Virus record (IMG/VR): IMGVR_UViG_3300037466_002408
DNA: 64,000 bases
Direction: 5' to 3' (one strand)
Source of the DNA: an uncultured virus (IMG/VR IMGVR_UViG_3300037466_002408)
Taxonomy: Duplodnaviria; Heunggongvirae; Uroviricota; Caudoviricetes
Positions 1-64,000 of this stretch are shown piece after piece (within the stretch, counting starts at the first letter, position 1; the number at the start of each line of letters is the position of its first letter). The notes under the pieces are model-generated. The model worked only from the letters and a program-made list of their open reading frames with translations. It had not been told where the DNA came from and ran no database searches. The translations under genes and the position numbers were made by a program.

Positions 1-110
1 GTTGTCGTCTATGGCGATTTCCTTACCTCTAAAGTCTGGGTATTCCTCGCCCGTATATACTGCTTGTATAATCATACTTCCTCCCCTTAATTAAGAGGGA
101 CACTATCTCG

Positions 111-491
111 TTAACACCTACTGGCGTTTTTGGTTAGTGTTTTTTTGAATACTGCCGAATAAGAGAACGAGTTTTCAATTAATCCTGCCAGTATTTCCTC
201 TCTTACGAGGTAGTTATCGTATCCACAAGAGCATCTGATTTCGCATTGTTTTGGCGGATAATATTGTGCGTCACTATCCATATCTAATTCATATCTCTCT
301 ATGAATGTTAGCTCTTTTAGTGGGGCGATTTTTCCACACTTCTTACACTGGAATTTGAAGTCTCTGATTAGTTCCAACTTCTCTTTGGTTAGTTTGGTTC
401 GGCGTGTTTCCAAAGTTCGCATCTGCCAAGCATTTTTAGAGAGTTTAGTGATTACTTCCTCGTTCGCTAACTGCATATCGCTATCTGACAT
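111..491 (-). CDS. hypothetical zinc-ribbon protein
   Basis: CKKC and CSC motifs; RBS-like GAGG upstream; part of a tightly packed minus-strand run. Confidence 0.6.
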   Translation of the reverse strand: MSDSDMQLANEEVITKLSKNAWQMRTLETRRTKLTKEKLELIRDFKFQCKKCGKIAPLKELTFIERYELDMDSDAQYYPPKQCEIRCSCGYDNYLVREEILAGLIENSFSYSAVFKKTLTKNASRC

Positions 492-493
492 AT

Positions 494-667
494 TTACCTC
501 TTTAGTGTTTGTTTGTATACAACGTCGTATTTGCCGATTTTTACAATTGTAGTTATCTCTTTGGGGAGATTTTTGCTAGGCATCATTGAGCCTGGTTCGG
601 CACCATCACCGCATTCATAACAATCGCGTTGACCGCAATCACCACAAGAGGGTCCAATTGGATACAT
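494..667 (-). CDS. small Cys-rich hypothetical protein
   Basis: CGDC/CYEC motifs; start at MYPIG has GAGG upstream. Confidence 0.5.
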   Translation of the reverse strand: MYPIGPSCGDCGQRDCYECGDGAEPGSMMPSKNLPKEITTIVKIGKYDVVYKQTLKR

Positions 668-669
668 AG

Positions 670-852
670 TTACCTCGGTGTGTGAACGGATATAAAATGC
701 CAGTGGCATTCTTCATCTAATGCTTTCTCTAATTCTGCCAATGTTGTTCCGTCCTCAGAGAAAGAGTCAATGTATTCTTGATTTTCATCAGGTATATTAT
801 TGTATATCCATTGGTAGTGTTCTGATAGTTCGGCGATTTTAGGGTGTGGCAT
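670..852 (-). CDS. hypothetical protein
   Basis: 60 aa ORF with purine-rich RBS, abutting its neighbours. Confidence 0.5.
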   Translation of the reverse strand: MPHPKIAELSEHYQWIYNNIPDENQEYIDSFSEDGTTLAELEKALDEECHWHFISVHTPR

Positions 853-864
853 TATTATTCCCTT

Positions 865-1074
865 TTACATGATGCTGGATAAAATTTTCTTCAGGGCGAT
901 TTCGTTATCTTCCATCTGCCGGAACTTATCAAATAAAACACCAAAGGCATATATTTGATCGTCATTGAGGCTGATATAGTGAATACCGCTTTTTCCGCCG
1001 CAAATATCAATCTCTAGTTGTTTGCTGTTAGGGTATAAGATATAGTCGTGATAGCCAACTCTGATTTGATTCAT
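865..1074 (-). CDS. hypothetical protein
   Basis: GGAGG RBS; abuts the upstream ORF. Confidence 0.55.
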   Translation of the reverse strand: MNQIRVGYHDYILYPNSKQLEIDICGGKSGIHYISLNDDQIYAFGVLFDKFRQMEDNEIALKKILSSIM

Positions 1075-1314
1075 TTAACCCTCCCATTCATTTCCATCAA
1101 TGTCGGCGAGAAGATGTAGTTGTGGCGGAAAATGCCGTTCATATTCCCTCTCAATTTCTGCCTCAATTTGTTCAATGGGGTCTTCTGGCGAAAAAGCGAA
1201 CCATAGTTCGCCTCGTTCCTCCATGGGAATCTCTCTTAGAAGCGCCCGGTGATAGTCAGAGAGTTCTTCCAACTTACTTCCCATAATGCCTTTAAGTTTT
1301 GGAATATTGAACAT
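1075..1314 (-). CDS. hypothetical protein (start uncertain)
   Basis: MFNIPK start overlaps the stop of the upstream ORF. Confidence 0.5.
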   Translation of the reverse strand: MFNIPKLKGIMGSKLEELSDYHRALLREIPMEERGELWFAFSPEDPIEQIEAEIEREYERHFPPQLHLLADIDGNEWEG

Positions 1315-1628
1315 TAGCGGATCACCCAAGGTGCAAAGTACGCCACAAAGTGCGTGAATTTGTGTTCGTGGCGACAAATACCCAAGGAATCGCCAACTTT
1401 ATGCCCGAAAAACACGGAAGCGGGCGCCTCATTGCAGTTAACGCGGCCATTTACGTTATAGTAAACATAGAAGTGCGGATTCCCGTTTTTATCGCCAGCG
1501 GTCACTAATGCCGTCACTGTGATTGGAACATATGTATTGGTGCCCATGAGATCATCGGCGGCAAAAAACAACATAGAGCCGACTAACATAAACGATACTG
1601 TCAAAGGAAAAATTGTAGACCTATCCAT
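1314..1628 (-). CDS. hypothetical membrane-anchored protein
   Basis: N-terminal hydrophobic segment; MDRST start coupled to the upstream stop. Confidence 0.55.
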   Translation of the reverse strand: MDRSTIFPLTVSFMLVGSMLFFAADDLMGTNTYVPITVTALVTAGDKNGNPHFYVYYNVNGRVNCNEAPASVFFGHKVGDSLGICRHEHKFTHFVAYFAPWVIR

Positions 1629-1981
1629 TACCGAATTTCCTCCAAGCGGACTTTGAACTTGCGACATTTTTCAGGGTTGTTGAATGCAGGCTCATACGTG
1701 GTAATGCGATGAATTTCTTTTGTGGCTTTTTCTACAATAACCCAAGCTTCGCTAGTAAAAGGTTCAAAGTATTCTTCTTTGATTGCCGCTGGATCATTGG
1801 AATAATTATGGGAAGGAATTTTACCGTTAGCCAGATAAATCCAAGTGTGTTGGTTGTTCTCGTTGTTTTTTGGCGAAATAACGCCCACAAAGTATTCTTC
1901 ACCGCTATTGGTATACCTACCAACAATTTCAACCAAGTCGCCTCGATTGGTTACGTATTTCTTACCAATTTCAATCTTCAA
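1628..1981 (-). CDS. hypothetical phage protein
   Basis: KIEIGKKYVTNRGDLVEI N-terminus typical of small phage proteins; AGGAG RBS. Confidence 0.6.
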   Translation of the reverse strand: MKIEIGKKYVTNRGDLVEIVGRYTNSGEEYFVGVISPKNNENNQHTWIYLANGKIPSHNYSNDPAAIKEEYFEPFTSEAWVIVEKATKEIHRITTYEPAFNNPEKCRKFKVRLEEIR

Positions 1982-2012
1982 TTTTTATCTCCTGTTTGTC
2001 TGTATGGCGATT

Positions 2013-2171
2013 TTACTTCCCATCAATCGCATCGCACGGTGGGCAGTTGAGCCCTCCGCACATGTCCCAAGCCTGGCGCTTTTCTTCATCGGACTTGGCC
2101 GCCCTGACAGGGCAATTGCAACACCGGGCGTGGCTCCTGCACTTGCAGCATATAGAAACTTCCCGTGACAT
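2013..2171 (-). CDS. small Cys-rich protein (52 aa, not in ORF track)
   Basis: Hand translation MSREVSICCKCRSHARCCNCP...CGGLNCPPCDAIDGK, 9 Cys; AGGAG upstream. Confidence 0.5.
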   Translation of the reverse strand: MSREVSICCKCRSHARCCNCPVRAAKSDEEKRQAWDMCGGLNCPPCDAIDGK

Positions 2172-2189
2172 CATCGCGTCGATCTTCTC

Positions 2190-2423
2190 CTATCCTTGGT
2201 CCGGGTAGACCAGGGCATCGCCAAGCGCCTCTTTGATGGCCCGCCCGGCCCGGCAGTCGTAGTGGTCACAAGCCGCGCACGGCTCGGCCACGCCGGGAAG
2301 GTCGCTGTCATCGTAGAAGGCGCTGAAAGCGGCTTGTAGGCCCGCACGAAGCCGGGCAATCTCGGCTTGGGCCTCGTCCCATTGCTCCTGGTTGTACAGC
2401 ACGTCGCATCGCTCTTTGCTCAT
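2190..2423 (-). CDS. hypothetical protein, GC-rich
   Basis: GAGGT RBS; CAAC/C motif. Confidence 0.55.
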   Translation of the reverse strand: MSKERCDVLYNQEQWDEAQAEIARLRAGLQAAFSAFYDDSDLPGVAEPCAACDHYDCRAGRAIKEALGDALVYPDQG

Positions 2424-2618
2424 GATTGATACCTCTACTTCTCGCCCAAACGGTAGCGTAGCTCGGCTACCAAACTCTTCATCATTACAGCCGCCTGGTC
2501 GGGAAAAATCTCAATCCAGTTTTGAAGCCGGTTGCTGTCAACGATGTCCTTTGCGGCTTTCCATTGAACGGGGTCCATTGTTCCTCCTGCATTGATAGGT
2601 TCTGATCTCAGTGATTTC

Positions 2619-2648
2619 ATTATACCCAAGATGAAGAGTCACAGGCAA
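2619..2648 (-). promoter_or_regulatory. sigma70-type promoter with GACTCT box
   Basis: TTGCCT-gtgactcttcatcttggg-TATAAT on the minus strand. Confidence 0.7.
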
Positions 2649-2725
2649 GCGAGGGTGTTTAAGAAATGTTTCGACGGCGATTTCACCACGTCACATATAA
2701 ACTGAAATTTAGAACGGAGGTCAGC

Positions 2726-2938
2726 ATGGGTCTAAATAAACGCCAAAAAGATAAACTATCCTCTCTCGTTAAATCTGAAATTGGCAGAATTCGATATGAT
2801 ATCGGCCAACTCAAAAGACACATGCTGTTACCTAATGGAGATAAACACCCATTGGCACAAAAGCATTTCGAAAATATCGGAATGTGCCTAATGGAAATCA
2901 GCAAATTAGAAAATATATTGGAGTTATTGAATGAATAA
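2726..2938 (+). CDS. hypothetical protein
   Basis: GGAGG RBS before ATG 2726; overlaps the next gene. Confidence 0.55.
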   Translation: MGLNKRQKDKLSSLVKSEIGRIRYDIGQLKRHMLLPNGDKHPLAQKHFENIGMCLMEISKLENILELLNE

Positions 2939-3176
2939 AACTAAAATCTATCAAGCAACGATTGATTGTTGGAAATACATTAGAAATAACCCTTTCGCCA
3001 GTCATGAAGAAATTGGAAAATCAATTGGATATAATGGTGATGTTAGAGCTTTAATTCAAAAGCTTCGGAGAAACGGATATGTTAAACTTGAATCAATCGA
3101 GCGTATTGCAGGGCGATTTAATGGAACTAAAAAAATTTGCATTAAAAACCCCGAAACCGGAGAAATTGTTGATTAA
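2931..3176 (+). CDS. putative winged-HTH DNA-binding protein
   Basis: ASHEEIGKSIG...VRALIQKLRRNGYV resembles a wHTH. Confidence 0.5.
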   Translation: MNKTKIYQATIDCWKYIRNNPFASHEEIGKSIGYNGDVRALIQKLRRNGYVKLESIERIAGRFNGTKKICIKNPETGEIVD

Positions 3177-3222
3177 TTATCCAAAACTTTTAGAAATTCA
3201 CCAAATGCTTGAAGAATGGTGA

Positions 3223-3247
3223 TAAAAAGCCCTCTTTTGGGGGCTTC
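3223..3247. terminator. intrinsic terminator between convergent genes
   Basis: AAAAAGCCCTC-TTTT-GGGGGCTT hairpin. Confidence 0.55.
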
Positions 3248-3254
3248 ATTGATT

Positions 3255-3584
3255 TTACTTCAAATCAACTGTGAAAGCCGGATTCTGTACCGTACCTTCA
3301 GCTTCACAGGCTTGACACTCGTACCAGGCACCGGGGTGCGGCTTATGGCCTCCGGCACCGCCACACGATGAGCAGGCGATCCTGCGAGGCTCCATCAACC
3401 CTCGCGCAACGGCTTCGGCCTCAACCAGTGCCAGGTTCTCGCGGGCGATCTGTGCCTGGCGCTCGGCGTCCTCAACGTCGAAGCGCCGTGTTTGAATGAT
3501 GTCCCTCAGGAGGCCATCCGAGTAGTCGGCGATGTGCCGGGCCTGCGCCCTCTGAATCTCGTCCATCTGCGTATACCTTCTCAA
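3255..3584 (-). CDS. protein with DnaJ-like CxxCxGxG zinc finger
   Basis: CSSCGGAG and CQACEAEG motifs. Confidence 0.6.
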   Translation of the reverse strand: MRRYTQMDEIQRAQARHIADYSDGLLRDIIQTRRFDVEDAERQAQIARENLALVEAEAVARGLMEPRRIACSSCGGAGGHKPHPGAWYECQACEAEGTVQNPAFTVDLK

Positions 3585-3588
3585 CTCC

Positions 3589-3726
3589 CTACAAGCCGCC
3601 GCGCTTTAACCGCTCAAACTCTTGTTTGGCGGCCTCTATCACGGGGCAGACGTGCGCCTTTCGGGCCTCAAGGTCGAAGCCCCAATTGTGGTAACAATGC
3701 GGGCAAAGCCAGTCGGGGTGCTGCAC
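3589..3726 (-). CDS. small zinc-finger-like protein (45 aa, not in ORF track)
   Basis: Hand translation from GTG: MQHPDWLCPHCYHNWGFDLEARKAHVCP...; GAGGT RBS. Confidence 0.45.
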   Translation of the reverse strand: MQHPDWLCPHCYHNWGFDLEARKAHVCPVIEAAKQEFERLKRGGL

Positions 3727-3766
3727 AGGTGATACCTCTACTTATCTCTATTCCGGCAAACGGGGA

Positions 3767-4333
3767 TTACTCCCCGCCGCCACCATCGCCACCACCACCG
3801 GAATCGCCGCCAGAGCTACCGCCGTCGCTAGAACCAGAGTCACCAACAGAATCAGAAGTGCTTACGGCAGAATCGTCATTCGTTGTACCGGAATCGGCAG
3901 GCTCAACGTTGTCATCAGCGGCTTCTTCAGGCTCGCCCATATCAGGCACAGAAGCGGCACCAGCATCCTCAGCAGATTCAGCCTCTACACTCTCAGGTTG
4001 ATCGAGAGTTTGATCTGCGGTGTTGTTGACCTCAATCTCTTCTTGTTGGGAATTCTGAAGCTCGGTCTTTGAAGGTGCAGAGCCTTGAGTCCAAGTGGTT
4101 GCAGAACTATATAAGTCAGCAGTTGAAGTGGAGCTGCCGCCCATGTGAGTTGCAGCCAAATACCACCAAATGCCAGAATTGTCAACATAGCCAACTCGGC
4201 CATCCGAGAAATGATGTAGGTGACGATGGTGTGAAACCGCTTGATAGCCCGTGTGTCGGGGCGCTGAATCACAACCAGCTAGGGAAATCGCCGCAGCTAG
4301 AACTACAGGGATTAGAACAAATTTCTTCTTCAC
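3767..4333 (-). CDS. putative lipoprotein with acidic Gly/Ser-rich tail
   Basis: Signal peptide with lipobox LAGC; low-complexity C-terminus. Confidence 0.7.
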   Translation of the reverse strand: MKKKFVLIPVVLAAAISLAGCDSAPRHTGYQAVSHHRHLHHFSDGRVGYVDNSGIWWYLAATHMGGSSTSTADLYSSATTWTQGSAPSKTELQNSQQEEIEVNNTADQTLDQPESVEAESAEDAGAASVPDMGEPEEAADDNVEPADSGTTNDDSAVSTSDSVGDSGSSDGGSSGGDSGGGGDGGGGE

Positions 4334-4870
4334 TTAATGACTCTCTTTCGGATGAGCAGGGTGGGTTAGTTTGTCGATTGCGACATACGATAGTGTGGTT
4401 ACGCAGAAAACCAGATGAATCAGAACCTCTTTCCAAATTTGGTCCCAGGTTGCTCCATGGCTGATTTCCATAAATGTCTTGAGAAGATGGATGGAACTAA
4501 CACCGATCAGAGACATGCCCATTTTGATTTTGAGCGTGGTCGAATTGATATCGTGCATCCAACGCGGCTTGTTTTTGATGTGGTCAAAAGCATGCTCGTC
4601 CACAAAAATAACATAACCGCCGAGAGCAATAATTGTTACCAGTGACGCAACCATCGTAACATCAATCTGGCCGAGGACGTTTAGAAGTACCTCTTGCTCG
4701 GACATATGAGGTAGATTGGTAAATAGCTCAAATACCTCTTGGCCGAATTTATAGACATAGGCGATAATTGCGCCGAATAGTCCAAAATTGAAAATTACAT
4801 TGCCCCAGCGAATGTTAAAGATTGCGCTTGCAATTCCGTCAACAATCTTTTCTTTGTTAAATTCAATCAC
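4334..4870 (-). CDS. YqhA / UPF0114 family membrane protein
   Basis: VLGQIDVTMVASL..GGY..FV, PRWM, LKIKMGMSLIGVSSIHLLKTF match family motifs as recalled. Confidence 0.75.
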   Translation of the reverse strand: MIEFNKEKIVDGIASAIFNIRWGNVIFNFGLFGAIIAYVYKFGQEVFELFTNLPHMSEQEVLLNVLGQIDVTMVASLVTIIALGGYVIFVDEHAFDHIKNKPRWMHDINSTTLKIKMGMSLIGVSSIHLLKTFMEISHGATWDQIWKEVLIHLVFCVTTLSYVAIDKLTHPAHPKESH

Positions 4871-5240
4871 GGTTCTTTAGTGCCTCATAAACAATATCAA
4901 TTATCTGCTGCTGTGCTTGAGAGTACTTACTCTCTCGCGCCTTCTTTCGATTCTCTTGCCAACGCTTGTAATTCAATTTGAATTCCTTATGAAGTTCTTT
5001 GCGAAGCCGATTTGAAATTGGTAACTCAACTACCACGCTGCTTCTGTTCCAATGGAACCCTTCCGGGCTGTTGAATCCTTTGATTGCGAAATTGCTCGAA
5101 AAAATAGAGTTTTCCGTAGAAATAACAACATTATCAACAATGGTAACTTGCAAGTCGCGGCTATCAATTCCCCAATTGAACTTAACCTCAACCTTATCGG
5201 TTTTTACGAGGTCAAGTAGAATTTCGCAAATCTCTTGCTC
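4863..5240 (-). CDS. hypothetical protein (start uncertain)
   Basis: 3' part of ORF 4863..5381 fills the gap between neighbours. Confidence 0.4.
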   Translation of the reverse strand, partial: EQEICEILLDLVKTDKVEVKFNWGIDSRDLQVTIVDNVVISTENSIFSSNFAIKGFNSPEGFHWNRSSVVVELPISNRLRKELHKEFKLNYKRWQENRKKARESKYSQAQQQIIDIVYEALKNRD

Positions 5241-5241
5241 T

Positions 5242-5496
5242 TTAGCCACCAGTAACCTCACACTTGCACTTGCCAGGCTCGCCCTTCGGACCCATGGGGC
5301 CAGCGGGACCAGGAGCGACAACGGTTGAACGAGAAGAGTTATCAGCCATCTTCTCGACGGCCTTGGCAATATCCTGCGCATACAATAGCAGGCCCAATAG
5401 AGCGAACTCTGTATCGGTCAAGTCAGGCCACCAGCCAACAAACTTACCGACCACTAGGATAAATAAACAAATTGCAGAAATATTAGTGTTGCTCAT
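5242..5496 (-). CDS. small membrane protein with short collagen-like segment
   Basis: Two hydrophobic segments then GPAGPMGPKGEPGK. Confidence 0.55.
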   Translation of the reverse strand: MSNTNISAICLFILVVGKFVGWWPDLTDTEFALLGLLLYAQDIAKAVEKMADNSSRSTVVAPGPAGPMGPKGEPGKCKCEVTGG

Positions 5497-5497
5497 A

Positions 5498-5968
5498 CTA
5501 CCTCACAGGGATTTGAATTTCAGTGCGGATTTCCTTGGCAATTTTTGCCAGTTGGGAAATATCACCAGCGTCACGAAGCTTATCTTTAAACATGCGTTGA
5601 GCAATGTAATTCAAAGCACCATCAACAGTGGCGAAATAACTGCGATTGGTCTTGTCCCATTCGCCGTATTCACCAGCCTCATAAACCTTCTCGGCCATAC
5701 CACCTTCCTTGCTGGGATAGGTGTTGACGGTGCGCTTTTTGTACAACGTTCGCTGTTGAACCATAACGTTGTAGCCCGACTTTTCGATAACAATACCCCA
5801 AGTTTTGTCGTTATTAACCGTAATTACGCCGAGGTCTTCTTCTGTTTCCGAGTCACTATTATCGGTAACGGTTGTATCGGTTGTTGAACTCAGATTGATC
5901 TCTTTGAGATCATCGAGAGACATACCTTTTTTCAAACCTTTGCGGCTAACGCCTTTAGGCCATCCCAT
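5498..5968 (-). CDS. hypothetical protein
   Basis: 156 aa ORF with AAGGTG RBS. Confidence 0.6.
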   Translation of the reverse strand: MGWPKGVSRKGLKKGMSLDDLKEINLSSTTDTTVTDNSDSETEEDLGVITVNNDKTWGIVIEKSGYNVMVQQRTLYKKRTVNTYPSKEGGMAEKVYEAGEYGEWDKTNRSYFATVDGALNYIAQRMFKDKLRDAGDISQLAKIAKEIRTEIQIPVR

Positions 5969-5981
5969 GTTTCACCTTCTT

Positions 5982-6395
5982 CTAAAGCTTGGATTCAATA
6001 ATATCCGCAATTTCCGCGAATGATTTGCCATCATCATTCAAACCTGCGATTGTAACTGTTTCAACTCCATGACCCCACTTGCGGGGCCTTTCACCAACAG
6101 GAACATCATTTTGACTATCGGCAGGCAAACCGGCCCATTTGATAACTTCATCGGGCGGCATGCAATCAGCGCCTAAGAACGCATACTTGTTATTGTCGTA
6201 GTTGCCATCATAATTTTCATTCACCTTCCACCGGCCATTGCCGGTTTCCTGGCGATACAACTCACATAGGACACCGAGGCAGCAGTAGCTTTGGCGATTG
6301 TTGGCCGTAAGCTTCTCGCGGGTCTGCTTGAAATTGCCAGAACGCAGGGCGCTGAGCCACTTGGCCTTAACTTCAGGATTCATCTTTTTCGACAT
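5982..6395 (-). CDS. conserved phage hypothetical protein (paralog of 6395..6748)
   Basis: KWLSALRSG...YCCLGVLCEL...LNDDGKSFAEIADIIE. Confidence 0.7.
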   Translation of the reverse strand: MSKKMNPEVKAKWLSALRSGNFKQTREKLTANNRQSYCCLGVLCELYRQETGNGRWKVNENYDGNYDNNKYAFLGADCMPPDEVIKWAGLPADSQNDVPVGERPRKWGHGVETVTIAGLNDDGKSFAEIADIIESKL

Positions 6396-6748
6396 TACAG
6401 ATTCCTCTCGATAACGTCAGCAACAACATCAAAAGTGTCGCCGGTTGCATCATTCACAGCACCAACAGTGCCATTGAGTTCGCCCCAAGGACCAAGATAT
6501 TCAAAAGGAGCAGCAACAGGCCCCCAAGTTAGGCTTACCTCATCTTTGAAGCCAGCCCATTTAAAGAAATTGGAAGCATTATCCCGAGGATTTTCACCAT
6601 TCTCTTTTTCGTAGAGGTGATGGAGGACGCCCATGGCACACATGCAACCATCAGGGTTCTCAAGGGAGCCATTCGCCTTCTTGATTTCGCCGGAGCGCAG
6701 TGCGGCAAGCCACTTTTCCTTAACAACGGGGTTCATTTTTTGAGTCAC
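6395..6748 (-). CDS. conserved phage hypothetical protein (paralog of 5982..6395)
   Basis: KWLAALRSG...MCAMGVL...VNDATGDTFDVVADVIE; AAGGAA RBS. Confidence 0.7.
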   Translation of the reverse strand: MTQKMNPVVKEKWLAALRSGEIKKANGSLENPDGCMCAMGVLHHLYEKENGENPRDNASNFFKWAGFKDEVSLTWGPVAAPFEYLGPWGELNGTVGAVNDATGDTFDVVADVIERNL

Positions 6749-6769
6749 GTTCGTTTCCTTTCTGAACTC

Positions 6770-6798
6770 ATACTACCCAAGTGAAGAGTCCCGGTCCA
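6770..6798 (-). promoter_or_regulatory. sigma70-type promoter with GACTCT box
   Basis: TGGACC-gggactcttcacttggg-TAGTAT, 17-nt spacer. Confidence 0.7.
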
Positions 6799-6854
6799 CA
6801 GAGGGCATATGATTTTACAATGCTACACAAAGGCTATTTAATGCGATAATGTGT

Positions 6855-7045
6855 TTCAGGTGTCCTCGGACCTTCCGAATCACAAAACATTAAATCGCAT
6901 AGTGACATATATATGAATTCGACGGGGGCGGGGCGGAACAATTTCTACGAGAGCTTTTACAGTTGCTCGCGCAATTGAAAGAACGAGGGGACTTGGGTTT
7001 GGCGATTTTTAAGATCAAACAGAACCCAAAATCCACCCAAATCCC
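6855..7045 (+). ncRNA. candidate structured non-coding RNA
   Basis: ORF-free region after TGCGATAAT (extended -10); long G-U-containing stems. Confidence 0.3.
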
Positions 7046-7046
7046 T

Positions 7047-7200
7047 CATGCGTACATGCGCATGTACATGTGCGCGCGTGACGCGCATTAAATAAATATT
7101 TATAAATCATGTATGATCTAGATATGTCTGATTTGATCTGATCTGATCATGTTTGATTTGCTTTTATTGATCTTTCATGATCTAGTCATGATCTAATTTA
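7047..7200. repeat. alternating purine-pyrimidine tract, AT-rich tract and GATC/CATG short-repeat array (origin-like)
   Basis: CATGCGTACATGCGCATGTACATGTGCGCGCG, then TAAATAAATATTTATAAAT, then 7 GATC in about 80 bp. Confidence 0.6.
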
Positions 7201-7485
7201 TGCGCATGCGCGAGGCGAATTGGCATCCTCAGGAAACAGCCGATCGAGAATCTTCTTTTCGAGAGAATCAAGATGACGTTGATCCTCACAGATTTCGGCC
7301 AAGAAAACCTCTAGAGCCTCTTCCTCGGAATCGTACAAGTCCTGCTCAACAAAAAACCCGTAGTCGTTGATATGATTTTTGTCAACCCAAACAGGATCTC
7401 CATCGTCATACGGACCAGGAATTTCCTCTACATTTACCTCAATCACATCCTCGGCATTGTATCGGTCAATAATAAACTTACGCAT
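7198..7485 (-). CDS. hypothetical protein
   Basis: Acidic 95 aa ORF, weakly similar to its upstream neighbour. Confidence 0.55.
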   Translation of the reverse strand: MRKFIIDRYNAEDVIEVNVEEIPGPYDDGDPVWVDKNHINDYGFFVEQDLYDSEEEALEVFLAEICEDQRHLDSLEKKILDRLFPEDANSPRACA

Positions 7486-7720
7486 TCTTGTTAATCTCCC
7501 TCAACTGCTCAGCCAACCTTGAATGTTCCGATAACAACTTGACAATATTTTCCGACAACAAAACCATCCTAGCTTCAATTACTTCTTTGACGGAATCAAA
7601 CATTTCGTTTTCGTAGTAACTTTCGGCAAACACCGGACAATACCACATTTCGCGAGAATACGTATGAGGCAACAATAAAACCTCATGCGGTTGCTCGTTA
7701 TAAATAACCCACTTCTTCAT
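7478..7720 (-). CDS. hypothetical protein
   Basis: AGGAG RBS before MKKWVIYN. Confidence 0.55.
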   Translation of the reverse strand: MKKWVIYNEQPHEVLLLPHTYSREMWYCPVFAESYYENEMFDSVKEVIEARMVLLSENIVKLLSEHSRLAEQLREINKNA

Positions 7721-7845
7721 GCTTGCTCCTAGTAAAAATGAGAATCGGGAACCTTTGCTCCCTCGCCTTGCTGACAAGCATAATATACCCGTAACTCTCT
7801 CGTCGCAACGGTGATACGGCATTTTTTAGGTAACGAATTGTAAAC

Positions 7846-8145
7846 GTGATGGAAGAAAATACGTCAAAACCCTGGCCCCGTCAACCGAACCAGCATCCGA
7901 TCCGAGAACCGCATGAGTTGTCAGAGAAGTCCAAAGAGCTTCTTTCCCTCATGGAACGCTACCAGCACACATGGAACGTGACAAATTTTCAATACGCTTG
8001 CCTCTTGGGAATTTCGAGAAGGCACACCATCAAACACGTCAATGAGCTTCTAGAGAAGGGCTATATTGAGATTTGGCCGAAAACAAGAAAACGCGGCAGG
8101 GGCACAAGCAACACCTACCGCGTCATTAAAAAGTTGTCAGATTAG
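7846..8145 (+). CDS. winged-HTH protein resembling a replication-initiator N-terminal domain
   Basis: LGISRRHTIKHVNELLEKGYIEI...RGRGTSNTY. Confidence 0.65.
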   Translation: MMEENTSKPWPRQPNQHPIREPHELSEKSKELLSLMERYQHTWNVTNFQYACLLGISRRHTIKHVNELLEKGYIEIWPKTRKRGRGTSNTYRVIKKLSD

Positions 8146-8427
8146 TTATTCACAAATAACTGGCTTCTTACAAATCTCCTTATCAATCAGGAATCGTAGA
8201 AAACCGATGTAGTGATCGGGCAACGCCAATTCGTACATTGCCTCATTGGCTTCTTTGTCAACAATGGCATCAATCACGCCATAAATTCCGCCAGCAGCAT
8301 ATTCCTCGAAAGTCTTAGTTGGTTTGAATCGACGGGGCAAAACCATCTTACTACCAAACTCATCTTTAAGTAGTTTGAGCATGTATTCTTCTTCTCGTAC
8401 TGAATTCACTGAAATAAAACCGCCCAT
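8146..8427 (-). CDS. hypothetical protein
   Basis: GAGGTG RBS; 93 aa. Confidence 0.5.
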   Translation of the reverse strand: MGGFISVNSVREEEYMLKLLKDEFGSKMVLPRRFKPTKTFEEYAAGGIYGVIDAIVDKEANEAMYELALPDHYIGFLRFLIDKEICKKPVICE

Positions 8428-8495
8428 AAGACACCTCTTATCGAATGTAAAATGAAAAATGTATCTAGTAGTTTTTATTTAAGATAGAGTAGCGA

Positions 8496-9974
8496 ATGAA
8501 CGATTTCAAAATTGTGGTTCCGATTGTAAGAGCCATCAAAGACGAAAATGGCGATATGATTATCGAGGGCGTTGCTTCGACTCCCGATGTGGATAGTCAC
8601 GAAACCATCTTTAACGAGAATTGTCAGGAAGGTTTTGAAATTGATGTGAACACGAATGCTGGCACCGATGACCCTGTGGTTATCGAAGTCGAGCATCTTG
8701 GCGAAGTTGAGCCCATGAATCATCTTGGTGCTTTAACAAAAGCCAACGTTACCAATAACTCTGAGTTATTCATTCGCGCTAAGCTCGATCCTAAGAATCC
8801 CAAGGCTGTCTATTACTTCGATGTAATGTCAAATCCTGACCCCAAACTCGGCAGACCTAAGAGATTGGGTCTGTCAATTAATGGTACTGTCGAGGAAGCT
8901 CATTGGGAATACAACGAGGAACTTGGCAAACAAATTCGCGTATTTGATCGCGTTGTTCTTAAAAAAGTTGGTATTGTTCGCTCGCCTTCCAATCCTAACA
9001 CTTGGGTTGAAAAGCTTGTGAGAAGCTATAACTGGAATTCTTCAAAGGAGAATATAATGGAAGAGAATCAGACTACCCAAGACGAAGTGACCACTGTCAC
9101 CACCGAGGAAGTAACGACCGAAGTTCGTGAAGAGGTTACGGAGCCTGAAGTAACCACTGAGGAAGTTGTTTCTAACAACGGTGCTTCCGAGCCCGATGCC
9201 GAGACTGAAACTCGCACCGAGGAAACTGCTGAAGAGACTGTTGTTGAAGCGACAGAGACTCCTGTTGAGGAAGTTACCGAAACCACCGAAGTTGTTGCTG
9301 AGGAAGTTGAGACTGAGCGTTCAGAGGAAACCGCCGAAACAACCACCGAAACCGTTGAGCGCACTAGCTGCTATGCCGTCAATGACGTTCTAGTTGCTAC
9401 CGCCAATCTAGCTTCTGCTATGTCTACCCTAGAGTGGTACGCTGATTATCGTGAGTGGTCAGACAATGGCGTTGCTGATGTTGCTCGCAATATTCTCAAG
9501 GGTATGAACGCTCAAATTCCCGCTCTGCTTTCACTACTCGGCACCGAATTGCTCGCCAAGGAAGCCACCGAGGAAATGCGTGCCGCTGACGCCTCCAACA
9601 CTGAGGTTCATGAAGATCTCTCCGATGATACTGAGATTGATACCGAAGAGGAAGAGACTGTTCAGAAGTCAGCCGATGTTGATGTTGACGCTATTGTTGA
9701 AGCTGTTCGCTCCAAGTTTGCCGACGAGCTAACCACACTAACCAACAAGCTAACTGATGCCGAAAACGCCAACAAACAACTACAAGAGCGTATTGAGCGT
9801 ATGGAGAAAGAACCTACTTCAACTCCTGGTGGTCAGCTACTAAACGCCGAGGTTGTTACTCGCGAAAAGACCACTGAGGATAAGCGTAAGGAAGCAATCG
9901 CCAGAGCCAAGGCTAACAATGACGCTCACGAACTAACAAAGCTTCTATTGAATCCTAAATACCTCGGTAAGTAA
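8496..9974 (+). CDS. prohead protease fused to acidic scaffold domain
   Basis: IIEGVASTPDVDSH, EH, GLSING protease motifs; E/T-rich then coiled-coil C-terminus; precedes capsid gene. Confidence 0.85.
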   Translation: MNDFKIVVPIVRAIKDENGDMIIEGVASTPDVDSHETIFNENCQEGFEIDVNTNAGTDDPVVIEVEHLGEVEPMNHLGALTKANVTNNSELFIRAKLDPKNPKAVYYFDVMSNPDPKLGRPKRLGLSINGTVEEAHWEYNEELGKQIRVFDRVVLKKVGIVRSPSNPNTWVEKLVRSYNWNSSKENIMEENQTTQDEVTTVTTEEVTTEVREEVTEPEVTTEEVVSNNGASEPDAETETRTEETAEETVVEATETPVEEVTETTEVVAEEVETERSEETAETTTETVERTSCYAVNDVLVATANLASAMSTLEWYADYREWSDNGVADVARNILKGMNAQIPALLSLLGTELLAKEATEEMRAADASNTEVHEDLSDDTEIDTEEEETVQKSADVDVDAIVEAVRSKFADELTTLTNKLTDAENANKQLQERIERMEKEPTSTPGGQLLNAEVVTREKTTEDKRKEAIARAKANNDAHELTKLLLNPKYLGK

Positions 9975-9982
9975 ACCAAAAT

Positions 9983-10010
9983 GCCCCTGCTTCGGCAGGG
10001 GTTATTTATT
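9983..10010 (+). terminator. intrinsic terminator
   Basis: GCCCCTGC-TTCG-GCAGGGGT followed by a T-rich tail. Confidence 0.8.
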
Positions 10011-10020
10011 TGCATTAGTC

Positions 10021-10030
10021 TAAAATAAAA
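10021..10030 (+). promoter_or_regulatory. putative late promoter motif TAAAATAAA
   Basis: Recurs upstream of structural genes (8448, 10053, 11155, 19840, 23675). Confidence 0.5.
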
Positions 10031-10173
10031 CATGTTGTAATTGAATTTAATGTAAAATGAAATTCAGACACACAAATTTCTCCCGAAAGAATTCCGCTTG
10101 TAGTTAGAGCCTGAATTTTTGAGAAATGTTTAGGTAGCGTATTTCAGAAAAGACTTTTTCGAAAGGAAACGAA

Positions 10174-11094
10174 ATGTCAACTTCTAAGGAAATTATCACT
10201 CGCGCCCTAAATACCACGAACTTTGCTAACGCTATTCATGAGGATCTATCCGATCTAGTCACTATGTTGACTCCTAAGGATACCCCCCTCTTCAAGCGTC
10301 TAGCCCGTGGTAAGGCGACCGCTCTAACTCATGAGTGGATGGAAACAACTCTAACCGGCACCCTCAATGATGCGGCTTACGCCGATGGTGGTTCACCTTC
10401 AGAGCATACCAACACTCACGCTCGTCGTGGTTCAAAGGTTATGTCTCTAGGTCGTATTGCCAAGGCTTCCGAGCTAATCAATGCCACCAACACCGTTGGT
10501 CAAGACGCTTATGCGACCGAATTCCAAGAGAAGATGGTTGACCTAATGCGTGCCATTGAGTGGTTCATCTTCAATGGTGATGAGGCCAACACTGCTCCCC
10601 AGGAAATGTCCGGTCTAGTGACCCTATCAAGCGGCTTCCAGAGCGTTGCCAACGGTAATGCTGCTCTAGCCCAAGCCAAGCTTGATGAGGCCATTGTTAA
10701 GGCTTTCGACAACGGTGGCGCTCCTGACCTAATTATCGCCCGTCCTATTGTGGCTCAGCGTATTGCCGGTTTCACCGCCGACAAGATCCGCTACACCACT
10801 GGCGGTGGCGCTAACGGTCTATCAGCCGAGACTCTAACCTACCTCTCCCCTCTAGGTCCCACCCTTGAGATTCTACCCGTCCGTGCGGACTTCCTACCTT
10901 CCGGCGCTGTTTACATCGTCGAGTCCGGTAAGATCAAGCTCTGCTCACTAGGCGACGGTCCCGAGATCAAGGTCAAGGAACTACCCCTAGATGGCGACGT
11001 GGTTGCTAAGACTCTCATCAAGGCTTACCTAACCCTAGAGCTTCGTGCCCTCGGTCATCACGCCAAGGTTACGGGTGTCACCGACTCCCTCTAA
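10174..11094 (+). CDS. major capsid protein (DUF5309/SU10-like)
   Basis: EDLSDLVTMLTPKDTPLF, HEW, IEWFIFNGD; follows scaffold; strong codon bias; own terminator. Confidence 0.9.
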   Translation: MSTSKEIITRALNTTNFANAIHEDLSDLVTMLTPKDTPLFKRLARGKATALTHEWMETTLTGTLNDAAYADGGSPSEHTNTHARRGSKVMSLGRIAKASELINATNTVGQDAYATEFQEKMVDLMRAIEWFIFNGDEANTAPQEMSGLVTLSSGFQSVANGNAALAQAKLDEAIVKAFDNGGAPDLIIARPIVAQRIAGFTADKIRYTTGGGANGLSAETLTYLSPLGPTLEILPVRADFLPSGAVYIVESGKIKLCSLGDGPEIKVKELPLDGDVVAKTLIKAYLTLELRALGHHAKVTGVTDSL

Positions 11095-11115
11095 TCTGAA
11101 GCAGGTTTGAATCTG

Positions 11116-11145
11116 GTCCCGCCGAAAGGCGGGGCCTTTTTCTTT
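11116..11145 (+). terminator. intrinsic terminator
   Basis: GGTCCCGCC-GAAA-GGCGGGGCC followed by TTTTTCTTT. Confidence 0.85.
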
Positions 11146-11189
11146 ATTGCTATCTAAAATAAATTTTAGCCATTTAGAAGGATGAATGA

Positions 11190-11537
11190 ATGTCAAATCA
11201 GCGCGTCACAATTGAGATTAAACAGGGTGCAGCCTGGAAGGCCACCGTGCAAATTAAGAATGGTGGAATTGTCCGTGATCTGACTGGTTACGAGGCGCAT
11301 ATGCAATTGCGCGAAAAGGTTGGTTCGCCTGTTATTGTCGATCTAAATACCTCCAATGGATTAATCGCCATTAACACAACCAACAATACAATCTCAATTA
11401 ATATTCCCGCTGCATCCACAAAGACATTCACATTTACAAAAGCAGAATTCGACCTATTTATTGTCCCTCCTGCAAGCGACCCAGAAAAAATCCTTGAAGG
11501 TACTGCCTCGCTAATTAAATCTATTACGGTGTTCTAA
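11190..11537 (+). CDS. virion structural/adaptor protein (beta-rich)
   Basis: IKQGA..DLTGYEAHMQLR..YD-like FDL..KILEG pattern common before fibre genes. Confidence 0.6.
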   Translation: MSNQRVTIEIKQGAAWKATVQIKNGGIVRDLTGYEAHMQLREKVGSPVIVDLNTSNGLIAINTTNNTISINIPAASTKTFTFTKAEFDLFIVPPASDPEKILEGTASLIKSITVF

Positions 11538-14500
11538 TGGATAGTCAAGTTTTCATCAATCTTGAAACCACAGAGGTAACTCTAACCACTGAGGTTGACG
11601 GCGTATCCAAAACATTAGTTGTTTATACTGACGAGAACACTAATTACGATGTTGTTCAAATGAATGTTGGCCCTGCTGGTCCTGTTGGACCTCAGGGTAT
11701 TCAAGGTATTCAGGGTCAAGTTGGTCCTGCTGGTCCGAAGGGTGATAAGGGTGATCGTGGATCACAAGGTCCTCAGGGCCTAATTGGTCCTGCTGGTCCT
11801 CAGGGTATTCAAGGTGAGCCTGGTCCTCAGGGTCCGAAGGGTGATGTTGGTCCTCAGGGTTTAATTGGTCTAACCGGCCCGCAGGGGCCTAAAGGGGACA
11901 AAGGCGATCAAGGTATCCAAGGCATCCAAGGTCCAAAGGGTGATACTGGCCCTGCCGGTCCTCAAGGTATTAAAGGCGATCAGGGTATTCAAGGTCCTGC
12001 TGGTCCCCAAGGCCCGCAAGGACTTCAAGGCCTCCAAGGTCCAAAAGGCGACAAGGGTGATAAGGGCGATGCTGGCCCTCAGGGTATCCAGGGCTTAACT
12101 GGTGCAACTGGCGCTACTGGACCCGCTGGCCCGAAGGGTGATCAAGGTATTCAAGGCCCCAAGGGTGACGCTGGACCTCAAGGTATTCAGGGAATTCAGG
12201 GTCTTAAGGGAGATAAAGGTGACAAAGGTGACGCCGGTCCTGCTGGTGCCACGGGTGCTACAGGCGCTACCGGACCTCAAGGCCCTGCCGGTCCTAAAGG
12301 CGATCAGGGAATTCAGGGTCCGAAGGGTGATCAGGGGCCTCAAGGCATCCAAGGCCCTCAGGGAATCGCCGGAACAAACGGCACCAACGGTAAAGACGGA
12401 GCAACAATTAGATATGGTACCTCGACTCCTAATGATTTAGTTGGCGTTGATGGTGACCATTATATCAACACATCTACTTGGCATTGGTTTACCAGAGAGA
12501 GTGGTGTTTATTTTGACAAGGGTCTAATTTCGCCCGTAAGAAGTGTTAATTCAAAACTAGGCGCTGTTGTTTTAAATACTGATGACATTGGAGAGGGTTT
12601 AATTAACCAATATTGGACTACCTCTCGCTTTGACACACGCTTCAGCGCTTCTCTGACAGATTCAGTCATCACTTCAGTTTTGGGTTACACGCCTGAAAAT
12701 GCCGCAAACAAAGGCGCTGCTAACGGCTATGCCCCTCTAAATTCAAGCTCACAAATTGACGTTTCTTATCTTCCTGTTGCTCTACTCGGTGGTTTGAATT
12801 ACCGAGGCACTTGGGATGCGTCTACAAATACTCCTGTGATTCCTGCTGCCGATATGGCGCTCAACAAAGGTCACTACTACAAGGTTTCTGTGGCTGGCAA
12901 TACTACAATTGATGGTATCTCAGAGTGGAAGATTGGCGATTGGATTGTTAGTAATGGCTCTTTCTGGGATAAGATTGATAATACCGATCTCGTTTCTTCC
13001 GTTAATGGATACAGCGGTGCTATCACTCTAACTACCTCGGATATTGCCGAAGGTAGTAATCAGTATTGGACCAATGCCAGATTTGACACAAAATTCGCCG
13101 CAAAAACAACCGACGACCTAACAGAAGGCGCAAACCTTTACTACACACAAACAAGATTCGATAATGCATTCTCTGGTAAGACTACAGCTGATCTTACTGA
13201 GGGAGCCAATTTGTATTGGACAGATTCAAGATTCGATACTCGCCTAGCCACAAAAACAACCTCAAACATTGCTGAGGGTTCTAACCTATATTGGACAACA
13301 ACTCGCTCTGTTGGTGACACACAACTTTCTTCAAATGTACCTCTAAAAAACACGGCTAACTCTTTCGGCGCTCTTAACACATTTACTGGCGGCATCACTG
13401 TTAACGCAACGGCGGCAACAGTGGGATGGCTTGTGCTGCAAAATAACTCTGCTGGCGCAAAAAACCTAACCACACCTTCTGTCTATGGTACAACAACAAC
13501 TGGAACCTCTTGGCCTTATACTGAGGCTGGACACCTTGTTTTTGAGCCTAGACTATCTGGTGCTACTCGCACTATTGTAATGGTTAATGCTTCTGGAACC
13601 CCGTATGCTGTATTCAACCCTAGTGTTTCAGGACTAAGACTTGGCACAGGCATTACAGATGGTTCTGTGAATGCCAAATTGGAAGCTCGCGACACAGCCA
13701 GCCAAATCGCTTTTGGTACTGCTGCCGATCAAGGTTTCTTAACTGCTCAAGGTGGTTTTTCAGCCCTAACAAGTGGTTCTAACTACAATGGCGCCAATTG
13801 GGTTGCTCGTCAAACAAATGCTGCCGCAATTCAAGTAGTTAATACTGGAAGCATTCGTTTCAATATTGATTCATCGAGCGCACTTGTAACGGGAGGTATT
13901 TTCACTCCAACTGAAATCGCCAGATTCACACCCAATGGTTTGTCTGTTGGTATGACCGCTAATTCTGCTGCTAAGTTGGAAGTTCAGGACTCTACCGGCG
14001 CTTCACAAATTGCATTTGGCGCTGGTGCTGGTCAAGCATATTTGCGTGGGTCTTCTGCCAACGCGAACTTGTTTTATGGTTACACCTACGACGGTTCTAA
14101 TTTTGTTGCTAAGCAAACAATTTCTGGTGGCTACACCATCAATAATAGTGGTACCGCTTGGCAACACATTTGGTATGGCAACACAGGTTTGACAGCAGGA
14201 ACTACAATGTCACCTGGCGAGCAAATGAAACTGCTTGCTACTGGCCTTGGTATTGGAATGACTCCTGCCGCCAAACTTGATGTTAATGGCGTTGGCCGCT
14301 TTAGTGGTACAACATCACCAACTTCGGGTGTTGGTATTGAATTTGGTCACGATGGAACAAATGGTTATGTAACATCATATGACCGCACCGCCGCCTCATA
14401 CAAGGGCGTTATTTACAACGGCAGCACTCACAATTTTAAAATCGCAAATGTAAATAAATTTACCGTTGACACTTGGAACACAAGTGCTACAACATTGCAG

Positions 14501-14989
14501 GTAACGGGACAAAATGACCCCACAACTGGCCAAGGTATCGAATTGCTTTACGCTGGTACAACTGGCGTAATTCAAGCTTATGATCGTGGCGGTTCTGCTT
14601 GGAAAAATCTAAGTATCAAAGGTAATTCAATTTATCTAAACAAAGCTGGTGTTGATAAGCTTGCCATTGATGGAAACGGCGTATCCGTCATTAATGCTGT
14701 AAACTACACCGTTACAATCGTTACAACAAACACTTTAACAGTAGATACAACACATAACAGAATTATTTCTAACCCTACTGTCGCCGGTGCTGTTACGATC
14801 ACTCTTCCTCTCGCTCCTGTCACTGGCCGAGAAATCGTCATCAAAGACGGCAAGGGTGATGCTGCAACAAATAATATTACTATTAGCGGAAACGGTAAAA
14901 CCATTGACGGAAATGCCAACTTCGTAATCAACAATAACTATGACTCAGTAACCATCATTTACAACGGAACTCAGTGGAACATTATCTAA
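11537..14989 (+). CDS. collagen-repeat fibre protein (possibly a head fibre)
   Basis: About 240 aa of Gly-X-Y triplets, EGxNLYWT repeats, beta-rich fibre domains. Confidence 0.85.
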   Translation: MDSQVFINLETTEVTLTTEVDGVSKTLVVYTDENTNYDVVQMNVGPAGPVGPQGIQGIQGQVGPAGPKGDKGDRGSQGPQGLIGPAGPQGIQGEPGPQGPKGDVGPQGLIGLTGPQGPKGDKGDQGIQGIQGPKGDTGPAGPQGIKGDQGIQGPAGPQGPQGLQGLQGPKGDKGDKGDAGPQGIQGLTGATGATGPAGPKGDQGIQGPKGDAGPQGIQGIQGLKGDKGDKGDAGPAGATGATGATGPQGPAGPKGDQGIQGPKGDQGPQGIQGPQGIAGTNGTNGKDGATIRYGTSTPNDLVGVDGDHYINTSTWHWFTRESGVYFDKGLISPVRSVNSKLGAVVLNTDDIGEGLINQYWTTSRFDTRFSASLTDSVITSVLGYTPENAANKGAANGYAPLNSSSQIDVSYLPVALLGGLNYRGTWDASTNTPVIPAADMALNKGHYYKVSVAGNTTIDGISEWKIGDWIVSNGSFWDKIDNTDLVSSVNGYSGAITLTTSDIAEGSNQYWTNARFDTKFAAKTTDDLTEGANLYYTQTRFDNAFSGKTTADLTEGANLYWTDSRFDTRLATKTTSNIAEGSNLYWTTTRSVGDTQLSSNVPLKNTANSFGALNTFTGGITVNATAATVGWLVLQNNSAGAKNLTTPSVYGTTTTGTSWPYTEAGHLVFEPRLSGATRTIVMVNASGTPYAVFNPSVSGLRLGTGITDGSVNAKLEARDTASQIAFGTAADQGFLTAQGGFSALTSGSNYNGANWVARQTNAAAIQVVNTGSIRFNIDSSSALVTGGIFTPTEIARFTPNGLSVGMTANSAAKLEVQDSTGASQIAFGAGAGQAYLRGSSANANLFYGYTYDGSNFVAKQTISGGYTINNSGTAWQHIWYGNTGLTAGTTMSPGEQMKLLATGLGIGMTPAAKLDVNGVGRFSGTTSPTSGVGIEFGHDGTNGYVTSYDRTAASYKGVIYNGSTHNFKIANVNKFTVDTWNTSATTLQVTGQNDPTTGQGIELLYAGTTGVIQAYDRGGSAWKNLSIKGNSIYLNKAGVDKLAIDGNGVSVINAVNYTVTIVTTNTLTVDTTHNRIISNPTVAGAVTITLPLAPVTGREIVIKDGKGDAATNNITISGNGKTIDGNANFVINNNYDSVTIIYNGTQWNII

Positions 14990-14998
14990 GGAAAAACA

Positions 14999-16582
14999 AT
15001 GAGTTATATTAAAAGTGTAGTAACAAATTCAGATAGCGTTCCAGAGGGTTCTACTAACCTTTATTGGACCAATGCTCGCTTTGACACCCGATTTGCATCG
15101 GGCGGTACATTCACAGGCAATTTAAACATTAACGGCGGCACCACAACACTAGGTGCCGCTGGATTCAACTTGATTAATTGGGGCGCTGTTGGTTTAGCCG
15201 CACCCACAATGACTAGCCGTTCAAACGGAACAAAAGTGGTTCTTTGGAATAATCTTGATGCCACTCATGTTGATTTTGCATTAGGTATTGAGTCCGGTGC
15301 TTTGTGGCGTTCCGTCCCTCAAGCATCCACTAGTTATCACCACAAGTGGTATGGTGGCACGACAGAATTGATGCGTTTGAATTCTGCTGGTCTAATGATT
15401 GGTTCGGCTTCAAATGCCGCCACCCAACTTGAAGTAATTAATCCTTCTGGTAGCGCGGCTCAGATTGCCTTTGGCAACACAACTAACCGAGCCTTCTTAC
15501 ACGCAAACAGCATTCAATTGAACACGATGTATGGTGCCTATCACGATGGCACTAACTATATCGCTAAGCAAACCCAAGCCAATATTTTCCAGGCCAACGG
15601 AGCTACCACCAACGACTTCCGTTGGTGCATTGATACTGGCTTGACTCTCAACCTTAGTTTTACGCCCACTGAGCGTATGCGCTTAACCGCTTCTGGTCTA
15701 GTGATTGGCGCGGGCATCGCACCGAATGCAAAGCTGGAAACTGTTGACTCAACTGGTGCTTCACAAATCGCATTTGGTCAAGGCGGAAGTGGTCAGGGCT
15801 TTCTAAAAGCAAGTACCTCAAACACTCAGTTGTTTTGGGGAGCCACTTTTGATGGAACAAATTACGTAGCCAAGCAAACATCATCTGGTATTCAATCACA
15901 AAATGGCTCTGGAATTTTCTGGTATTTGAACACAGGATTGACAGTTGGTTCTACATTTACCCCGACTGAGGTTGCCAGACTAACCACATCAGGTATTGGA
16001 ATCGGGATGGCCCCTGCTGCCAAACTTGATGTTAACGGCGTAGCCCGAGTTGTTAGTACCGGCGCTCCTACTTCTGGCTCTGGCGTTGAAATTCATTTTG
16101 CGTCATCCGAAGGTACTATTCAAGCATTTGACCGCACGGCTGTTGCTGATAAGGTTCTCAATATTCGTGGTTCTGCCGTAAACTTTAAAGCTGGAAGTAC
16201 AATCAAAGCTACTGTTGATAGTTCTGGCTTAACTGTAACAGGAACACTTAACGCAACCAACTTGGTTGGTGATGGTTCAGGCATTACCAATCTTATGCCT
16301 GCTGTTACCGTGTACACTAGCGATCCAGCTACACTATCCACGGCCAACCAAATCGTCGTAATCAACAAAACTGTAGCAGGTGCTACAACTGTAACGCTTC
16401 CTGCTTCTCCTGCCGCCAACCAACAAGTAACCATTAAGGATGGACTGGGAGATTCCGCCACAAACAACATTACAATTAACGGCAATGGTAAAACAATTGA
16501 TGGTTCATCTACTAAAGTAATTAGTACAAACTACAATTCATATACCCTTGTCTACAACGGCACCCAGTGGAATATCCTCTAA
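14999..16582 (+). CDS. fibre protein, paralog of the C-terminal part of 11537..14989
   Basis: Shared DSTGASQIAFG, PAAKLDVNG and C-terminal YNGTQWNI motifs. Confidence 0.8.
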   Translation: MSYIKSVVTNSDSVPEGSTNLYWTNARFDTRFASGGTFTGNLNINGGTTTLGAAGFNLINWGAVGLAAPTMTSRSNGTKVVLWNNLDATHVDFALGIESGALWRSVPQASTSYHHKWYGGTTELMRLNSAGLMIGSASNAATQLEVINPSGSAAQIAFGNTTNRAFLHANSIQLNTMYGAYHDGTNYIAKQTQANIFQANGATTNDFRWCIDTGLTLNLSFTPTERMRLTASGLVIGAGIAPNAKLETVDSTGASQIAFGQGGSGQGFLKASTSNTQLFWGATFDGTNYVAKQTSSGIQSQNGSGIFWYLNTGLTVGSTFTPTEVARLTTSGIGIGMAPAAKLDVNGVARVVSTGAPTSGSGVEIHFASSEGTIQAFDRTAVADKVLNIRGSAVNFKAGSTIKATVDSSGLTVTGTLNATNLVGDGSGITNLMPAVTVYTSDPATLSTANQIVVINKTVAGATTVTLPASPAANQQVTIKDGLGDSATNNITINGNGKTIDGSSTKVISTNYNSYTLVYNGTQWNIL

Positions 16583-16592
16583 GGAGATTACC

Positions 16593-17507
16593 GTGAGTTA
16601 TAATACCATCAACAGTGCCCCGGTCAGGCAAACTATCATCTCCTGTGCTATGGGTTCCACGGGTCTTGGCAGTTTTCTTGCTATTGGCACCGGATTGGCT
16701 GTTAACTTGTCGGCTGTACCACTCAACCTCACTTGGGCCAACGGCTTCAATAATGTGACCGGACAGCCTGTTGATTTTTACGTTAGTGTATCGGCCACGG
16801 TAACTGGCGCGTGGAGCGGATTGACGGCAAGTTCCACTTGCTACCTCTACGTCGACTACAACAGCGGCACGCCTAGCTATGGCTTCTCAGTCCTTGCTCC
16901 GCTGTATCAGCCTACCGCGCCTGGTTCGCCCGCTACGGGCCAGCATTGGTTTGATACCACCGTCTTCCTGATGAAGTCGTGGAGCGGTTCGGCTTGGACG
17001 ACTGTCTATCGGGTGTTCGTTGGCGTGGCTGTCACTGGTGCCTCGACCGTTACCTCTGTCACGGCCTTCCCGCCCAAGAATCGCACCCACGTCATCGCCC
17101 GCCGAGCAGCTAATATGGCCGTGACCGCCAATGTCGGCTTTCTCGTCCCGTTTGATACGCGCACCCGCGACGAACTCTACGAGCTTGATATCACCAACGG
17201 TCGCGTCAACATCAAACGCTCGGGATGGTATCTCGTCACTGGCGCTATGTACCTCTCCTCCGTTCCCTCGGGGACAAACGTGGTGCTTGCCTCGATTACC
17301 GTGAACGGGTCGGAAGTGGCGCGCGCCGCTCAGATTGCCACCACGGTCAACGCCGTCTACTCTGAGGCGTGCAGCGCCACGCTCTACCTCAACGCGGGCG
17401 ATTACGTCAACCTTGGGGGCTGGAGCAGCGCCAACTGCACCCTGAACAGCACCGATATCGGGGCTTATACCAACCAGCTTATAGTGGTTGGCCTCGACAA
17501 CTTGTAA
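16593..17507 (+). CDS. fibre/receptor-binding protein with possible C1q-like C-terminal domain
   Basis: GTG start after AAGGAG; PATGQHWFDT; SGWYLVT...LYLNAGDYV. Confidence 0.65.
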   Translation: MSYNTINSAPVRQTIISCAMGSTGLGSFLAIGTGLAVNLSAVPLNLTWANGFNNVTGQPVDFYVSVSATVTGAWSGLTASSTCYLYVDYNSGTPSYGFSVLAPLYQPTAPGSPATGQHWFDTTVFLMKSWSGSAWTTVYRVFVGVAVTGASTVTSVTAFPPKNRTHVIARRAANMAVTANVGFLVPFDTRTRDELYELDITNGRVNIKRSGWYLVTGAMYLSSVPSGTNVVLASITVNGSEVARAAQIATTVNAVYSEACSATLYLNAGDYVNLGGWSSANCTLNSTDIGAYTNQLIVVGLDNL

Positions 17508-17566
17508 GGAAGTTGCAAGCATCGTAACTAAACTAATTATTGTAAATTTGCCGAAAAGAGACAATA

Positions 17567-18172
17567 ATGCCTAGTCAATACGTAACTTACTCTGAATTCC
17601 TCAATTCGCCTTATGGAATTGATTATCAGCCTGGCGATTCTATTTTTACAGATACGAATGATATCGACGCTTTCTTAACGTCGATTTCTGCGCTTGTTGA
17701 TATGTATTGCAGCAGAACTTTCGATGTTGTTCAATACGCCCAAGAGGTATCTGACTGTAAGCGAGACTTCATCTATCTAGATGTTATTCCTGCGACCGGC
17801 ATTATCTCGGTGACTTACGAGAATATTGATGGTTCCTCTTCTGGTGTTTTGGCGAATTATCGCCTAAACAAAACCACAGGCAAACTTCGTTTCACAGATT
17901 ACCTAAATCCTGACCTAATCTACACAGTCAATTATGTGGCCGGTTATCCTACCATTCCTGAGCCCATTAGAGTTGCTACTTTGATGTGGGCGAATATCGC
18001 CGCTCAACAAGTTGATAACGGTGCTGTCGCTGTCGTTGATGGTGGTACAAACACTCAGTTCAGATTCAATAAATTTTGGGAAGCTTACTCAGACCCTCGT
18101 CAGCGTCAAGTCAACGACATTCCTCCTACCGTTGAAGCAATCCTTAAACGATTCAAGTACCTTAAAGCATAA
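17567..18172 (+). CDS. head-tail adaptor/connector
   Basis: SALVDMYCSRTF, YVAGYPTIPEPIRVAT, IPPTVEAIL. Confidence 0.75.
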   Translation: MPSQYVTYSEFLNSPYGIDYQPGDSIFTDTNDIDAFLTSISALVDMYCSRTFDVVQYAQEVSDCKRDFIYLDVIPATGIISVTYENIDGSSSGVLANYRLNKTTGKLRFTDYLNPDLIYTVNYVAGYPTIPEPIRVATLMWANIAAQQVDNGAVAVVDGGTNTQFRFNKFWEAYSDPRQRQVNDIPPTVEAILKRFKYLKA

Positions 18173-18573
18173 TGACTAACGGAAATTCACTAAAGAGAAA
18201 ACTGAACAAAAAGATTATCAAGAAGTACGGCATTGACACCGTACTCTTGCGCTTTGATTCGGCAAATGTAGAGCTTGATGGATATGGCGAGCCCATTTCA
18301 CCATCTGGTGCCGTATTTAAACAAATCCCTGTTCGCATTGTGGTTGACCAAGATAGACGAATCAACGAGGAAACTGAGCTTGGCGGATTGCCCTCAAGCA
18401 AAGAGTTTATGTATTTCTACGTTGCTGGCGATGTTGATATCAAAACCAGCGACAAACTGATTTATCCGCCAAACACAGAAAATGAATGGTTGGTTTATAG
18501 ACTAGAGCTTAACCCCTACAGGGGCGTTAATGTTATTACCGAAGTAAGAGCTTCACGCGACAAGAGATACTAA
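18172..18573 (+). CDS. head closure / neck protein
   Basis: Position after adaptor; LDGYGEP, DIKTSDKL motifs. Confidence 0.6.
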   Translation: MTNGNSLKRKLNKKIIKKYGIDTVLLRFDSANVELDGYGEPISPSGAVFKQIPVRIVVDQDRRINEETELGGLPSSKEFMYFYVAGDVDIKTSDKLIYPPNTENEWLVYRLELNPYRGVNVITEVRASRDKRY

Positions 18574-19199
18574 TGCCTAAGTATCGTATTACCCCTGAGG
18601 ATTTCGCCGCAGGTAAATCCAGTCCATTAAACGGCATCAAAAACCTGATGCGTCATCATAACGAGGTGGCTAATTACGTTGCTCGTCGCATTGCGGAAGA
18701 AGTGGTCAAACAAGCTAAAGAATACATTCTTGATGGCCATCCTAACTGGAAACCTCTATACGACGAGGGGGATGGTATTGGCGAAAGCACAAGACAATGG
18801 TGGTCTGCTGAGAAAAAAGACAAAACTGGCAGAGGTCGTAGAGAATCAAATCGTGACGGTTCAGAGCCGCTGTTGGACACGGGAAGTCTTTATGATTCAA
18901 TCAAGATTTTCGGCCAAACGAGAACCAAAAAGGGTGCTGTAGTTACTGCTGGTTCCGATCACCCTGCTGCTGCGATGCATGAATTTGGTAGTGCCAATCC
19001 GGCCGAGGCCGAGCATAACCCTGAAGACTGGCGTAGTCGTCCACCCGCAGCCAACCATTTATTTCGTAGTGATATTCCCGCTCGTCCTTTCCTCGCCCCG
19101 GCAATTATGAAGGTTAGAAAAAATCGCGCCTTTAGAGAGTCCATCAACAAAGAAGTTAAAGAGAAGTTTTCTCATCTACTTAAACAAGGAAGTAAGTAA
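18573..19199 (+). CDS. virion morphogenesis protein (Mu gpG / HK97 gp10-like)
   Basis: PLLDTGSLYDSI, AAMHEFG, IPARPFL. Confidence 0.8.
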   Translation: MPKYRITPEDFAAGKSSPLNGIKNLMRHHNEVANYVARRIAEEVVKQAKEYILDGHPNWKPLYDEGDGIGESTRQWWSAEKKDKTGRGRRESNRDGSEPLLDTGSLYDSIKIFGQTRTKKGAVVTAGSDHPAAAMHEFGSANPAEAEHNPEDWRSRPPAANHLFRSDIPARPFLAPAIMKVRKNRAFRESINKEVKEKFSHLLKQGSK

Positions 19200-19837
19200 T
19201 GCCTATTCGCAATGCAGAGGATATGACCCTCAACACACTAAGAAACGCATTATCGGAAGCGACAGGTATTCCTGCTGCCCAAATTCATTTGCTGCGTCCC
19301 GCTGTTGAGTTTGTGTCCAAGCAAGATGATGCCGGTAAGTCAATTCAGCCCGCTCCCATTTATCCTGCAATCGCAATCAACTATATGAAGGATGCTCACA
19401 TTAATCCTAATAATTACGGCGAGACAAAATACCTTCCTGCTCCGTCTGGAATGGTGACGGAGTTTTCTCCCCTTGCTGAAATCGAATTGCTTCTGGCCGT
19501 TTCTCTATTCACAAACACCAGAAAAGAGCAAAGAGATTATTCGGCCACCATTGAGCAATTCTTTCTAACTAACTCATTCCTGAATCTACAGGGTGATGTT
19601 TTGACTGGCGAATATTTTGGCCTCAAATTCAACAAGAAACATATGGTTAACGACACCGCTCCTTTCCATGTAGCTTTTGTGGTCGAGACTTGCTCTCGCA
19701 TTCTCAAAGAAGTGATTGGCTATCCAGTCAATTCAATCGTCACAAATATCGCCACAACAGAAGCCGATTATCCACCAGTAACAGGAATGGTAATTACAGT
19801 AACAGACGGTGAAGATATATTATACCAAACACCCTAG
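19199..19837 (+). CDS. putative tail terminator/completion protein
   Basis: Position immediately before sheath; YPAIAI motif. Confidence 0.55.
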   Translation: MPIRNAEDMTLNTLRNALSEATGIPAAQIHLLRPAVEFVSKQDDAGKSIQPAPIYPAIAINYMKDAHINPNNYGETKYLPAPSGMVTEFSPLAEIELLLAVSLFTNTRKEQRDYSATIEQFFLTNSFLNLQGDVLTGEYFGLKFNKKHMVNDTAPFHVAFVVETCSRILKEVIGYPVNSIVTNIATTEADYPPVTGMVITVTDGEDILYQTP

Positions 19838-19889
19838 TCTAAAATAAATACTGTAGCTGTAAATTTTGCAATTTGCGAAAGGACTAAGA

Positions 19890-21353
19890 ATGTCTCCAAT
19901 CGTTAATAACTTCACAAACTTCACCACCCCTGATGTGTTCGTGCGCGAGGCTACTCCTGCCGCTTCCATCAAGGGCTCAAGCATCGGCGTTGTGGGCGTT
20001 CCTGTCCAAGCTATCCGTGGCCCTGTTGGCGAGCCTACCGTCGTTTCCAGCCTAAGCGATTACGTGCGTAAGTTCGGCGGTTACGATCCTTCCGTCAAGG
20101 AAGACTTCATGTTCATGTACAACCTATTTAACAACGGTGCTACCGAGGTTGTGGTTGTGCGTGTTACCGACTCCAACGAAGCCAAGGCTACCGTTGCTCA
20201 GAATGGCACCACCTTCCGTCTAAAGACTCCTGGTTCCTGGGGCAACGGCGCTAAGCTAACTTCCGCTGCTTCTTCCGTTTCTGGTTATGTGGATCTAACC
20301 TTCACCTACGGTAACGAAACCTACAAGTATTCACAGGTGACTTTTGCCGACGCCAACGATCCCCAATACTTCAAGACCATCATTGAGGCTTCCCCTGATG
20401 ATTTCGTTGAGGTTATTGTTGCTGGCAATACCAACATTGCTGTTGGCACTTACACATTCTCTGGTGGTTCAAACGGTACTGCTGTTGGCATGGCTCTAGA
20501 CGACACCTCTTACGTTGGCACCAACGATGCTAACGGTCTAACTGGTCTAGTGGCTCTTGAGGCCGATGACGATGTTGAGATTGTGGTTTGCCCCCGCGCC
20601 AACGACACTGTTAACGCCGCTGTTCTAACTCATGTTTCTCTAGCCTCTGTCTCACCTCGTATTGCTGTTGTTGCTCCTGCTTCCGGCACAATCGTTAACG
20701 ACGTTGTGACCTCAATGGCTGCCTACAACTCAGATCGCCTAGTTGTGACTTACCCCTTCGTGCAGGTTCTAAACCCTTACAACAACAAGAAGGAATATCA
20801 CAACCCCACAGCTTTCTACGCTGGTGTTCTCGCCCAACTCAACTACCACCAGTCACCTTCACGCAATCAGCTAATTGGCGTTATCGGTACCGAGCGTGCC
20901 CTACAGCCTGCCGAGGTTGATACCCTTGGTAAGAATCGCGTTTCACCCATTGGTCTAAAGAAGGCTACTGGCTTCGTGATTCTAAACGGCATCAACACTT
21001 CTTCAATTCCCGCCAAGGCCAACATCACTCGTCGCCGCGCTGTTAACTACTTCGCTAAGACCTTTGAGGCTGGTTCTCAACAGTTCGTTTCCAAGCCTCA
21101 TACTGTCCAGCTACGCTCTGATGTGAAGTCTGCCTTTGGCACCCTTCTAAACAACGAGCTACAATTGGGTCGCATTGGTAACGTTAACGGTGGCAAGGCT
21201 TACGCTGTCAAGTGTGACGAGCAAAACAACACGAATGATGTGGTTCGCGCCAACAAAATGATGGTTGATGTGCAAATCTCACTCCTAGCTCCTGCTGACT
21301 TCATCCTAGTCACCATCGACGCCAGCGAAGCCAAGGTTGTCAACATTCAGTAA
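19890..21353 (+). CDS. contractile tail sheath protein
   Basis: PDVFVRE, RGPVGEP..YVRKFGG, FSGGSNG, VKCDEQNN, PADFI. Confidence 0.92.
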   Translation: MSPIVNNFTNFTTPDVFVREATPAASIKGSSIGVVGVPVQAIRGPVGEPTVVSSLSDYVRKFGGYDPSVKEDFMFMYNLFNNGATEVVVVRVTDSNEAKATVAQNGTTFRLKTPGSWGNGAKLTSAASSVSGYVDLTFTYGNETYKYSQVTFADANDPQYFKTIIEASPDDFVEVIVAGNTNIAVGTYTFSGGSNGTAVGMALDDTSYVGTNDANGLTGLVALEADDDVEIVVCPRANDTVNAAVLTHVSLASVSPRIAVVAPASGTIVNDVVTSMAAYNSDRLVVTYPFVQVLNPYNNKKEYHNPTAFYAGVLAQLNYHQSPSRNQLIGVIGTERALQPAEVDTLGKNRVSPIGLKKATGFVILNGINTSSIPAKANITRRRAVNYFAKTFEAGSQQFVSKPHTVQLRSDVKSAFGTLLNNELQLGRIGNVNGGKAYAVKCDEQNNTNDVVRANKMMVDVQISLLAPADFILVTIDASEAKVVNIQ

Positions 21354-21424
21354 TCGCCAATAACTAAAAATGAAGAGTGGGGAGGGTAAACCTCCCTGCT
21401 CAACCTATATTGAAGGAGAATTAA

Positions 21425-21946
21425 ATGGGTAAAGCAAGAGTAATGGGCAATAACGCCAAGATTTATGTAATGGATGCGTCAGCGCAGCCTATTCTTGTTG
21501 GCGAATGCGATAAGTTTGGCGCTAAGTCGCTAGATGAGCTAAAGAAGTCTCAGGCTCTAGGTGAGAAGAATATCACCTCGCAGACTGTATTCAAAGGCTA
21601 CGACATGGATTTCGAAGGTGGTAAGGTTGACGCCAACCTAGCCGCTCTAATGCACTCACAGGACAAGCAGATTGCCGCTGGTGGTCGCTCACCTTATTTC
21701 AAGGTGAAGGAAGAAGTGACCCTATTTGATGGCACTGTTGAGGTTTGGTGGTACGACGAAGTGACCCTACACGGTTACGAGAAGGATAGCCCCTCAGAGG
21801 ATCAGCTATCAGGTAAGTTCTCTGGCTTCTGCGGCGTTCCTTGCCGTCGTGGCGATGAGGCTACTGAAACTGCTTCAGCCGCCGCTGATGCTACTGTCAC
21901 CGCGATGTTGGCTGCGATGACCGGAGTCCAAAAGCGTTTTAGCTAA
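21425..21946 (+). CDS. tail tube protein (likely major)
   Basis: Directly after sheath; AAGGAG RBS; capsid-like codon bias. Confidence 0.75.
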   Translation: MGKARVMGNNAKIYVMDASAQPILVGECDKFGAKSLDELKKSQALGEKNITSQTVFKGYDMDFEGGKVDANLAALMHSQDKQIAAGGRSPYFKVKEEVTLFDGTVEVWWYDEVTLHGYEKDSPSEDQLSGKFSGFCGVPCRRGDEATETASAAADATVTAMLAAMTGVQKRFS

Positions 21947-21958
21947 TAGGTAATAAAA

Positions 21959-22453
21959 ATGGGCAAAGCAAGAGTTTATAGCAATAACGCTGTAATTCTA
22001 ATTCACTCACAAGCTTTGCTAACTCCCATTCCTCTCGGTGAACTAGACTCCTTCAAAGCTACTTCCTCAACCTCCATTATTAAGAGTCGCCCAATCGGTT
22101 TCATTAACGAGCAAGCCACTCTTCAATATGGAGGTTGGGATTTATCTTTTGATGGCGGCAAAGTGGATTGGAGCTTAGCGCATTATTACTGGCTACAAGA
22201 TCGTCAGCTTCGTGCTGGTGGTGTTGAGCCAGAGATTATGATTAGCGAAACCGTGCTTCACTACAATGGAGCCATCGAACAATATCTATACAAGGGTGTG
22301 ACCATTTTCGGCCTTGAATCAGACAAAGGCGAGGAAGTCAAAGAATCGGCTAAAGGTTTTTCTTCTTACAGAATTATGAGTCCTGCTGACACAACTAATG
22401 TCGCAGATGCCACCAACATCATTAGACAACTTCTCTTTAAAACGGCAGAATAA
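21959..22453 (+). CDS. tail tube-like paralog 2
   Basis: MGKARV..NNA, GELD.F, GGKVD shared with 21425..21946. Confidence 0.7.
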   Translation: MGKARVYSNNAVILIHSQALLTPIPLGELDSFKATSSTSIIKSRPIGFINEQATLQYGGWDLSFDGGKVDWSLAHYYWLQDRQLRAGGVEPEIMISETVLHYNGAIEQYLYKGVTIFGLESDKGEEVKESAKGFSSYRIMSPADTTNVADATNIIRQLLFKTAE

Positions 22454-22456
22454 AAC

Positions 22457-23158
22457 ATGGCGCTATTTGACGATATCTCACAATTCAGTACAGATGTGAC
22501 CGATTTAACAGAGGCGTTTGTCTCTAAGAATCTGCCCGATAACTATTTCGCCATTCCTAAAAAGAGAATCCTTACCTCTCGCGCAAAAATCAAACTAACT
22601 GTGCCTAACTTTGGCCTTGGTGGTGTTGGTGGCGATGAGATTGAAATTGGCGAAGTGGACCAATTCAACGCCTCAATTAACTTTGAGGTGGTCAAGCAAT
22701 TTCGCCCATACGGACACACCAAGCTAAAAACAATCACTCGTCCTGCTGGCTGGAACATCAATATGTCTGGTGGTAAAATTGATTGGAAGCTATCTTACCT
22801 CGTTTATATGAATGAGCGTTTTCTACTCGGTAATAACAGTAACAAATCATCAGTAAGTAGCATTACCTCGTTTGGTAAAGGCGAATCTGAAGCCATTGGT
22901 AATCAATTGCTTTTTGTTGCAGAGCAAACCATCACTTACTATGACGGCACCGTTGAGAGATACAAGTATAAAGATTTAGTGCTGCTAAACTACGGCCTAG
23001 AAATGGCCTATAACAACGTCGAGATTCCAGAGAGTCTTTCTGCTTTTTCGCCCGAAAGAATTATTGATAGTGATTTTGAGAATGACTACCGCGTAACTAA
23101 AATTAAGAGTACGGGGATGGATATTATCTCAACAATGATGGAAATCAATAAATCTTAA
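22457..23158 (+). CDS. tail tube-like paralog 3
   Basis: GEVDQF, GGKIDW, YDGTVE shared with the two upstream genes. Confidence 0.65.
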   Translation: MALFDDISQFSTDVTDLTEAFVSKNLPDNYFAIPKKRILTSRAKIKLTVPNFGLGGVGGDEIEIGEVDQFNASINFEVVKQFRPYGHTKLKTITRPAGWNINMSGGKIDWKLSYLVYMNERFLLGNNSNKSSVSSITSFGKGESEAIGNQLLFVAEQTITYYDGTVERYKYKDLVLLNYGLEMAYNNVEIPESLSAFSPERIIDSDFENDYRVTKIKSTGMDIISTMMEINKS

Positions 23159-23167
23159 GGAGCTAAC

Positions 23168-23470
23168 ATGGCAGAAAAGACTTTGTGTACTGGCAAGAAG
23201 GTTGTCGTCAACGAGCTAAGCGCCCTAGAGGAAGTTCTAGCGTATCAGCTACTCGGCAAGAGTTATGACGAGAAGAATATGATCGGTACCGCTACCCTAC
23301 AGCGTTCACTTCTAACTCTCCTATCAATTGGCAGTGTTGATGGCGTTGATTACGTTCCTCCCAAGTCTCTTGAGGATGCTTTTACCAAGCTAAAAGATTT
23401 CTCCAAGAAGGAATGGAACGAGATTCAGGCTCTCTACAGTGAGGTCAACGACGTAGACATGGGGGAATAG
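23168..23470 (+). CDS. tail assembly chaperone (gpG-like)
   Basis: Position after tubes; ends at a G-GGG-GAA slippery run. Confidence 0.75.
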   Translation: MAEKTLCTGKKVVVNELSALEEVLAYQLLGKSYDEKNMIGTATLQRSLLTLLSIGSVDGVDYVPPKSLEDAFTKLKDFSKKEWNEIQALYSEVNDVDMGE

Positions 23471-23643
23471 ACCGCCTTGCTGATAATCCGGTACTCAGAC
23501 AGGGCTTATATCTTGTGAAATCCGGTATCCCTTGGGAGGCAGTTTTCGGTCCAATTAGAAAGCCATTAAATAGAGTTCAGAGAAGCGCAATCGTAATTGT
23601 TCTCAATGAATTAAATGGTGTAGATTATAGCAATGAACGTTGA
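23461..23643 (+). CDS. -1 frameshift extension of the tail chaperone (gpT-like)
   Basis: 60-codon open -1 frame GGIDRLADNPVLRQGLYLVKSGIPWEAVF...SNER ending just before a terminator. Confidence 0.7.
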   Translation, partial: GGIDRLADNPVLRQGLYLVKSGIPWEAVFGPIRKPLNRVQRSAIVIVLNELNGVDYSNER

Positions 23644-23645
23644 TG

Positions 23646-23670
23646 GAGAGCGGCGAAAGCCGCTCTCTTT
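23646..23670 (+). terminator. intrinsic terminator
   Basis: GAGAGCGGC-GAAA-GCCGCTCTC followed by TTT. Confidence 0.75.
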
Positions 23671-23706
23671 AATATTAAATAAAATTTGAATGAGCGAGGC
23701 CCCTCA

Positions 23707-24402
23707 ATGATTTACTTCACCGAAATCGACAAAGATAAAAACAAAATTCTTTTCCAATTTTTCGACAGAGAGCTTCCTGAGGGTATTGCTCCTGGCAAAG
23801 AAACCGCCATGAAAAAGGTCAAGTATCCTGGTGGTTTCCAAACCAATCAAATCATTGGTGTGTACCAAAAGGAAATTGAATTCGGCGGATTGTTTTATGG
23901 TACCTATAAGGTAAACGGTGAAACGCTAACAGCCAAAGATAGAGCAGACTTTATCCTCGGTGAAGGTCGCTACAAAGGGCAGGGCTTAATGGGTCGTCCT
24001 CTGCGTGTTGGCTTCCCTGTTCCTGGTCATAGTCCCAAGGGCAATTTGCCTGGCGAAACACCTACTCTCGATATTACTGACGAGGGATACGGTGGTTTTG
24101 TTGGCGAATATGTTATTGAGGATTTCACGCCTGTAGTTAAAAGCTACTTCGAAGTCGAGTATTCAATCAGACTTGTTCCTCACCAGCGTCAAGAGAAAAT
24201 TCGCCCGACAGAAACAACCTCAGTCAAGATTACGGTAAACGTAAATAACGCCAAAGCCGCTGGAACCAGACTACAAACAAAAGCAAAAGCCACAAAGCAC
24301 CCTTCTCTAAAAAAAGCTGGTAAAGCAGGAAAAGCCGCCACAACAACAGCAGCTAAAGCAGAGCCGGAAAAGATTCAATTCGAAAAAGATTACAAGAGAT
24401 AA
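23707..24402 (+). CDS. putative tube initiator / baseplate protein (P2 gpU-like) with basic tail
   Basis: YPGG..NQIIG....IEFGGLF, GEYVIEDF..EYSIRL. Confidence 0.5.
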   Translation: MIYFTEIDKDKNKILFQFFDRELPEGIAPGKETAMKKVKYPGGFQTNQIIGVYQKEIEFGGLFYGTYKVNGETLTAKDRADFILGEGRYKGQGLMGRPLRVGFPVPGHSPKGNLPGETPTLDITDEGYGGFVGEYVIEDFTPVVKSYFEVEYSIRLVPHQRQEKIRPTETTSVKITVNVNNAKAAGTRLQTKAKATKHPSLKKAGKAGKAATTTAAKAEPEKIQFEKDYKR

Positions 24403-24405
24403 CCA

Positions 24406-26742
24406 ATGGCTGATTTTACTTATGATATTCTGGTAAATATTCTTGGTGAGCAGGATGCCACCAATTTCGCCAGAACACTACGCACAGCAGGTATCGAGGT
24501 ACAGAAGTTCTCTCGTATGTCTCGCGGTGCCAATGGCTCTCTCGTTGAAGAGACTCAATTCGCCATTAAAAGACTCAATCAGCAACAGCGCGATCTAGTT
24601 CGCTTCTATTCCAATGCTTTCCGCAATACTCCCAATGGTGGCGGTACAGGTCAATACAGAGAGAATTACACGGGTCAAACACCTCAGGGTATGGCTCGTC
24701 GCATTCGCCTTGCGCAAAATCTCGCCAACATTCAAGGTCGAGTTCTAAGACAACAACAGAAACAAATTGAGTTAGATGCTCGTCACGCTTCTCAGGCCAG
24801 CAATTCAAATATCTCCAACCAATTCAAACTTAATGACGCTCTCCGCAAGCAGATTGATGCAGAAGATCAATTGGTCAATGTGGAGAAAAAGCGTCGTGCT
24901 GCCATTCAGCAACTAATCAATGAGTCTCAGCATTATCACGGCATGGCTGTTAGATATGCTGAAATGGAGAGAAATGCGCGTGTAAATGGCGACAACGCCG
25001 CTGCACAAAGCCATCATTTGTATTTCCAGCGTTATGTGTCAGAGTCTCGCCGCATGGCTTCTGAGGCCGAAAGAGCCGCCAAGCGCGAGCTACGTGCTGC
25101 CGAGAATTCCGCCCAAAGACAAGAGAGAATTATCAGAAACCTAGTAAGCTTAAAGCATTCGCTTTGGGCCATTGGCGCTCTTGTTGGTGTCGAAAGACTT
25201 GCAAGCGGATTTAGAGGAATCACTGACCATATCTACGAGGCTTATAAAGCTTCTGTTGAATTCAATGACGAAGCAGTGAAAGCTCAAACGCTATTCACCT
25301 CGCTTGGCATTGGTGATACAGGTCAAAGCCAAATGGATATTGAAAGAGGTGGCGCTGGTATTACCGCATCCATGAAGAAGCAGCTTGAAGGCGCTAAACT
25401 CATGGGTAAAGACCTAACCGATCTACTCCGCGAGGAATCGGCAAAAACAGGCCAGGACTTCTCTGAAATCATGGGTGTGGCTAAGGCTGCGCTTCCTGAC
25501 TTGAAAAACAAAATGGGAGTTTCTGATAAGGAGTTCTTAGCCAAAGGTGGCGACGTTAAACAATTCACCAAAGACCTAATTGAGCTATCTGCCGTCATGA
25601 AGATGGTGGACGAAAAGGGTCGCAAAATGTCCTTCCACACCGTAGGTATTCTAGAAGCCTTTACTGGCTCTGGTGGCGACGGCAAGAAGGGCTCTGGTGC
25701 TGCCAACTTCCTATCCTTGCTACGTCGTGAAAACATCAAGCTAAAAACCGCCGACCAAAAAGCTATTACAGACGCTATTAACGCCCGTAATCCCTTCAAG
25801 GCTATGGAAGCAATGAAGAAGGCTCTAAAGGGTGCTGGTATTGATGCAAATAACATCAACACGCTTCTCTCTAAGACTCGCGAGGCTAACATTTCCGGCG
25901 TAACCAACGCTTTCAAGACAATGGGCGGTGCTATCACCGAAACATCAAGAACTCTAGAAATGAAATTCTTCTCGTCAATGAGAATCAATATGGCGAGAAT
26001 CATTGCCAATGATGGATTCAAGAAGATGTTCAAGGGCTGGGATAAAGCTCTTGGCGGTTTCGTTGATCGTATTCTTGGCGACCTCACGAAAGCAATGGAT
26101 TTCCTTGCTCAAAATCCGCAACTTATCGACAATGCGTTCAAGTCTGCTATTGCGACAATGAATGAATTCTACACTATTACAAAGGAAGTAATTGACCTCG
26201 GCGCTGCCTTCTTTGAGGGCTTCTTCAGCCAGGACACCATTGATGGCTTTAAGATGGCTGATGCTGTTGATAGAGTTAAGGTAGCCCTAATTGCCCTTCG
26301 CCCCACAATGGTTGATATCGGCAAAAACGGCAGAATGATTACCAACGCTTTTGGTACATTGGGCTCAATGACCTTCAACGGATTAGTCTTTACGTTGAAG
26401 CTTATCAATAACCTTATCAATCTAATGAAGATTGGTATGGAAGGAGTAGCTTCGGCTGCTGGTACGCTATCCACAATGTTTGACCCCAAATCGGAAACCG
26501 TTAGTCCTCCTACGGCTGTCGATGCATATGTAAGACAAAATGGTGGTTTCGGCGGATACGACCCCAGAACGCAACCTTCTAACCTCGGTGGTCCAGTTGG
26601 TGGAATTACAATTCATGGTGATGTTCACGTTCAAGGCGGTAATAACAACAAGGAACTAATGAAGAACTTACAGCAAGCGGCTGGTGCATACGGGCCGATG
26701 ATGCTCCCTGAGGGCTCTCAACTTCCTTTTGCGGCTAGGTAA
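24406..26742 (+). CDS. tape measure protein
   Basis: 778 aa, helical Ala/Lys/Gly-rich; ITIHGDVHV near the C-terminus; precedes LysM and hub genes. Confidence 0.8.
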   Translation: MADFTYDILVNILGEQDATNFARTLRTAGIEVQKFSRMSRGANGSLVEETQFAIKRLNQQQRDLVRFYSNAFRNTPNGGGTGQYRENYTGQTPQGMARRIRLAQNLANIQGRVLRQQQKQIELDARHASQASNSNISNQFKLNDALRKQIDAEDQLVNVEKKRRAAIQQLINESQHYHGMAVRYAEMERNARVNGDNAAAQSHHLYFQRYVSESRRMASEAERAAKRELRAAENSAQRQERIIRNLVSLKHSLWAIGALVGVERLASGFRGITDHIYEAYKASVEFNDEAVKAQTLFTSLGIGDTGQSQMDIERGGAGITASMKKQLEGAKLMGKDLTDLLREESAKTGQDFSEIMGVAKAALPDLKNKMGVSDKEFLAKGGDVKQFTKDLIELSAVMKMVDEKGRKMSFHTVGILEAFTGSGGDGKKGSGAANFLSLLRRENIKLKTADQKAITDAINARNPFKAMEAMKKALKGAGIDANNINTLLSKTREANISGVTNAFKTMGGAITETSRTLEMKFFSSMRINMARIIANDGFKKMFKGWDKALGGFVDRILGDLTKAMDFLAQNPQLIDNAFKSAIATMNEFYTITKEVIDLGAAFFEGFFSQDTIDGFKMADAVDRVKVALIALRPTMVDIGKNGRMITNAFGTLGSMTFNGLVFTLKLINNLINLMKIGMEGVASAAGTLSTMFDPKSETVSPPTAVDAYVRQNGGFGGYDPRTQPSNLGGPVGGITIHGDVHVQGGNNNKELMKNLQQAAGAYGPMMLPEGSQLPFAAR

Positions 26743-26745
26743 TAT

Positions 26746-27120
26746 ATGTCCACAATTTACTCACAAGAAATCTACAACGAAATCGTAGCCAACAAAAGCT
26801 TCAATGAAGCCCTCATTGATGAGATTTACGGTAGCTACGACAGTATGACATTCGATGACAAACTGATTGCCATCGAAATAATTGCCGACCTCAAATTGTT
26901 AAATGATGAGTACAACAAGTACATTATCGTTTATCAGCAGAATGTAAAGACCAATAAATCAAAGAGTCAGTATATCGTAATCGAGGGCGACACGCTTCAG
27001 AAAATCGCCTACAAATACACCGGCTCTATTGATAACTGGCAAAAGATTTATCTGTATAACGGACTGAAAGATATTAAGCTTACTGCTGGCGATATTATCA
27101 ACATTCCAGAGGACTTGTAA
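26746..27120 (+). CDS. LysM-domain baseplate protein
   Basis: YIVIEGDTLQKIAYKYTG..WQKIYLYN..LTAGDIINIP. Confidence 0.85.
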   Translation: MSTIYSQEIYNEIVANKSFNEALIDEIYGSYDSMTFDDKLIAIEIIADLKLLNDEYNKYIIVYQQNVKTNKSKSQYIVIEGDTLQKIAYKYTGSIDNWQKIYLYNGLKDIKLTAGDIINIPEDL

Positions 27121-28373
27121 TGAGTATTGATGATATCTATAGGTCGCATCGCCCAAGAGCCTTCGTGAAAATCGGTGGCTCTCTTATTCTTTGTGAATCT
27201 TTCAACCTGACCAAGAGTAACAAAGGTGAGGCTCAAAGCGCCAACGCAACCATCCTCTTAGACTCAATCGAATCTGATGTTTTTGCCGATGATAAAATTA
27301 TGGATAACATCATGGAGATTGAGATTTGGGCTGGCTATGTAGAGGACGTAAAACACGAAGCAAAGCAGCTAGAGGATATTAAAGAAGATATCCTTTCAAA
27401 GAACCCCAAGAATCGCCTGTTCACTCGTCGTTTCAGTGGCTTTGTGAGCCAGCCTGATTGGTCATTTGGTGGCGATGGCGAGTATCTTCACCTTGCTTGC
27501 CTTGATTGGACTGATTTTCTTCGTCAGTTCAAATACGCTGAAAACTTTGAGGGTAGCGCCTGCGAGATTAGAGAAATCGCCAAGAAAATTACCGCTGCCA
27601 TAAAAGGTATTAACATCATTGTAGATGATTACTCTGGCTCTGCTCGTCTAGGCGAAATCACTACAGACGGTAAAACAACCACGCAGGTTTATCATGCAGC
27701 AGGCAAAGACTTCATGGCTATCCTGGATGATTGTGCTGACAAGCTTGGCTACATCATTATTGTTAATGGCAAAGACATTCATCTAACGGCTCAAAAGAAG
27801 AGTCCGTTTATTTGGCCTATGTATTATGGTCCTGCAAATCGCCAAGAGCTAATCCAAGGTCAACCCAGAGGACAATACTTCGACACACTCAATTTCCGAT
27901 TCGGCGCTAAAGGAAGAACAGAAAAAAGTAATGTTGTTGTAGAAGTCACCGGCATTAACTATAACAAAAAGGGCACCAATGGTAAGCCTGTTCGCGTTGT
28001 ATTCCCCGAGGATAAAGCAATCACCTCGGTTACAAAGTACGAGAAGATTCAGGTGGCTGGCGACGTTCGCGAATCACAACTTAAAATAATTGCTGAGAAT
28101 CGCTACCGTCAGCTTGCCTCAAGACTTGTCACCGGCACAATCAGCCTTCCTTTTGCTAACAACTTCATTGAGCTTTGGGACATTGTTGAATTCGTTCCTG
28201 ATGAGTCCAAAGAATCGCTGAAATTCCTAAAAGGATATTGGTTCAATGTTGCGGCTATTAATGAGGATTTTGGTTCTGATGGATATTCTCAGTCCGTCGA
28301 ATTTGAGAGCGATGTTACTCTACAGAAAACGGTAAAGCGCAAGATTGCTCCACAACCACCTAAGAAGAAATAA
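27120..28373 (+). CDS. baseplate hub protein (P2 gpD-like)
   Basis: IEIWAGY, FSGFV, LACLDW, GYSQSVEF; position. Confidence 0.75.
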   Translation: MSIDDIYRSHRPRAFVKIGGSLILCESFNLTKSNKGEAQSANATILLDSIESDVFADDKIMDNIMEIEIWAGYVEDVKHEAKQLEDIKEDILSKNPKNRLFTRRFSGFVSQPDWSFGGDGEYLHLACLDWTDFLRQFKYAENFEGSACEIREIAKKITAAIKGINIIVDDYSGSARLGEITTDGKTTTQVYHAAGKDFMAILDDCADKLGYIIIVNGKDIHLTAQKKSPFIWPMYYGPANRQELIQGQPRGQYFDTLNFRFGAKGRTEKSNVVVEVTGINYNKKGTNGKPVRVVFPEDKAITSVTKYEKIQVAGDVRESQLKIIAENRYRQLASRLVTGTISLPFANNFIELWDIVEFVPDESKESLKFLKGYWFNVAAINEDFGSDGYSQSVEFESDVTLQKTVKRKIAPQPPKKK

Positions 28374-28375
28374 GT

Positions 28376-28939
28376 ATGGCCGATAAATTCACACCTTTTA
28401 GAAGAATCCAAGAAGGAGTATCTGACGCTATCAATAACAAGCGTTGGATTCGCTTTGGTATTGTTTCTAAGGTTCGTAAAGATGACCGTAAGGTTCGCAT
28501 TAAGCTTCTTCCTGAGTTGGTTGAAACTAATTGGCTTCGTGTCTATTTCTTCAATGCTGGCGATAACTACATGACCGGCGCTCTGCCTGAGGTTGAGTCA
28601 GAAGTCGTGGTGATGTTTATCGAGGGAATGCCAGAGGGTGCTTTTGTTCTTGCTGGCGGATTCGTTCAAAACGGCGATAACCCCGCTCCACTCACTGACG
28701 ACCTTGATCTCAACATCATGGACAAAAATGGCAACAGAGTAAGAATGGATGCCAACGGAGTCACCATTGATTCGCCACACATCTTCCTCGGCGCAGACGC
28801 AGCAGAACGACTAATTAAAGGTGATGCTTTCAAAGCGTTTTTCAATGCTCATACTGTCGCCACACCGTTTGGCCCCTCAGGCCCTCCAATTCAACCGATG
28901 TTGGATACACACCTATCTAGCGTTAGCAAAACAAAGTAG
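28376..28939 (+). CDS. baseplate central spike (gpV-like)
   Basis: TNWLRV, LPEVESEVVVMF, FNAHT. Confidence 0.8.
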   Translation: MADKFTPFRRIQEGVSDAINNKRWIRFGIVSKVRKDDRKVRIKLLPELVETNWLRVYFFNAGDNYMTGALPEVESEVVVMFIEGMPEGAFVLAGGFVQNGDNPAPLTDDLDLNIMDKNGNRVRMDANGVTIDSPHIFLGADAAERLIKGDAFKAFFNAHTVATPFGPSGPPIQPMLDTHLSSVSKTK

Positions 28940-28945
28940 GCTTAT

Positions 28946-29161
28946 ATGTCACTAAACAAAATTGCCCTAAAAAACGCACTTCAAGCTGCTTTTGAAGATA
29001 TTCGCTCTGATAAAACGGCAGCAGATGCCGCTCAGCAATTAGCAGATGCCATTGATGATTATGTCAAAACAGGCTCAGTGACGTTCGTTGCTGGTACACC
29101 CATTGCTACATCGGCTGGCCCTGGCACTATCACCGCTCCAATGACAGGAAACGTGCAGTAA
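28946..29161 (+). CDS. small baseplate-associated protein
   Basis: LADAIDDYVK motif; between spike and gp25-like gene. Confidence 0.55.
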   Translation: MSLNKIALKNALQAAFEDIRSDKTAADAAQQLADAIDDYVKTGSVTFVAGTPIATSAGPGTITAPMTGNVQ

Positions 29162-29586
29162 TGGCTAACAGATTCGGCAACGACTTTTTGCTTTCAGACG
29201 GTGATATCACTGTATCTAACTCTGGCGACCTATTGACCACTGATGGCTATGAATCCATGAGTGCCGATGAGTCGCACTTTGAGGGTTATTTTGCTATCGT
29301 GTATTCCATCACCAATAAGTTACTAAGTCAAAAGGGTGATAACGTATTTCATCCAGAGTACGGTAGTGACCTTGTGGAATTACTTTCTGCGCCAAATTCG
29401 CCAAGTCTAGCCTCGCATATTAAATCCGCCATTCAAAACTCCCTGTTGGAAGACGACAGAGTGCAGAGTGTCAAATCAGTGACGGTCGAGCAATACGATA
29501 GATATGTCACTGCAAAGGCTGAAGTCGTTCTAATTGGTAGTGATCAGGTTAGCGTACTGGTTTTCCCTAATTTCGTAGTTGAATAA
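29161..29586 (+). CDS. baseplate wedge / sheath initiator (gp25-like)
   Basis: KGDNVFHPEYGS, LLEDDRV. Confidence 0.8.
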   Translation: MANRFGNDFLLSDGDITVSNSGDLLTTDGYESMSADESHFEGYFAIVYSITNKLLSQKGDNVFHPEYGSDLVELLSAPNSPSLASHIKSAIQNSLLEDDRVQSVKSVTVEQYDRYVTAKAEVVLIGSDQVSVLVFPNFVVE

Positions 29587-29614
29587 TATTAAATGAGATT
29601 TAGGAGAAATCAGC

Positions 29615-30730
29615 ATGGCAGACCAGCGTAAAATCTATTCATTCAGTGAATTAATCGACCTAGCAAAGCTAAAGATTAGCTTGGCTGGTAGTAAGTTAAC
29701 CGATTGGAATACCGGCTCAAACGCACTATCAATTACTGAGGCTGTAGCTCACTTTGTTGAGTACCTACAGCTTCGCAATAATGAGGCTTTTGAAGCATTC
29801 TCTATCAACAAGGCCACTGGCGATAATCTTCGCGTTCGTGGTCGTGACTACAACCTTGAAATGAAGAGTGCGGTGGCTTCTTACGGTATTATTACCTTTG
29901 GCCGAAATCTGCCCTCTAATGCCGCCTTCACTATTTATGCTGGCTCACAAGTCTCAACTCAACCTGACGTTTTCGGTAATACGGTAAATTTCACCACTGA
30001 TGCCGACATTCAATTTCCTTCTGGCGGCATTTCAGTAACCGGCATGGTAACTTGCACCATTGCTGGCACCATCGGTAATGTGCCCTCTGGCACAATCACC
30101 AACATCACCTCATCAATTCCTGGCATCGACTTTGTGACCAACGCTGCCGTGTTTGGCGCTGGCGCTGATGATGAAACCGATGAGCAATTCCGCGACCGTC
30201 TTGCTACTCACATCAACGGTCTAAAGAAAGGCAATGAGGACGCTGTGAGGGCTGCTGCTCTAAGTGTCCCTGGAATTGTGCTTGCTCGTATTGCTGAGAA
30301 TGTGCCTGCTCCTGGTCAAATTACTGCTTACATTTCCAATCAATCAGGCACCATTCCTCCCGAGCAAATCGCCGCTGTAAAGACAGCCGCAGAGGATGCC
30401 GCTGCTTTCGGCATTCTGGCCAATATCGCCACACCAACAATCAACTATGTAACTCTATCCTTTGATGTTTATTACGACTCTGATAACTACGACCAAACTG
30501 TTGTTGACCAAGAGCTGCGCAATTCTCTTTATAGCTATATCAATATCAATCCTGATACCACCCTTCAAGTTGACGACCTTATTCTTGTGGCCAGAAAAGT
30601 ATCCGGAATCAGCAAGGTCAAGAACGTAAGTATTAATGGCGTAGCCGATGACTATGTTGCATCAGGATTCAGCGTAATTAGGCTTGCTGATACATCAGCC
30701 TCAATTAGTATCAATTGGAACGCCATCTAA
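29615..30730 (+). CDS. baseplate J-like protein
   Basis: ATGDNL, GTIGNV, GADDETDEQFRDR, ALSVPGI. Confidence 0.9.
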   Translation: MADQRKIYSFSELIDLAKLKISLAGSKLTDWNTGSNALSITEAVAHFVEYLQLRNNEAFEAFSINKATGDNLRVRGRDYNLEMKSAVASYGIITFGRNLPSNAAFTIYAGSQVSTQPDVFGNTVNFTTDADIQFPSGGISVTGMVTCTIAGTIGNVPSGTITNITSSIPGIDFVTNAAVFGAGADDETDEQFRDRLATHINGLKKGNEDAVRAAALSVPGIVLARIAENVPAPGQITAYISNQSGTIPPEQIAAVKTAAEDAAAFGILANIATPTINYVTLSFDVYYDSDNYDQTVVDQELRNSLYSYININPDTTLQVDDLILVARKVSGISKVKNVSINGVADDYVASGFSVIRLADTSASISINWNAI

Positions 30731-31356
30731 TGTCATTCAATAACTTTACACCAGAAGATATCGTAGAAAGAATTCAATTGGTGCTGCCGAGTCGTTTTAC
30801 TCGCAGTGTCTCTTCCGAGTTGTATAAATTTCTGCTCGGTCTTGCTGGTGTCTTAAAAATTAGTTCTGACGAGGTTGATGAGGTTTTCCGCCAAACCAAC
30901 CTCTATTCGGCTTCGGGCACATACGTTGATGACTATATCACTGGCTTGAGTAAGCTTGGCAGAAAAACCGGCGAATCAGACGACAATTATAAGACAAGAT
31001 ACTACAACAGAGTATACGTTTACAACTGCTCCAAAACCGGCCTAGAACAAATTGTAATTGATATTACTGGTCAGCCCCCTCAAGGTATGTATAGCTCTGC
31101 CAAGCGAGGCGTATTTGCCAATGCTCGTTATTACTATAATGATACCGATTTCCGTTCAACTTACGGTGTTAATTCGACAGCCGCATTTACAGGCTATATT
31201 CAATTCAAAACAAAACCTCCCACTGCTTATCTTGACGAACTTTGTAAAACAATTAATGAGGCCAAAGCTGCCGGTGTGACGATTTACTTGTTTTACCCAA
31301 ATGTTACTTATGGCTATGGTTATGGCGGCTACGGTGAAGTCGGCTACGGTACCTAA
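30730..31356 (+). CDS. baseplate wedge protein (gpI-like)
   Basis: ASGTYVD, RKTGESDDNYKTR, KAAGV. Confidence 0.7.
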   Translation: MSFNNFTPEDIVERIQLVLPSRFTRSVSSELYKFLLGLAGVLKISSDEVDEVFRQTNLYSASGTYVDDYITGLSKLGRKTGESDDNYKTRYYNRVYVYNCSKTGLEQIVIDITGQPPQGMYSSAKRGVFANARYYYNDTDFRSTYGVNSTAAFTGYIQFKTKPPTAYLDELCKTINEAKAAGVTIYLFYPNVTYGYGYGGYGEVGYGT

Positions 31357-31367
31357 AGGAACCATTA

Positions 31368-32156
31368 ATGAAAAAGACTAATGTATTTCCATTGGCTGAA
31401 GTTAAAGCCGGTGACGTTCAAAACCTCAATGACTACCTAGAGCAAGCCCTTAGTCTTGTGACCGCTGACGTGTTAACTATGTCCAGCGGTGTCATCGTTG
31501 GTTTGAATGTAGTACAAAACACCAACGCCCATGTTACCGTTGGTTCGGGTGCCATCTTTCAGAATCGTCTATTTGGCGAGCTAGAGAATTCCGGCAGTGG
31601 ATTCGTCATCAACCTACCTGTTAGTGGAACTAAGACGGACGCAATCGTTGCCTCTTATCAAGAGGTCTATGACACTCCGTCAACCGGCTATGTGCTAATG
31701 GACACGGTGACTCGACTTGAGACTGTCCAGAATTTCAACACTAGAAAATTCGGCGCAGTAAAGCTTGAGTATGTAGAGAACACAACTGCTGGTGTTGCTC
31801 CCTCTGGCAAAATCATTGTTTGTGAAATTGTCTCTGCCTCGTCGGGCATTGTGACCGTAAGCACAACCAACAGAACTAAAGTGATTCTTACTGGCTTGAA
31901 TGGTTCAAACATTCAAGTTTCCGGCACAGATACAACGTTTATCTCCACAGCAATCACCAATGCGACACCTAAAACCGGCAATCCAAATCTAACTTACAAT
32001 ACTGCTAGTAGGCTAACTGGTATTTCTAACGGTACGGTCAACAGCACTATTAGTCGAGGCTCAAGAGGGCTTATCTCAACAGTAACGGATGGTACATCAA
32101 CATTAACCATCAATCGTGACGCATCAGGTAAAATTACTTCAATTACGGAGTCTTAA
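31368..32156 (+). CDS. tail fibre / baseplate protein
   Basis: GVIVGLNV, VTVGSG; beta-rich Thr/Ser C-terminus. Confidence 0.6.
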   Translation: MKKTNVFPLAEVKAGDVQNLNDYLEQALSLVTADVLTMSSGVIVGLNVVQNTNAHVTVGSGAIFQNRLFGELENSGSGFVINLPVSGTKTDAIVASYQEVYDTPSTGYVLMDTVTRLETVQNFNTRKFGAVKLEYVENTTAGVAPSGKIIVCEIVSASSGIVTVSTTNRTKVILTGLNGSNIQVSGTDTTFISTAITNATPKTGNPNLTYNTASRLTGISNGTVNSTISRGSRGLISTVTDGTSTLTINRDASGKITSITES

Positions 32157-32159
32157 TAA

Positions 32160-32867
32160 ATGGCTAACAATATTATTGCAATCAATCCACGTCCCGACAG
32201 GGAAGAGACATATCTTAACATGTTTGGTCGTTGGTGGGCTTGGCGCATTTTTGCGCGTGGTAGCTCTGCTGTATATGGCACTACACCCAGAACGTCAAAC
32301 GGCATGGTTGAATGCACTCGCATTACCGATTTGCTTAATTCTGTTGCTGCTGTGGAAGACCCTGGCAGTGCCGTTTCCACTGCCGCTGGCGTTGTGAGTG
32401 GTGGTGGTACTGTTACTTGCATCAATGGCCAGCTGTACTTCCTTCCCCCTCCGTTGGTTGCAATGACGGTGCCTGCGCAAACTGCTTGTGCCAAACTCAC
32501 CATTGGTATGTATACGAGCGCCAACAACACCCCTATTCTAGCGGGTGCAACTGTTGATTTAGTTAAAATTGCTGCTGATGGCACAATTACTCAACTTGGC
32601 ACTGGTGCGGGTACAATTGTTGGTTCTAATGCTGCCACTGCTGCCACCACCTGGACGCCTTTGAGGGTTACAGCGAATATTGCAATTGCAGCTGATTCGG
32701 CTATTGCCGCAACGGAAAGGCTTTCGGTTCGTTTGACCACCACCACTTCCAGTTCTAGCGCCACGGCCAACAACGTTTCCATGACTTTGAATGCTGGTGG
32801 CGGATCGTCCTTGAATGCTCCAACTCTAGCAACCACAACTTCTGATATTATTCTTGAAGTTCGCTAA
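32160..32867 (+). CDS. putative structural protein
   Basis: Ala/Thr-rich, in the tail module. Confidence 0.55.
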   Translation: MANNIIAINPRPDREETYLNMFGRWWAWRIFARGSSAVYGTTPRTSNGMVECTRITDLLNSVAAVEDPGSAVSTAAGVVSGGGTVTCINGQLYFLPPPLVAMTVPAQTACAKLTIGMYTSANNTPILAGATVDLVKIAADGTITQLGTGAGTIVGSNAATAATTWTPLRVTANIAIAADSAIAATERLSVRLTTTTSSSSATANNVSMTLNAGGGSSLNAPTLATTTSDIILEVR

Positions 32868-32886
32868 TTTAGCGTAGGAGTTTTGA

Positions 32887-33285
32887 ATGAATACGCCGAC
32901 TACAAACTTTGGTTTTAATAAACCAGCCAGAAATGATTTTGATTGGGACTTAACTCTCAATTCCAACTTCGATAAGATTGACACTGAGCTGGCGCGAGTA
33001 AACGCTGTCAAACTTGGTGGTCTTGCCGCTTCTGGTTATGTGACGAAGGACTACTTTGGTACATTCGTTACGAGTTTCATTGCTGCCGATATCGCCGCCC
33101 TAAAAGCTGCAACCGGAATGACAAGCACAAGCACGGCCATTGTTCGCTCGTTTGGCACTTATCTATATGATCCCACTTCAACAGACACGGCAGATGACCG
33201 CTGGATTGTTATTCCCAACTCTGGCGTAGGCAGATGGTATTGTGAGAATCCCGGTGCTGATTTGATTATGGATCTGATCCCTTAA
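32887..33285 (+). CDS. putative tail fibre-associated protein
   Basis: TTNFGFNKP..LNSNFDKID N-terminus typical of fibres. Confidence 0.6.
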   Translation: MNTPTTNFGFNKPARNDFDWDLTLNSNFDKIDTELARVNAVKLGGLAASGYVTKDYFGTFVTSFIAADIAALKAATGMTSTSTAIVRSFGTYLYDPTSTDTADDRWIVIPNSGVGRWYCENPGADLIMDLIP

Positions 33286-33295
33286 GGTGAAATAA

Positions 33296-34417
33296 ATGAG
33301 TTATGATTTAGTTAGAGCATCTGCACTTTACGTTGGACTTACAACTGGTTCTATTGATTCGACCACGCTTCAATTAGAGCTTGTCAAGGCCAATACGGTA
33401 GCTGCACTAAAAACACTCCTACAGCATCGCACTCTAAAGACTAAGATTTTTGCGAGCGATACTGCACTAACTGCCTTGGCCGCTTCCAATACTGCTGTTG
33501 ACACTATTATGAGCGATCTGCCGACATTCAATTCGGTATTCGCCAACAATGCTGCTGTTGATAAGCTAATTAACCATAGTAATTCTGGTCCTAAAATTGC
33601 CGGTAACGACACTTATACCCAGAGAGCCTGTAGTGTTGGTCGTGCTGCTTGGAATATTGTTGCTAATTCTAGTGCATTCAACTACTGGAAGGGTACCCCA
33701 GCTAACTATGTTCGTCTTCAGGCACAAGTAAATGCTGCTGGCTCAAAACTCAAGAGCCAGCTATTTACCGCCTCTGGCAACTGGACTCCTGTTAATCCTC
33801 TTGCTGTTGCTGCTCTCGCGATTGGCGGCGGCGGTACTGGCGGTAAAGGCGGCGACGGCTCATTCTCATATCAAGGATCTGGCGGACAAGGTGCCGAAGC
33901 TGCTACTTACGTAAACACTTCAAGCGTTCCTGCTTCTGCTGCAATTACTGTTGGTGCTGGTGGTGTGGGTATTGATGCAAACGGCGGTTCTTCAAGCTTT
34001 GGTGCTTTACTAACTGCTGTTGGTGGCGCCACAAACAACGGTAATAATGGCACTACAACAAATGGCGGCGTTGCCTCGATGACCGATACCAATTTCCAGA
34101 CCGCCGTTTGGCAATTGTCAGCAATGCGTCAAAAGGGTGGTGCGGCAACTCAAGCTGGTTCTTGGCCTGGTGCTACTGGTGGTACAACGCCTGCTAATTA
34201 CGCCGGAACTCCCACTGCCGGTACGGGTATTTGTGCTGGTGGTGGCAACTCTAACCTCGCTGGCTTCTCCGGTTCTGTGGCACAACAAGGCGCTAACGCT
34301 GTTGCTCCAAACTACGGCTCGGGTGGTGGTGGCTCTGCTCAGGCCAACATCGCCAATGGGCGCGCTGGCGGTAATGGTGCCCCCGGTTGCGTAATGGTCT
34401 ATTGGGTCGAGGCATAA
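33296..34417 (+). CDS. glycine-rich tail protein
   Basis: FTASGNWT, IGGGGTGG, GGNGAPGCVMV. Confidence 0.7.
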   Translation: MSYDLVRASALYVGLTTGSIDSTTLQLELVKANTVAALKTLLQHRTLKTKIFASDTALTALAASNTAVDTIMSDLPTFNSVFANNAAVDKLINHSNSGPKIAGNDTYTQRACSVGRAAWNIVANSSAFNYWKGTPANYVRLQAQVNAAGSKLKSQLFTASGNWTPVNPLAVAALAIGGGGTGGKGGDGSFSYQGSGGQGAEAATYVNTSSVPASAAITVGAGGVGIDANGGSSSFGALLTAVGGATNNGNNGTTTNGGVASMTDTNFQTAVWQLSAMRQKGGAATQAGSWPGATGGTTPANYAGTPTAGTGICAGGGNSNLAGFSGSVAQQGANAVAPNYGSGGGGSAQANIANGRAGGNGAPGCVMVYWVEA

Positions 34418-34429
34418 CCTCTACCATAT

Positions 34430-34454
34430 CGCCCCGCGAAAGCGGGGCTTTTTC
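34430..34454 (+). terminator. intrinsic terminator
   Basis: GCCCCGC-GAAA-GCGGGGC followed by TTTTT. Confidence 0.8.
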
Positions 34455-34493
34455 ATTAGTAAAAATAATAATAGATATGATTGAGGTCATCTT

Positions 34494-35153
34494 ATGCAGT
34501 TTATTATGTCTTTTGTTTTGGCGATTTTGTTAGTTTTTTCAACAGGCTGCTCTAATTCGCCAACAATCCCTGCACAAACAGTAAAGCCAAACACAAGTTC
34601 TATTTCTAGCCCTTGGCGATGGACAGCCAATGGAATTCCTTCTACCGAGCTTGTTAGTGTAACTGCCTCTAAAACCCCAGATCAATTATCAACCTATTTT
34701 CAAAATAATTACATCTGGAAAGATGATTATGACGGAGTTGAGTTTTTATCTCCGAATCAGGTAGTGGCACGTAAGAGTGCAATTTGTTCAGGCTTTGCTC
34801 GTTTGTGGCAATACGCACTAGAAGCCAATGGATATACTGCTCATTTTATTGCTGTATGGGCACCCACAGGCGCTCATGCGTTCTGCATTTTTCAATACAA
34901 CGGCTATTGGCGTCTTTCATCAAATATGTATTATTACTACCAACCCGAGAAGACAATGGGTGTGATGGGCAAAGATTACATGCAAACAGCCGCTATCAAC
35001 GGAGCCATTGAATTCTATGGCAATAAGTGGCAAACAATTCAAATTTTTAGCGATTCAGGTCAAATTATTGACCAACTAGATAATTATTCCGTTCAGCAAA
35101 CTCCCGCAATTCCTGGTGCAGAAACAAAAACAGTATTTAATATTAAGAGGTAG
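34494..35153 (+). CDS. lipoprotein with transglutaminase-like domain
   Basis: Lipobox STGC; SPNQV..AICSGFA and GAHAF (Cys/His). Confidence 0.6.
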   Translation: MQFIMSFVLAILLVFSTGCSNSPTIPAQTVKPNTSSISSPWRWTANGIPSTELVSVTASKTPDQLSTYFQNNYIWKDDYDGVEFLSPNQVVARKSAICSGFARLWQYALEANGYTAHFIAVWAPTGAHAFCIFQYNGYWRLSSNMYYYYQPEKTMGVMGKDYMQTAAINGAIEFYGNKWQTIQIFSDSGQIIDQLDNYSVQQTPAIPGAETKTVFNIKR

Positions 35154-35158
35154 AAGAA

Positions 35159-35704
35159 ATGCTAACCCAAGCTCAAATTGACTTCTTGAAGAATCATATT
35201 AAAGGTTTCTGCCTCCACTGGACGGCTGGCACCTATTCGCAGACTTTTGACCATTATCACTTCAATATCACTTACGATGGAAAACTCGCCCACGTAAAGC
35301 AAACCCGCTCCATCTATGAAGTTGGCTCGCACCTTTACAAGCGTAATACTGGCACCATTGGTATTTCAATGTGTGGTATGGCTGACAAGAATTACCCTAT
35401 CGAGGAACATCAGATTGAGGTAACTGCCAAGCTAACTGCCGAACTCTGCTTCATCCTCGGCCTTGACCCCAACGGAACCCGCGTTGTTAATGACCTCGTT
35501 GTTCCCGGCAAAACCCACACCGTTCCGATTGTGGCAGACCATAAGACCTTCGCTCTCATTGATTACCCTGGTCAACGTTGGGATATTGGTCACGAAGGCG
35601 ATCCGGTCGCTCTTTATCCCTTGGTCTACAGGAAGGTTCAATGGTATTACAGCAAGCTAAAATCCGGCGAACCAAAGAGAGAATTCACCACCAACATTAA
35701 ATAG
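35159..35704 (+). CDS. endolysin, N-acetylmuramoyl-L-alanine amidase-like
   Basis: LHWTAG, YHF, SHLYKRNTGTIGISMCG, DH, RWD. Confidence 0.8.
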   Translation: MLTQAQIDFLKNHIKGFCLHWTAGTYSQTFDHYHFNITYDGKLAHVKQTRSIYEVGSHLYKRNTGTIGISMCGMADKNYPIEEHQIEVTAKLTAELCFILGLDPNGTRVVNDLVVPGKTHTVPIVADHKTFALIDYPGQRWDIGHEGDPVALYPLVYRKVQWYYSKLKSGEPKREFTTNIK

Positions 35705-35712
35705 GAGGCCAT

Positions 35713-35982
35713 ATGCCCAAAGGTAAAGGAATCGGGGATATGGTTATCGGGGCAATCCCAGGACTAGTAATCTCCATTGTAACAACAGTAATTGTTTTTT
35801 CTGGCACTTTCTCTGGTTTAAGTACAAGAGTAGACGCAAACACAGATAAGTTAAAAAATGTGGTTTATCAAAACGAGTTTAAAGCTGTAATCGACGGACA
35901 AAAAGAAATGGCAGATGCCATGAATAAACGCCTCGATCGAATGGAAGAAAAGCTCGATAGAATTAATGAAAGAATAAAGTAG
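35713..35982 (+). CDS. membrane-anchored coiled-coil lysis-module protein
   Basis: One TM segment plus RLDRMEEKLDRI. Confidence 0.55.
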   Translation: MPKGKGIGDMVIGAIPGLVISIVTTVIVFSGTFSGLSTRVDANTDKLKNVVYQNEFKAVIDGQKEMADAMNKRLDRMEEKLDRINERIK

Positions 35983-35991
35983 GAGAACAAA

Positions 35992-36423
35992 ATGGATTAT
36001 CTAGCAATTGCAGCCCTTGTTATTCATCTAGTGCAGGCTCACTGGACTACGGTTTTGATTATTGCCGCGTCCGTGCAGGCTATGTATGTGGCACTACAAG
36101 GCAAGGCTTACGACAAGTTTTTCGCCCTAGCAAAAGAGCTAGTGGTGAAGGTGGCCGATGAGGAGCTATCTGGTCCCGATAAGCGTAAGAAGGTAATTGA
36201 CGACGCTTATGTGATGCTTCCTCTGTGGGCTAAGGCTCTGGTAACTCAGGCACAGGCCGAGGTGCTTGCCGAGAGAGCTTATCAGGTTCTACGTGGCGAA
36301 ATGGCTAAAGCCCCTGAGCCTGCTCCGGTTGTGACACCTCCTGTTACCTCGGTTGACCCCACGGTTCCAGTGGTTGACGAAGCCAATATGGAAGTCAAGT
36401 CGCCCATCAAGATTGAAGAGTAA
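35992..36423 (+). CDS. putative holin
   Basis: Hydrophobic N-terminus; SGPDKRKKV motif as in LL-H-like holins. Confidence 0.55.
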   Translation: MDYLAIAALVIHLVQAHWTTVLIIAASVQAMYVALQGKAYDKFFALAKELVVKVADEELSGPDKRKKVIDDAYVMLPLWAKALVTQAQAEVLAERAYQVLRGEMAKAPEPAPVVTPPVTSVDPTVPVVDEANMEVKSPIKIEE

Positions 36424-36425
36424 AC

Positions 36426-36460
36426 GAAAAAGAGCCCCCGCTTTCGCGGGGGTTTTTCTT
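36426..36460. terminator. bidirectional terminator
   Basis: AAAAAGAGCCCCCGC-TTTC-GCGGGGGTTTTTCTT between convergent blocks. Confidence 0.85.
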
Positions 36461-37169
36461 ATGACCTATGCCACCTAAGGTCAACTTTCATTCCCAACTG
36501 TTTAATCCAGGTTTCCGCCATTTCCCTTGTATAGTCTTTGTTTGGGCTGGCGGAAAATAGGTGAGCCAGGTGCAGAGATTTCTTGCCAATAACAAACATA
36601 CCAACAAGGTCTTGCGGATTGATGTTGTAAAACTCAGGCATTAGACTGAGCCAACTACTTAGCGGAGCAACACACTTATGCTCCTCAAAATCGCCAGGCT
36701 CAACCTCGCCCTGAGGATAAAACCAAAGTGGAGTAGAAACAACAAGTCTGGCAGTATCCTTCATATACATCAATAGCCACTGAATAAGAATTACTGCGTC
36801 CTCAGGATTGAAATGCTCAATTACATCCATGAGGAAAATGTAATCATACTTCTTGATGAACTCTGGACGTAAATCCATTACATTCACATGCCACACATTT
36901 CGGTAGTAGTGGCGCAAAATTGGATTATTGCAGGTTTTTTCCCAGGCATCAATGCCATCTACAATAACATGAGGATGGCCGAGTGAGAGGATGCGCCCCA
37001 ATTCGCCGCGACCAAAACCAATATCTAAACACTGATATAATCCTGTCTCATTAGGCATTGGAAGAATATCGGGCGTAATCTCTTTAGTGGCAGAAGAACT
37101 GCCAATGAATTGATAGTTGGAAGGCATATCATCGCCAACATATGCGTAGTTAATGACGGTCTGTTTCAT
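36459..37169 (-). CDS. class I SAM-dependent methyltransferase
   Basis: LDIGFGRG, DGID, YDYIFLMDVIEHF, VSTP. Confidence 0.85.
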   Translation of the reverse strand: MKQTVINYAYVGDDMPSNYQFIGSSSATKEITPDILPMPNETGLYQCLDIGFGRGELGRILSLGHPHVIVDGIDAWEKTCNNPILRHYYRNVWHVNVMDLRPEFIKKYDYIFLMDVIEHFNPEDAVILIQWLLMYMKDTARLVVSTPLWFYPQGEVEPGDFEEHKCVAPLSSWLSLMPEFYNINPQDLVGMFVIGKKSLHLAHLFSASPNKDYTREMAETWIKQLGMKVDLRWHRS

Positions 37170-37915
37170 TTGAACTCCTGGTAAATCGGCCCATTAGAAC
37201 ACTCTTTAAGAAACACTGTCATATTGTGATGATAATATTCATGTCTCTCGTCATCAGAAATACTTGAAATCTTAGAGCCGCCACAACTGCCTAACTCAAA
37301 ATCCAGCGAGCGGAAATAAGGTTCAGCCTCTAAAATACTTAAGTAAGGTCCATTATTTCCGGTTAATCCGGCGCGATAAACACGTTGGCTGTATCCCATA
37401 TGCTCAAAGCCGTAAAGTTTATACTCTCTATTCATTCCGCCAACAATAGCAAGTGTTCTCTTGGTGAGAAACAGCATGGCACCAGAACAATGCTTCATTG
37501 ACACAACATTGTATAGATTCTTGGATGACCAAATTTGAGGCTCATGCAGGTCATTACGCATGTACATAGCGTGGTCAATGCCTGATTCAATGTAAGGCTT
37601 TTCCCAACCATCTTTGATGGGATAGCAATCATCATCAAAAAGGAAGATGTAATCAGCACCAACCAGTCTGCGTAGACACTCATTTTTCGCCGCAGCAACA
37701 CCATCCCGCTTGGCTTTAAAGATGAATGTAACCTTTGACTTGCACTCATGAGCAATGTCTAATAGTTTATCAAAGTGTTCATCATTGCTGTAGTCATCAA
37801 CAACAACAATCTTAACTTGATGCTCCGAGGGCAAATGCCGAATAATATGGGCCAGGGCTGTTGCGAGCAACCCTGACCTGTTATGCGTGGTGATTCCGAT
37901 TCCAATCTTAGCCAT
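37166..37915 (-). CDS. glycosyltransferase family 2
   Basis: ITTHNR, VVDDYS, GVAAAKN, LFDDD, YGFEH. Confidence 0.88.
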   Translation of the reverse strand: MAKIGIGITTHNRSGLLATALAHIIRHLPSEHQVKIVVVDDYSNDEHFDKLLDIAHECKSKVTFIFKAKRDGVAAAKNECLRRLVGADYIFLFDDDCYPIKDGWEKPYIESGIDHAMYMRNDLHEPQIWSSKNLYNVVSMKHCSGAMLFLTKRTLAIVGGMNREYKLYGFEHMGYSQRVYRAGLTGNNGPYLSILEAEPYFRSLDFELGSCGGSKISSISDDERHEYYHHNMTVFLKECSNGPIYQEFK

Positions 37916-38261
37916 TTTTCGCCAGCTTCCCCACAGGCATTAAAGTCTCAGGACTGATAAAAATAACAGGAACACCAATCTTGAAGGCTTCATCAATTTC
38001 TTCCTTCATACCGCTTGAGCATTCATCGTAATTATTAGCGAAAGCCCATACATACTTACAATAAGGAATCTTCTTGAGGCCCCACATAATACCCTTGCGG
38101 CGATCTGACTCATCTAGCTCGTCAAGAAATCGCGGGTAATAACAATGGGGAGCAAACGGGTCAAATCCCATATTTGCCGCGTAATCGCAATAGAAGAGAG
38201 CCTTCTTAATATTGGCCTCAATGTCGCCACGCAGAGGACTACAAATAAAAACGTCAAACAT
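37908..38261 (-). CDS. DUF4406-like / nucleoside deoxyribosyltransferase-fold protein
   Basis: VFICSPLRGD, PFAPH, SSGMKEEI. Confidence 0.7.
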   Translation of the reverse strand: MFDVFICSPLRGDIEANIKKALFYCDYAANMGFDPFAPHCYYPRFLDELDESDRRKGIMWGLKKIPYCKYVWAFANNYDECSSGMKEEIDEAFKIGVPVIFISPETLMPVGKLAKNG

Positions 38262-38368
38262 TGTTAATCACCAATTTGGCAGATAAGAGCCAGAAACCAC
38301 ATGCCAAGAATAGTCTCAGGAGGAACCTGGAAAATCCAAGCAATAACAAAAAAGATAATATGATTCAC

Positions 38369-39037
38369 TTAGTAGTTACCTCGTACATAAGAGAATTGCT
38401 GGCTGACAGCGCCGAAGAAATGCTCATACAAATCGTTTTCTGATAGTTGTTGTAGCGGCTCATAATTCTCTGTGTCTTCTAGACCAGCCACAAATCGCGC
38501 CACAACAGCCATGATGGTTTCCTTGGGAACGTTATAGCCCTTCTTGCAATACTTGAAAGCACGAAGGAGAGAACCGGCTGAGTCCTCATCGCGATCAGGC
38601 GAGGTATAGGTCAGGCGATTTGTGTACAGGTCGTCATAAAATCGCGAATCAACAGCAGAGCGGAAAGCGCCATTCTCATACCAAATGGCAATTCGGCAAA
38701 CAGTGAAGTCAAAACTCATCATACAATCGACAGCGTTATCAAAAGTCCATCGAGTGATAAACTGTACGGGCTTGGTGTCCTTGATAACTAGCGTTGCAGC
38801 ATTCTTGGTTTCCACCAAACGAGATACGTGCTTGTTGTGCATGTCGCGGTAGATGCGCTGCAACTCATCCTTGGACGTGCCGAAAAGATCGAAGTCATTA
38901 ATCTCAACGTCCTTCAAAACTGACAGCAGAGCGCCACCAGCAAGGAAAACATTCTCTTCCTTGAGCAAGTCAAGAATAACATCGGGAATCTGAGCTAGGA
39001 CTTTCTCTAGGTCACGGTCTGTTAGTGCTTGGTGCAT
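38369..39037 (-). CDS. nucleotidyltransferase (CCA-adding/poly(A) polymerase-like head domain)
   Basis: FLAGGA..DFDLF, FDFTVC, LLRAFKY. Confidence 0.7.
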   Translation of the reverse strand: MHQALTDRDLEKVLAQIPDVILDLLKEENVFLAGGALLSVLKDVEINDFDLFGTSKDELQRIYRDMHNKHVSRLVETKNAATLVIKDTKPVQFITRWTFDNAVDCMMSFDFTVCRIAIWYENGAFRSAVDSRFYDDLYTNRLTYTSPDRDEDSAGSLLRAFKYCKKGYNVPKETIMAVVARFVAGLEDTENYEPLQQLSENDLYEHFFGAVSQQFSYVRGNY

Positions 39038-39047
39038 TTCTTTTCCT

Positions 39048-39248
39048 TTACTGTTTCCAGCCAAATTCATAAATTGTCGTATCTAGGTGAGGGTAGTCAT
39101 TGCCGTCTGTGCCTTTAATTTGGCGAATTCTAGAGCGTATATCTACCTCAAGGTATGACAAATTATGCTTCATCATAAGCTCATATAGAAGATGTTCAAA
39201 CTCCATTTGAATTTCGTCAGTTTTGGCCCTGGCTTCTTCTCGCTTCAT
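39048..39248 (-). CDS. hypothetical protein
   Basis: Overlaps the upstream stop. Confidence 0.5.
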   Translation of the reverse strand: MKREEARAKTDEIQMEFEHLLYELMMKHNLSYLEVDIRSRIRQIKGTDGNDYPHLDTTIYEFGWKQ

Positions 39249-39751
39249 ATCAACTCCGAAAATAATTGCTCAGACATAACAACGAACCGGCGACCATCTT
39301 TATTCTCGATGATTAAGATGCCATGCTCTTTTCCGCCACGACGAGCGTCTGTCTGAACCTTGTCGAACTCTTCCACCTTGATCGTTGGATTAGTTACATT
39401 AGACTGTAGTTTGGTGTCGATTGCAAGGGACTCTGTGTGAAGGTCGCCGTCCCTGTTTGCTCGGCCAGAATTGAGCGTCTGTTTGACCTTCTGCTCGACC
39501 TTATTAGCCCGCTTGAGTAGTTTGACCTTCTCTTTGTCCTTGGTAGCTTTTTGAGCGCGCTTCTCGGCTTTTCTCTCAGCCTTTTTTGCGTCCTTACGAG
39601 CCTGATTTTCGGCCAAAACCTGAGGGTGTTTAATCTTACGATCATAGGGAAGGTAGGAGTCGTCACCGACTCCCCCGTTTCCCTTGGCGAATTTACAATT
39701 CCAACAATCTTCTCCAAAGACCGCACAATTGTTAGAGACTTCGCAAGACAT
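39245..39751 (-). CDS. PD-(D/E)XK nuclease / resolvase-like protein
   Basis: SGRANRDGD..IDTK; N-terminal Cys cluster. Confidence 0.55.
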   Translation of the reverse strand: MSCEVSNNCAVFGEDCWNCKFAKGNGGVGDDSYLPYDRKIKHPQVLAENQARKDAKKAERKAEKRAQKATKDKEKVKLLKRANKVEQKVKQTLNSGRANRDGDLHTESLAIDTKLQSNVTNPTIKVEEFDKVQTDARRGGKEHGILIIENKDGRRFVVMSEQLFSELI

Positions 39752-39752
39752 A

Positions 39753-40964
39753 TTACTCGTCGTTCTTCAATAGGAACTTGGGTGAAACCACCTTGAAGGA
39801 AACAAGGCCAGCATTTAGGTCGCTGAGGTTGTAATCGGTGTCCATTGAATGAAGGCGGTAGACAAGTCCCTCTCGCTCTGTCTTGTTGTTGTAGACAGAC
39901 TTACCCTCTGACATTTTCACCAACTCATCAATGGTATGGTCTAGGACAAAACTACCATCAAGAATCGGCACGAAATCAAGCTCCATCTGCGCCACCATTT
40001 CAGTTGCCTCATCCAAAGGCAGATACATACCGGCATCAGTGTGGTAAGCCTGGAATACAAATAGACGCTTCTTGTCGAAGTTATACTTGTTGCCCTGAAT
40101 GCCAGGACCGCACATTTCACCCTGAATAGCAATGTTATCGACGCCGAGTGAGCGCATCTTCTTTTCTAGGTCTAGCTCAATCGCCAAATCCCAAAACTTA
40201 GAATCAACACCTTGCTCAATATCAACTAGCTCTAGCAGAGCGCCGAAGAACTTATCGCGGATAACATCAATCCACTTCTTAGGCAGCGGTAGCTTGCTGA
40301 ATTCATACTCAGCCTTCTTCACCTTACCACGTAGCTTGAACTTGTTAATTAGGTCATTCCATAGGCCCTGACCAGGACGCGCAAGTTCATAATTGCGCGA
40401 GCAAACGCCGAATCGGCCGTTGTGCAAAAACGCCGTGAAAGAAGACCCATCCATCTTCTCGGTGACATAGAAAGTCCGGCCACGATACTTATTAATCAGC
40501 TTTTGAAGAATCTGAATGCGAGTCTCATCGGTCTTATGGACAAACTCAGGGAATCGCTTCGGCTGCTTCTTCTTGAATTGTTGTAGAGCCTTGGGCAGCT
40601 TGGACTTCTGCTTGACCGTATCCTGATAAGGCTCGTACTTCTTAATGCCGAGGACGTTAGTCACGTCATCGCCTTCCTTATAATTGCCCTCTGGCAAAAT
40701 AGACATGGGGAAGCAAATGCCCTGAGACACCTGACCGCGCATCTTCTGAGTCTTAATGCGGAACTTCTTAGGGCGAAGGAATTCAAACTCAGGACGCTCA
40801 GGCATCAATGAGTCGATTTCGCAATAGACAACCTTAGACCCTACCTCAAATTCTCCCTTTTTTACCACAACATTCCATCCAAGTACCTTCGCTACTTCGA
40901 TATTGTCAGCGCCTTCAATGGGATTAATTTCAGTAACAACTTGAATACTCGCCAACTTACGCAC
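39753..40964 (-). CDS. RNA ligase (DRB0094 family)
   Basis: MRKLASI OB-like N-terminus, KTDETRIQ, TEKMDGSS, QGEMCGPGIQGN, REGLV, SFKV. Confidence 0.9.
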   Translation of the reverse strand: MRKLASIQVVTEINPIEGADNIEVAKVLGWNVVVKKGEFEVGSKVVYCEIDSLMPERPEFEFLRPKKFRIKTQKMRGQVSQGICFPMSILPEGNYKEGDDVTNVLGIKKYEPYQDTVKQKSKLPKALQQFKKKQPKRFPEFVHKTDETRIQILQKLINKYRGRTFYVTEKMDGSSFTAFLHNGRFGVCSRNYELARPGQGLWNDLINKFKLRGKVKKAEYEFSKLPLPKKWIDVIRDKFFGALLELVDIEQGVDSKFWDLAIELDLEKKMRSLGVDNIAIQGEMCGPGIQGNKYNFDKKRLFVFQAYHTDAGMYLPLDEATEMVAQMELDFVPILDGSFVLDHTIDELVKMSEGKSVYNNKTEREGLVYRLHSMDTDYNLSDLNAGLVSFKVVSPKFLLKNDE

Positions 40965-41361
40965 TATGTTCCTCCAAGTAAGAAATCATTTTTTTGAAAA
41001 TATCAATATTTTCTTTTGACAAACCTAATACAACATTGCAATTATGGCACAGCAAACCACGCACCTTCCCTGTTTCATGACAATGATCTACATGTAATCG
41101 TTGTTTATCTTTTTCTCCATGTTTGGTATTGCAAATCAAGCACACATAGTTTTGTTGCTCTAGTAATGTATAATATTCATCCATACCTATACCGTACTGG
41201 TATCTGAAATTATATTCTCTCTGTTTCTCAAGAGGGATAGGGTTGGCTTCTCTGAATTTTTTGCGCCTAGCGGTTATTTCTACTTTGTTCTTCTCGTACC
41301 ATTCTGCTTTGTATTTTCTTCGTGTTTCTGATGTTTCATAATTCGGATCTTTTGAAGGCAT
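40957..41361 (-). CDS. endonuclease VII-like homing endonuclease
   Basis: CLIC, LHVDHCHETGKVRGLLCHNCN. Confidence 0.88.
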   Translation of the reverse strand: MPSKDPNYETSETRRKYKAEWYEKNKVEITARRKKFREANPIPLEKQREYNFRYQYGIGMDEYYTLLEQQNYVCLICNTKHGEKDKQRLHVDHCHETGKVRGLLCHNCNVVLGLSKENIDIFKKMISYLEEHSA

Positions 41362-41768
41362 CAGTCCTCGCAAAGCTTGCAATACACAGCAGAGCCGGTA
41401 GAGTAGAAAGTCAGAGTGGCTTCAATGTAGCCACCAGGATGAACCTTACGCTTGCCCTCAAGAGCCTCGGTTAGAATCTTGTTGCGGTCGTGAGTGACCT
41501 TGAAGCGGTAAACTCCGTCTTCGTCCTCAAATTCGGCGTAATCAACAGCACGGGTGCTAGTGGTGCGAATCAGTTTCATATTGGTCTTGAATACCATATT
41601 ATCTACGATTTCAATTTTCCCGTGATTGTAATAACCAATATTCCTAAAATAGAATCTGCCAGTGGGAACTAGCTTCCTTGGGAACGCACCGTTTTCGCCC
41701 TTTTCCCAAGCTCGAATTTCAACCTTGCCAATTTGCCACTTCTGCGGAACTACCTTAATAATTTCCAT
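41361..41768 (-). CDS. hypothetical protein
   Basis: Coupled stop/start with neighbours. Confidence 0.55.
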   Translation of the reverse strand: MEIIKVVPQKWQIGKVEIRAWEKGENGAFPRKLVPTGRFYFRNIGYYNHGKIEIVDNMVFKTNMKLIRTTSTRAVDYAEFEDEDGVYRFKVTHDRNKILTEALEGKRKVHPGGYIEATLTFYSTGSAVYCKLCED

Positions 41769-42172
41769 TACTCTGTGAACTCCTTCATTTCTGTATTCAA
41801 ACTTGATAGGATTGTTTTTAGGGCCGAAAGTTTGCCCTCTAATGCTCTGAGATATCCGGCAACCAAATCCCGAGCGTATCTGTCTGTGGCAGAATTACCG
41901 TCAAGCTTGGCCTTGGCCTTATCTGATTTCAGTTCTCTTGCTACATCATCTACAGCTTCACTCTTGGTGATTCTGTAGGTCATTTCCGCCCGAGCAACAA
42001 GCCTGGTCATTTCCTTGATGTATTGGAACGTGGAACTAATTTGAGCCCTAACCAGGCGAGGATCTTCCTTCTCAATTCTCTCGTCAAGATTCTTGCTGAC
42101 ATTCGTTAGAAGCTCCCTGTTACTGTTAAGTAGTTCGTTTGACTTAATCAGATTGAGAATTTCAGAGTCCAT
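41768..42172 (-). CDS. helical hypothetical protein (possibly UvsY-like)
   Basis: Coiled-coil pattern; functional resemblance weak. Confidence 0.4.
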   Translation of the reverse strand: MDSEILNLIKSNELLNSNRELLTNVSKNLDERIEKEDPRLVRAQISSTFQYIKEMTRLVARAEMTYRITKSEAVDDVARELKSDKAKAKLDGNSATDRYARDLVAGYLRALEGKLSALKTILSSLNTEMKEFTE

Positions 42173-42395
42173 AATTAAACTCGTCCTCACAAACGAGAGA
42201 GCCTACAACAGCCTTGGAGTCAGAACAAAGTCGAACCACATGCATTTCAGGCAGGTTACTTACGCCGCTATAAATTCGCCGGAACATCAATACCTCGGCC
42301 AAAAGCTTTGACGCATACAAAACAACAAAGTCGTGACCAGCTTGAGTCCAGCCATTATCAGTACGGGCGATTAGAGCTAGATAATTGTCGTGCAT
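42162..42395 (-). CDS. hypothetical protein (paralog of upstream gene)
   Basis: NYLALIA..FVVLYAS. Confidence 0.55.
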   Translation of the reverse strand: MHDNYLALIARTDNGWTQAGHDFVVLYASKLLAEVLMFRRIYSGVSNLPEMHVVRLCSDSKAVVGSLVCEDEFNYGL

Positions 42396-42640
42396 TCAAA
42401 TTCTTCCTTTGTTACAAGTGTGCCAATTCTACAGTGGTCAGGGTCTACTTTGACAATTTGAAATCCTGGATGACTTCTTGCTTGTCCAGGCCAATTTTGA
42501 AAACCTTCCCATAAATGTTCAAAATATCGCTTGGTCATAAAATCCAGCGTTGATGAATACAGCACCACAAACACTTTTGGGTAATATTTTGTCTGAACAC
42601 TGACATTTGCAATAAGAGCGTAGTAATTTTTCTCGCGCAT
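42377..42640 (-). CDS. hypothetical protein
   Basis: NYYALIA..FVVLYSS; downstream of a GACTCT promoter. Confidence 0.55.
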   Translation of the reverse strand: MREKNYYALIANVSVQTKYYPKVFVVLYSSTLDFMTKRYFEHLWEGFQNWPGQARSHPGFQIVKVDPDHCRIGTLVTKEEFECTTII

Positions 42641-42680
42641 TTTCCACCATAAAGAAAGGGACCAGCCGAAGCTGATCCCC

Positions 42681-42710
42681 ATCATGCTATTAACCAAGAG
42701 TCCCGGTCAA
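42681..42710 (-). promoter_or_regulatory. sigma70-type promoter with GACTCT box
   Basis: TTGACC-gggactcttggttaatag-CATGAT. Confidence 0.65.
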
Positions 42711-44201
42711 TTACTCTTCTTTCTTGGCCGGTTTTGCCTTGGGCTTCTTCTCTACCTTGTCCTTGACCTCGTTTCCGAGTCCGGTGGCACCACCAATCAA
42801 CTCAGCTTTCTTGGCCTCAAACTCAGTGTCAAACACTGACTCCACTTGCTCGCCAGTCTCAAAGTTGATGCCAATGAGTTTATCGACGGGAGCAAGGCCG
42901 TTGTTGGTGACTGTGACCCACATCTTGCCAGCATCATCGTTGGGCACGTCCTTGAGGTTGAGAATGTCACGAACCTCGTTAGGCGTGGTGCCGAAGCGAG
43001 CGATGGCGTTGACGACCTCAATTGATTCCTTCATTGAGAACTTATCGAGGACACCGGGCTCAACACGAACGTCCTTCCACTCTAGAATGCGGCGGAAAAG
43101 TTTGTTGTTGATGGTGCCGCAAATAGACTTGTGAATATGGTTGATAGTGTTGATTTTGAAAGCCTTCTCTTCTGAGGCAATAACTTCCTGGTTGGCCTGA
43201 CCGGCAGCAGAGCGCACACCAGCCATTGAAAGAGGAACGCCAGCGGAGAAAAGAATGTTGTCGCGATCAGAGTTCGAAAGGTTTGAGAAATCAAAGTCTT
43301 TGAATTTGTTGCCGTCCTTGATTAGCTCAATTCCGCCCTCTAGCAACATCACAGCACCGAAGTTCTCAGGCTTGGTGTAGAGATCGTGGAGTACAGCGCG
43401 GTTGCGGTCAGCCACATCGGCGTCAGCGTCCATCTTGAAAATCGCGCCACCAACATAACCCTCTTCAAACCAAGAGGCCAGAGCCTTCTTAGAATTGATT
43501 GAAGTGGCAATTTGTAGAAGCTGAGCGAAATAACGCGGCTTACCATATAGGAATGACTTGGCATTGGCGCGCTTGAAGTGAATAATCTCATCCTCTTCAA
43601 ACACACGGGGGCCGTTAACGTCAATCTGCACATACATCATATGTAGCATATTGCCAGCATCAAAATAAGGAATGACGCGCATTGTCTCAGGAGGAAGCGT
43701 GTAGATGGAGTGAATATCACCCTTACGGTCACGGATAATTTGCCAATACGCATTGCCATAACCCTCATAGTCATAGAAGGTCTGGAAGGCGAAATCATAG
43801 CCGTTCTGATGAGGATTGGGGAATTCAAAGATATCCTTTAGATCAGCAAGTTGCTTCTCACGGGCATCTTTCTTGTACTTGGCAACCTCATTGGTGAAAA
43901 AACGCCACAAAGGAGTTGTTGAAGCACAAGCAGCAGCAACCACATTGAGCCCCAAATCAACCCAATTACATTCCTCAATAACAGAAGTCATTAGACTTAG
44001 AGGATGGGCAAACGGAACCGCAGCACCGGGATATGAGTAATTATCGCGAGGAAGAATTTGCACTTCCTTCACTTGAGGACGAGTGGTGACAGCGGTGGCC
44101 TCAGTGTTGATATCGCGCTGAATATCCTCGACAAAGGTTCGCTCGGGGAACTGTTTAAGTTCCTCTTCGATAATCTTTTGAATATTAATCTCTTTGGGCA
44201 T
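42711..44201 (-). CDS. portal protein
   Basis: PNPHQ, YGNAYWQIIRD, EIIHFK, YGKP, GVPLSMAG, TPNEVRDILNL. Confidence 0.92.
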   Translation of the reverse strand: MPKEINIQKIIEEELKQFPERTFVEDIQRDINTEATAVTTRPQVKEVQILPRDNYSYPGAAVPFAHPLSLMTSVIEECNWVDLGLNVVAAACASTTPLWRFFTNEVAKYKKDAREKQLADLKDIFEFPNPHQNGYDFAFQTFYDYEGYGNAYWQIIRDRKGDIHSIYTLPPETMRVIPYFDAGNMLHMMYVQIDVNGPRVFEEDEIIHFKRANAKSFLYGKPRYFAQLLQIATSINSKKALASWFEEGYVGGAIFKMDADADVADRNRAVLHDLYTKPENFGAVMLLEGGIELIKDGNKFKDFDFSNLSNSDRDNILFSAGVPLSMAGVRSAAGQANQEVIASEEKAFKINTINHIHKSICGTINNKLFRRILEWKDVRVEPGVLDKFSMKESIEVVNAIARFGTTPNEVRDILNLKDVPNDDAGKMWVTVTNNGLAPVDKLIGINFETGEQVESVFDTEFEAKKAELIGGATGLGNEVKDKVEKKPKAKPAKKEE

Positions 44202-44203
44202 TT

Positions 44204-44746
44204 TTATCTCCTGGTCTTTTCAACAATACCGAACTCTTTTGTTGTGTTCAACACTTTGATATTTTTATCTGGGTGGTTTAGTCGTGCAAATTCACCATGT
44301 ATAATTCTAGCGATTTGGTCATAAGCCATACTTGCTGTTAACTCATCGTTGAAAAGCCCTATGTGCGCCTTTTTACCATTAAGTTTTATCCCGCACTGGA
44401 ATTTCTTATGCCTACTAGAAAAACTAACGCCTTTATATATTGAAGTCAATCCGTGGCTCGGTTTACCCATATTTCTGGCGTTGCCGCTAAAATCACAAAT
44501 CCTTAAGTTGTCTCTTGTGTTGTTTAGCCTATTGCCGTCTATATGATCAACCAAACAACTCTCATTAAGAACATTCAATATCTGCCTGTGAAGGCGCACT
44601 CTTACCGGAACACCCTCTTCTTGAGATTTTCTTGTTCGATAAACATACCCTTTTTTATCTAGCATCCAATTGTGTTTGGAAATTTCACTATAATCAGCAT
44701 CACTAACTGTAAATTCTGTGCCGTTAGTTGTCATTATTTTTTTCAT
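44204..44746 (-). CDS. HNH-AP2 homing endonuclease
   Basis: LHRQI, VDHIDGNRLNNTRDNLR, SIYKGV, AYD..HGEFARLN. Confidence 0.9.
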   Translation of the reverse strand: MKKIMTTNGTEFTVSDADYSEISKHNWMLDKKGYVYRTRKSQEEGVPVRVRLHRQILNVLNESCLVDHIDGNRLNNTRDNLRICDFSGNARNMGKPSHGLTSIYKGVSFSSRHKKFQCGIKLNGKKAHIGLFNDELTASMAYDQIARIIHGEFARLNHPDKNIKVLNTTKEFGIVEKTRR

Positions 44747-46210
44747 TTATCTTCTCGGGACAATGATGTGAAAGCCGGGGTCAACAATACGTTTATTTCT
44801 ACCTGAGTAAGCACAGATGAACATTGAAGGCCAGTCGTCGTGATTTTGGCGATTACCTTGAGCGGCAATTCTGCCAGTAACAGGATTCAAGCCAAGGTTG
44901 GCGAATTCCTTGATGCACTCTTGAATTTCAGGAATGCGGAACCCTTCTTGCTCCATCTTGGCTCGTAGGTGTGAATACTCTTGAGCCTTTGATGTTGGTG
45001 TAAATTTGAAAGGATTCAGGATACCAGCAACCGGAGTTCTCTTTAGGTAATCATAAATTGCCAAACCGAAAGCACCAGTGGCATCAAACGTCAATCTCTT
45101 GGCACCAACAAATTGAGCAAGGCGACTAACAAAAGGAATCTGAACTGATAGGTCTGTGTCCTTGGGGAACTTCTTGTAGGCAATCAGCTTCCAGATATCA
45201 TCCTTGGTTACGCCAAAAACGCCAACAATAGAACCGTCACCAGTCAAAGCAGCGTCCCATCCCATATAGATTCCATTAGGATAGAGTTGACGCAATTCAT
45301 TCTTACGAGTCTTATCCTCAGGTAACTTATCTTCGCCGTATTCCTCGACAGGACCGAGGTGCATGGGCTGAACCGGATTTGCCGAGTTATCAACCACCTT
45401 CTCCATCATGAAATCATAAGGGAAAAGAGCGTGATCGGTATCGTCTAGGAATTCACATTCGTACTCTTGGAGAAACTGTTTGGGATGAAATAGTTTTCGC
45501 AGAGCATCAATTTCCGCAGCGACGTGAGGCACGTCTGACCAGTGGACTCTAATGATTCTATCTGGTTGCGGTCCAGTGATGTTACCTTCGTCGTCCTTCT
45601 TGGGATTACAAAGGTCATAGAACATATTGTCTTTGCCTTTGGGCGTTGAGATAACATTTAGGTTGTAACCCTTTGTAATTGTAGGAACGAGAGCTTCCCA
45701 GATTTCGTTTGATTCTTTGCGATTCTTGACGCCGAACTCGTCAAGGTTAACGTCGCCTGTGAAACCACGACAAGTTTCAGGGTTGAAGGGTAGCGAGACA
45801 ATTTCAACGCCGTTCGCGAGAATGAGGATAGTTTCGGTTTCCTTCTGAAATTCCGGCCTCATAAAATCAGGCATGGAATTGAAGTAGCCCTTAATGTCTC
45901 GCAACACCTTCATTGACTGGTTGATACCAGCCGAGGCAATTAGAATCTGTGGAACCTTTTTGAAGTAAGCTCTTTGAACACCCTTGCCTTTAATTGATGT
46001 GGTAAATCCAGACTGACGACACTTATAAACCACAGTCACCTTCTCTGAAGGCTTCTGTAGGTTCATGAATTCGATTTGCTTCTGATATAGCTTCTGACGT
46101 TGGTGCGTAATCGGATCTTCAAATACATTAGTGAAGCGGTAGCAGAAGCCAGCCGCGTCATTATAGTATCTGTCGTGAAGTTGTGCGATTGGGTCTTTGT
46201 TAGTCCTCAT
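44747..46210 (-). CDS. terL: terminase large subunit
   Basis: KCRQSGFTT, RGFTG.VNLDEF, ISTPKG, QEYECEF, GWDAA, DATG, HDD. Confidence 0.92.
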   Translation of the reverse strand: MRTNKDPIAQLHDRYYNDAAGFCYRFTNVFEDPITHQRQKLYQKQIEFMNLQKPSEKVTVVYKCRQSGFTTSIKGKGVQRAYFKKVPQILIASAGINQSMKVLRDIKGYFNSMPDFMRPEFQKETETILILANGVEIVSLPFNPETCRGFTGDVNLDEFGVKNRKESNEIWEALVPTITKGYNLNVISTPKGKDNMFYDLCNPKKDDEGNITGPQPDRIIRVHWSDVPHVAAEIDALRKLFHPKQFLQEYECEFLDDTDHALFPYDFMMEKVVDNSANPVQPMHLGPVEEYGEDKLPEDKTRKNELRQLYPNGIYMGWDAALTGDGSIVGVFGVTKDDIWKLIAYKKFPKDTDLSVQIPFVSRLAQFVGAKRLTFDATGAFGLAIYDYLKRTPVAGILNPFKFTPTSKAQEYSHLRAKMEQEGFRIPEIQECIKEFANLGLNPVTGRIAAQGNRQNHDDWPSMFICAYSGRNKRIVDPGFHIIVPRR

Positions 46211-46625
46211 CAGAAACCACCAGTATGCCGTTAGCGAAGAATGGATTCCCGTTCACTGTCATTATTTGGCCCCATTTACGCTTACGGTAGAGAACGTTGA
46301 TATCACGGATTCTTTCAAGGTCAAAACCAGTCTGCTTATCGCCAACACGAAGAATGTCGCCAACTTCCAAATCCTTAGTTTTCTTTGGGCCGTAAAAAGT
46401 GATTAGTTCCTGTTCAGGCGTAGCCACAATCTTCTTTGTCAGAGAGGCTTTGATTTGATAGAATTCCTCAAAATCGCCACCAAAAGTAACGAAAGCTATT
46501 CCATCAAATCGCATCAAGCCAGTGTCGTCAGGATAAGCAATCTTGTCAGTGATTCGAAGGTCTTTGAGGGCAACTTCGCCACGGTCAGTAAGAATCTTGC
46601 TTTCTGCACAAATCATCTTACTCAT
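46200..46625 (-). CDS. stand-alone Hint (intein-fold) domain protein lacking catalytic residues
   Basis: SKILTDRG..LKDL..DKI (block A), ATPEQ (block B), KDLEVGD, FFANGILV (block G). Confidence 0.75.
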   Translation of the reverse strand: MSKMICAESKILTDRGEVALKDLRITDKIAYPDDTGLMRFDGIAFVTFGGDFEEFYQIKASLTKKIVATPEQELITFYGPKKTKDLEVGDILRVGDKQTGFDLERIRDINVLYRKRKWGQIMTVNGNPFFANGILVVSDED

Positions 46626-47271
46626 TGACTTCCTCGGCTTGTACATCAATAGTGGGGAATCTGAAATCGTCATCCTCTAAGAACTCTTCAAAGTTCTTGT
46701 ATTGCTTGCCTGAAGTCTCCTTGGCGTGATTGAGAATAAGAACCGTCAAATCGCGCTTACCAACATCCTCTTCCTTCTTATCAACAAGTTTATCAAGACG
46801 GTCAGAATGCTTGAGCAGCATATCGTTAAGAGTCGAGAGAGATAAACCGTCCAAATCGCTGTTGGCAATTTTCTTCATTAGCGCATTGTACATTTCCTCG
46901 ACAACGCGCTTCTGCTTTCGGATTCTATCGTTCTTGTCTGACACACCTTCTTTGATGGTGTACTCATTGAGAGCGCGAGCAAAGTGAGGAAGTTTCAGCC
47001 ATTCCTCAATAGTGCTTAGATTGACCATCAACCTATCAGACACTTCCTTCTGCGTGTAACCACTGGCAATAAGAAGGGCAGCATCCTTTTGCTCTGGCGA
47101 TAATTGAGCTTGAGTTTCAAGCTGAGCCTTGGCTTGAATTTGAAGGGCGAGTTTTTCAGCCTCCTTCTTCAGCTTGTTCTTCTCTTCCTCAATAATCTTT
47201 TTTCTGGTTTTTGCGTCAATATTGACTTCCTTTTCGTCCTTTTTGGGACGCTTTTTGTTGTTTTCGGCCAT
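46618..47271 (-). CDS. putative terminase small subunit
   Basis: HTH LSPEQKDAALLIASGYTQKEVS..TIEEW..F; upstream of terL. Confidence 0.65.
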   Translation of the reverse strand: MAENNKKRPKKDEKEVNIDAKTRKKIIEEEKNKLKKEAEKLALQIQAKAQLETQAQLSPEQKDAALLIASGYTQKEVSDRLMVNLSTIEEWLKLPHFARALNEYTIKEGVSDKNDRIRKQKRVVEEMYNALMKKIANSDLDGLSLSTLNDMLLKHSDRLDKLVDKKEEDVGKRDLTVLILNHAKETSGKQYKNFEEFLEDDDFRFPTIDVQAEEVNE

Positions 47272-47292
47272 AAATATCCCCTTTTTAATTAT

Positions 47293-48384
47293 TTAAGTTA
47301 AAAGGGTTTTCTCAAAGAACGCAATTCGCTCTTGATTAACGTCCTTTAGGTTGTAGTTGTTCTTTACTGCCGTATAAGCTTTAATGCCAGTGATACGACG
47401 GTACTCAGGAAGGTCAATGAGAGAAGCAAGTTTTCTGCACCAATCCTGCGTCTTGTTCTTCTTTGTTAGAACATTGCCGTGGATAGATACCTCATTGAAT
47501 CTCTGGTAAGGTGCAGCAGGAGAGCAAAGAGTAGGAATGCCCCAAATGCCGTACTCAAGACACTTTAATTCAGATTTGCCGTCATTAAACTTATTGAGCT
47601 TAACAGGAGCAAGGCCGATATCAGCGTGACTAGGAATGTTATAGAATTCGTCAATCGGAACGTGAGGAATGTAGATTTTCTGCTCGTCTTTGATTGTGAA
47701 CATATCTAGAAACTCTTTATTGCCGCAAAGAGCAAAGACGGCATCGGGTCGAGAGTCAAACACTTGGCGGATTTCTCGGCAAATCTCATCGAGAGAATCC
47801 AAGTGAGTGCTTGAACCTGCCCACATCACTACGGTTTTATCCGTAGGTAGTTTTGCTCGCAGATAGTTCTCGTTAGAAAACTTGGGGTCGTCACAATCAA
47901 TTGCATTTCTAAAGACATGAATGTTCCGGTTAAGGTGCTTGTAAGCGTCCACAAGTTCAGGAGTAGAAACGAATAGAGCATCGACCATGCGAACTGCCGC
48001 TGAGAACGCCTTAACGGCCTGCCCGCCCTTCTTCCAAACATTGTACGCAGGAGAAAATGTAGATACATTAAATAGATCATCATCCACGTCCATAAAAATC
48101 TTCTTGCCGTATTTCTGCAAAGCCATCAATACAGCCAAAAGTGCAGGGTCAGCTACGCGCTGAACAATCACGGCATCAAATTGTGCCAAGAAGGCAGCGC
48201 ACATATTTGCATTTTGAATTAGGTTAAGTTGGTCCAGAACCATATGAAACTCCAGACCAGGAATGTCCATTTCGGACAGCTTGGTGTACGGGTCAATGAT
48301 GCGGTATCTGCCACAAGCCCATAGATCACTCGGTAGTACAGCAATCTTTTTCTTTTTACTCGTCGTCAAAATCGCCGCCTCCAA
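47293..48384 (-). CDS. glycosyltransferase (GT-B fold, GT4-like)
   Basis: CGRYR, DVDDDL, VST, WAGSSTH, DIGLAP..FNDGKSELKCLEY. Confidence 0.85.
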   Translation of the reverse strand: MEAAILTTSKKKKIAVLPSDLWACGRYRIIDPYTKLSEMDIPGLEFHMVLDQLNLIQNANMCAAFLAQFDAVIVQRVADPALLAVLMALQKYGKKIFMDVDDDLFNVSTFSPAYNVWKKGGQAVKAFSAAVRMVDALFVSTPELVDAYKHLNRNIHVFRNAIDCDDPKFSNENYLRAKLPTDKTVVMWAGSSTHLDSLDEICREIRQVFDSRPDAVFALCGNKEFLDMFTIKDEQKIYIPHVPIDEFYNIPSHADIGLAPVKLNKFNDGKSELKCLEYGIWGIPTLCSPAAPYQRFNEVSIHGNVLTKKNKTQDWCRKLASLIDLPEYRRITGIKAYTAVKNNYNLKDVNQERIAFFEKTLLT

Positions 48385-48805
48385 AATTCAAATCCTGCTC
48401 ATAACCCTCAACCATATTGTAAGGGTCACTAGCATCTTGACCGTGATTCTTCACATCTTCATTATCGTAAATGATGTGTCCAACCTTGTACTCGTACTCA
48501 CGGAAATACATTTCGTGATACTCGCAATGAATTCCGCGCTCTCTTGATTCTTGTGCAGAATCATTTAGCCATGACTTGTTTTCCTCAAGCCACTTTAGAG
48601 CTTCTTCCTTCTGTTTCTTCTCTCGCGGAGTCCGAGCCTTCATTTCGTTGTATTCGTGCTTCAACTCTTCGTAGATATTCTTGCGCTTCTTGGACTGGCC
48701 CTCACGGGGCTGCTTGGTGCGAGCCCGACGACGTTCCCGCATTAGGGCGATGGTTTCTGGCGAGTGCTTACGACGCTTACGCTTTGGTTTTTCTTGGTTA
48801 TCCAT
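48356..48805 (-). CDS. hypothetical protein with NUMOD3-like basic motif
   Basis: RKHSPETIALMRE. Confidence 0.5.
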   Translation of the reverse strand: MDNQEKPKRKRRKHSPETIALMRERRRARTKQPREGQSKKRKNIYEELKHEYNEMKARTPREKKQKEEALKWLEENKSWLNDSAQESRERGIHCEYHEMYFREYEYKVGHIIYDNEDVKNHGQDASDPYNMVEGYEQDLNFGGGDFDDE

Positions 48806-48806
48806 G

Positions 48807-49826
48807 TTATGCCTCTAGAATCGCTTCTGTTAGTTTTGCGGTTAGCTCTGAATCATCATTGAGATCCTTGATTAGGGCTTCCTTACCTTGCCATTGACGC
48901 CCGTCGAACTTGTACCAGGCACCACCCTTTTCAATCACATTCTTCTCTAGTCCTTGACTGACGAGGCAGAATGCTTTGTTGAATCCAACGCCCCAATCAA
49001 GTCTGAATAAAGCTGTCTGTTGAGGGGCGGAAGTTTTATTCTTAATTGTCTTTGCGCGAATAATATGGCCGACCTTCTGACCAGCTTCCTCAACATCTTC
49101 TGCGCGGCGAATATCTAGGCGGGTAGAACAGGCGAATTTAATACCGCGACCGCCAGTGGTTGTCTCAGGATTACCATAGCCGCCAATCTTCTCGCGAAGC
49201 TGATTGATAAGAATCAAAGTACCATTCTTTTCGCCAAGCAAAGGAACAACCTTACGCATGAACTTGTTATTCATCTTGGCTGTGCCACCCATTTGTTGGT
49301 CTTCCATATCGCCTTCAACTTCAACCTCTGCGGCCATTGCAGCAACGGAGTCGATAACAACAAGTTCAATACCATCTTCAATCATCAGCAGAGCGACGTT
49401 ATAACCCTCTTCGGCAGTTTCGGGCTGGCTGATTAGAAGCTCGTCAATTTTTAGGCCAAGCTCTTGAGCATAACTAGGGCTGAAAGCGTGTTCGGCATCA
49501 ACGAGGCCAACAGTGAGGCCAGCCTGTTGAGCGGCGATCATCGTCTGGATAACAACAGTCGTTTTGCCAGTTGACTCAGGGCCGTAAATTTCATGAACAC
49601 GACCCTTGGCCCAGCCATAACCATTTGAGCCCTTGCCAAGAATCAAGTCCAATGACAAAATGCCGGAAGAAAGACGCTCAAGAGTGAGGTCATCATCCTC
49701 GTCATACATCTGCACAACAGCCTTCTTAAACTGCTTGTTGTACTTTTCCTTTAGCTCTTGTAGTTTCTGCTTGCGAGTATTCTCAACAACAGTATTTGTA
49801 TCTTCTACCTTCTTAGGTCTTGCCAT
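48807..49826 (-). CDS. recA: RecA recombinase
   Basis: EIYGPESTGKTT, VDAEH, SQPETAE, VIDSVAA, INQLREKIG, TTGG. Confidence 0.95.
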   Translation of the reverse strand: MARPKKVEDTNTVVENTRKQKLQELKEKYNKQFKKAVVQMYDEDDDLTLERLSSGILSLDLILGKGSNGYGWAKGRVHEIYGPESTGKTTVVIQTMIAAQQAGLTVGLVDAEHAFSPSYAQELGLKIDELLISQPETAEEGYNVALLMIEDGIELVVIDSVAAMAAEVEVEGDMEDQQMGGTAKMNNKFMRKVVPLLGEKNGTLILINQLREKIGGYGNPETTTGGRGIKFACSTRLDIRRAEDVEEAGQKVGHIIRAKTIKNKTSAPQQTALFRLDWGVGFNKAFCLVSQGLEKNVIEKGGAWYKFDGRQWQGKEALIKDLNDDSELTAKLTEAILEA

Positions 49827-49856
49827 ATATCCTCCAAAATTTCATCAAGTACACAC

Positions 49857-49885
49857 ATCTTAATATTGTCAAGAGTCGCGGTCAA
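49857..49885 (-). promoter_or_regulatory. sigma70-type promoter with GACTCT box (recA)
   Basis: TTGACC-gcgactcttgacaatat-TAAGAT. Confidence 0.7.
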
Positions 49886-49902
49886 ATAAAAAAGCAGGTG
49901 GC

Positions 49903-50400
49903 TTACGCCACCCGCTCATATTTGTAGAATCTAACACCTTCATCCCTTGATTGTTCAACTAATTTAAAGTCTTTGTACAACCCTCCTGGCATCAAGCAAT
50001 CGCCGTCTGAAAAATCCTCAATTACAGAAACATACATTTCTTGAATATGCGGCAGAGCCTCTAAGATTGTCTTTGGTCCGCCAATAATCCATAAATCCAT
50101 TTGCTTGTTTCTTGGCTCATGTTCTTTATAACCGATAATTGCGTTTTCAACAGAATGAACAAGAATTAAATTAGGATTCAGCCTTTGGTTATATCCAAAA
50201 CTAACAACCCAATTGTCTCTATTGGGCAAAACCTTTTCATCAATTAGCTTCCAGGTGTTATAGCCCATAACAATGATGTGTCCGGTGGTCAATTCCTTGA
50301 ATCGCTTCATGTCAGCGGGGCACTTCCAGGGAAGTCCGTTCGGCGCTTTAGAGTCACCCATCACGCCTTTTTTGTTGATGGCAAAAATTGCTTTAATCAT
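49903..50400 (-). CDS. folA: dihydrofolate reductase
   Basis: [30 protein letters not shown]. Confidence 0.92.
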
Positions 50401-51239
50401 ACCGCTACCTTACCAGCCAGAGGACCGTGAGACTCATAACCAACCAGTTCGAAATCGCCAGGAGTAAACGAGAAGATATCAATTACCTCGGGATTAATCT
50501 TTAGCTTTGGCAAAGGCAAAGGTTCTCGACTCAACTGAGTTTGAATCTGCTCAATGTGATTGGTATAAATGTGAGCATCGCCAATCGTATGAATAAATTC
50601 GTGAGCCTTCAATCCGGTTACTTGGGCAACCATGTGAAGTAGCAAACTGTAAGAAGCAATATTGTAAGGCACTCCAAGAAAGAGATCGGCAGACCTTTGA
50701 TAAAGTTGTAGAGAGAGTTTATCATCGTTGCTCACATAAAACTGGAAGAGCGTGTGGCATGGGGGAAGTGCCATATCCTTCATTTGGCCTGGGTGCCAAG
50801 CAGAAACAATAAGGCGTCGAGAGGAAGGATTGGTTTTGAGTTCGTTGATCAGCCACTCAATCTGGTCAACACCTTCAATGTAACCACGGGCATAATATTT
50901 GGTATCAGGATTGAATTTGTACTGGCCGAATTTTCGCCACTGATGACCGTAGATGGGGCCAAGTTCGCCGTTTTCATCAGCCCAAGCATTCCAGATGTTA
51001 ACGCCAGCGTCCTTCAAAGTGTTGTTGTTGGTATCGCCTGCCAAAAACCAAAGAAGCTCTCGGACAATACCGTTCCAGCGAACATCGGACATTTTCTTGG
51101 TGGTGACGAGAGGGAAGCCATCAGCCATCTTGTAACGGACTTGAGCGCCAAACAAAGAGATTGTGCCGACGCCAGTACGGTCCTCGCGCCTTTCGCCGTT
51201 CTCCAAAACCTCGCGATACAAATCAAGTAGCTGCTTCAT
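50397..51239 (-). CDS. thyA: thymidylate synthase
   Basis: [39 protein letters not shown]. Confidence 0.96.
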
Positions 51240-51252
51240 CTTCGTCCTTATT

Positions 51253-51438
51253 TTAACAATTACAATCGCCGTGGCAGGGGTCTAAACACTTCTCTTCCTC
51301 GGTGACTTCGGCGCCCATCTTTTCGAGCAATTCAACCAACCAATCTTCGCGAAGAGAGTGACCCTGCTCTTTCAATTCGCCGTTTACCCAAAGCTCGCAC
51401 CATTCTCCCCAAGGGTCGTTAACAATGTGAATCTTCAT
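51253..51438 (-). CDS. hypothetical protein
   Basis: GGAGG RBS before MKIHIV. Confidence 0.55.
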
Positions 51439-51460
51439 AAATCCTCCAAGAGATACGAGA

Positions 51461-51543
51461 AGAGTACCACCTTGAAGAGTCGCGAGCAAGTTTAACTTTG
51501 TCCATTTTGGGTAATGGACCGGGACTCTCGGCTCAGTTAAGAT
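51461..51543. promoter_or_regulatory. divergent pair of GACTCT-box promoters
   Basis: Minus: TTGCTC-gcgactcttcaaggtgg-TACTCT (51461-51489); plus: TGGACC-gggactctcggctcagt-TAAGAT (51515-51543). Confidence 0.7.
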
Positions 51544-51700
51544 CTATATACCAAGAGACAATACATGATCTATATACATGATCTAGACATGAATTAAATC
51601 ATGAAATCAAATCAGACATGATAATTATTCATGATCAAATCAAATATTCATGACATAAATCCAAATAGAAATATCTGATCAGACTACTATTAATAAATGG
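51541..51700. repeat. GATC/CATG short-repeat array related to 7106-7197
   Basis: 5 GATC and about 7 CATG; shares ATCAAATCAGACAT (inverted) and CATGATCTAG with the first tract. Confidence 0.6.
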
Positions 51701-51716
51701 CGAGCGAGGGAAGAAA

Positions 51717-52226
51717 TTGTCAGAAAACAATGTGCTAGTTCTAAATAACAGTTTTTTGCCTTTGGGTAATTGCAGTATTGAAAAAGCCATTTGTCTTTTG
51801 GTAATTGGCAAGGCAAATTCTGTAAAGGATTCAGATAAATCTGTCCGATCAGTTTCTACAGAAATCCCCATTCCTCTCGTTATTTATTTACCAAATGTCA
51901 ATTATGTAAGGGCAAAAAATCCGCCCCCGCCAACCAGAAGAAATGTCTTCTCTCGCGATAAACATACCTGCGTTTACTGTGGTAGTCAAAACAAAAACAA
52001 TCTTACCCTCGACCATGTTATCCCCAAAAACCGATGGAAAGAGATTAATCGGAAGAGTCCCTTGCATTATGGAATTAATTCCTGGCAGAATCTAACAACA
52101 GCATGTCGTGATTGCAATGCTTATAAAAGCGACCATCTGTTAAGTGAGCTTGGTTGGCCCGAAATCCGCCCCAAAGCACCACTTACTTCCCTCGATATCC
52201 AATGGGACCTTATTATGGAGTCATAA
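51717..52226 (+). CDS. HNH endonuclease
   Basis: VLVLN, RRNVFSRDKHTCVYCG, TLDHVIP, WQNLTTACRDCN. Confidence 0.88.
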   Translation: MSENNVLVLNNSFLPLGNCSIEKAICLLVIGKANSVKDSDKSVRSVSTEIPIPLVIYLPNVNYVRAKNPPPPTRRNVFSRDKHTCVYCGSQNKNNLTLDHVIPKNRWKEINRKSPLHYGINSWQNLTTACRDCNAYKSDHLLSELGWPEIRPKAPLTSLDIQWDLIMES

Positions 52227-52695
52227 TGATTGTATATGCTGTAGAAATAAACGGAATCGTTGTGTCTTTACACAAAAATAGAATCAAAGCTACTGAGAGA
52301 GTGATTGATCTTGTTAATAATTGGGGGCGCCAAGCGAAAGTCGCCGAAATGAAAGTAGAGGATTAATATGCAAAAGTATCAACTAGCTAAGGACGTGCAA
52401 GTTCAGGTCTTGGACCGAATTGCCACCTTCATTGAGAATATCGCCGAGGAATACATTCTAGAAGATGTAGACTTCCTCGTTAAGTGTAAGCCCGATGAGA
52501 TTTTAGTAGAGGTGTACAATGGTTAGTTTTTGTGGTTGGTTTATTCTTCTATTTTTCGGACTAAGTGTTTTCTTTAACTTTATTGATATGGTTTCAAATA
52601 AAGATGAAGAAATGCGTTATATGGCTCTAGGCAGAATTATCATGCTTTCTCCTGTCCTGTGCTATACGTACCTCACAATGTTTGGTGGACAATAA

Positions 52696-52914
52696 ATGAC
52701 AATTGAACCCAAACACATCTTTCTAACAATGATTGGCGTGGAGGGTGATGAATCCGTCAGACATACAATTGTTGTTAATTCTCTGGACGAAGCGGAAATT
52801 ACCGCCTTCTTCATCGAAGAGGTTTTCGGCGGAAAAGCAATCGTATCCCTCGGCTCAGCCTTAGAAACTGCCGAAGTCATGTACATCACCCCCGCCTGTA
52901 AAGAACTAAAGTAA
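52696..52914 (+). CDS. hypothetical protein
   Basis: 72 aa ORF in the plus-strand run. Confidence 0.5.
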   Translation: MTIEPKHIFLTMIGVEGDESVRHTIVVNSLDEAEITAFFIEEVFGGKAIVSLGSALETAEVMYITPACKELK

Positions 52915-52978
52915 GCTAAAACGCCAACGCGGGACTCTTGCGTTGTGCTAAAGTTATAAGGCATACGAGAGGTACGAA

Positions 52979-54010
52979 ATGACCACTAAATTAGATATTT
53001 ACAACTTTTGTAAGCGCAAGCGAACCGATGGTTATGAATGGAATCAAATCCATGCTTTCGCCAAGAAGGATAACCTGATTGGCAAGAATACCAGCATTGA
53101 TGACTTGATTAAGGTCTATCAAAATGTTGCTGGCGAACTTGCCGCTTTTGGTAAGCTTGAGCAGATGCAGTTTGATGAGCATCTACAGCAATTCTACAAC
53201 TGGCTTGGCAAGTCCCGTAATATCGAGAAGTCAAAATTTGCCAAGCAGAAGACCGAGAGCGAAAGCACTACTGTTGTAATTTCAGACGTTCATTTTCCTT
53301 TTGCCGACGAAGAGAAGCTACGCCGTATTCATGACGAGTGGGTTGGCAAGGCCGATTCAATGGTCATTCTTGGCGACTTACTTAACGGCAGTTCTCTGTC
53401 AGACCACGACGCTCATGAGATTGAGGATTTTCGCCTACAACTAGGTCAGGCACGAACCTGGATTGAGTTATTGGCTTCAAGCTTTGACCTTACTGTTGTT
53501 AAGGACAATCACGTTAATTCGCGTTTGGAGCGCCGTAAGGCCCGTGGTTTTTCGCCCGACACACAGTTCCTCGTCCAAGATCCTTATCGTCTACTTCTAG
53601 CTGGCGTAGATAACGCAAGATATTCAGCAGACACCCTAAAGACTCAATACAATGAGGAATTTGGTTGGCTCTATATCCTTGGTGATGATTGCGTTATGGC
53701 GCACGGCGAGGTAAGCGGTCAAGATATGGCTCCTGCTCGTAAGATTCAAAAGTTTGCTAACGAGTGGAAGCGCCACCTTGGAATGAAGGAAGTTCGTTGC
53801 GTTATTGAAGCCCATGTTCACAAGGTCGGTATGATTCACGATGATGATTGTGTTATTGGATATTCTGGTTGCCTTGTTACTCTTGACGGAGTGAAGTATT
53901 CAATGGGTGCCCGTGCCCAAGGTGGACCGCCTAAGAATGGTTATGCTGTTGTTCATCAGGTGAATGGTCGAACAGATTTGGAAAAGACTAATTTTTATAG
54001 GTTGGTGTAA
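52979..54010 (+). CDS. calcineurin-like metallophosphoesterase
   Basis: SDVH, LGD, DNH, HG, AHVH. Confidence 0.8.
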   Translation: MTTKLDIYNFCKRKRTDGYEWNQIHAFAKKDNLIGKNTSIDDLIKVYQNVAGELAAFGKLEQMQFDEHLQQFYNWLGKSRNIEKSKFAKQKTESESTTVVISDVHFPFADEEKLRRIHDEWVGKADSMVILGDLLNGSSLSDHDAHEIEDFRLQLGQARTWIELLASSFDLTVVKDNHVNSRLERRKARGFSPDTQFLVQDPYRLLLAGVDNARYSADTLKTQYNEEFGWLYILGDDCVMAHGEVSGQDMAPARKIQKFANEWKRHLGMKEVRCVIEAHVHKVGMIHDDDCVIGYSGCLVTLDGVKYSMGARAQGGPPKNGYAVVHQVNGRTDLEKTNFYRLV

Positions 54011-54150
54011 TGATGTTCTTGTTTACTTGTTTAGTTTCTGGTATTGGTGGGTGCTTGTTAACACACGACGACAATACTCTTAGAGCGTTTGGTGTGTATT
54101 TAATTGCTTACGCTATTACAGCAAATGTATTAAATAGTAAGAAGAGTTAA

Positions 54151-54393
54151 ATGTATAATTATGCAATTGCGTTTGAAGATGGAACACCACACGCATTAAT
54201 TCAATCACAAGAGCCTATTGAAAGACTAGCTCCAATTATGGTTGAGCAGGGCAAATATATGGTTGTTTCAAAGATTCCATATGTAAGCCTTGATGCGCCA
54301 GAAGTAAGCTGGATAATTGTTCTTCAGGACATGAATGAGTGGATTGCGGAGCAAGAAGAGTGTCGGAAAAATATGCAAATGGACCAATGGTAA
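54151..54393 (+). CDS. hypothetical protein
   Basis: 80 aa ORF. Confidence 0.45.
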   Translation: MYNYAIAFEDGTPHALIQSQEPIERLAPIMVEQGKYMVVSKIPYVSLDAPEVSWIIVLQDMNEWIAEQEECRKNMQMDQW

Positions 54394-54508
54394 TTAAGGG
54401 AACTGTCGCCCTTAGTCACCAATATGAACAATTCGGAAGAAAAGTCCGAGTGATTGCTTTTGCACCAGTTGACGCTAAACACGAACAACTTATTTTGGAG
54501 TACGTAGA

Positions 54509-55309
54509 TTGAATCTTGGTGATATTTTCAGCCAACAAGCTGACAAAGAAGCTGCGCCCAAGTTTGACGAGAATTGGCTTTTGCCGATTTTGACCGAGCA
54601 AATGGAGGCCGATAGTCGCAAGCAGGTACAAGAGACTAAATGGCGAGCTTCCTCAATTGGTGGGTGCCCGCGTTACCTTATGTACCAGCGCAAGGGCTAT
54701 GACGACAACAAGGATGCCAAGAGTCTGATCACTCTTTTCATTGGTACTCAGGTTCACGAATTCCTTCAGGGTTTTTTGCAGAAAACCGGCCTACTAAAGT
54801 CACTTGAAGAAAAAGTACGAGTAATTGACATTAACGATGCAGAGGGTTCATATGATGGTCTTCTCTCGCATCCTGATGGCGAAGAACTTCTTGAAATCAA
54901 GACGATGAATGTTGAGGCTTATCAGCGTCAGCTTCTCTATCGTAAGATTTACCCCAAGTACATTTTCCAAGCCAATTTCTACATGTTGGCTTTGGGAGTC
55001 AAACGTGCGCGATTTGTTTTTGTTAACAAAAATGGGTTGTTCACTCAAGAGTTTGAAAAAGAGCATAAAGGCGAAGGCCTAAATCCACTTTGGTTTGAGC
55101 AAATTCTATATGCTGACCCTAAAATCCAACAAGCTATCCGTGATCGTGTTATCGAACTCGATTCACATCTTGTTAATGAAACAATGCCGGAACGCAAGAC
55201 CGTTTCACAGTGTAGCTATTGCCCTGTGGCCGATCGTTGTAAGGCGGAATCTAAGCTAGAAAAAGCCGCTAAAAAAGCTGCCGATAAAACCAGCAAGTTA
55301 AATGATTGA
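54509..55309 (+). CDS. Cas4-like PD-(D/E)XK exonuclease
   Basis: SSIGGCPR, GTQVH, GSYDG, LEIKT, QANFY, CSYC..C. Confidence 0.82.
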   Translation: MNLGDIFSQQADKEAAPKFDENWLLPILTEQMEADSRKQVQETKWRASSIGGCPRYLMYQRKGYDDNKDAKSLITLFIGTQVHEFLQGFLQKTGLLKSLEEKVRVIDINDAEGSYDGLLSHPDGEELLEIKTMNVEAYQRQLLYRKIYPKYIFQANFYMLALGVKRARFVFVNKNGLFTQEFEKEHKGEGLNPLWFEQILYADPKIQQAIRDRVIELDSHLVNETMPERKTVSQCSYCPVADRCKAESKLEKAAKKAADKTSKLND

Positions 55310-55359
55310 TGGGTCGGTTGACCCACAGGTAACGTTTCTAGCCACGTAAAGGAAACCAC

Positions 55360-56100
55360 ATGGGCCGTTCAAGAAAAAAGTCATCCCGCGATCACTTTGA
55401 AGAGGATTACTGGGAGAATTTGCCTGCCGCAAAAACCGGCTTCTCTAACATCAGACTCATTGAAAAATTCAATCCTAGAACACAGGCACAACAAAAAGCC
55501 AAACAAGAAGTTAAAGAAAACGTCCTAACATTCCTAAAGGGCGAGGCAGGTACAGGTAAGTCAATCGTTGCGGTCGCTCAGGCCGTGGAGGACTTGAAAA
55601 ACGGCAAGGTAGAGAAGATTATTCTCAGTCGCCCAATGGTCGAAGCAGGCAAACCAATGGGTCATCTTCCCGGTACGGCAGATGACAAGCAGAAGCCTTA
55701 TCTTTTTCCTCTATTGGACAACCTTGAAATCTTCCTTGGCAAAGAGCAGTTAGACGAATTGATGGCCGAAGGCATCATTAAATTCGAAGCCATCAACTTT
55801 ATGCGCGGTAGAACCTTCCATGATGCGTTCGTCATTATTGATGAGGCCCAAAACGCCGATAAGAAGGAAATGTACCTCGCTCTAACTCGTATTGGTGAAA
55901 ACTCAAAGTATGTCGTTACCTATGACGACAAACAGTTAGATATTCCCGCAGCCAAGAGCTGCATTTCAGACATTGAAGAATTCAAGGGTCGCAACAAAAT
56001 CGGCTTCCACGAATTCACGCATCACGATATCGTGCGTTCTGAAATGTGTGCAATGGTTGTTCAGGTGTACAACGAAATTCAGGAGAGACAGAATGCCTAA
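55360..56100 (+). CDS. phoH: PhoH family ATPase
   Basis: GEAGTGKS, GHLPG, FMRGRTF, IIDEAQN, LTRIG. Confidence 0.92.
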   Translation: MGRSRKKSSRDHFEEDYWENLPAAKTGFSNIRLIEKFNPRTQAQQKAKQEVKENVLTFLKGEAGTGKSIVAVAQAVEDLKNGKVEKIILSRPMVEAGKPMGHLPGTADDKQKPYLFPLLDNLEIFLGKEQLDELMAEGIIKFEAINFMRGRTFHDAFVIIDEAQNADKKEMYLALTRIGENSKYVVTYDDKQLDIPAAKSCISDIEEFKGRNKIGFHEFTHHDIVRSEMCAMVVQVYNEIQERQNA

Positions 56101-56338
56101 GCGCGTAACAGAGCAGTATTTCTATAGCGATACTTTTGTTGATGTTGTTGATGGTCGCTATACTGTAGTCACCAAGGAAATGACCAAGCAGCAACTTCGC
56201 CATCTGCGAATGGTGATTAACGAGATTCTTGACGAGGATGTGGTTGTAGTTGAGGCTATTAATTCCGGTGCAGGTGGAAGTGTAACCACTAGGCCTCAAT
56301 TGCCTTCGCCTAAGCCTAAAATCATGGAAATGGGTTAA
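56093..56338 (+). CDS. hypothetical protein
   Basis: AGGAG RBS before MPKRV. Confidence 0.5.
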   Translation: MPKRVTEQYFYSDTFVDVVDGRYTVVTKEMTKQQLRHLRMVINEILDEDVVVVEAINSGAGGSVTTRPQLPSPKPKIMEMG

Positions 56339-56835
56339 TGAAAGTCATTATAACTGTTGACCCTGGGCTCCTTGCATGGGCCTGGGGTATCTACACCGAG
56401 GATGGCAAATACTTAAAATCGGCCACAGTAACATACAAAGGAAAACAATCTCAAGAGCATAGACTTAATGAAATCTATAATGAATTATGTGACGTAGTTG
56501 AGTCTCTTGATGACAAATATGAAATCGAACAGATTGTTGTTGAAAAGCAGTTTGTTGAGATTATGAGTCAGATTGTAGGCGTCATCAGAGCGTTTGCTGG
56601 TTGGGCCGAAACCCGCACTACACTGTTTGTCCCCGCTTCCTGGCGAAAGCTGGCAATCGGTAAAGGAAACGCCACAGAAGACCAAGTTAAAGAAAAGGTT
56701 CTCTCGGTATTCCCTGAACTGGCAGAAGCAAGCGAACACGAAATCGACACTGGCGCACTTTACTTAGCTTACCGAAAGAGTAAAGAGAATGAAACGACAC
56801 CTAAAAAAACTCCAAAAGGAAAAAAGCTACGCTGA
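56338..56835 (+). CDS. RuvC-like Holliday junction resolvase
   Basis: VDPG, RLNEIY, VVEKQF, GKGNA, HEIDT. Confidence 0.82.
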   Translation: MKVIITVDPGLLAWAWGIYTEDGKYLKSATVTYKGKQSQEHRLNEIYNELCDVVESLDDKYEIEQIVVEKQFVEIMSQIVGVIRAFAGWAETRTTLFVPASWRKLAIGKGNATEDQVKEKVLSVFPELAEASEHEIDTGALYLAYRKSKENETTPKKTPKGKKLR

Positions 56836-57154
56836 GATTACATTAGAGGACATGACCACCATCTATGGTTATGTTGTTGATGTTAGCGGCGAAACTTTCA
56901 CCGTGTATGGCCCCGACGAGATTCCTCAAATGTCGGAGCATGATGGTGGCAGCGTCATGACGGAGTTCATTCATAGGTGCGATTTGGTTATGAACATCAC
57001 GACCGACATTTCTCACCGTGTTCCGAGAGGCGTCATGGATGCTTTTGAGTACCAGCGTGATCGCTGGATGGCGGCTCAGAAATCGCCCAAAGTGACTCCA
57101 AAACGAACCATCAAAAAGAAAACAAAGAGTCCCTTGCCCTCGTCCCAAACCTAA
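56789..57154 (+). CDS. hypothetical protein
   Basis: 121 aa ORF followed by a terminator-like hairpin. Confidence 0.5.
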   Translation: MKRHLKKLQKEKSYAEITLEDMTTIYGYVVDVSGETFTVYGPDEIPQMSEHDGGSVMTEFIHRCDLVMNITTDISHRVPRGVMDAFEYQRDRWMAAQKSPKVTPKRTIKKKTKSPLPSSQT

Positions 57155-57488
57155 GATAAGATGGAGCCATCAAGTTGATTGATGGTTCTATTTTTTTAGG
57201 AGAGCAAATGGCTAGCCTTGTGTGTGCCTTTTTGATGTTCTTATTCCCATTTGTTGTTATGGAAATTTCCGGCGCAAACAGCACTGTAATTGAGCCTATT
57301 GAGTATTAGGAGAATTAAATGTACGACCTAAAGATGTACAAGGACCAAGAGCCTAAGATGGGTTCAAAGTTCCGCAATGTGAATGGTGATGTTGTTGGTC
57401 ACATTCAACCCGTCAGCATTCCCGGCAGCGTTCAGAAGTGGGGCGTTGTTCCCGCCAACGAAAAGAAGAAGAAGTCGGAGAGTAAGTA

Positions 57489-57722
57489 ATGAAGGAAATT
57501 CTATCTCTAGCCGCCGCAGCCTTTATGGTTATTTTCTATATTGGTCTTGCACTTGGCTCAATTTATCTTTGGCTAACCGGCCTGGTTGATGCCTTTCACA
57601 CCGCTTTGGCGATGGGTATTATTGCCTTTGTAATTCCGCCAGTGGCAACACTCAACGGCCTTCTCCTATTCTTCAATTATCATCTGGCGCATCAAGTGGC
57701 TCTCGCGCTTCATATGATTTAA
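57489..57722 (+). CDS. small membrane protein
   Basis: Hydrophobic throughout. Confidence 0.5.
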   Translation: MKEILSLAAAAFMVIFYIGLALGSIYLWLTGLVDAFHTALAMGIIAFVIPPVATLNGLLLFFNYHLAHQVALALHMI

Positions 57723-57731
57723 TGGGTTTCA

Positions 57732-57815
57732 GCTAGGTTGCCAGAGTGGTCGATTGGGATGGTTTTGTAATCCATTAGCGAAAGCTCACCGCAGGTTCAA
57801 ATCCTGTGCCTAGCT
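57732..57815 (+). tRNA. tRNA-Thr(UGU) with long variable arm (alternative reading Tyr GUA)
   Basis: Acceptor GCTAGGT/GCCTAGC; loop TT-TGT-AA; V-arm AGC-GAAA-GCT; T-arm GCAGG-TTCAAAT-CCTGT; no CCA. Confidence 0.75.
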
Positions 57816-57878
57816 CTTGCCAATTAGCTTTATCGAAGAATGTAAAGTTATTCATGAAATAATTTTCGATTCGATAAG

Positions 57879-58478
57879 GTGGCAAAAATGAACAGAAGTG
57901 AAGCTGGAAAATTAGGGAGTTTAAAAGCGCGAGAAACACACAACAGACAAAAACAAGAGCGCATAAACACATATAACCTAAATCCTACAAGATGTAAATT
58001 TTGCAATACAGCATTTGAGTACAGTAAACGTACCAATAAATTTTGCGGTCATTCTTGTGCGGCAGCTTATAACAATAAAGGCGTTAGGCGTCATGGTAAA
58101 TCTCAAAAAAGCGAATGTGTTAACTGCGGCAAAGAAATTACGAATGAAAAATACTGTAATATAAATTGCCAAAAACACCACCAAATGATGGAGAAGATTG
58201 AAGGCAATACGGCATCATCAAGGACAGTAAAGAAATATTTAATTTTTAAATATGGAGATAAATGCCAAAGATGTGGTTGGTGCGAGATTCATCCCATTAC
58301 TGGAAACGTGCCAATTGAACTAGAGCATATTGATGGAAATCACCGCAACAATAATTTAAACAATGTCATTTTACTTTGTCCGAATTGTCACAGTTTGACG
58401 CCAACGTATAAAGCCTTAAACAAAGGCAACGGCAGACACTCTCGCAGGCAAAGGTATAAAGAAGGTAAAAGTTTTTAA
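57879..58478 (+). CDS. HNH endonuclease inserted in tRNA cluster
   Basis: CQRCG, ELEHIDGNHRNNNLNNVILLCPNCHSLTPT. Confidence 0.88.
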   Translation: MAKMNRSEAGKLGSLKARETHNRQKQERINTYNLNPTRCKFCNTAFEYSKRTNKFCGHSCAAAYNNKGVRRHGKSQKSECVNCGKEITNEKYCNINCQKHHQMMEKIEGNTASSRTVKKYLIFKYGDKCQRCGWCEIHPITGNVPIELEHIDGNHRNNNLNNVILLCPNCHSLTPTYKALNKGNGRHSRRQRYKEGKSF

Positions 58479-58484
58479 GTACGT

Positions 58485-58559
58485 GCCAGAGTAGCTTAAT
58501 TGGATAGAGCAGCAGGCTCCAAACCTGCTAGGTGGGGGTTCAATTCCTCTCTCTGTGCG
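58485..58559 (+). tRNA. tRNA-Trp(CCA)
   Basis: GCAGG-CTCCAAA-CCTGC anticodon arm; T-arm GGGGG-TTCAATT-CCTCT; irregular acceptor end. Confidence 0.8.
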
Positions 58560-58563
58560 CCTT

Positions 58564-58640
58564 GTGTTGGTAGCTTAATCGGCAAAGCGAATGGGCAGCT
58601 AGCAGCCTTTTAGTTGTGGGTTCAAGTCCCACTCAACACA
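58564..58640 (+). ncRNA. tRNA-like RNA with non-canonical anticodon arm
   Basis: Acceptor GTGTTGG/TCAACAC, D-arm and T-arm intact; middle AATGGGC-AGCTAGCA-GCCTTTT. Confidence 0.7.
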
Positions 58641-58643
58641 TAT

Positions 58644-58716
58644 GTCCTCGTAGCTCAAATGGTAGAGCTTCAGACTTCTAATCTGATGGTTGCAGGTTCA
58701 AGTCCTGCCGGGGATG
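58644..58716 (+). tRNA. tRNA-Arg(UCU)
   Basis: TCAGA-CTTCTAA-TCTGA; canonical cloverleaf; no CCA. Confidence 0.9.
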
Positions 58717-58841
58717 CTGGGTATTACTTTCGGGGGAAAAGAACCCGAACCATGCAAAATGGTTGTTTCTTGAATTAGGCAAAGTTTGTCGAAAAAAGAA
58801 AATGAGAGATATTTGTGAAAATATCAATACCTGACAATTAT

Positions 58842-58994
58842 GGTAAGGTAGCCTTAAGTGGCGAAGGGTGGCGGCAGCTACTATGTAACCACATCGGAAG
58901 TAGGGAGCTTGGGCGATTCTAGACTAACCCACGGCCCGAAGAGGTATCTCGGTAATCCCGAGAAATAGTGCAAGTTCGAACCTTGCCCTTACCA
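58842..58994 (+). ncRNA. 153-nt tRNA-like RNA with a large insertion replacing the anticodon arm
   Basis: Acceptor GGTAAGG/CCTTACC+A; TA then D-like arm; T-arm GCAAG-TTCGAAC-CTTGC; about 100 nt in between. Confidence 0.7.
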
Positions 58995-58997
58995 CTA

Positions 58998-59498
58998 ATG
59001 GAAAAGGCAATGCAGTATAAAACAAGAAATCCAAGATTCTATTATGTGTCTGACGAATACGCCGTCGGTTTGCTTGTCGAATTTTATGTTCGTCACGGGC
59101 GATTTCCTGCTCTAAGTTTCAAGGATGGCTGTAAATGGCGAGAAGAGGATCGGCAACTTTGTATTGAGTTGAAAATCCCAAGTATTGTTAACTACATCAA
59201 ATATCTTGGCTCATACAATACAGCCTGTAAGATGGCGGCAGACAAACTTGGCATTGAGTTTTCGCCGCATAAAAGAGGCACAAAACAAGGTGATACATTT
59301 TACTCAGAAGAATATCTAATTGAATTGTGGAGATTTATCAAACAAGAAACTGGGGATTTCCCTCGTTTAAGCGGTGGCAAAAAAGGCGAAGGTAGCCGCA
59401 AATGGCATTTCAGATTCAGTAAATATCCTTTGCCTAATCCAAACACTATCTACAAACGTTACGGAAGTTACACGAAATTTCTTGAGAGGGTTGAATGA
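58998..59498 (+). CDS. homing-endonuclease-associated repeat protein
   Basis: Two repeats: F...GRFP...IPS..YIKYLGSY and F...GDFP...LPN..IYKRYGSY. Confidence 0.65.
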   Translation: MEKAMQYKTRNPRFYYVSDEYAVGLLVEFYVRHGRFPALSFKDGCKWREEDRQLCIELKIPSIVNYIKYLGSYNTACKMAADKLGIEFSPHKRGTKQGDTFYSEEYLIELWRFIKQETGDFPRLSGGKKGEGSRKWHFRFSKYPLPNPNTIYKRYGSYTKFLERVE

Positions 59499-59674
59499 GT
59501 GGCTAATTTTTTACTGTTTGCGTATGATTCTTGTTATCCGATTGGTGGAATTCATGATCTTCGCAGTGTTCATAATTCATATTCTGCCGCTGTTGAGGTA
59601 GCGAAAACCCTTACTAACGATTGGGTTGAAATTGTGGATACAGCAACGCTTGAAACTGTTTGGAGTAATGGTTA

Positions 59675-60088
59675 ATGAAAGATATTTTAATCAAACAACT
59701 CGTTAAGAATTATAAGCTTGGTGGTCGTCGGTATACAGATGTGGGTGATTTACGCCAAATCGGCAAGACGACAGCACTCATTGATATTGCTTCTCAACTC
59801 AAGCAAATCAGCAACATGAGTGCAGCGTCCCTGCTTCTTAATCTCACTGAAAATACGCCAGTTGTTGTTGTTCACAATGAGCAGACCAGGGCCAGGCTTC
59901 GCCGGGAAAACCCGCTAATTGAATTTGCAACACTTGTTACGCTAGGTAATTTTATTGGTTGCCCTAATCTCATTCTGCTTGTTGACGAGGGCGTTCCCAA
60001 GAATGAATTAGATACCAATATTGTAGCATTCAATTTAAGTCCACGCTTTGTTTTTGGCTGGAAGGCTTCACACGAGAGGGATAAGTAA
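59675..60088 (+). CDS. small P-loop-like protein
   Basis: RQIGKTT and LLVDE. Confidence 0.5.
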   Translation: MKDILIKQLVKNYKLGGRRYTDVGDLRQIGKTTALIDIASQLKQISNMSAASLLLNLTENTPVVVVHNEQTRARLRRENPLIEFATLVTLGNFIGCPNLILLVDEGVPKNELDTNIVAFNLSPRFVFGWKASHERDK

Positions 60089-60459
60089 TGGCAGTTATTG
60101 CTGAGGATATGTTAACCAAGTTTCCCTTGGACAAGACTAATATTTCAGAATTCACCACAAAGGTTGTTGGGCTAACCTTCCGAGATCCAAAGCATGTTGA
60201 TGCTGTTGAGACTGGCGATGTGATGTACATTCAGGCGGAAATCGGCAACGAACACGACGCCACAGCCTGTATGGTAATTCACAATGAGACAGGCAATCAT
60301 GTTGGTTATCTCTCCAAGGATTTCTCAAAGATTGTTTGGAACAACATCATGACCAGAGGCGACCTTTATATCGCCAAGGCAGAAGTAACTGGCGGCACCG
60401 AGGACAAGCAAAAGGGAATTAACTTGCTCGTCAAACACCTACGACTAAAGGATAGTTAA
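60088..60459 (+). CDS. HIRAN domain protein
   Basis: KVVGLTFR, E.GNEHDATACMV, HVGYL. Confidence 0.8.
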   Translation: MAVIAEDMLTKFPLDKTNISEFTTKVVGLTFRDPKHVDAVETGDVMYIQAEIGNEHDATACMVIHNETGNHVGYLSKDFSKIVWNNIMTRGDLYIAKAEVTGGTEDKQKGINLLVKHLRLKDS

Positions 60460-60786
60460 ATGGTAGACCCTAATGAAATCGTAACAATTCCTGTTGATGG
60501 GTTTTACCAAGATGTATCGCATAAACAATTCCTAGCAGATGAGTTGGATTTTGATGGCACTTTTGACAATTACCTTGAGTACAGTCATTTTATGGTCAGC
60601 TTGGGACGAGCTTACCCAGAAGGAATCCCCTTTGAATACTTCTACCAAAAGTTGAATCGGTATCGCGGCGATAAAATCGTACAAAGCTTGCTCGACAAAG
60701 GTTTGATTGAAGCCAAGAGTGTTAACGAAGATGGCGACACTGTTTTCGGCCTAACAGACTTCGGAAAACTCCACGTCGGTAGCTAA
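60460..60786 (+). CDS. hypothetical protein
   Basis: 108 aa; wHTH-like C-terminus LLDKGLIE..FGLTDFG. Confidence 0.5.
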   Translation: MVDPNEIVTIPVDGFYQDVSHKQFLADELDFDGTFDNYLEYSHFMVSLGRAYPEGIPFEYFYQKLNRYRGDKIVQSLLDKGLIEAKSVNEDGDTVFGLTDFGKLHVGS

Positions 60787-60859
60787 CTTAAAATACCTAA
60801 TACGCACTCATTTCGGTGAGTGCTTTTCTTTCCCCGTAATTCCTGTTAGAGAGGCTAAA

Positions 60860-62821
60860 ATGGCTAGGGACTTCAAACTTTCAGATGTATTTATCGCCGG
60901 TTATGTCGCCAAGAAGGCTCCGTTTGGTTTCAACGGCCTTGGTGAGCTAACTTATTTCCGCACCTATTCCCGTAAGAAGGATGACGACACTAACGAGCAA
61001 TGGTATGAAACCGTTCGGCGTGTTGTCGAAGGTTGTTATTCAATGCAGAAGCGTTGGATTGTCGAGAATGGTCTTGGTTGGGACCAGCGCAAGGCTCAAA
61101 AGTCAGCGCAAGAAATGTACGACCGAATCTTCAATATGAAGTTTCTTCCTCCTGGTCGCGGCCTGTGGGCTATGGGCACGGCCGTTGTTGAGGAAAAGGG
61201 TCTTTATGCTGCCCTTAACAACTGTGCTTTCGTCAGCACGAAGAACATCAAGGATGATGGTGCCAAACCTTTCACCTTCCTTATGGATATGTCCATGCTA
61301 GGTGTTGGCGTTGGTTTTGATACCAAGGGTGCTGGCAAGATTGTTGTGCAGGCTCCTACTGGAACTCATGAATTTGAGATTCCCGACACCCGAGAGGGTT
61401 GGGTTGAGGCGACTGGCCTTCTAATTGAGGCGTATCTTTTCGGCAAATCTAAGCCGGAAATGAATTATGACCTTATTCGTCTAGAGGGTGAGCCTATCAA
61501 GGGCTTTGGTGGTGTCTCGTCTGGTCCTGAGCCTCTAAAGGAGCTACACCGCAAGATTGAAGAAATCTTTGAGGCGCAAATCGGTCAACCTATTTCCGTA
61601 ACCACAATTGTCGATATTATGAATCTTATTGGCAAGGCTGTTGTTGCTGGTAATGTTCGCCGTACTGCTGAAATTGTTTTCGGTGATCCTAATAGCGACG
61701 AGTATCTTGATCTAAAGAACTACAAGGTCAACCCTCAGCGAGAGGAATTCGGTTGGACCTCTAACAACTCCGTGTATGCAAATCTTGGCATGGATTACAC
61801 CAAGATTGCTGAGCGTATCAAGATTAATGGTGAGCCTGGTTTGGCTTGGCTTCAGAACATGAAGTCTAACAGCCGCATGGGTGACGAAGCTGATTTCAAG
61901 GACGTTCGTGTTGAGGGCGGAAACCCTTGTCTTGAGCAGAGTCTAGAGCCCTATGAGCTTTGCTGCTTGGTTGAGACTTTCCCTGACAACCATGAGAATT
62001 TTGAGGACTACCAACGCACCCTCAAGTTTGCGTACCTCTATGCTAAGACGGTGACTTTGGGCAAGACTCACTGGCCCGAGACTAACCGTGTTATGCTGCG
62101 AAATCGCCGCATTGGAACCTCTCAGTCTGGTATTGCCCAATTCATTGCTAAGCGTGGCATTAGCGAATACATTCATTGGTGTGAGGACGGTTACAACACT
62201 ATTCAGTATTACGACAAGGTGTATTCTGATTGGTTTGCTGTTCCTCTTTCAATCAAAACAACCTCAATCAAGCCTTCTGGCACCGTTAGCCTTCTAGCTG
62301 GCGCTACCCCTGGTATGCATTTCCCTGAGTCGGATTTCTACATTCGCCGCATTCGCCTTGCCAAGAATTCGCCGCTACTAAAGCCCCTGCTTGACGCTGG
62401 TTATCATGTTGAGCCCGCATTCGGTTCAGAGGATTCAACTGTTGTTGTTGAGATTCCTGTTGCTATTGGTGACGGTGTTCGTACAGTTGCTCAAGTCTCA
62501 ATGTGGGAGCAATTGTCTCTCGCTGCATTGATTCAAAAGCATTGGGCTGACAATCAGGTTTCTTGCACTGTGACCTTTGACCCCAAGACCGAAGGTGATC
62601 AGATTGCTCACGCGCTGAACTACTTCCAGTACCAGCTAAAGGGTGTCAGTTTCCTCCCTCGTCTAGAGAAGGGTGCTTATCGTCAGATGCCTTACGAGGC
62701 CATTGATGATGCTACCTACTACGCTATGATGATGAAGCTGAAGCCGCTGGACTTCCAGGCTGTGATGGGTCAAGAGAACGAGCCCGAACGCGGTTGCAAC
62801 AACGACTCTTGCGCTCTATAG
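60860..62821 (+). CDS. nrdJ: class II (adenosylcobalamin-dependent) monomeric ribonucleotide reductase
   Basis: RTYSR, LPPGRGLW, LNNC, GNVRRTAE, NPCLEQ, ELCCL, TSIKPSGTVS, C-terminal CNNDSC. Confidence 0.93.
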   Translation: MARDFKLSDVFIAGYVAKKAPFGFNGLGELTYFRTYSRKKDDDTNEQWYETVRRVVEGCYSMQKRWIVENGLGWDQRKAQKSAQEMYDRIFNMKFLPPGRGLWAMGTAVVEEKGLYAALNNCAFVSTKNIKDDGAKPFTFLMDMSMLGVGVGFDTKGAGKIVVQAPTGTHEFEIPDTREGWVEATGLLIEAYLFGKSKPEMNYDLIRLEGEPIKGFGGVSSGPEPLKELHRKIEEIFEAQIGQPISVTTIVDIMNLIGKAVVAGNVRRTAEIVFGDPNSDEYLDLKNYKVNPQREEFGWTSNNSVYANLGMDYTKIAERIKINGEPGLAWLQNMKSNSRMGDEADFKDVRVEGGNPCLEQSLEPYELCCLVETFPDNHENFEDYQRTLKFAYLYAKTVTLGKTHWPETNRVMLRNRRIGTSQSGIAQFIAKRGISEYIHWCEDGYNTIQYYDKVYSDWFAVPLSIKTTSIKPSGTVSLLAGATPGMHFPESDFYIRRIRLAKNSPLLKPLLDAGYHVEPAFGSEDSTVVVEIPVAIGDGVRTVAQVSMWEQLSLAALIQKHWADNQVSCTVTFDPKTEGDQIAHALNYFQYQLKGVSFLPRLEKGAYRQMPYEAIDDATYYAMMMKLKPLDFQAVMGQENEPERGCNNDSCAL

Positions 62822-62828
62822 GTGAAAT

Positions 62829-63101
62829 ATGAAGTTAGTTGATTTTTATGCAACTTGGTGCCCGTATTGTATGGAGTTGATGCCAGAGATTGATGCTCTG
62901 GCTCACGCCAACCCGCGCAAGGTTGAAGTTCAAAAGATTAACGTTGGTAGTAGAGAAACTGCCAAGGCTTATAAGCAAGTTATGAATTTGAATTGTCTTC
63001 CAACTGTCATCCTTTACGACGAAGACGACGAAGAGATTGACCGCTGGGATGCCGATATGGAAATGTCGTTCCAAGCTTTCATTGACGGATACGTAAAGTA
63101 G
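62829..63101 (+). CDS. thioredoxin
   Basis: LVDFYATWCPYC, LPT. Confidence 0.85.
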   Translation: MKLVDFYATWCPYCMELMPEIDALAHANPRKVEVQKINVGSRETAKAYKQVMNLNCLPTVILYDEDDEEIDRWDADMEMSFQAFIDGYVK

Positions 63102-63106
63102 ACACT

Positions 63107-63132
63107 GAGCCCCTTCGGGGGCTCTTTTTTTT
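63107..63132 (+). terminator. intrinsic terminator
   Basis: GAGCCCC-TTCG-GGGGCTC followed by a T run. Confidence 0.85.
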
Positions 63133-63167
63133 GCCCCAAAACGTTACAAAGCGTTACAAACTCTCGC

Positions 63168-63196
63168 TTGGCCGGGACTCTTCGTTTGGCTACTAT
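63168..63196 (+). promoter_or_regulatory. sigma70-type promoter with GACTCT box
   Basis: TTGGCC-gggactcttcgtttggc-TACTAT; tandem CGTTACAAA repeats upstream. Confidence 0.7.
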
Positions 63197-63218
63197 AGAT
63201 ACAGAAAGAGAGGGCGAA

Positions 63219-63401
63219 ATGCTTACGTTTCTGACGGTCATGGGTATTGGCTTGGTTGTTTTTGCTTTAGCTGTTCTATTTGGTTTTTTGGTAGAAAAAA
63301 CTAACGGATTTATTTTATTTACTCTAATTGTGCTTATGGCTATCTTTGCATTTGGTATTGCCGGATACTCTCTTGTGTTCGGTCATGCGCCTCAATTTTA
63401 G
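63219..63401 (+). CDS. small two-TM membrane protein
   Basis: GAGGG RBS; two hydrophobic segments. Confidence 0.55.
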   Translation: MLTFLTVMGIGLVVFALAVLFGFLVEKTNGFILFTLIVLMAIFAFGIAGYSLVFGHAPQF

Positions 63402-63409
63402 GAGAGAAG

Positions 63410-63571
63410 ATGTTTAAAATCGGTGATTACGTTTATATCACTACCGACAACAAAAATGGTCGAGTGAGTGGTATTTCCGCCAACTTTAAAACTGGCGAAA
63501 CCAATTACGAAGTTAATATTGGCGAAGGTACGTTTTTGTATTCAGAGAAGGAATTGAAGAGTGTCGTTTGA
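63410..63571 (+). CDS. small SH3/KOW-like hypothetical protein (not in ORF track)
   Basis: Hand translation MFKIGDYVYITTDNKNGRVSGI...YSEKELKSVV; AGGAG RBS. Confidence 0.55.
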   Translation: MFKIGDYVYITTDNKNGRVSGISANFKTGETNYEVNIGEGTFLYSEKELKSVV

Positions 63572-64000
63572 AGTTGGCAATAACGTTCGTCTTTATAGCG
63601 TGGAATTTCCAGAACTAAATATGGTTGATGGTGTGGTCAAAGAAGTGGTGGATAACGATGCCTCTGGTTGGTCAAACCCTTATCTAGTTCATGATCACGA
63701 CGGTAATTATCTTGGTTATTTTGAATATTGGGATATGACTGAATCGCCGGAGCTAACCGTCGAGCTAGTCCGCGAAAATGCCAAGGTGCCAACTTACGGT
63801 GACGGCTATGCTGCCGGAATGGATATTTACGCCACCGAGTCTTTCACCATTCCCCCTCGTTCCAAGGTGAACGTCCCGAGTGGTATCAAGTGTGTAATTC
63901 CCAATGGTCACTATCTAATCATTCAGTCTCGTTCTGGTACTGCCTGGAAGAATGCAATCGAGGCGAGCAATGCTGGTGTTATCGACCAGAATTACCGCAA
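63561..64000 (+). CDS. dut: trimeric dUTPase (truncated by window end)
   Basis: Hand translation shows AAGMD, SRSG and GVIDQNYR motifs. Confidence 0.88.
   Translation, partial: MSFEVGNNVRLYSVEFPELNMVDGVVKEVVDNDASGWSNPYLVHDHDGNYLGYFEYWDMTESPELTVELVRENAKVPTYGDGYAAGMDIYATESFTIPPRSKVNVPSGIKCVIPNGHYLIIQSRSGTAWKNAIEASNAGVIDQNYR

Follow-up and report, generated by a model that had tools for sequence, protein, structure and literature searches.

Preferential use of the leucine codon CTA in the capsid, sheath, and tube genes of an uncultured soil myovirus, a probable sign of translational selection for tRNA-Leu(UAG)

The major capsid protein gene of an uncultured contractile-tail phage uses CTA for 23 of its 34 leucines (CTC 7, CTT 3, TTG 1, CTG 0, and TTA 0). 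This bias is confined to five genes, namely those for the capsid protein, the tail sheath, and the first of two tube-position proteins, plus two small genes. The effect most likely tracks the abundance of the proteins, not the timing of their expression. We attribute it, with a probability of roughly 0.58, to expression-linked translational selection for decoding by tRNA-Leu(UAG), the likeliest source of this tRNA being the host, ahead of a phage gene and then of a remodeled tRNA pool. The leucine codon counts of the capsid gene exactly reproduce those made by hand in the initial annotation of this DNA, which had proposed that late translation as a whole is tuned to a tRNA-Leu(UAG) supplied by the phage or spared during infection.

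The window, by which we mean the whole stretch of 64,000 nucleotides that was analyzed, encodes 74 proteins whose Pfam matches include those expected of a contractile-tail phage (SU10-type capsid, sheath, baseplate J, gp25, and V, portal, and large terminase) and likewise RecA, ThyA, DHFR, PhoH, nrdJ, and an RNA ligase. Its DNA was found in seven sequencing datasets, all of them soil or rhizosphere metagenomes, with no RNA dataset among them. Related capsid genes were present in four IMG/VR records. One of these (G001/G002; L001) is a 28.7-kb fragment of the same phage, with a capsid 100% identical to that of the window. The other three are relatives: G003 (44.8 kb), G004 (95 kb, 94% complete), and G005 (100.7 kb, complete and bounded by terminal repeats). 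From the genome sizes of G004 and G005, the window represents roughly two thirds of a 95- to 100-kb myovirus genome. An exact search with the end patterns of the window recovered only the 28.7-kb IMG/VR contig, which adds 791 bases at the left, and the same type of search in metagenome contigs gave no extension. A metagenome scan guided by the nrdJ protein returned 80 loci, the best of them 69% identical and none belonging to this phage.

Several other features of these genomes were recorded. Around positions 2000..2600 and 3200..4000, the window contains GC-rich islands (58-61% GC versus 45% overall) with small minus-strand ORFs, one of which encodes a 109-aa protein with CxxC...CxxC motifs; the islands look like recent acquisitions from a GC-richer donor. 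GATC occurs 113 times in the window against 231 expected, and GGCC, TCGA, CATG, and TGCA are also under-represented, a shortage that suggests pressure from restriction systems. In G005, the regions 21761..26056 and 20423..21613 (L047 1761..6056 and 423..1613) encode a DnaE-type polymerase III alpha subunit, split into two ORFs with a LAGLIDADG-domain ORF between them, and an RtcB RNA ligase.

Leucine codons were counted gene by gene (Table 1). With CTA making up 23.4% of leucine codons in the other genes, at least 23 CTA among 34 leucines has a binomial probability of 5e-8. The background was taken from genes of at least 100 codons, in which CTA and CTT each account for 26% of leucine codons and CTG and TTA for 9% each. 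The sheath gene is likewise CTA-rich and also lacks CTG; its CTA count refers to the likely start and becomes 22/29 in the longest ORF. The first tube gene follows the same pattern, and its paralogue has 5 CTA among 15 leucines. The initial annotation was right in describing the sheath, first tube, and putative chaperone genes as CTA-rich, nrdJ as using mostly CTT, the gene at 16593..17507 as using mostly CTC and CTT, and the capsid gene as favoring AAG, GAG, ATC, and TTC. It had also called the scaffold candidate similarly CTA-rich, which went too far, as the enrichment of this gene relative to other genes is mild.

Table 1. Features of the window discussed in the text, with codon counts (CTA, CTC, and CTT as fractions of leucine codons)
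Feature	Position	Strand	Basis or remarks	Codon counts
Scaffold or protease candidate upstream of capsid gene	8496..9974	+	No family match	CTA 12/33
Major capsid protein gene (SU10-type)	10174..11094	+	306 aa; Pfam PF17236, E=4e-34	CTA 23/34; AAG 17/17, GAG 13/18, TTC 8/9, ATC 9/18
GC-rich gene	16593..17507			CTC 10/24, CTT 7/24, CTA 0/24
Tail sheath gene	19890..21353	+	Likely start is ATG 19890, preceded by AAAGGA motif	CTA 21/28, CTG 0; AAG 20/21
First of two paralogous tube-position genes	21425..21946	+	Position, 3' of sheath; PHROGs gives an unnamed family only	CTA 8/10; AAG 13/15
Small gene at tail-assembly chaperone position	23168..23470	+		CTA 8/14; AAG 9/10
Small hydrophobic protein, lysis cassette	35992..36423	+	3' of endolysin	CTA 7/13; AAG 9/11
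RNA ligase gene	39753..40964	-	PF09414 and PHA02142 OB fold; PHROG 968	CTA 13/38; AAG 43/45
HNH-type homing endonuclease genes	44204..44746, 51717..52226, 57879..58478, 58968..59498		Two flank the tRNA cluster
tRNA, anticodon UGU (reads ACA)	57732..57816	+	85 nt, long variable arm
tRNA-Trp (CCA)	58485..58558	+	ARAGORN
tRNA-like gene	58564..58640	+	Rfam tRNA, 48.1 bits; missed by ARAGORN
tRNA-Arg (UCU), reads AGA	58644..58717	+	ARAGORN
nrdJ (comparison gene)	60860..62821	+		CTT 20/49, CTA 14/49; AAG 38/42

The CTA excess belongs to a coherent set of codon choices. When the capsid, sheath, and first tube genes were pooled and compared with the remaining 68 genes, CTA gave the strongest signal (53/73 versus 294/1259; Fisher P=1e-17). 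AAG, AAC, TAC, ACC, and CGT were also enriched in these three genes, and GCA (1/108), AAA (4/54), ACA (5/80), CTT, AAT, AGT, and GTA were depleted. The top genes thus avoid A-ending codons for Ala, Thr, Val, Gly, Pro, and Lys and prefer them for Leu and, weakly, for Ser. Because the other A-ending codons are depleted in the CTA-rich genes, there is no general bias toward A, and a simple base or strand bias is ruled out. These patterns support the view that selection acts on this one codon and that its decoder is a tRNA-Leu with anticodon UAG, and to this extent the original inference stands. The tetranucleotide CTAG occurs in the window as often as expected (141 versus 140.9), and the base following CTA is unremarkable. 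To provide a base rate, CTA-rich genes were surveyed among 588 genes from 83 unrelated loci. Four genes with at least 50% CTA were found, confined to two contigs, L060 (a 445-kb metagenome contig that includes archaeal-type Rpb1/Rpb2-type RNA polymerase genes) and L074. On these contigs, plus-strand genes use CTA or TTA together with AAA, whereas minus-strand genes use CTT or TTG and more AAG. Their CTA-rich genes are therefore strand-linked and AAA-rich, unlike those of the window.

The same preference was found in the capsid genes of the relatives, whose products are 52-58% identical to that of the window. CTA accounts for 13/30 leucine codons in G003, 25/31 in G004, and 14/36 in G005, above the genome-wide shares of 24%, 25%, and 10%, respectively (P=0.015, 9e-11, and 4e-6). 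CTG is absent from the four capsid genes (0/131 versus 7.7 expected; P=3.5e-4). At conserved four-fold sites, the number of codons identical between the window and G004 (27 observed, 24.5 expected) or G005 (25 observed, 24.6 expected) is that expected from codon usage, so the common codons are not leftovers of shared ancestry; some excess is left in the comparison with G003 (39 versus 29.1). Leucines of the window capsid that are not leucine in a given relative are mostly encoded by CTA (6-8 of 10-14). Since the diverged relatives keep CTA-rich, CTG-free capsid genes although genome GC content varies from 34% to 45% across the lineage, the CTA preference is actively maintained by selection.

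Late genes as a class do not share this preference. The CTA share of leucine codons is 68% in the top five genes, 25% (132/521) in the other 26 virion and lysis genes, 23% in the minus-strand module (portal, terminase, RecA, ThyA, and RNA ligase), 20% in the nucleotide and replication module, and 18% in the small genes at the left end. Because the other virion and lysis genes do not differ from the modules at 36459-63792 (138/638, 22%; Fisher P=0.14), we found no codon switch between early and late genes, and the switch proposed in the initial annotation is not supported; only five genes stand out. Equal CTA frequency in all gene classes, which had been named beforehand as evidence against that proposal, is indeed what we found for the classes as such, but a few abundant proteins differ. 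Nor is the CTA bias a smooth gradient across genes. With the top three genes removed, the CTA fraction and the use of optimal codons for amino acids other than leucine are uncorrelated (Spearman r=0.06). Twelve genes with at least 75% AAG (86% AAG overall; the RNA ligase gene and nrdJ are examples) have just 28% CTA and ordinary AAC and TAC usage. Both observations count against translational selection for host tRNAs. Such a step-like pattern can mean that CTA, AAC, and TAC respond solely to the strongest selection, or that the top late genes meet a different tRNA pool.

ARAGORN predicted three tRNAs (Thr-UGU, Trp-CCA, and Arg-UCU) at 57.7-58.7 kb, and no tRNA-Leu(UAG) was found in the 64-kb window by ARAGORN or Rfam, in agreement with the initial inspection. 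ACA and AGA, which are read by tRNAs of the window, stand at 7% and 8% in the top genes versus 29% and 27% in ordinary genes, so the phage's own tRNAs in the window serve other codons. The UGU gene combines a Thr anticodon with a 4-bp variable-arm stem resembling that of class II tRNAs (Leu, Ser, and Tyr) and has a U discriminator. A similar 83-nt gene, with discriminator A, lies at 278996..279078 of a Yersinia phage (NC_042116.1) that is unrelated to the window. The tRNA-like gene between the Trp and Arg genes has normal acceptor, D, and T arms, but its anticodon arm, which contains CUAG, is enlarged by four bases and has an oversized loop of ~11 bases, GCAGCUAGCAG. It was considered as a hidden tRNA-Leu(UAG) and rejected because its sequence cannot be folded into a canonical anticodon loop of 7 bases. 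Kinship with the Leu-UAG tRNA of G005 was not demonstrable either, since their identity (0.61) is lower than that to a Lys tRNA (0.68), the best found. G004 has an odd tRNA-like gene as well (25243..25318; L012 2068..2143), called Phe(aaa) by ARAGORN and adjoining tRNA-Arg(UCU); its loop differs from that of the window gene and lacks UAG. Genes of this type could be decoys, regulatory tRNA mimics, or decayed genes.

The two most complete relatives differ in tRNA content. G005 carries 26 tRNAs, including Leu-UAG, Leu-UAA, and Leu-CAA. Bacterial tRNA-Leu usually has a long variable arm, whereas the G005 genes at 91546..91620 (UAA), 91699..91774 (UAG), and 92958..93032 (CAA) are 75-76 nt long and have none; the Trp(CCA) tRNA of the same phage measures 84 nt. 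G004 has only Met, Arg-UCU, and the odd tRNA-like gene, and thus no tRNA-Leu(UAG). Gene order is conserved, and it places both tRNA loci of G004 and G005 within the window: the first close to the RecA/PhoH region, the second after ribonucleotide reductase. The window has no Leu tRNA at either. In G004, the segment at ~33-68 kb corresponds to the portion of this phage outside the window and contains no tRNA, and the missing 6% of G004 is unlikely to hold any, judging from the contig ends, which sit among tail-fibre genes. Because G004 shows the strongest capsid bias without a tRNA-Leu(UAG), the bias can arise in this lineage without a phage copy, and such a gene is probably absent from the present phage. 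The suggestion that the phage supplies the tRNA is therefore not borne out for this window.

Searches for close phages and for the host gave few leads. Capsid tblastn matched seven phage records, none of them above 27% identity, and megablast gave no match, so that no close cultured phage was found. TerL and sheath matches reached just 23-29% and were scattered across many hosts. The species genomes searched had no prophage copy and gave only three matches of 17-31 residues, the protein cluster look-up returned only the name 'hypothetical protein', and ESM Atlas taxa were uninformative for ThyA and a small GC-rich ORF. The tail-fibre proteins had either no match or a match of 14% coverage to Synechococcus phages. 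A cyanobacterial host was considered, but the capsid gene of Nostoc phage A1 uses mostly TTA and TTG (CTA 3/36) and lends no support to it. A UPF0114 gene matches plasmid records, mostly proteobacterial, at 39% or less; Shine-Dalgarno-like motifs precede 49% of genes versus a 12% background; and the window encodes a 181-aa single-domain amidase followed by a coiled-coil protein with a transmembrane segment. These features weakly suggest that the host is Gram-negative and relies on Shine-Dalgarno sites.

Phages with known hosts were examined for comparison. E. coli prefers CTG for leucine. In T4, gp23 has 17 CTG among 29 leucine codons and gp22 has 8 among 19, whereas in each of 15 further T4 genes CTG was counted 0-3 times, and TTA predominates. 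The bias in T4 is likewise sharp and restricted to the most abundant proteins, but T4 uses the codon preferred by its host where the window uses CTA. By analogy, T4 supports the view that the top genes of a phage follow the host. T4 encodes tRNAs of its own (Leu-UAA, Arg-UCU, Thr-UGU, and others), which match its AT-rich average codon usage. T4 is also the classical case of tRNA-Leu cleavage, and the initial annotation had invoked cleavage of tRNA-Leu(CAG) during T4 infection as a parallel; given the CTG-rich gp23, that parallel points the opposite way. The capsid gene of Vibrio phage VAP7 has 17 CTT and 10 CTA among 32 leucine codons. In the Yersinia jumbo phage fHe-Yen9-04, CTA encodes 17/29 leucines of the major head protein and 12/26 of SSB; CTG is missing from both genes and almost absent across 20 genes of this phage. 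The phage carries a tRNA-Leu(UAG) among the 28 distinct tRNA genes called. Enterobacteria prefer CTG; a phage can thus sustain a CTA dialect with a tRNA of its own even where its host would favor CTG, and the rule that top genes copy the host is unsafe for CTA. ARAGORN also called a tRNA with anticodon CUA ('Pyl') in this phage (NC_042116.1, 292524..292599), which would be of the amber-suppressor type.

According to the explanation that we favor, the capsid, sheath, and first tube genes and the two small genes would be the most heavily translated genes of the phage. As such, they would have been selected for a single codon set comprising CTA, AAG, AAC, TAC, TTC, ACC, CGT, and pyrimidine-ending four-fold codons. 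The best-supplied leucine decoder in the infected cell would be a tRNA-Leu with anticodon UAG, most likely the host's own, and CTA would be to this phage what CTG is to T4 gp23 in E. coli. Of the initial inference, selection for decoding by tRNA-Leu(UAG) is thereby retained, because CTA goes up as other A-ending codons go down, and the late switch is dropped. CUA is rarely the preferred leucine codon of bacteria, which, together with the tRNA-Leu(UAG) of G005, counts against a host tRNA. The phage could instead supply the decoder from a tRNA-Leu(UAG) gene in the approximately one third of its genome outside the window, with the top genes tuned to it. The 26-tRNA cluster of G005 is in favor of this, as is the unrelated fHe-Yen9-04 with its CTA-rich major head gene and matching tRNA. 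We nevertheless consider it unlikely, as the window includes both positions at which the relatives have tRNA loci and holds a Leu tRNA at neither, the corresponding stretch of G004 is free of tRNAs despite the strongest bias in the lineage, and the tRNAs of the window read codons that the top genes avoid. Causes unrelated to translation, such as mutational or strand bias, restriction-site avoidance, or mRNA stability, are very improbable. Strand-linked artefacts of this type do exist, as the four genes of the survey demonstrate, but in the present phage the top genes are poor in other A-ending codons, same-strand neighbors show no bias, CTAG is at expectation, and the bias persists in relatives of different GC content.

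The tRNA pool of the infected cell might alternatively be remodeled. Leu isoacceptors with anticodon CAG, GAG, UAA, or CAA would be cleaved or depleted by anticodon nucleases of the host or by phage shut-off, and the UAG isoacceptor would be spared; this we regard as doubtful. It would follow, with similarly low likelihood, that heavily translated late genes converge on CTA whatever the uninfected host prefers. The absence of CTG from the four capsid genes, the recurrence of CTA-rich top genes in the Yersinia phage, and the failure of AAG-biased genes outside the top virion set to share the CTA bias are consistent with such a pool, as are the RNA-repair genes of the lineage (an RNA ligase in the window and an RtcB RNA ligase in G005). 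However, no polynucleotide kinase/phosphatase is among the Pfam matches of the 74 proteins; the remaining late genes, which would draw on that pool too, have no higher CTA use than the early modules; and T4 retains CTG in gp23 despite tRNA-Leu cleavage. A broader proposal, which we also think improbable, is that unrelated virulent phages (this soil myovirus lineage and the Yersinia jumbo phage) converge on a host-independent CTA dialect because tRNA-Leu(UAG) stays usable when CUG- and UUR-readers are lost to shut-off or anticodon-nuclease defences. It is equally tentative that some of these phages would add a tRNA-Leu(UAG) of their own and that others, including this one, would use a spared host copy.

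If the host prefers CTA too, the phage offers a textbook example of how virion genes are tuned to the tRNAs of the host, and the signature (CTA, AAG, pyrimidine-ending four-fold codons, and no CTG) could serve as a host-prediction fingerprint for an uncultured soil phage lineage. If it does not, the phage groups with the Yersinia jumbo phage, and the two would suggest that phages favor one Leu tRNA for a reason yet unexplained, with implications for tRNA-targeting defences and for the reasons that phages carry tRNAs. Searches of an open-access library found no paper on CTA preference in abundant phage proteins.

Time-of-expression codon classes were reportedly recognized in T4 by Cowe and Sharp in 1991. 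As in T4, gene sets of the window have different dialects, but the split is between a few abundant proteins and the rest, not between early and late genes. Codon compensation by phage-encoded tRNAs is said to have been treated by Bailly-Bechet et al. in 2007. G005 and fHe-Yen9-04, each of which has both a CTA-rich capsid gene and a tRNA-Leu(UAG) gene, conform to it, whereas the window and G004 lack such a tRNA. One article describes codon compensation by phage tRNAs as the most widely accepted hypothesis (PMC10264068). According to Zborowsky et al. 2025 (PMC11726456), whether key phage genes are translated can hinge on how much of a single Leu isoacceptor is available; the tRNA concerned in that account is tRNA-Leu(UAA) of marine Synechococcus, with resistance through its loss, whereas the present case concerns UAG. 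In many phages, according to Lucks et al. 2008 (PMC2266997), head and tail proteins are biased toward host-preferred codons. The window, like T4, shows a sharp multi-amino-acid bias in its most abundant virion proteins, but its leucine codon is CTA, and CTG is avoided completely. Expression-linked translational selection on phage virion genes is of a known kind; the unusual points here are that CTA is the preferred codon and that this choice recurs in phages that are not related.

Follow-up and report, generated by a model that had tools for sequence, protein, structure and literature searches.

The window, i.e. the whole stretch of 64,000 nucleotides that was analysed, comes from a myovirus-type phage far from any isolate (terminase less than 30% identical) and encodes T4-like replication and nucleotide genes together with an RNA ligase. 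It also encodes an amidase endolysin, an enzyme directed at peptidoglycan, which points to a bacterial host. The structural genes include one for a 1150-aa protein with collagen triple-helix repeats (11537–14989, + strand). The tRNA region is arranged in the order 85-nt tRNA called Thr(UGU), HNH endonuclease gene, tRNA-Trp, a 77-nt tRNA, tRNA-Arg(UCU), a spacer, the element analyzed here and an ORF, the element being located on the same strand as the tRNA cluster and at its end. The features of this region that are needed below are the following:

57732–57816, + strand: 85-nt tRNA called Thr(UGU), its D arm being of type II and its variable arm a stem-loop
58564–58640, + strand: 77-nt tRNA, found by Rfam and missed by default ARAGORN
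58644–58717, + strand: tRNA-Arg(UCU), the last ordinary tRNA upstream of the element
58718–58841, + strand: 124-nt spacer from tRNA-Arg(UCU) to the element, in the place of rnaD in T4
58842–58994, + strand: tRNA-shaped element of 153 nt, at the end of the tRNA gene cluster of this soil phage
58998–59498, + strand: downstream ORF of 166 aa, with homing-endonuclease-associated DNA-binding repeats and no nuclease domain

Two tRNA genes of the cluster are themselves odd. The tRNA called Thr(UGU) shows a U·U mismatch next to the loop, and a similar 85-nt 'tRNA-Thr', 79.5% identical to it, is present in Aeromonas phage PX29. The 77-nt tRNA has an 11-nt anticodon loop, GCAGCUAGCAG, with CUA at the loop centre, and is read by ARAGORN with introns allowed as Ala(agc) carrying a 4-nt intron. 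Short words that these neighbouring tRNAs have in common with the element (GTAATCC, GGCAGCTA) were discarded as lying within chance expectation by estimate, and so were a V-arm-like CGGCCCGAAGAGG and a repeat of AGGUA at 58846 and 58942. Long stem-loop variable arms were also observed in tRNA-Ile(UAU) genes of 95–97 nt on cyanophage-like IMG/VR contigs (L019–L023 and L026; e.g. L019:9385–9480). The fold of the spacer preceding the element consists of four hairpins enclosed by a stem of 7 bp (z −3.31, with none of 200 shuffles as good), and this spacer may be a second small RNA. A sigma-70-like sequence, TTGTGA-17-AATTAT, ending at 58841 was rejected as a promoter of the element, because the start would fall inside the acceptor stem and the score is 8/12. 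On the downstream side, the ATG of the 166-aa ORF is found 3 nt past the discriminator of the element and is not preceded by a Shine-Dalgarno sequence, whereas the neighbouring genes have GGAG-type sites; the search for relatives of its protein among 5.8 billion clusters returned only the protein itself.

The element can be divided into the following parts, numbered in brackets, where needed, from its first nucleotide:

58842–58848, + strand: 5' strand of the acceptor stem, GGTAAGG, with 7/7 Watson-Crick pairs to CCTTACC (58987–58993)
58849–58850, + strand: U8 and A9 (T8-A9 in the DNA), directly after the acceptor 5' strand
58851–58868, + strand: D-like arm (positions 10–27), from sequence reading and constrained folding
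58870–58946, + strand: 77-nt insert (positions 29–105) between the D arm and the anticodon-like arm, from a deletion scan
58883–58894, + strand: small hairpin AUGU-AACC-ACAU (positions 42–53) inside the insert
58895–58942, + strand: candidate long arm with a loop-E (bulged-G) module, from a local match to RF01739 and a shuffle test
58910–58931, + strand: distal hairpin UGGG...CCCA within the candidate long arm
58947–58963, + strand: anticodon-like arm UCUCG-GUAAUCC-CGAGA, 17 nt
58964–58969, + strand: variable loop AAUAGU, 6 nt
58970–58986, + strand: canonical T arm GCAAG-UUCGAAC-CUUGC, with G53-C61
58987–58994, + strand: 3' strand of the acceptor stem, CCTTACC, followed by the discriminator A (58994)

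The tRNA-type hallmarks of an acceptor stem of 7 bp, a T stem of 5 bp, a T loop of the form UUCRANY and a G53-C61 pair are all found in the element. The original prediction of a tRNA-shaped RNA of 153 nt is thereby confirmed in its parts (acceptor stem, TA at 8–9, D-like arm, T arm, discriminator A), each of which is located at the coordinates given above. The D-like arm is made of three standard pairs (C11-G26, C12-G25 and U13-A24) and a loop, UAAGUGGCGA, that contains GG; the stem includes a G10·G27 mismatch, and position 14 is U, not A. The discriminator is followed by CTA, and thus CCA is not encoded. We defined a strict frame by an acceptor stem of seven Watson-Crick pairs, U8 and a T arm that has G53..C61 and a TTCRA loop, at a spacing of 95–260 nt. 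It occurs once in the window and in none of 200 mononucleotide shuffles (64-kb window, both strands). A looser frame, scanned in the window and in 43 other phage loci, yielded nine matches, among which only the element at 58842–58994 is long, has a canonical T arm and is not an ordinary tRNA with a chance upstream partner. The tRNA frame of the element is real and not a chance arrangement. Most of a searched stretch of 541 nt is present in five sequencing runs from soil and rhizosphere, among which no RNA run was found, and three of the five (X1, X4 and X5) span the element or most of it with identical letters, which shows that the element is not an assembly accident. A contig from run X6 covers only the first 19 nt of the element, and no sequence variants were seen across the run contigs covering it (X1, X4, X5, and the first 19 nt in X6).

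We analyzed the internal organization by a deletion scan in which every possible internal segment was removed by script, giving 1642 variants that were each run through default ARAGORN. A tRNA was called in 186 of the 1642, and 159 of these 186 calls take the hairpin 58947–58963 as the anticodon arm, read as 'Ile(aat)', the remaining ones being Pro(cgg) (21), Thr(ggt) (3), Phe(gaa) (2) and Arg(tcg) (1). As this 17-nt hairpin is followed by six unpaired bases and then by the T stem, it occupies the place of the anticodon arm. The presence of an anticodon-like arm at the canonical place, together with the deletion scan, identifies the extra material as 77 nt at the D/anticodon junction; the element minus the insert amounts to 153 − 77 = 76 nt. 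Thus, the proposed domain of about 100 nt 'in place of the anticodon arm' has to be redrawn, since the arm is present at 58947–58963 and 77 nt are inserted beside it instead.

An ordinary decoding tRNA has a 7-nt anticodon loop with a pyrimidine at position 32, U33 and a purine at position 37. The anticodon-like loop of the element, GUAAUCC, departs from this rule by a purine at 32 (G32) and a pyrimidine at 37 (C37), and a stem of 6 bp with a 5-nt loop is possible through a G32-C38 pair; on these three grounds, the element is not a normal ribosomal adaptor. Default ARAGORN is silent on it, and the Rfam tRNA model RF00005 does not call it at the gathering score: in an Rfam scan of 58832–59004 the best RF00005 score is 16.9 bits against a cut-off of 29 and concerns only the 3' 57 nt (58938–58994). 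Comparing the element with ordinary tRNAs of RF00005, it becomes apparent that the acceptor stem, U8, the GG-containing D-like arm, a 17-nt arm at the anticodon place, the T arm and the discriminator A are common to both, whereas the 77-nt insert at position 26/27, G32 and C37 are not. The helices of the frame are perfect (7/7, 5/5 and 6/6), non-canonical features being found in the loop and in one pair of the D stem, which suggests that shape has been kept and decoding has not. The element may well be a tRNA-derived gene that no longer decodes.

The folding energies give a different picture for the insert than for a stable domain. The whole element folds at −52.3 kcal/mol (z −1.42), a value equalled by 16 of 200 shuffles, and the insert folded by itself reaches −17.4 as compared with a shuffle mean of −19.4 (300 shuffles, z +0.61), so that the earlier description of the middle part as 'structured' finds no energetic support. 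Three hairpins had been drawn in it; all of their pairs are standard, but with a total of −32.6 they do not form the minimum-energy fold. No second copy of the insert is found elsewhere in the window. The Rfam scan of 58832–59004 also gave a match of 12.1 bits (E 4.5, gathering cut-off 35) to the glutamine-I (glnA) riboswitch, RF01739, in which the local alignment covers model positions 9–44 of 53, with CGGAAGUAGG and CCGAAG matched exactly, and leaves positions 1–8 and 45–53 unmatched, P1 lying outside the match. According to passages of PMC5393176, the succession of a hairpin, CGGAAGUAGG, a helix and CCGAAG constitutes the loop-E portion of this riboswitch, and passages of PMC6698751 place the glutamine contacts in P1 (the C1:G59 pair) and at G22. 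The likeness thus concerns this succession, with the loop-E module next to a junction; on the other hand, the element lacks a matched P1 with its ligand-contact pair and has 28 extra nt in P3, and its setting is a tRNA frame in a soil phage instead of the 5' UTR of a cyanobacterial nitrogen gene. Membership of RF01739 was rejected on the score (12.1 bits vs. 35), the unmatched ligand-contacting P1 and the weak matches that the same model gives in 9 of 14 control genomes. In the element, the loop-E module would consist of AGUA (58899–58902) opposite GAA (58938–58940), beside GGG/CCC (58903–58905 and 58935–58937). With the middle 100 nt shuffled 20000 times, such a module arises in 1.6% of the shuffles, and in 0.13% if the A..G flank is required as well, in a test that is post hoc, having been made after the RF01739 match, and not significant on its own. 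The insert may form a three-way junction with a loop-E module, and this post hoc module, a lead and not a proof, is the only basis on which a structured domain can be claimed.

No known Rfam family is matched by the element, in agreement with the original prediction, which had also set aside tmRNA and group I introns; neither finds a supporting match in Rfam or ARAGORN. Characteristic of tmRNA are the G3-U70 alanine identity pair, a tag reading frame and pseudoknots. Position 3-70 of the element is U-A, as had been anticipated from the absence of a G3-U70 pair, and tmRNA was rejected on this pair, on the empty output of the ARAGORN tmRNA mode (-m) and for want of an Rfam match. With its 153 nt, the element is much smaller than tmRNAs usually are (374 positions in the Rfam tmRNA model); it resembles tmRNA in placing a tRNA-like acceptor/T-arm domain around a large non-tRNA domain and differs from it in having a D arm and an anticodon-like arm. 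A full tmRNA was observed on another phage contig (L016:8192–8652, + strand; Rfam 143.9 bits), near tRNA genes. A group I intron was rejected on the length of the insert (77 nt), on its site at the D/anticodon junction and for want of a match to the intron and ribozyme families of Rfam at E≤10, and a CRISPR-repeat reading of the element has no Rfam support. The YrlA family (RF02553) was likewise rejected, its weak Rfam match in the window falling on two adjacent ordinary tRNAs (58595–58696) and not on the element. Both YrlA and the element join a tRNA-like module to another RNA domain; unlike the element, YrlA is circularly permuted, with its ends placed in the Ro-binding stem. No member of the Ro/TROVE family was found among the window ORFs scanned.

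The search for relatives points to a phage lineage that is nearly absent from the collections searched. Using blastn against 50,697 phage records, nothing was obtained at E≤0.01 and only a 19-nt chance match at E≤10, and exact and degenerate pattern scans for the element in IMG/VR, JGI metagenomes and GTDB genomes gave 0 matches each. A pattern comprising the acceptor and the start of the D arm with a tRNA-sized gap recovered five loci in GTDB genomes, namely two ordinary tRNA-Phe(GAA) genes of candidate-phyla bacteria and three chance matches; tRNA-Phe genes with the same acceptor stem and D-stem start say little about the element. In IMG/VR, relatives were found neither for the ORF 59675–60088 nor for the RuvC-like gene. 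The ribonucleotide reductase has relatives at 43 loci, which have that gene alone in common with the window, and in their DNA only chance matches of 12–15 nt to the element (E 0.06 or more) were obtained, the tRNA scan of these loci revealing nothing of its kind. The TerL search yielded one identical fragment and one relative at 59% identity, whose 16.6-kb contig contains no tRNA. The nearest record, G001, does not cover positions 44001–64000 of the window, which include the element. As it stands, the element is a single lineage-specific instance. In the literature, the search for a described class of such phage RNAs led only to mentions of rnaC and rnaD of T4.

The roles of these two T4 RNAs are called unknown in passages of PMC3014915 and PMC12685909. 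The T4 cluster contains, in order, segB (a homing endonuclease gene), tRNA-Arg, rnaD (119 nt) and rnaC (139 nt), and the layout of the present phage is an HNH gene, three tRNAs ending with tRNA-Arg(UCU), the folded 124-nt spacer, the 153-nt element and the homing-endonuclease-repeat ORF. T4 rnaC (L044:2909–3047, − strand) was aligned with four relatives from other Tevenvirinae genera (alignment A2, L046–L049). The fold common to the five sequences comprises an acceptor-type stem with tandem U·U, a long hairpin substituting for the D arm, an anticodon-like arm whose loop is non-decoding, a variable loop of 5–6 nt and a canonical T arm, and compensatory changes are seen in 19 of its 46 pairs. 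T4 rnaC is thus a tRNA frame with about 60 extra nt and a non-decoding loop, i.e. the same idea as the element, built differently. The comparison with rnaC made in the original prediction proves to be apt, since rnaC, located after tRNA-Arg, is tRNA-like and combines a canonical T arm and an anticodon-like arm with an additional long hairpin. In rnaC and its four relatives, the long hairpin carries at its apex an invariant UUGACG, the exact reverse complement of the CGUCAA loop, likewise invariant, of the anticodon-like arm; the surrounding stems vary, and a loop-loop contact is possible. Both the UUGACG apex and the CGUCAA loop are absent from the element, where only a 4-nt complement, between the loop 58954–58957 and 58915–58918, is found, at chance level.

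The likeness between rnaC and the element extends to their location (both follow tRNA-Arg and close a phage tRNA cluster that includes a homing endonuclease gene), to their similar size and to several traits of the molecule: a T arm with a UUCGAAY loop, a non-decoding anticodon-like loop, a 5–6-nt variable loop, an acceptor-type closing stem, about 60–77 extra nt 5' of the anticodon-like arm, and no encoded CCA. Like rnaC, the element is encoded within a phage cluster on the strand of the tRNAs, and its 3' half is tRNA-like. They differ in that the long hairpin of rnaC replaces the D arm and its acceptor contains tandem U·U, whereas the element retains a D arm, has a perfect acceptor and carries its insert after the D arm. 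Moreover, the extra hairpin of rnaC is very stable (z −4.57) and supported by covariation, in contrast to the insert of the element (z +0.61). A covariance model built from the five rnaC sequences (R1) gave no match in the window at E≤10, and for this reason the element is regarded as a variant of the rnaC kind and not as a member of the family. In Aeromonas phage PX29 (L045), which has 20 tRNAs, four T arms were found on the tRNA strand outside the tRNAs called by ARAGORN (3134–3150, 6430–6446, 8721–8737 and 9398–9414). The segment 6353–6456 of that phage, about 104 nt long, is tRNA-like and has an acceptor stem with 6/7 pairs, and 9342–9426 looks like a tRNA with A at position 33.

The explanation that we prefer, with a probability of roughly one half, is that the element is a tRNA-derived RNA that does not decode, is released by tRNA-processing enzymes and represents a variant of the T4 rnaC kind. 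It would be transcribed together with the tRNA cluster, RNase P would cut at G58842 and the 3' enzyme after A58994, and CCA would then be added. This processing is predicted because the acceptor/T-arm half, which is intact, and the D/T elbow are what these enzymes recognise. It would yield a stable tRNA-mimicking RNA of about 156 nt, a tRNA look-alike whose insert protrudes at the hinge joining the D arm to the anticodon-like arm. Going by T4 rnaC, its most probable use would be to engage a tRNA-binding protein, e.g. a host tRNA-targeting or tRNA-processing factor, and this engagement of a host factor is a guess; none of the findings bears directly on a decoy or a synthetase ligand, the phage-encoded RNA ligase being the only context. 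Several observations count against this explanation: no homologue was found, neither the element nor its insert folds better than shuffles, the rnaC model has no match, the D stem has a G·G mismatch and position 14 is U. The perfect frame fits a recently disrupted tRNA gene as well.

A decaying tRNA gene is, indeed, a serious rival, although we consider it less likely. A dead or dying gene would have received the 77-nt insertion at the D/anticodon junction, e.g. during DNA repair after cuts by the neighbouring homing endonucleases, its loop would have drifted later, and it would have no function of its own. The HNH gene and the homing-endonuclease-repeat ORF on either side agree with such a history, as do the two other odd tRNA genes of the cluster, the non-canonical loop with the D-stem mismatch, the absence of an energetic signature of structure in the insert and the single occurrence, with no relatives in the collections searched. 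On the other hand, the arms of the acceptor, T and anticodon-like type have kept every one of their 18 stem pairs in spite of the altered loop, and neutral decay should strike stems too. The loop-E module of the insert, being rare among shuffles, and T4 rnaC, which shows that such RNAs can be conserved and structured, also speak against decay.

The close spacing between the discriminator and the ATG of the 166-aa ORF raises the question of a processing signal, in which the frame would attract RNase P as well as the 3' enzyme, whose cut would free a near-leaderless mRNA with only CUA before the AUG. The lack of a Shine-Dalgarno sequence at this ATG, next to genes with GGAG-type sites, agrees with it. 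Such a signal has no need for a D arm, an anticodon-like arm or a 77-nt insert, however, tight packing alone explains the spacing, and the ORF, an orphan relic of a homing endonuclease, may in any case be expressed at a low level; we regard this reading as quite improbable.

More improbable still is an intron-bearing tRNA, from which the insert would be removed and the exons joined, perhaps via the phage RNA ligase, to give Ile(AAU) of 76 nt or Thr(GGU). The length obtained by subtracting the insert and the presence of the ligase are compatible with it, and Thr(ggt) with an intron of 72 nt is called by ARAGORN once introns are permitted and the threshold is lowered. Yet this Thr model has a C·C mismatch in the anticodon stem and C at position 33 and breaks the perfect 6-bp hairpin, and a 5-mer with 4/5 complementary bases within 75 nt is expected by chance, whereas the Ile(AAU) product carries G32 and C37. 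The insert has no Rfam intron or ribozyme match, and known self-splicing introns are far longer than 72–77 nt. To our knowledge, protein-based tRNA splicing does not occur in bacteria, and the host is bacterial; no bulge-helix-bulge complementarity was seen by eye at the insert junctions.

The least probable reading, a very slight one, is that of a tRNA frame with an aptamer-like domain, in which a glutamine-I-like three-way junction (P1' 38–41/101–105, P2' 42–53, CGGAAGUA, P3' 62–96, GAAG) would bind a small molecule or a loop-E-binding protein: the exact motifs of the local RF01739 match, its hairpin in the right place, the rarity of the loop-E module among shuffles and a drawable P1-like helix of 4 bp with one bulge stand beside a score at which several such matches are expected by chance (E 4.5), the weak matches of this model in control genomes, an unmatched P1, the helix with the glutamine contacts in passages of PMC6698751, a 28-nt insertion that P3 would contain, and canonical pairs of the fold that amount to −28.8 to −33.6 kcal/mol vs. 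a minimum of −52.3.

Coming back to the preferred explanation of a processed, non-decoding RNA of the rnaC kind, one may think of a broader, uncatalogued class of phage RNAs in which the upper half of a tRNA is a cassette, such that host tRNA enzymes would excise any inserted module, cap it with CCA and render it stable. In the present element, this module would correspond to a three-way junction with a loop E that binds a host factor or a metabolite, and T4 rnaC would be the first-seen example; we think it doubtful that so broad a class exists. If it does, the module could, e.g., soak up a tRNA-targeting defence enzyme. For fifty years, phage tRNA clusters have been known to contain small stable RNAs to which no function is assigned, namely T4 rnaC and rnaD. 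Phage tRNAs are now understood as counter-measures to tRNA-cutting host enzymes (PMC10264068, PMC11464382 and PMC11555353). At present, the value of the element is that of a catalogue entry and of a candidate for a test of expression and processing. A complete non-decoding tRNA frame with an extra domain would help to test whether such RNAs act as decoys or as delivery frames.
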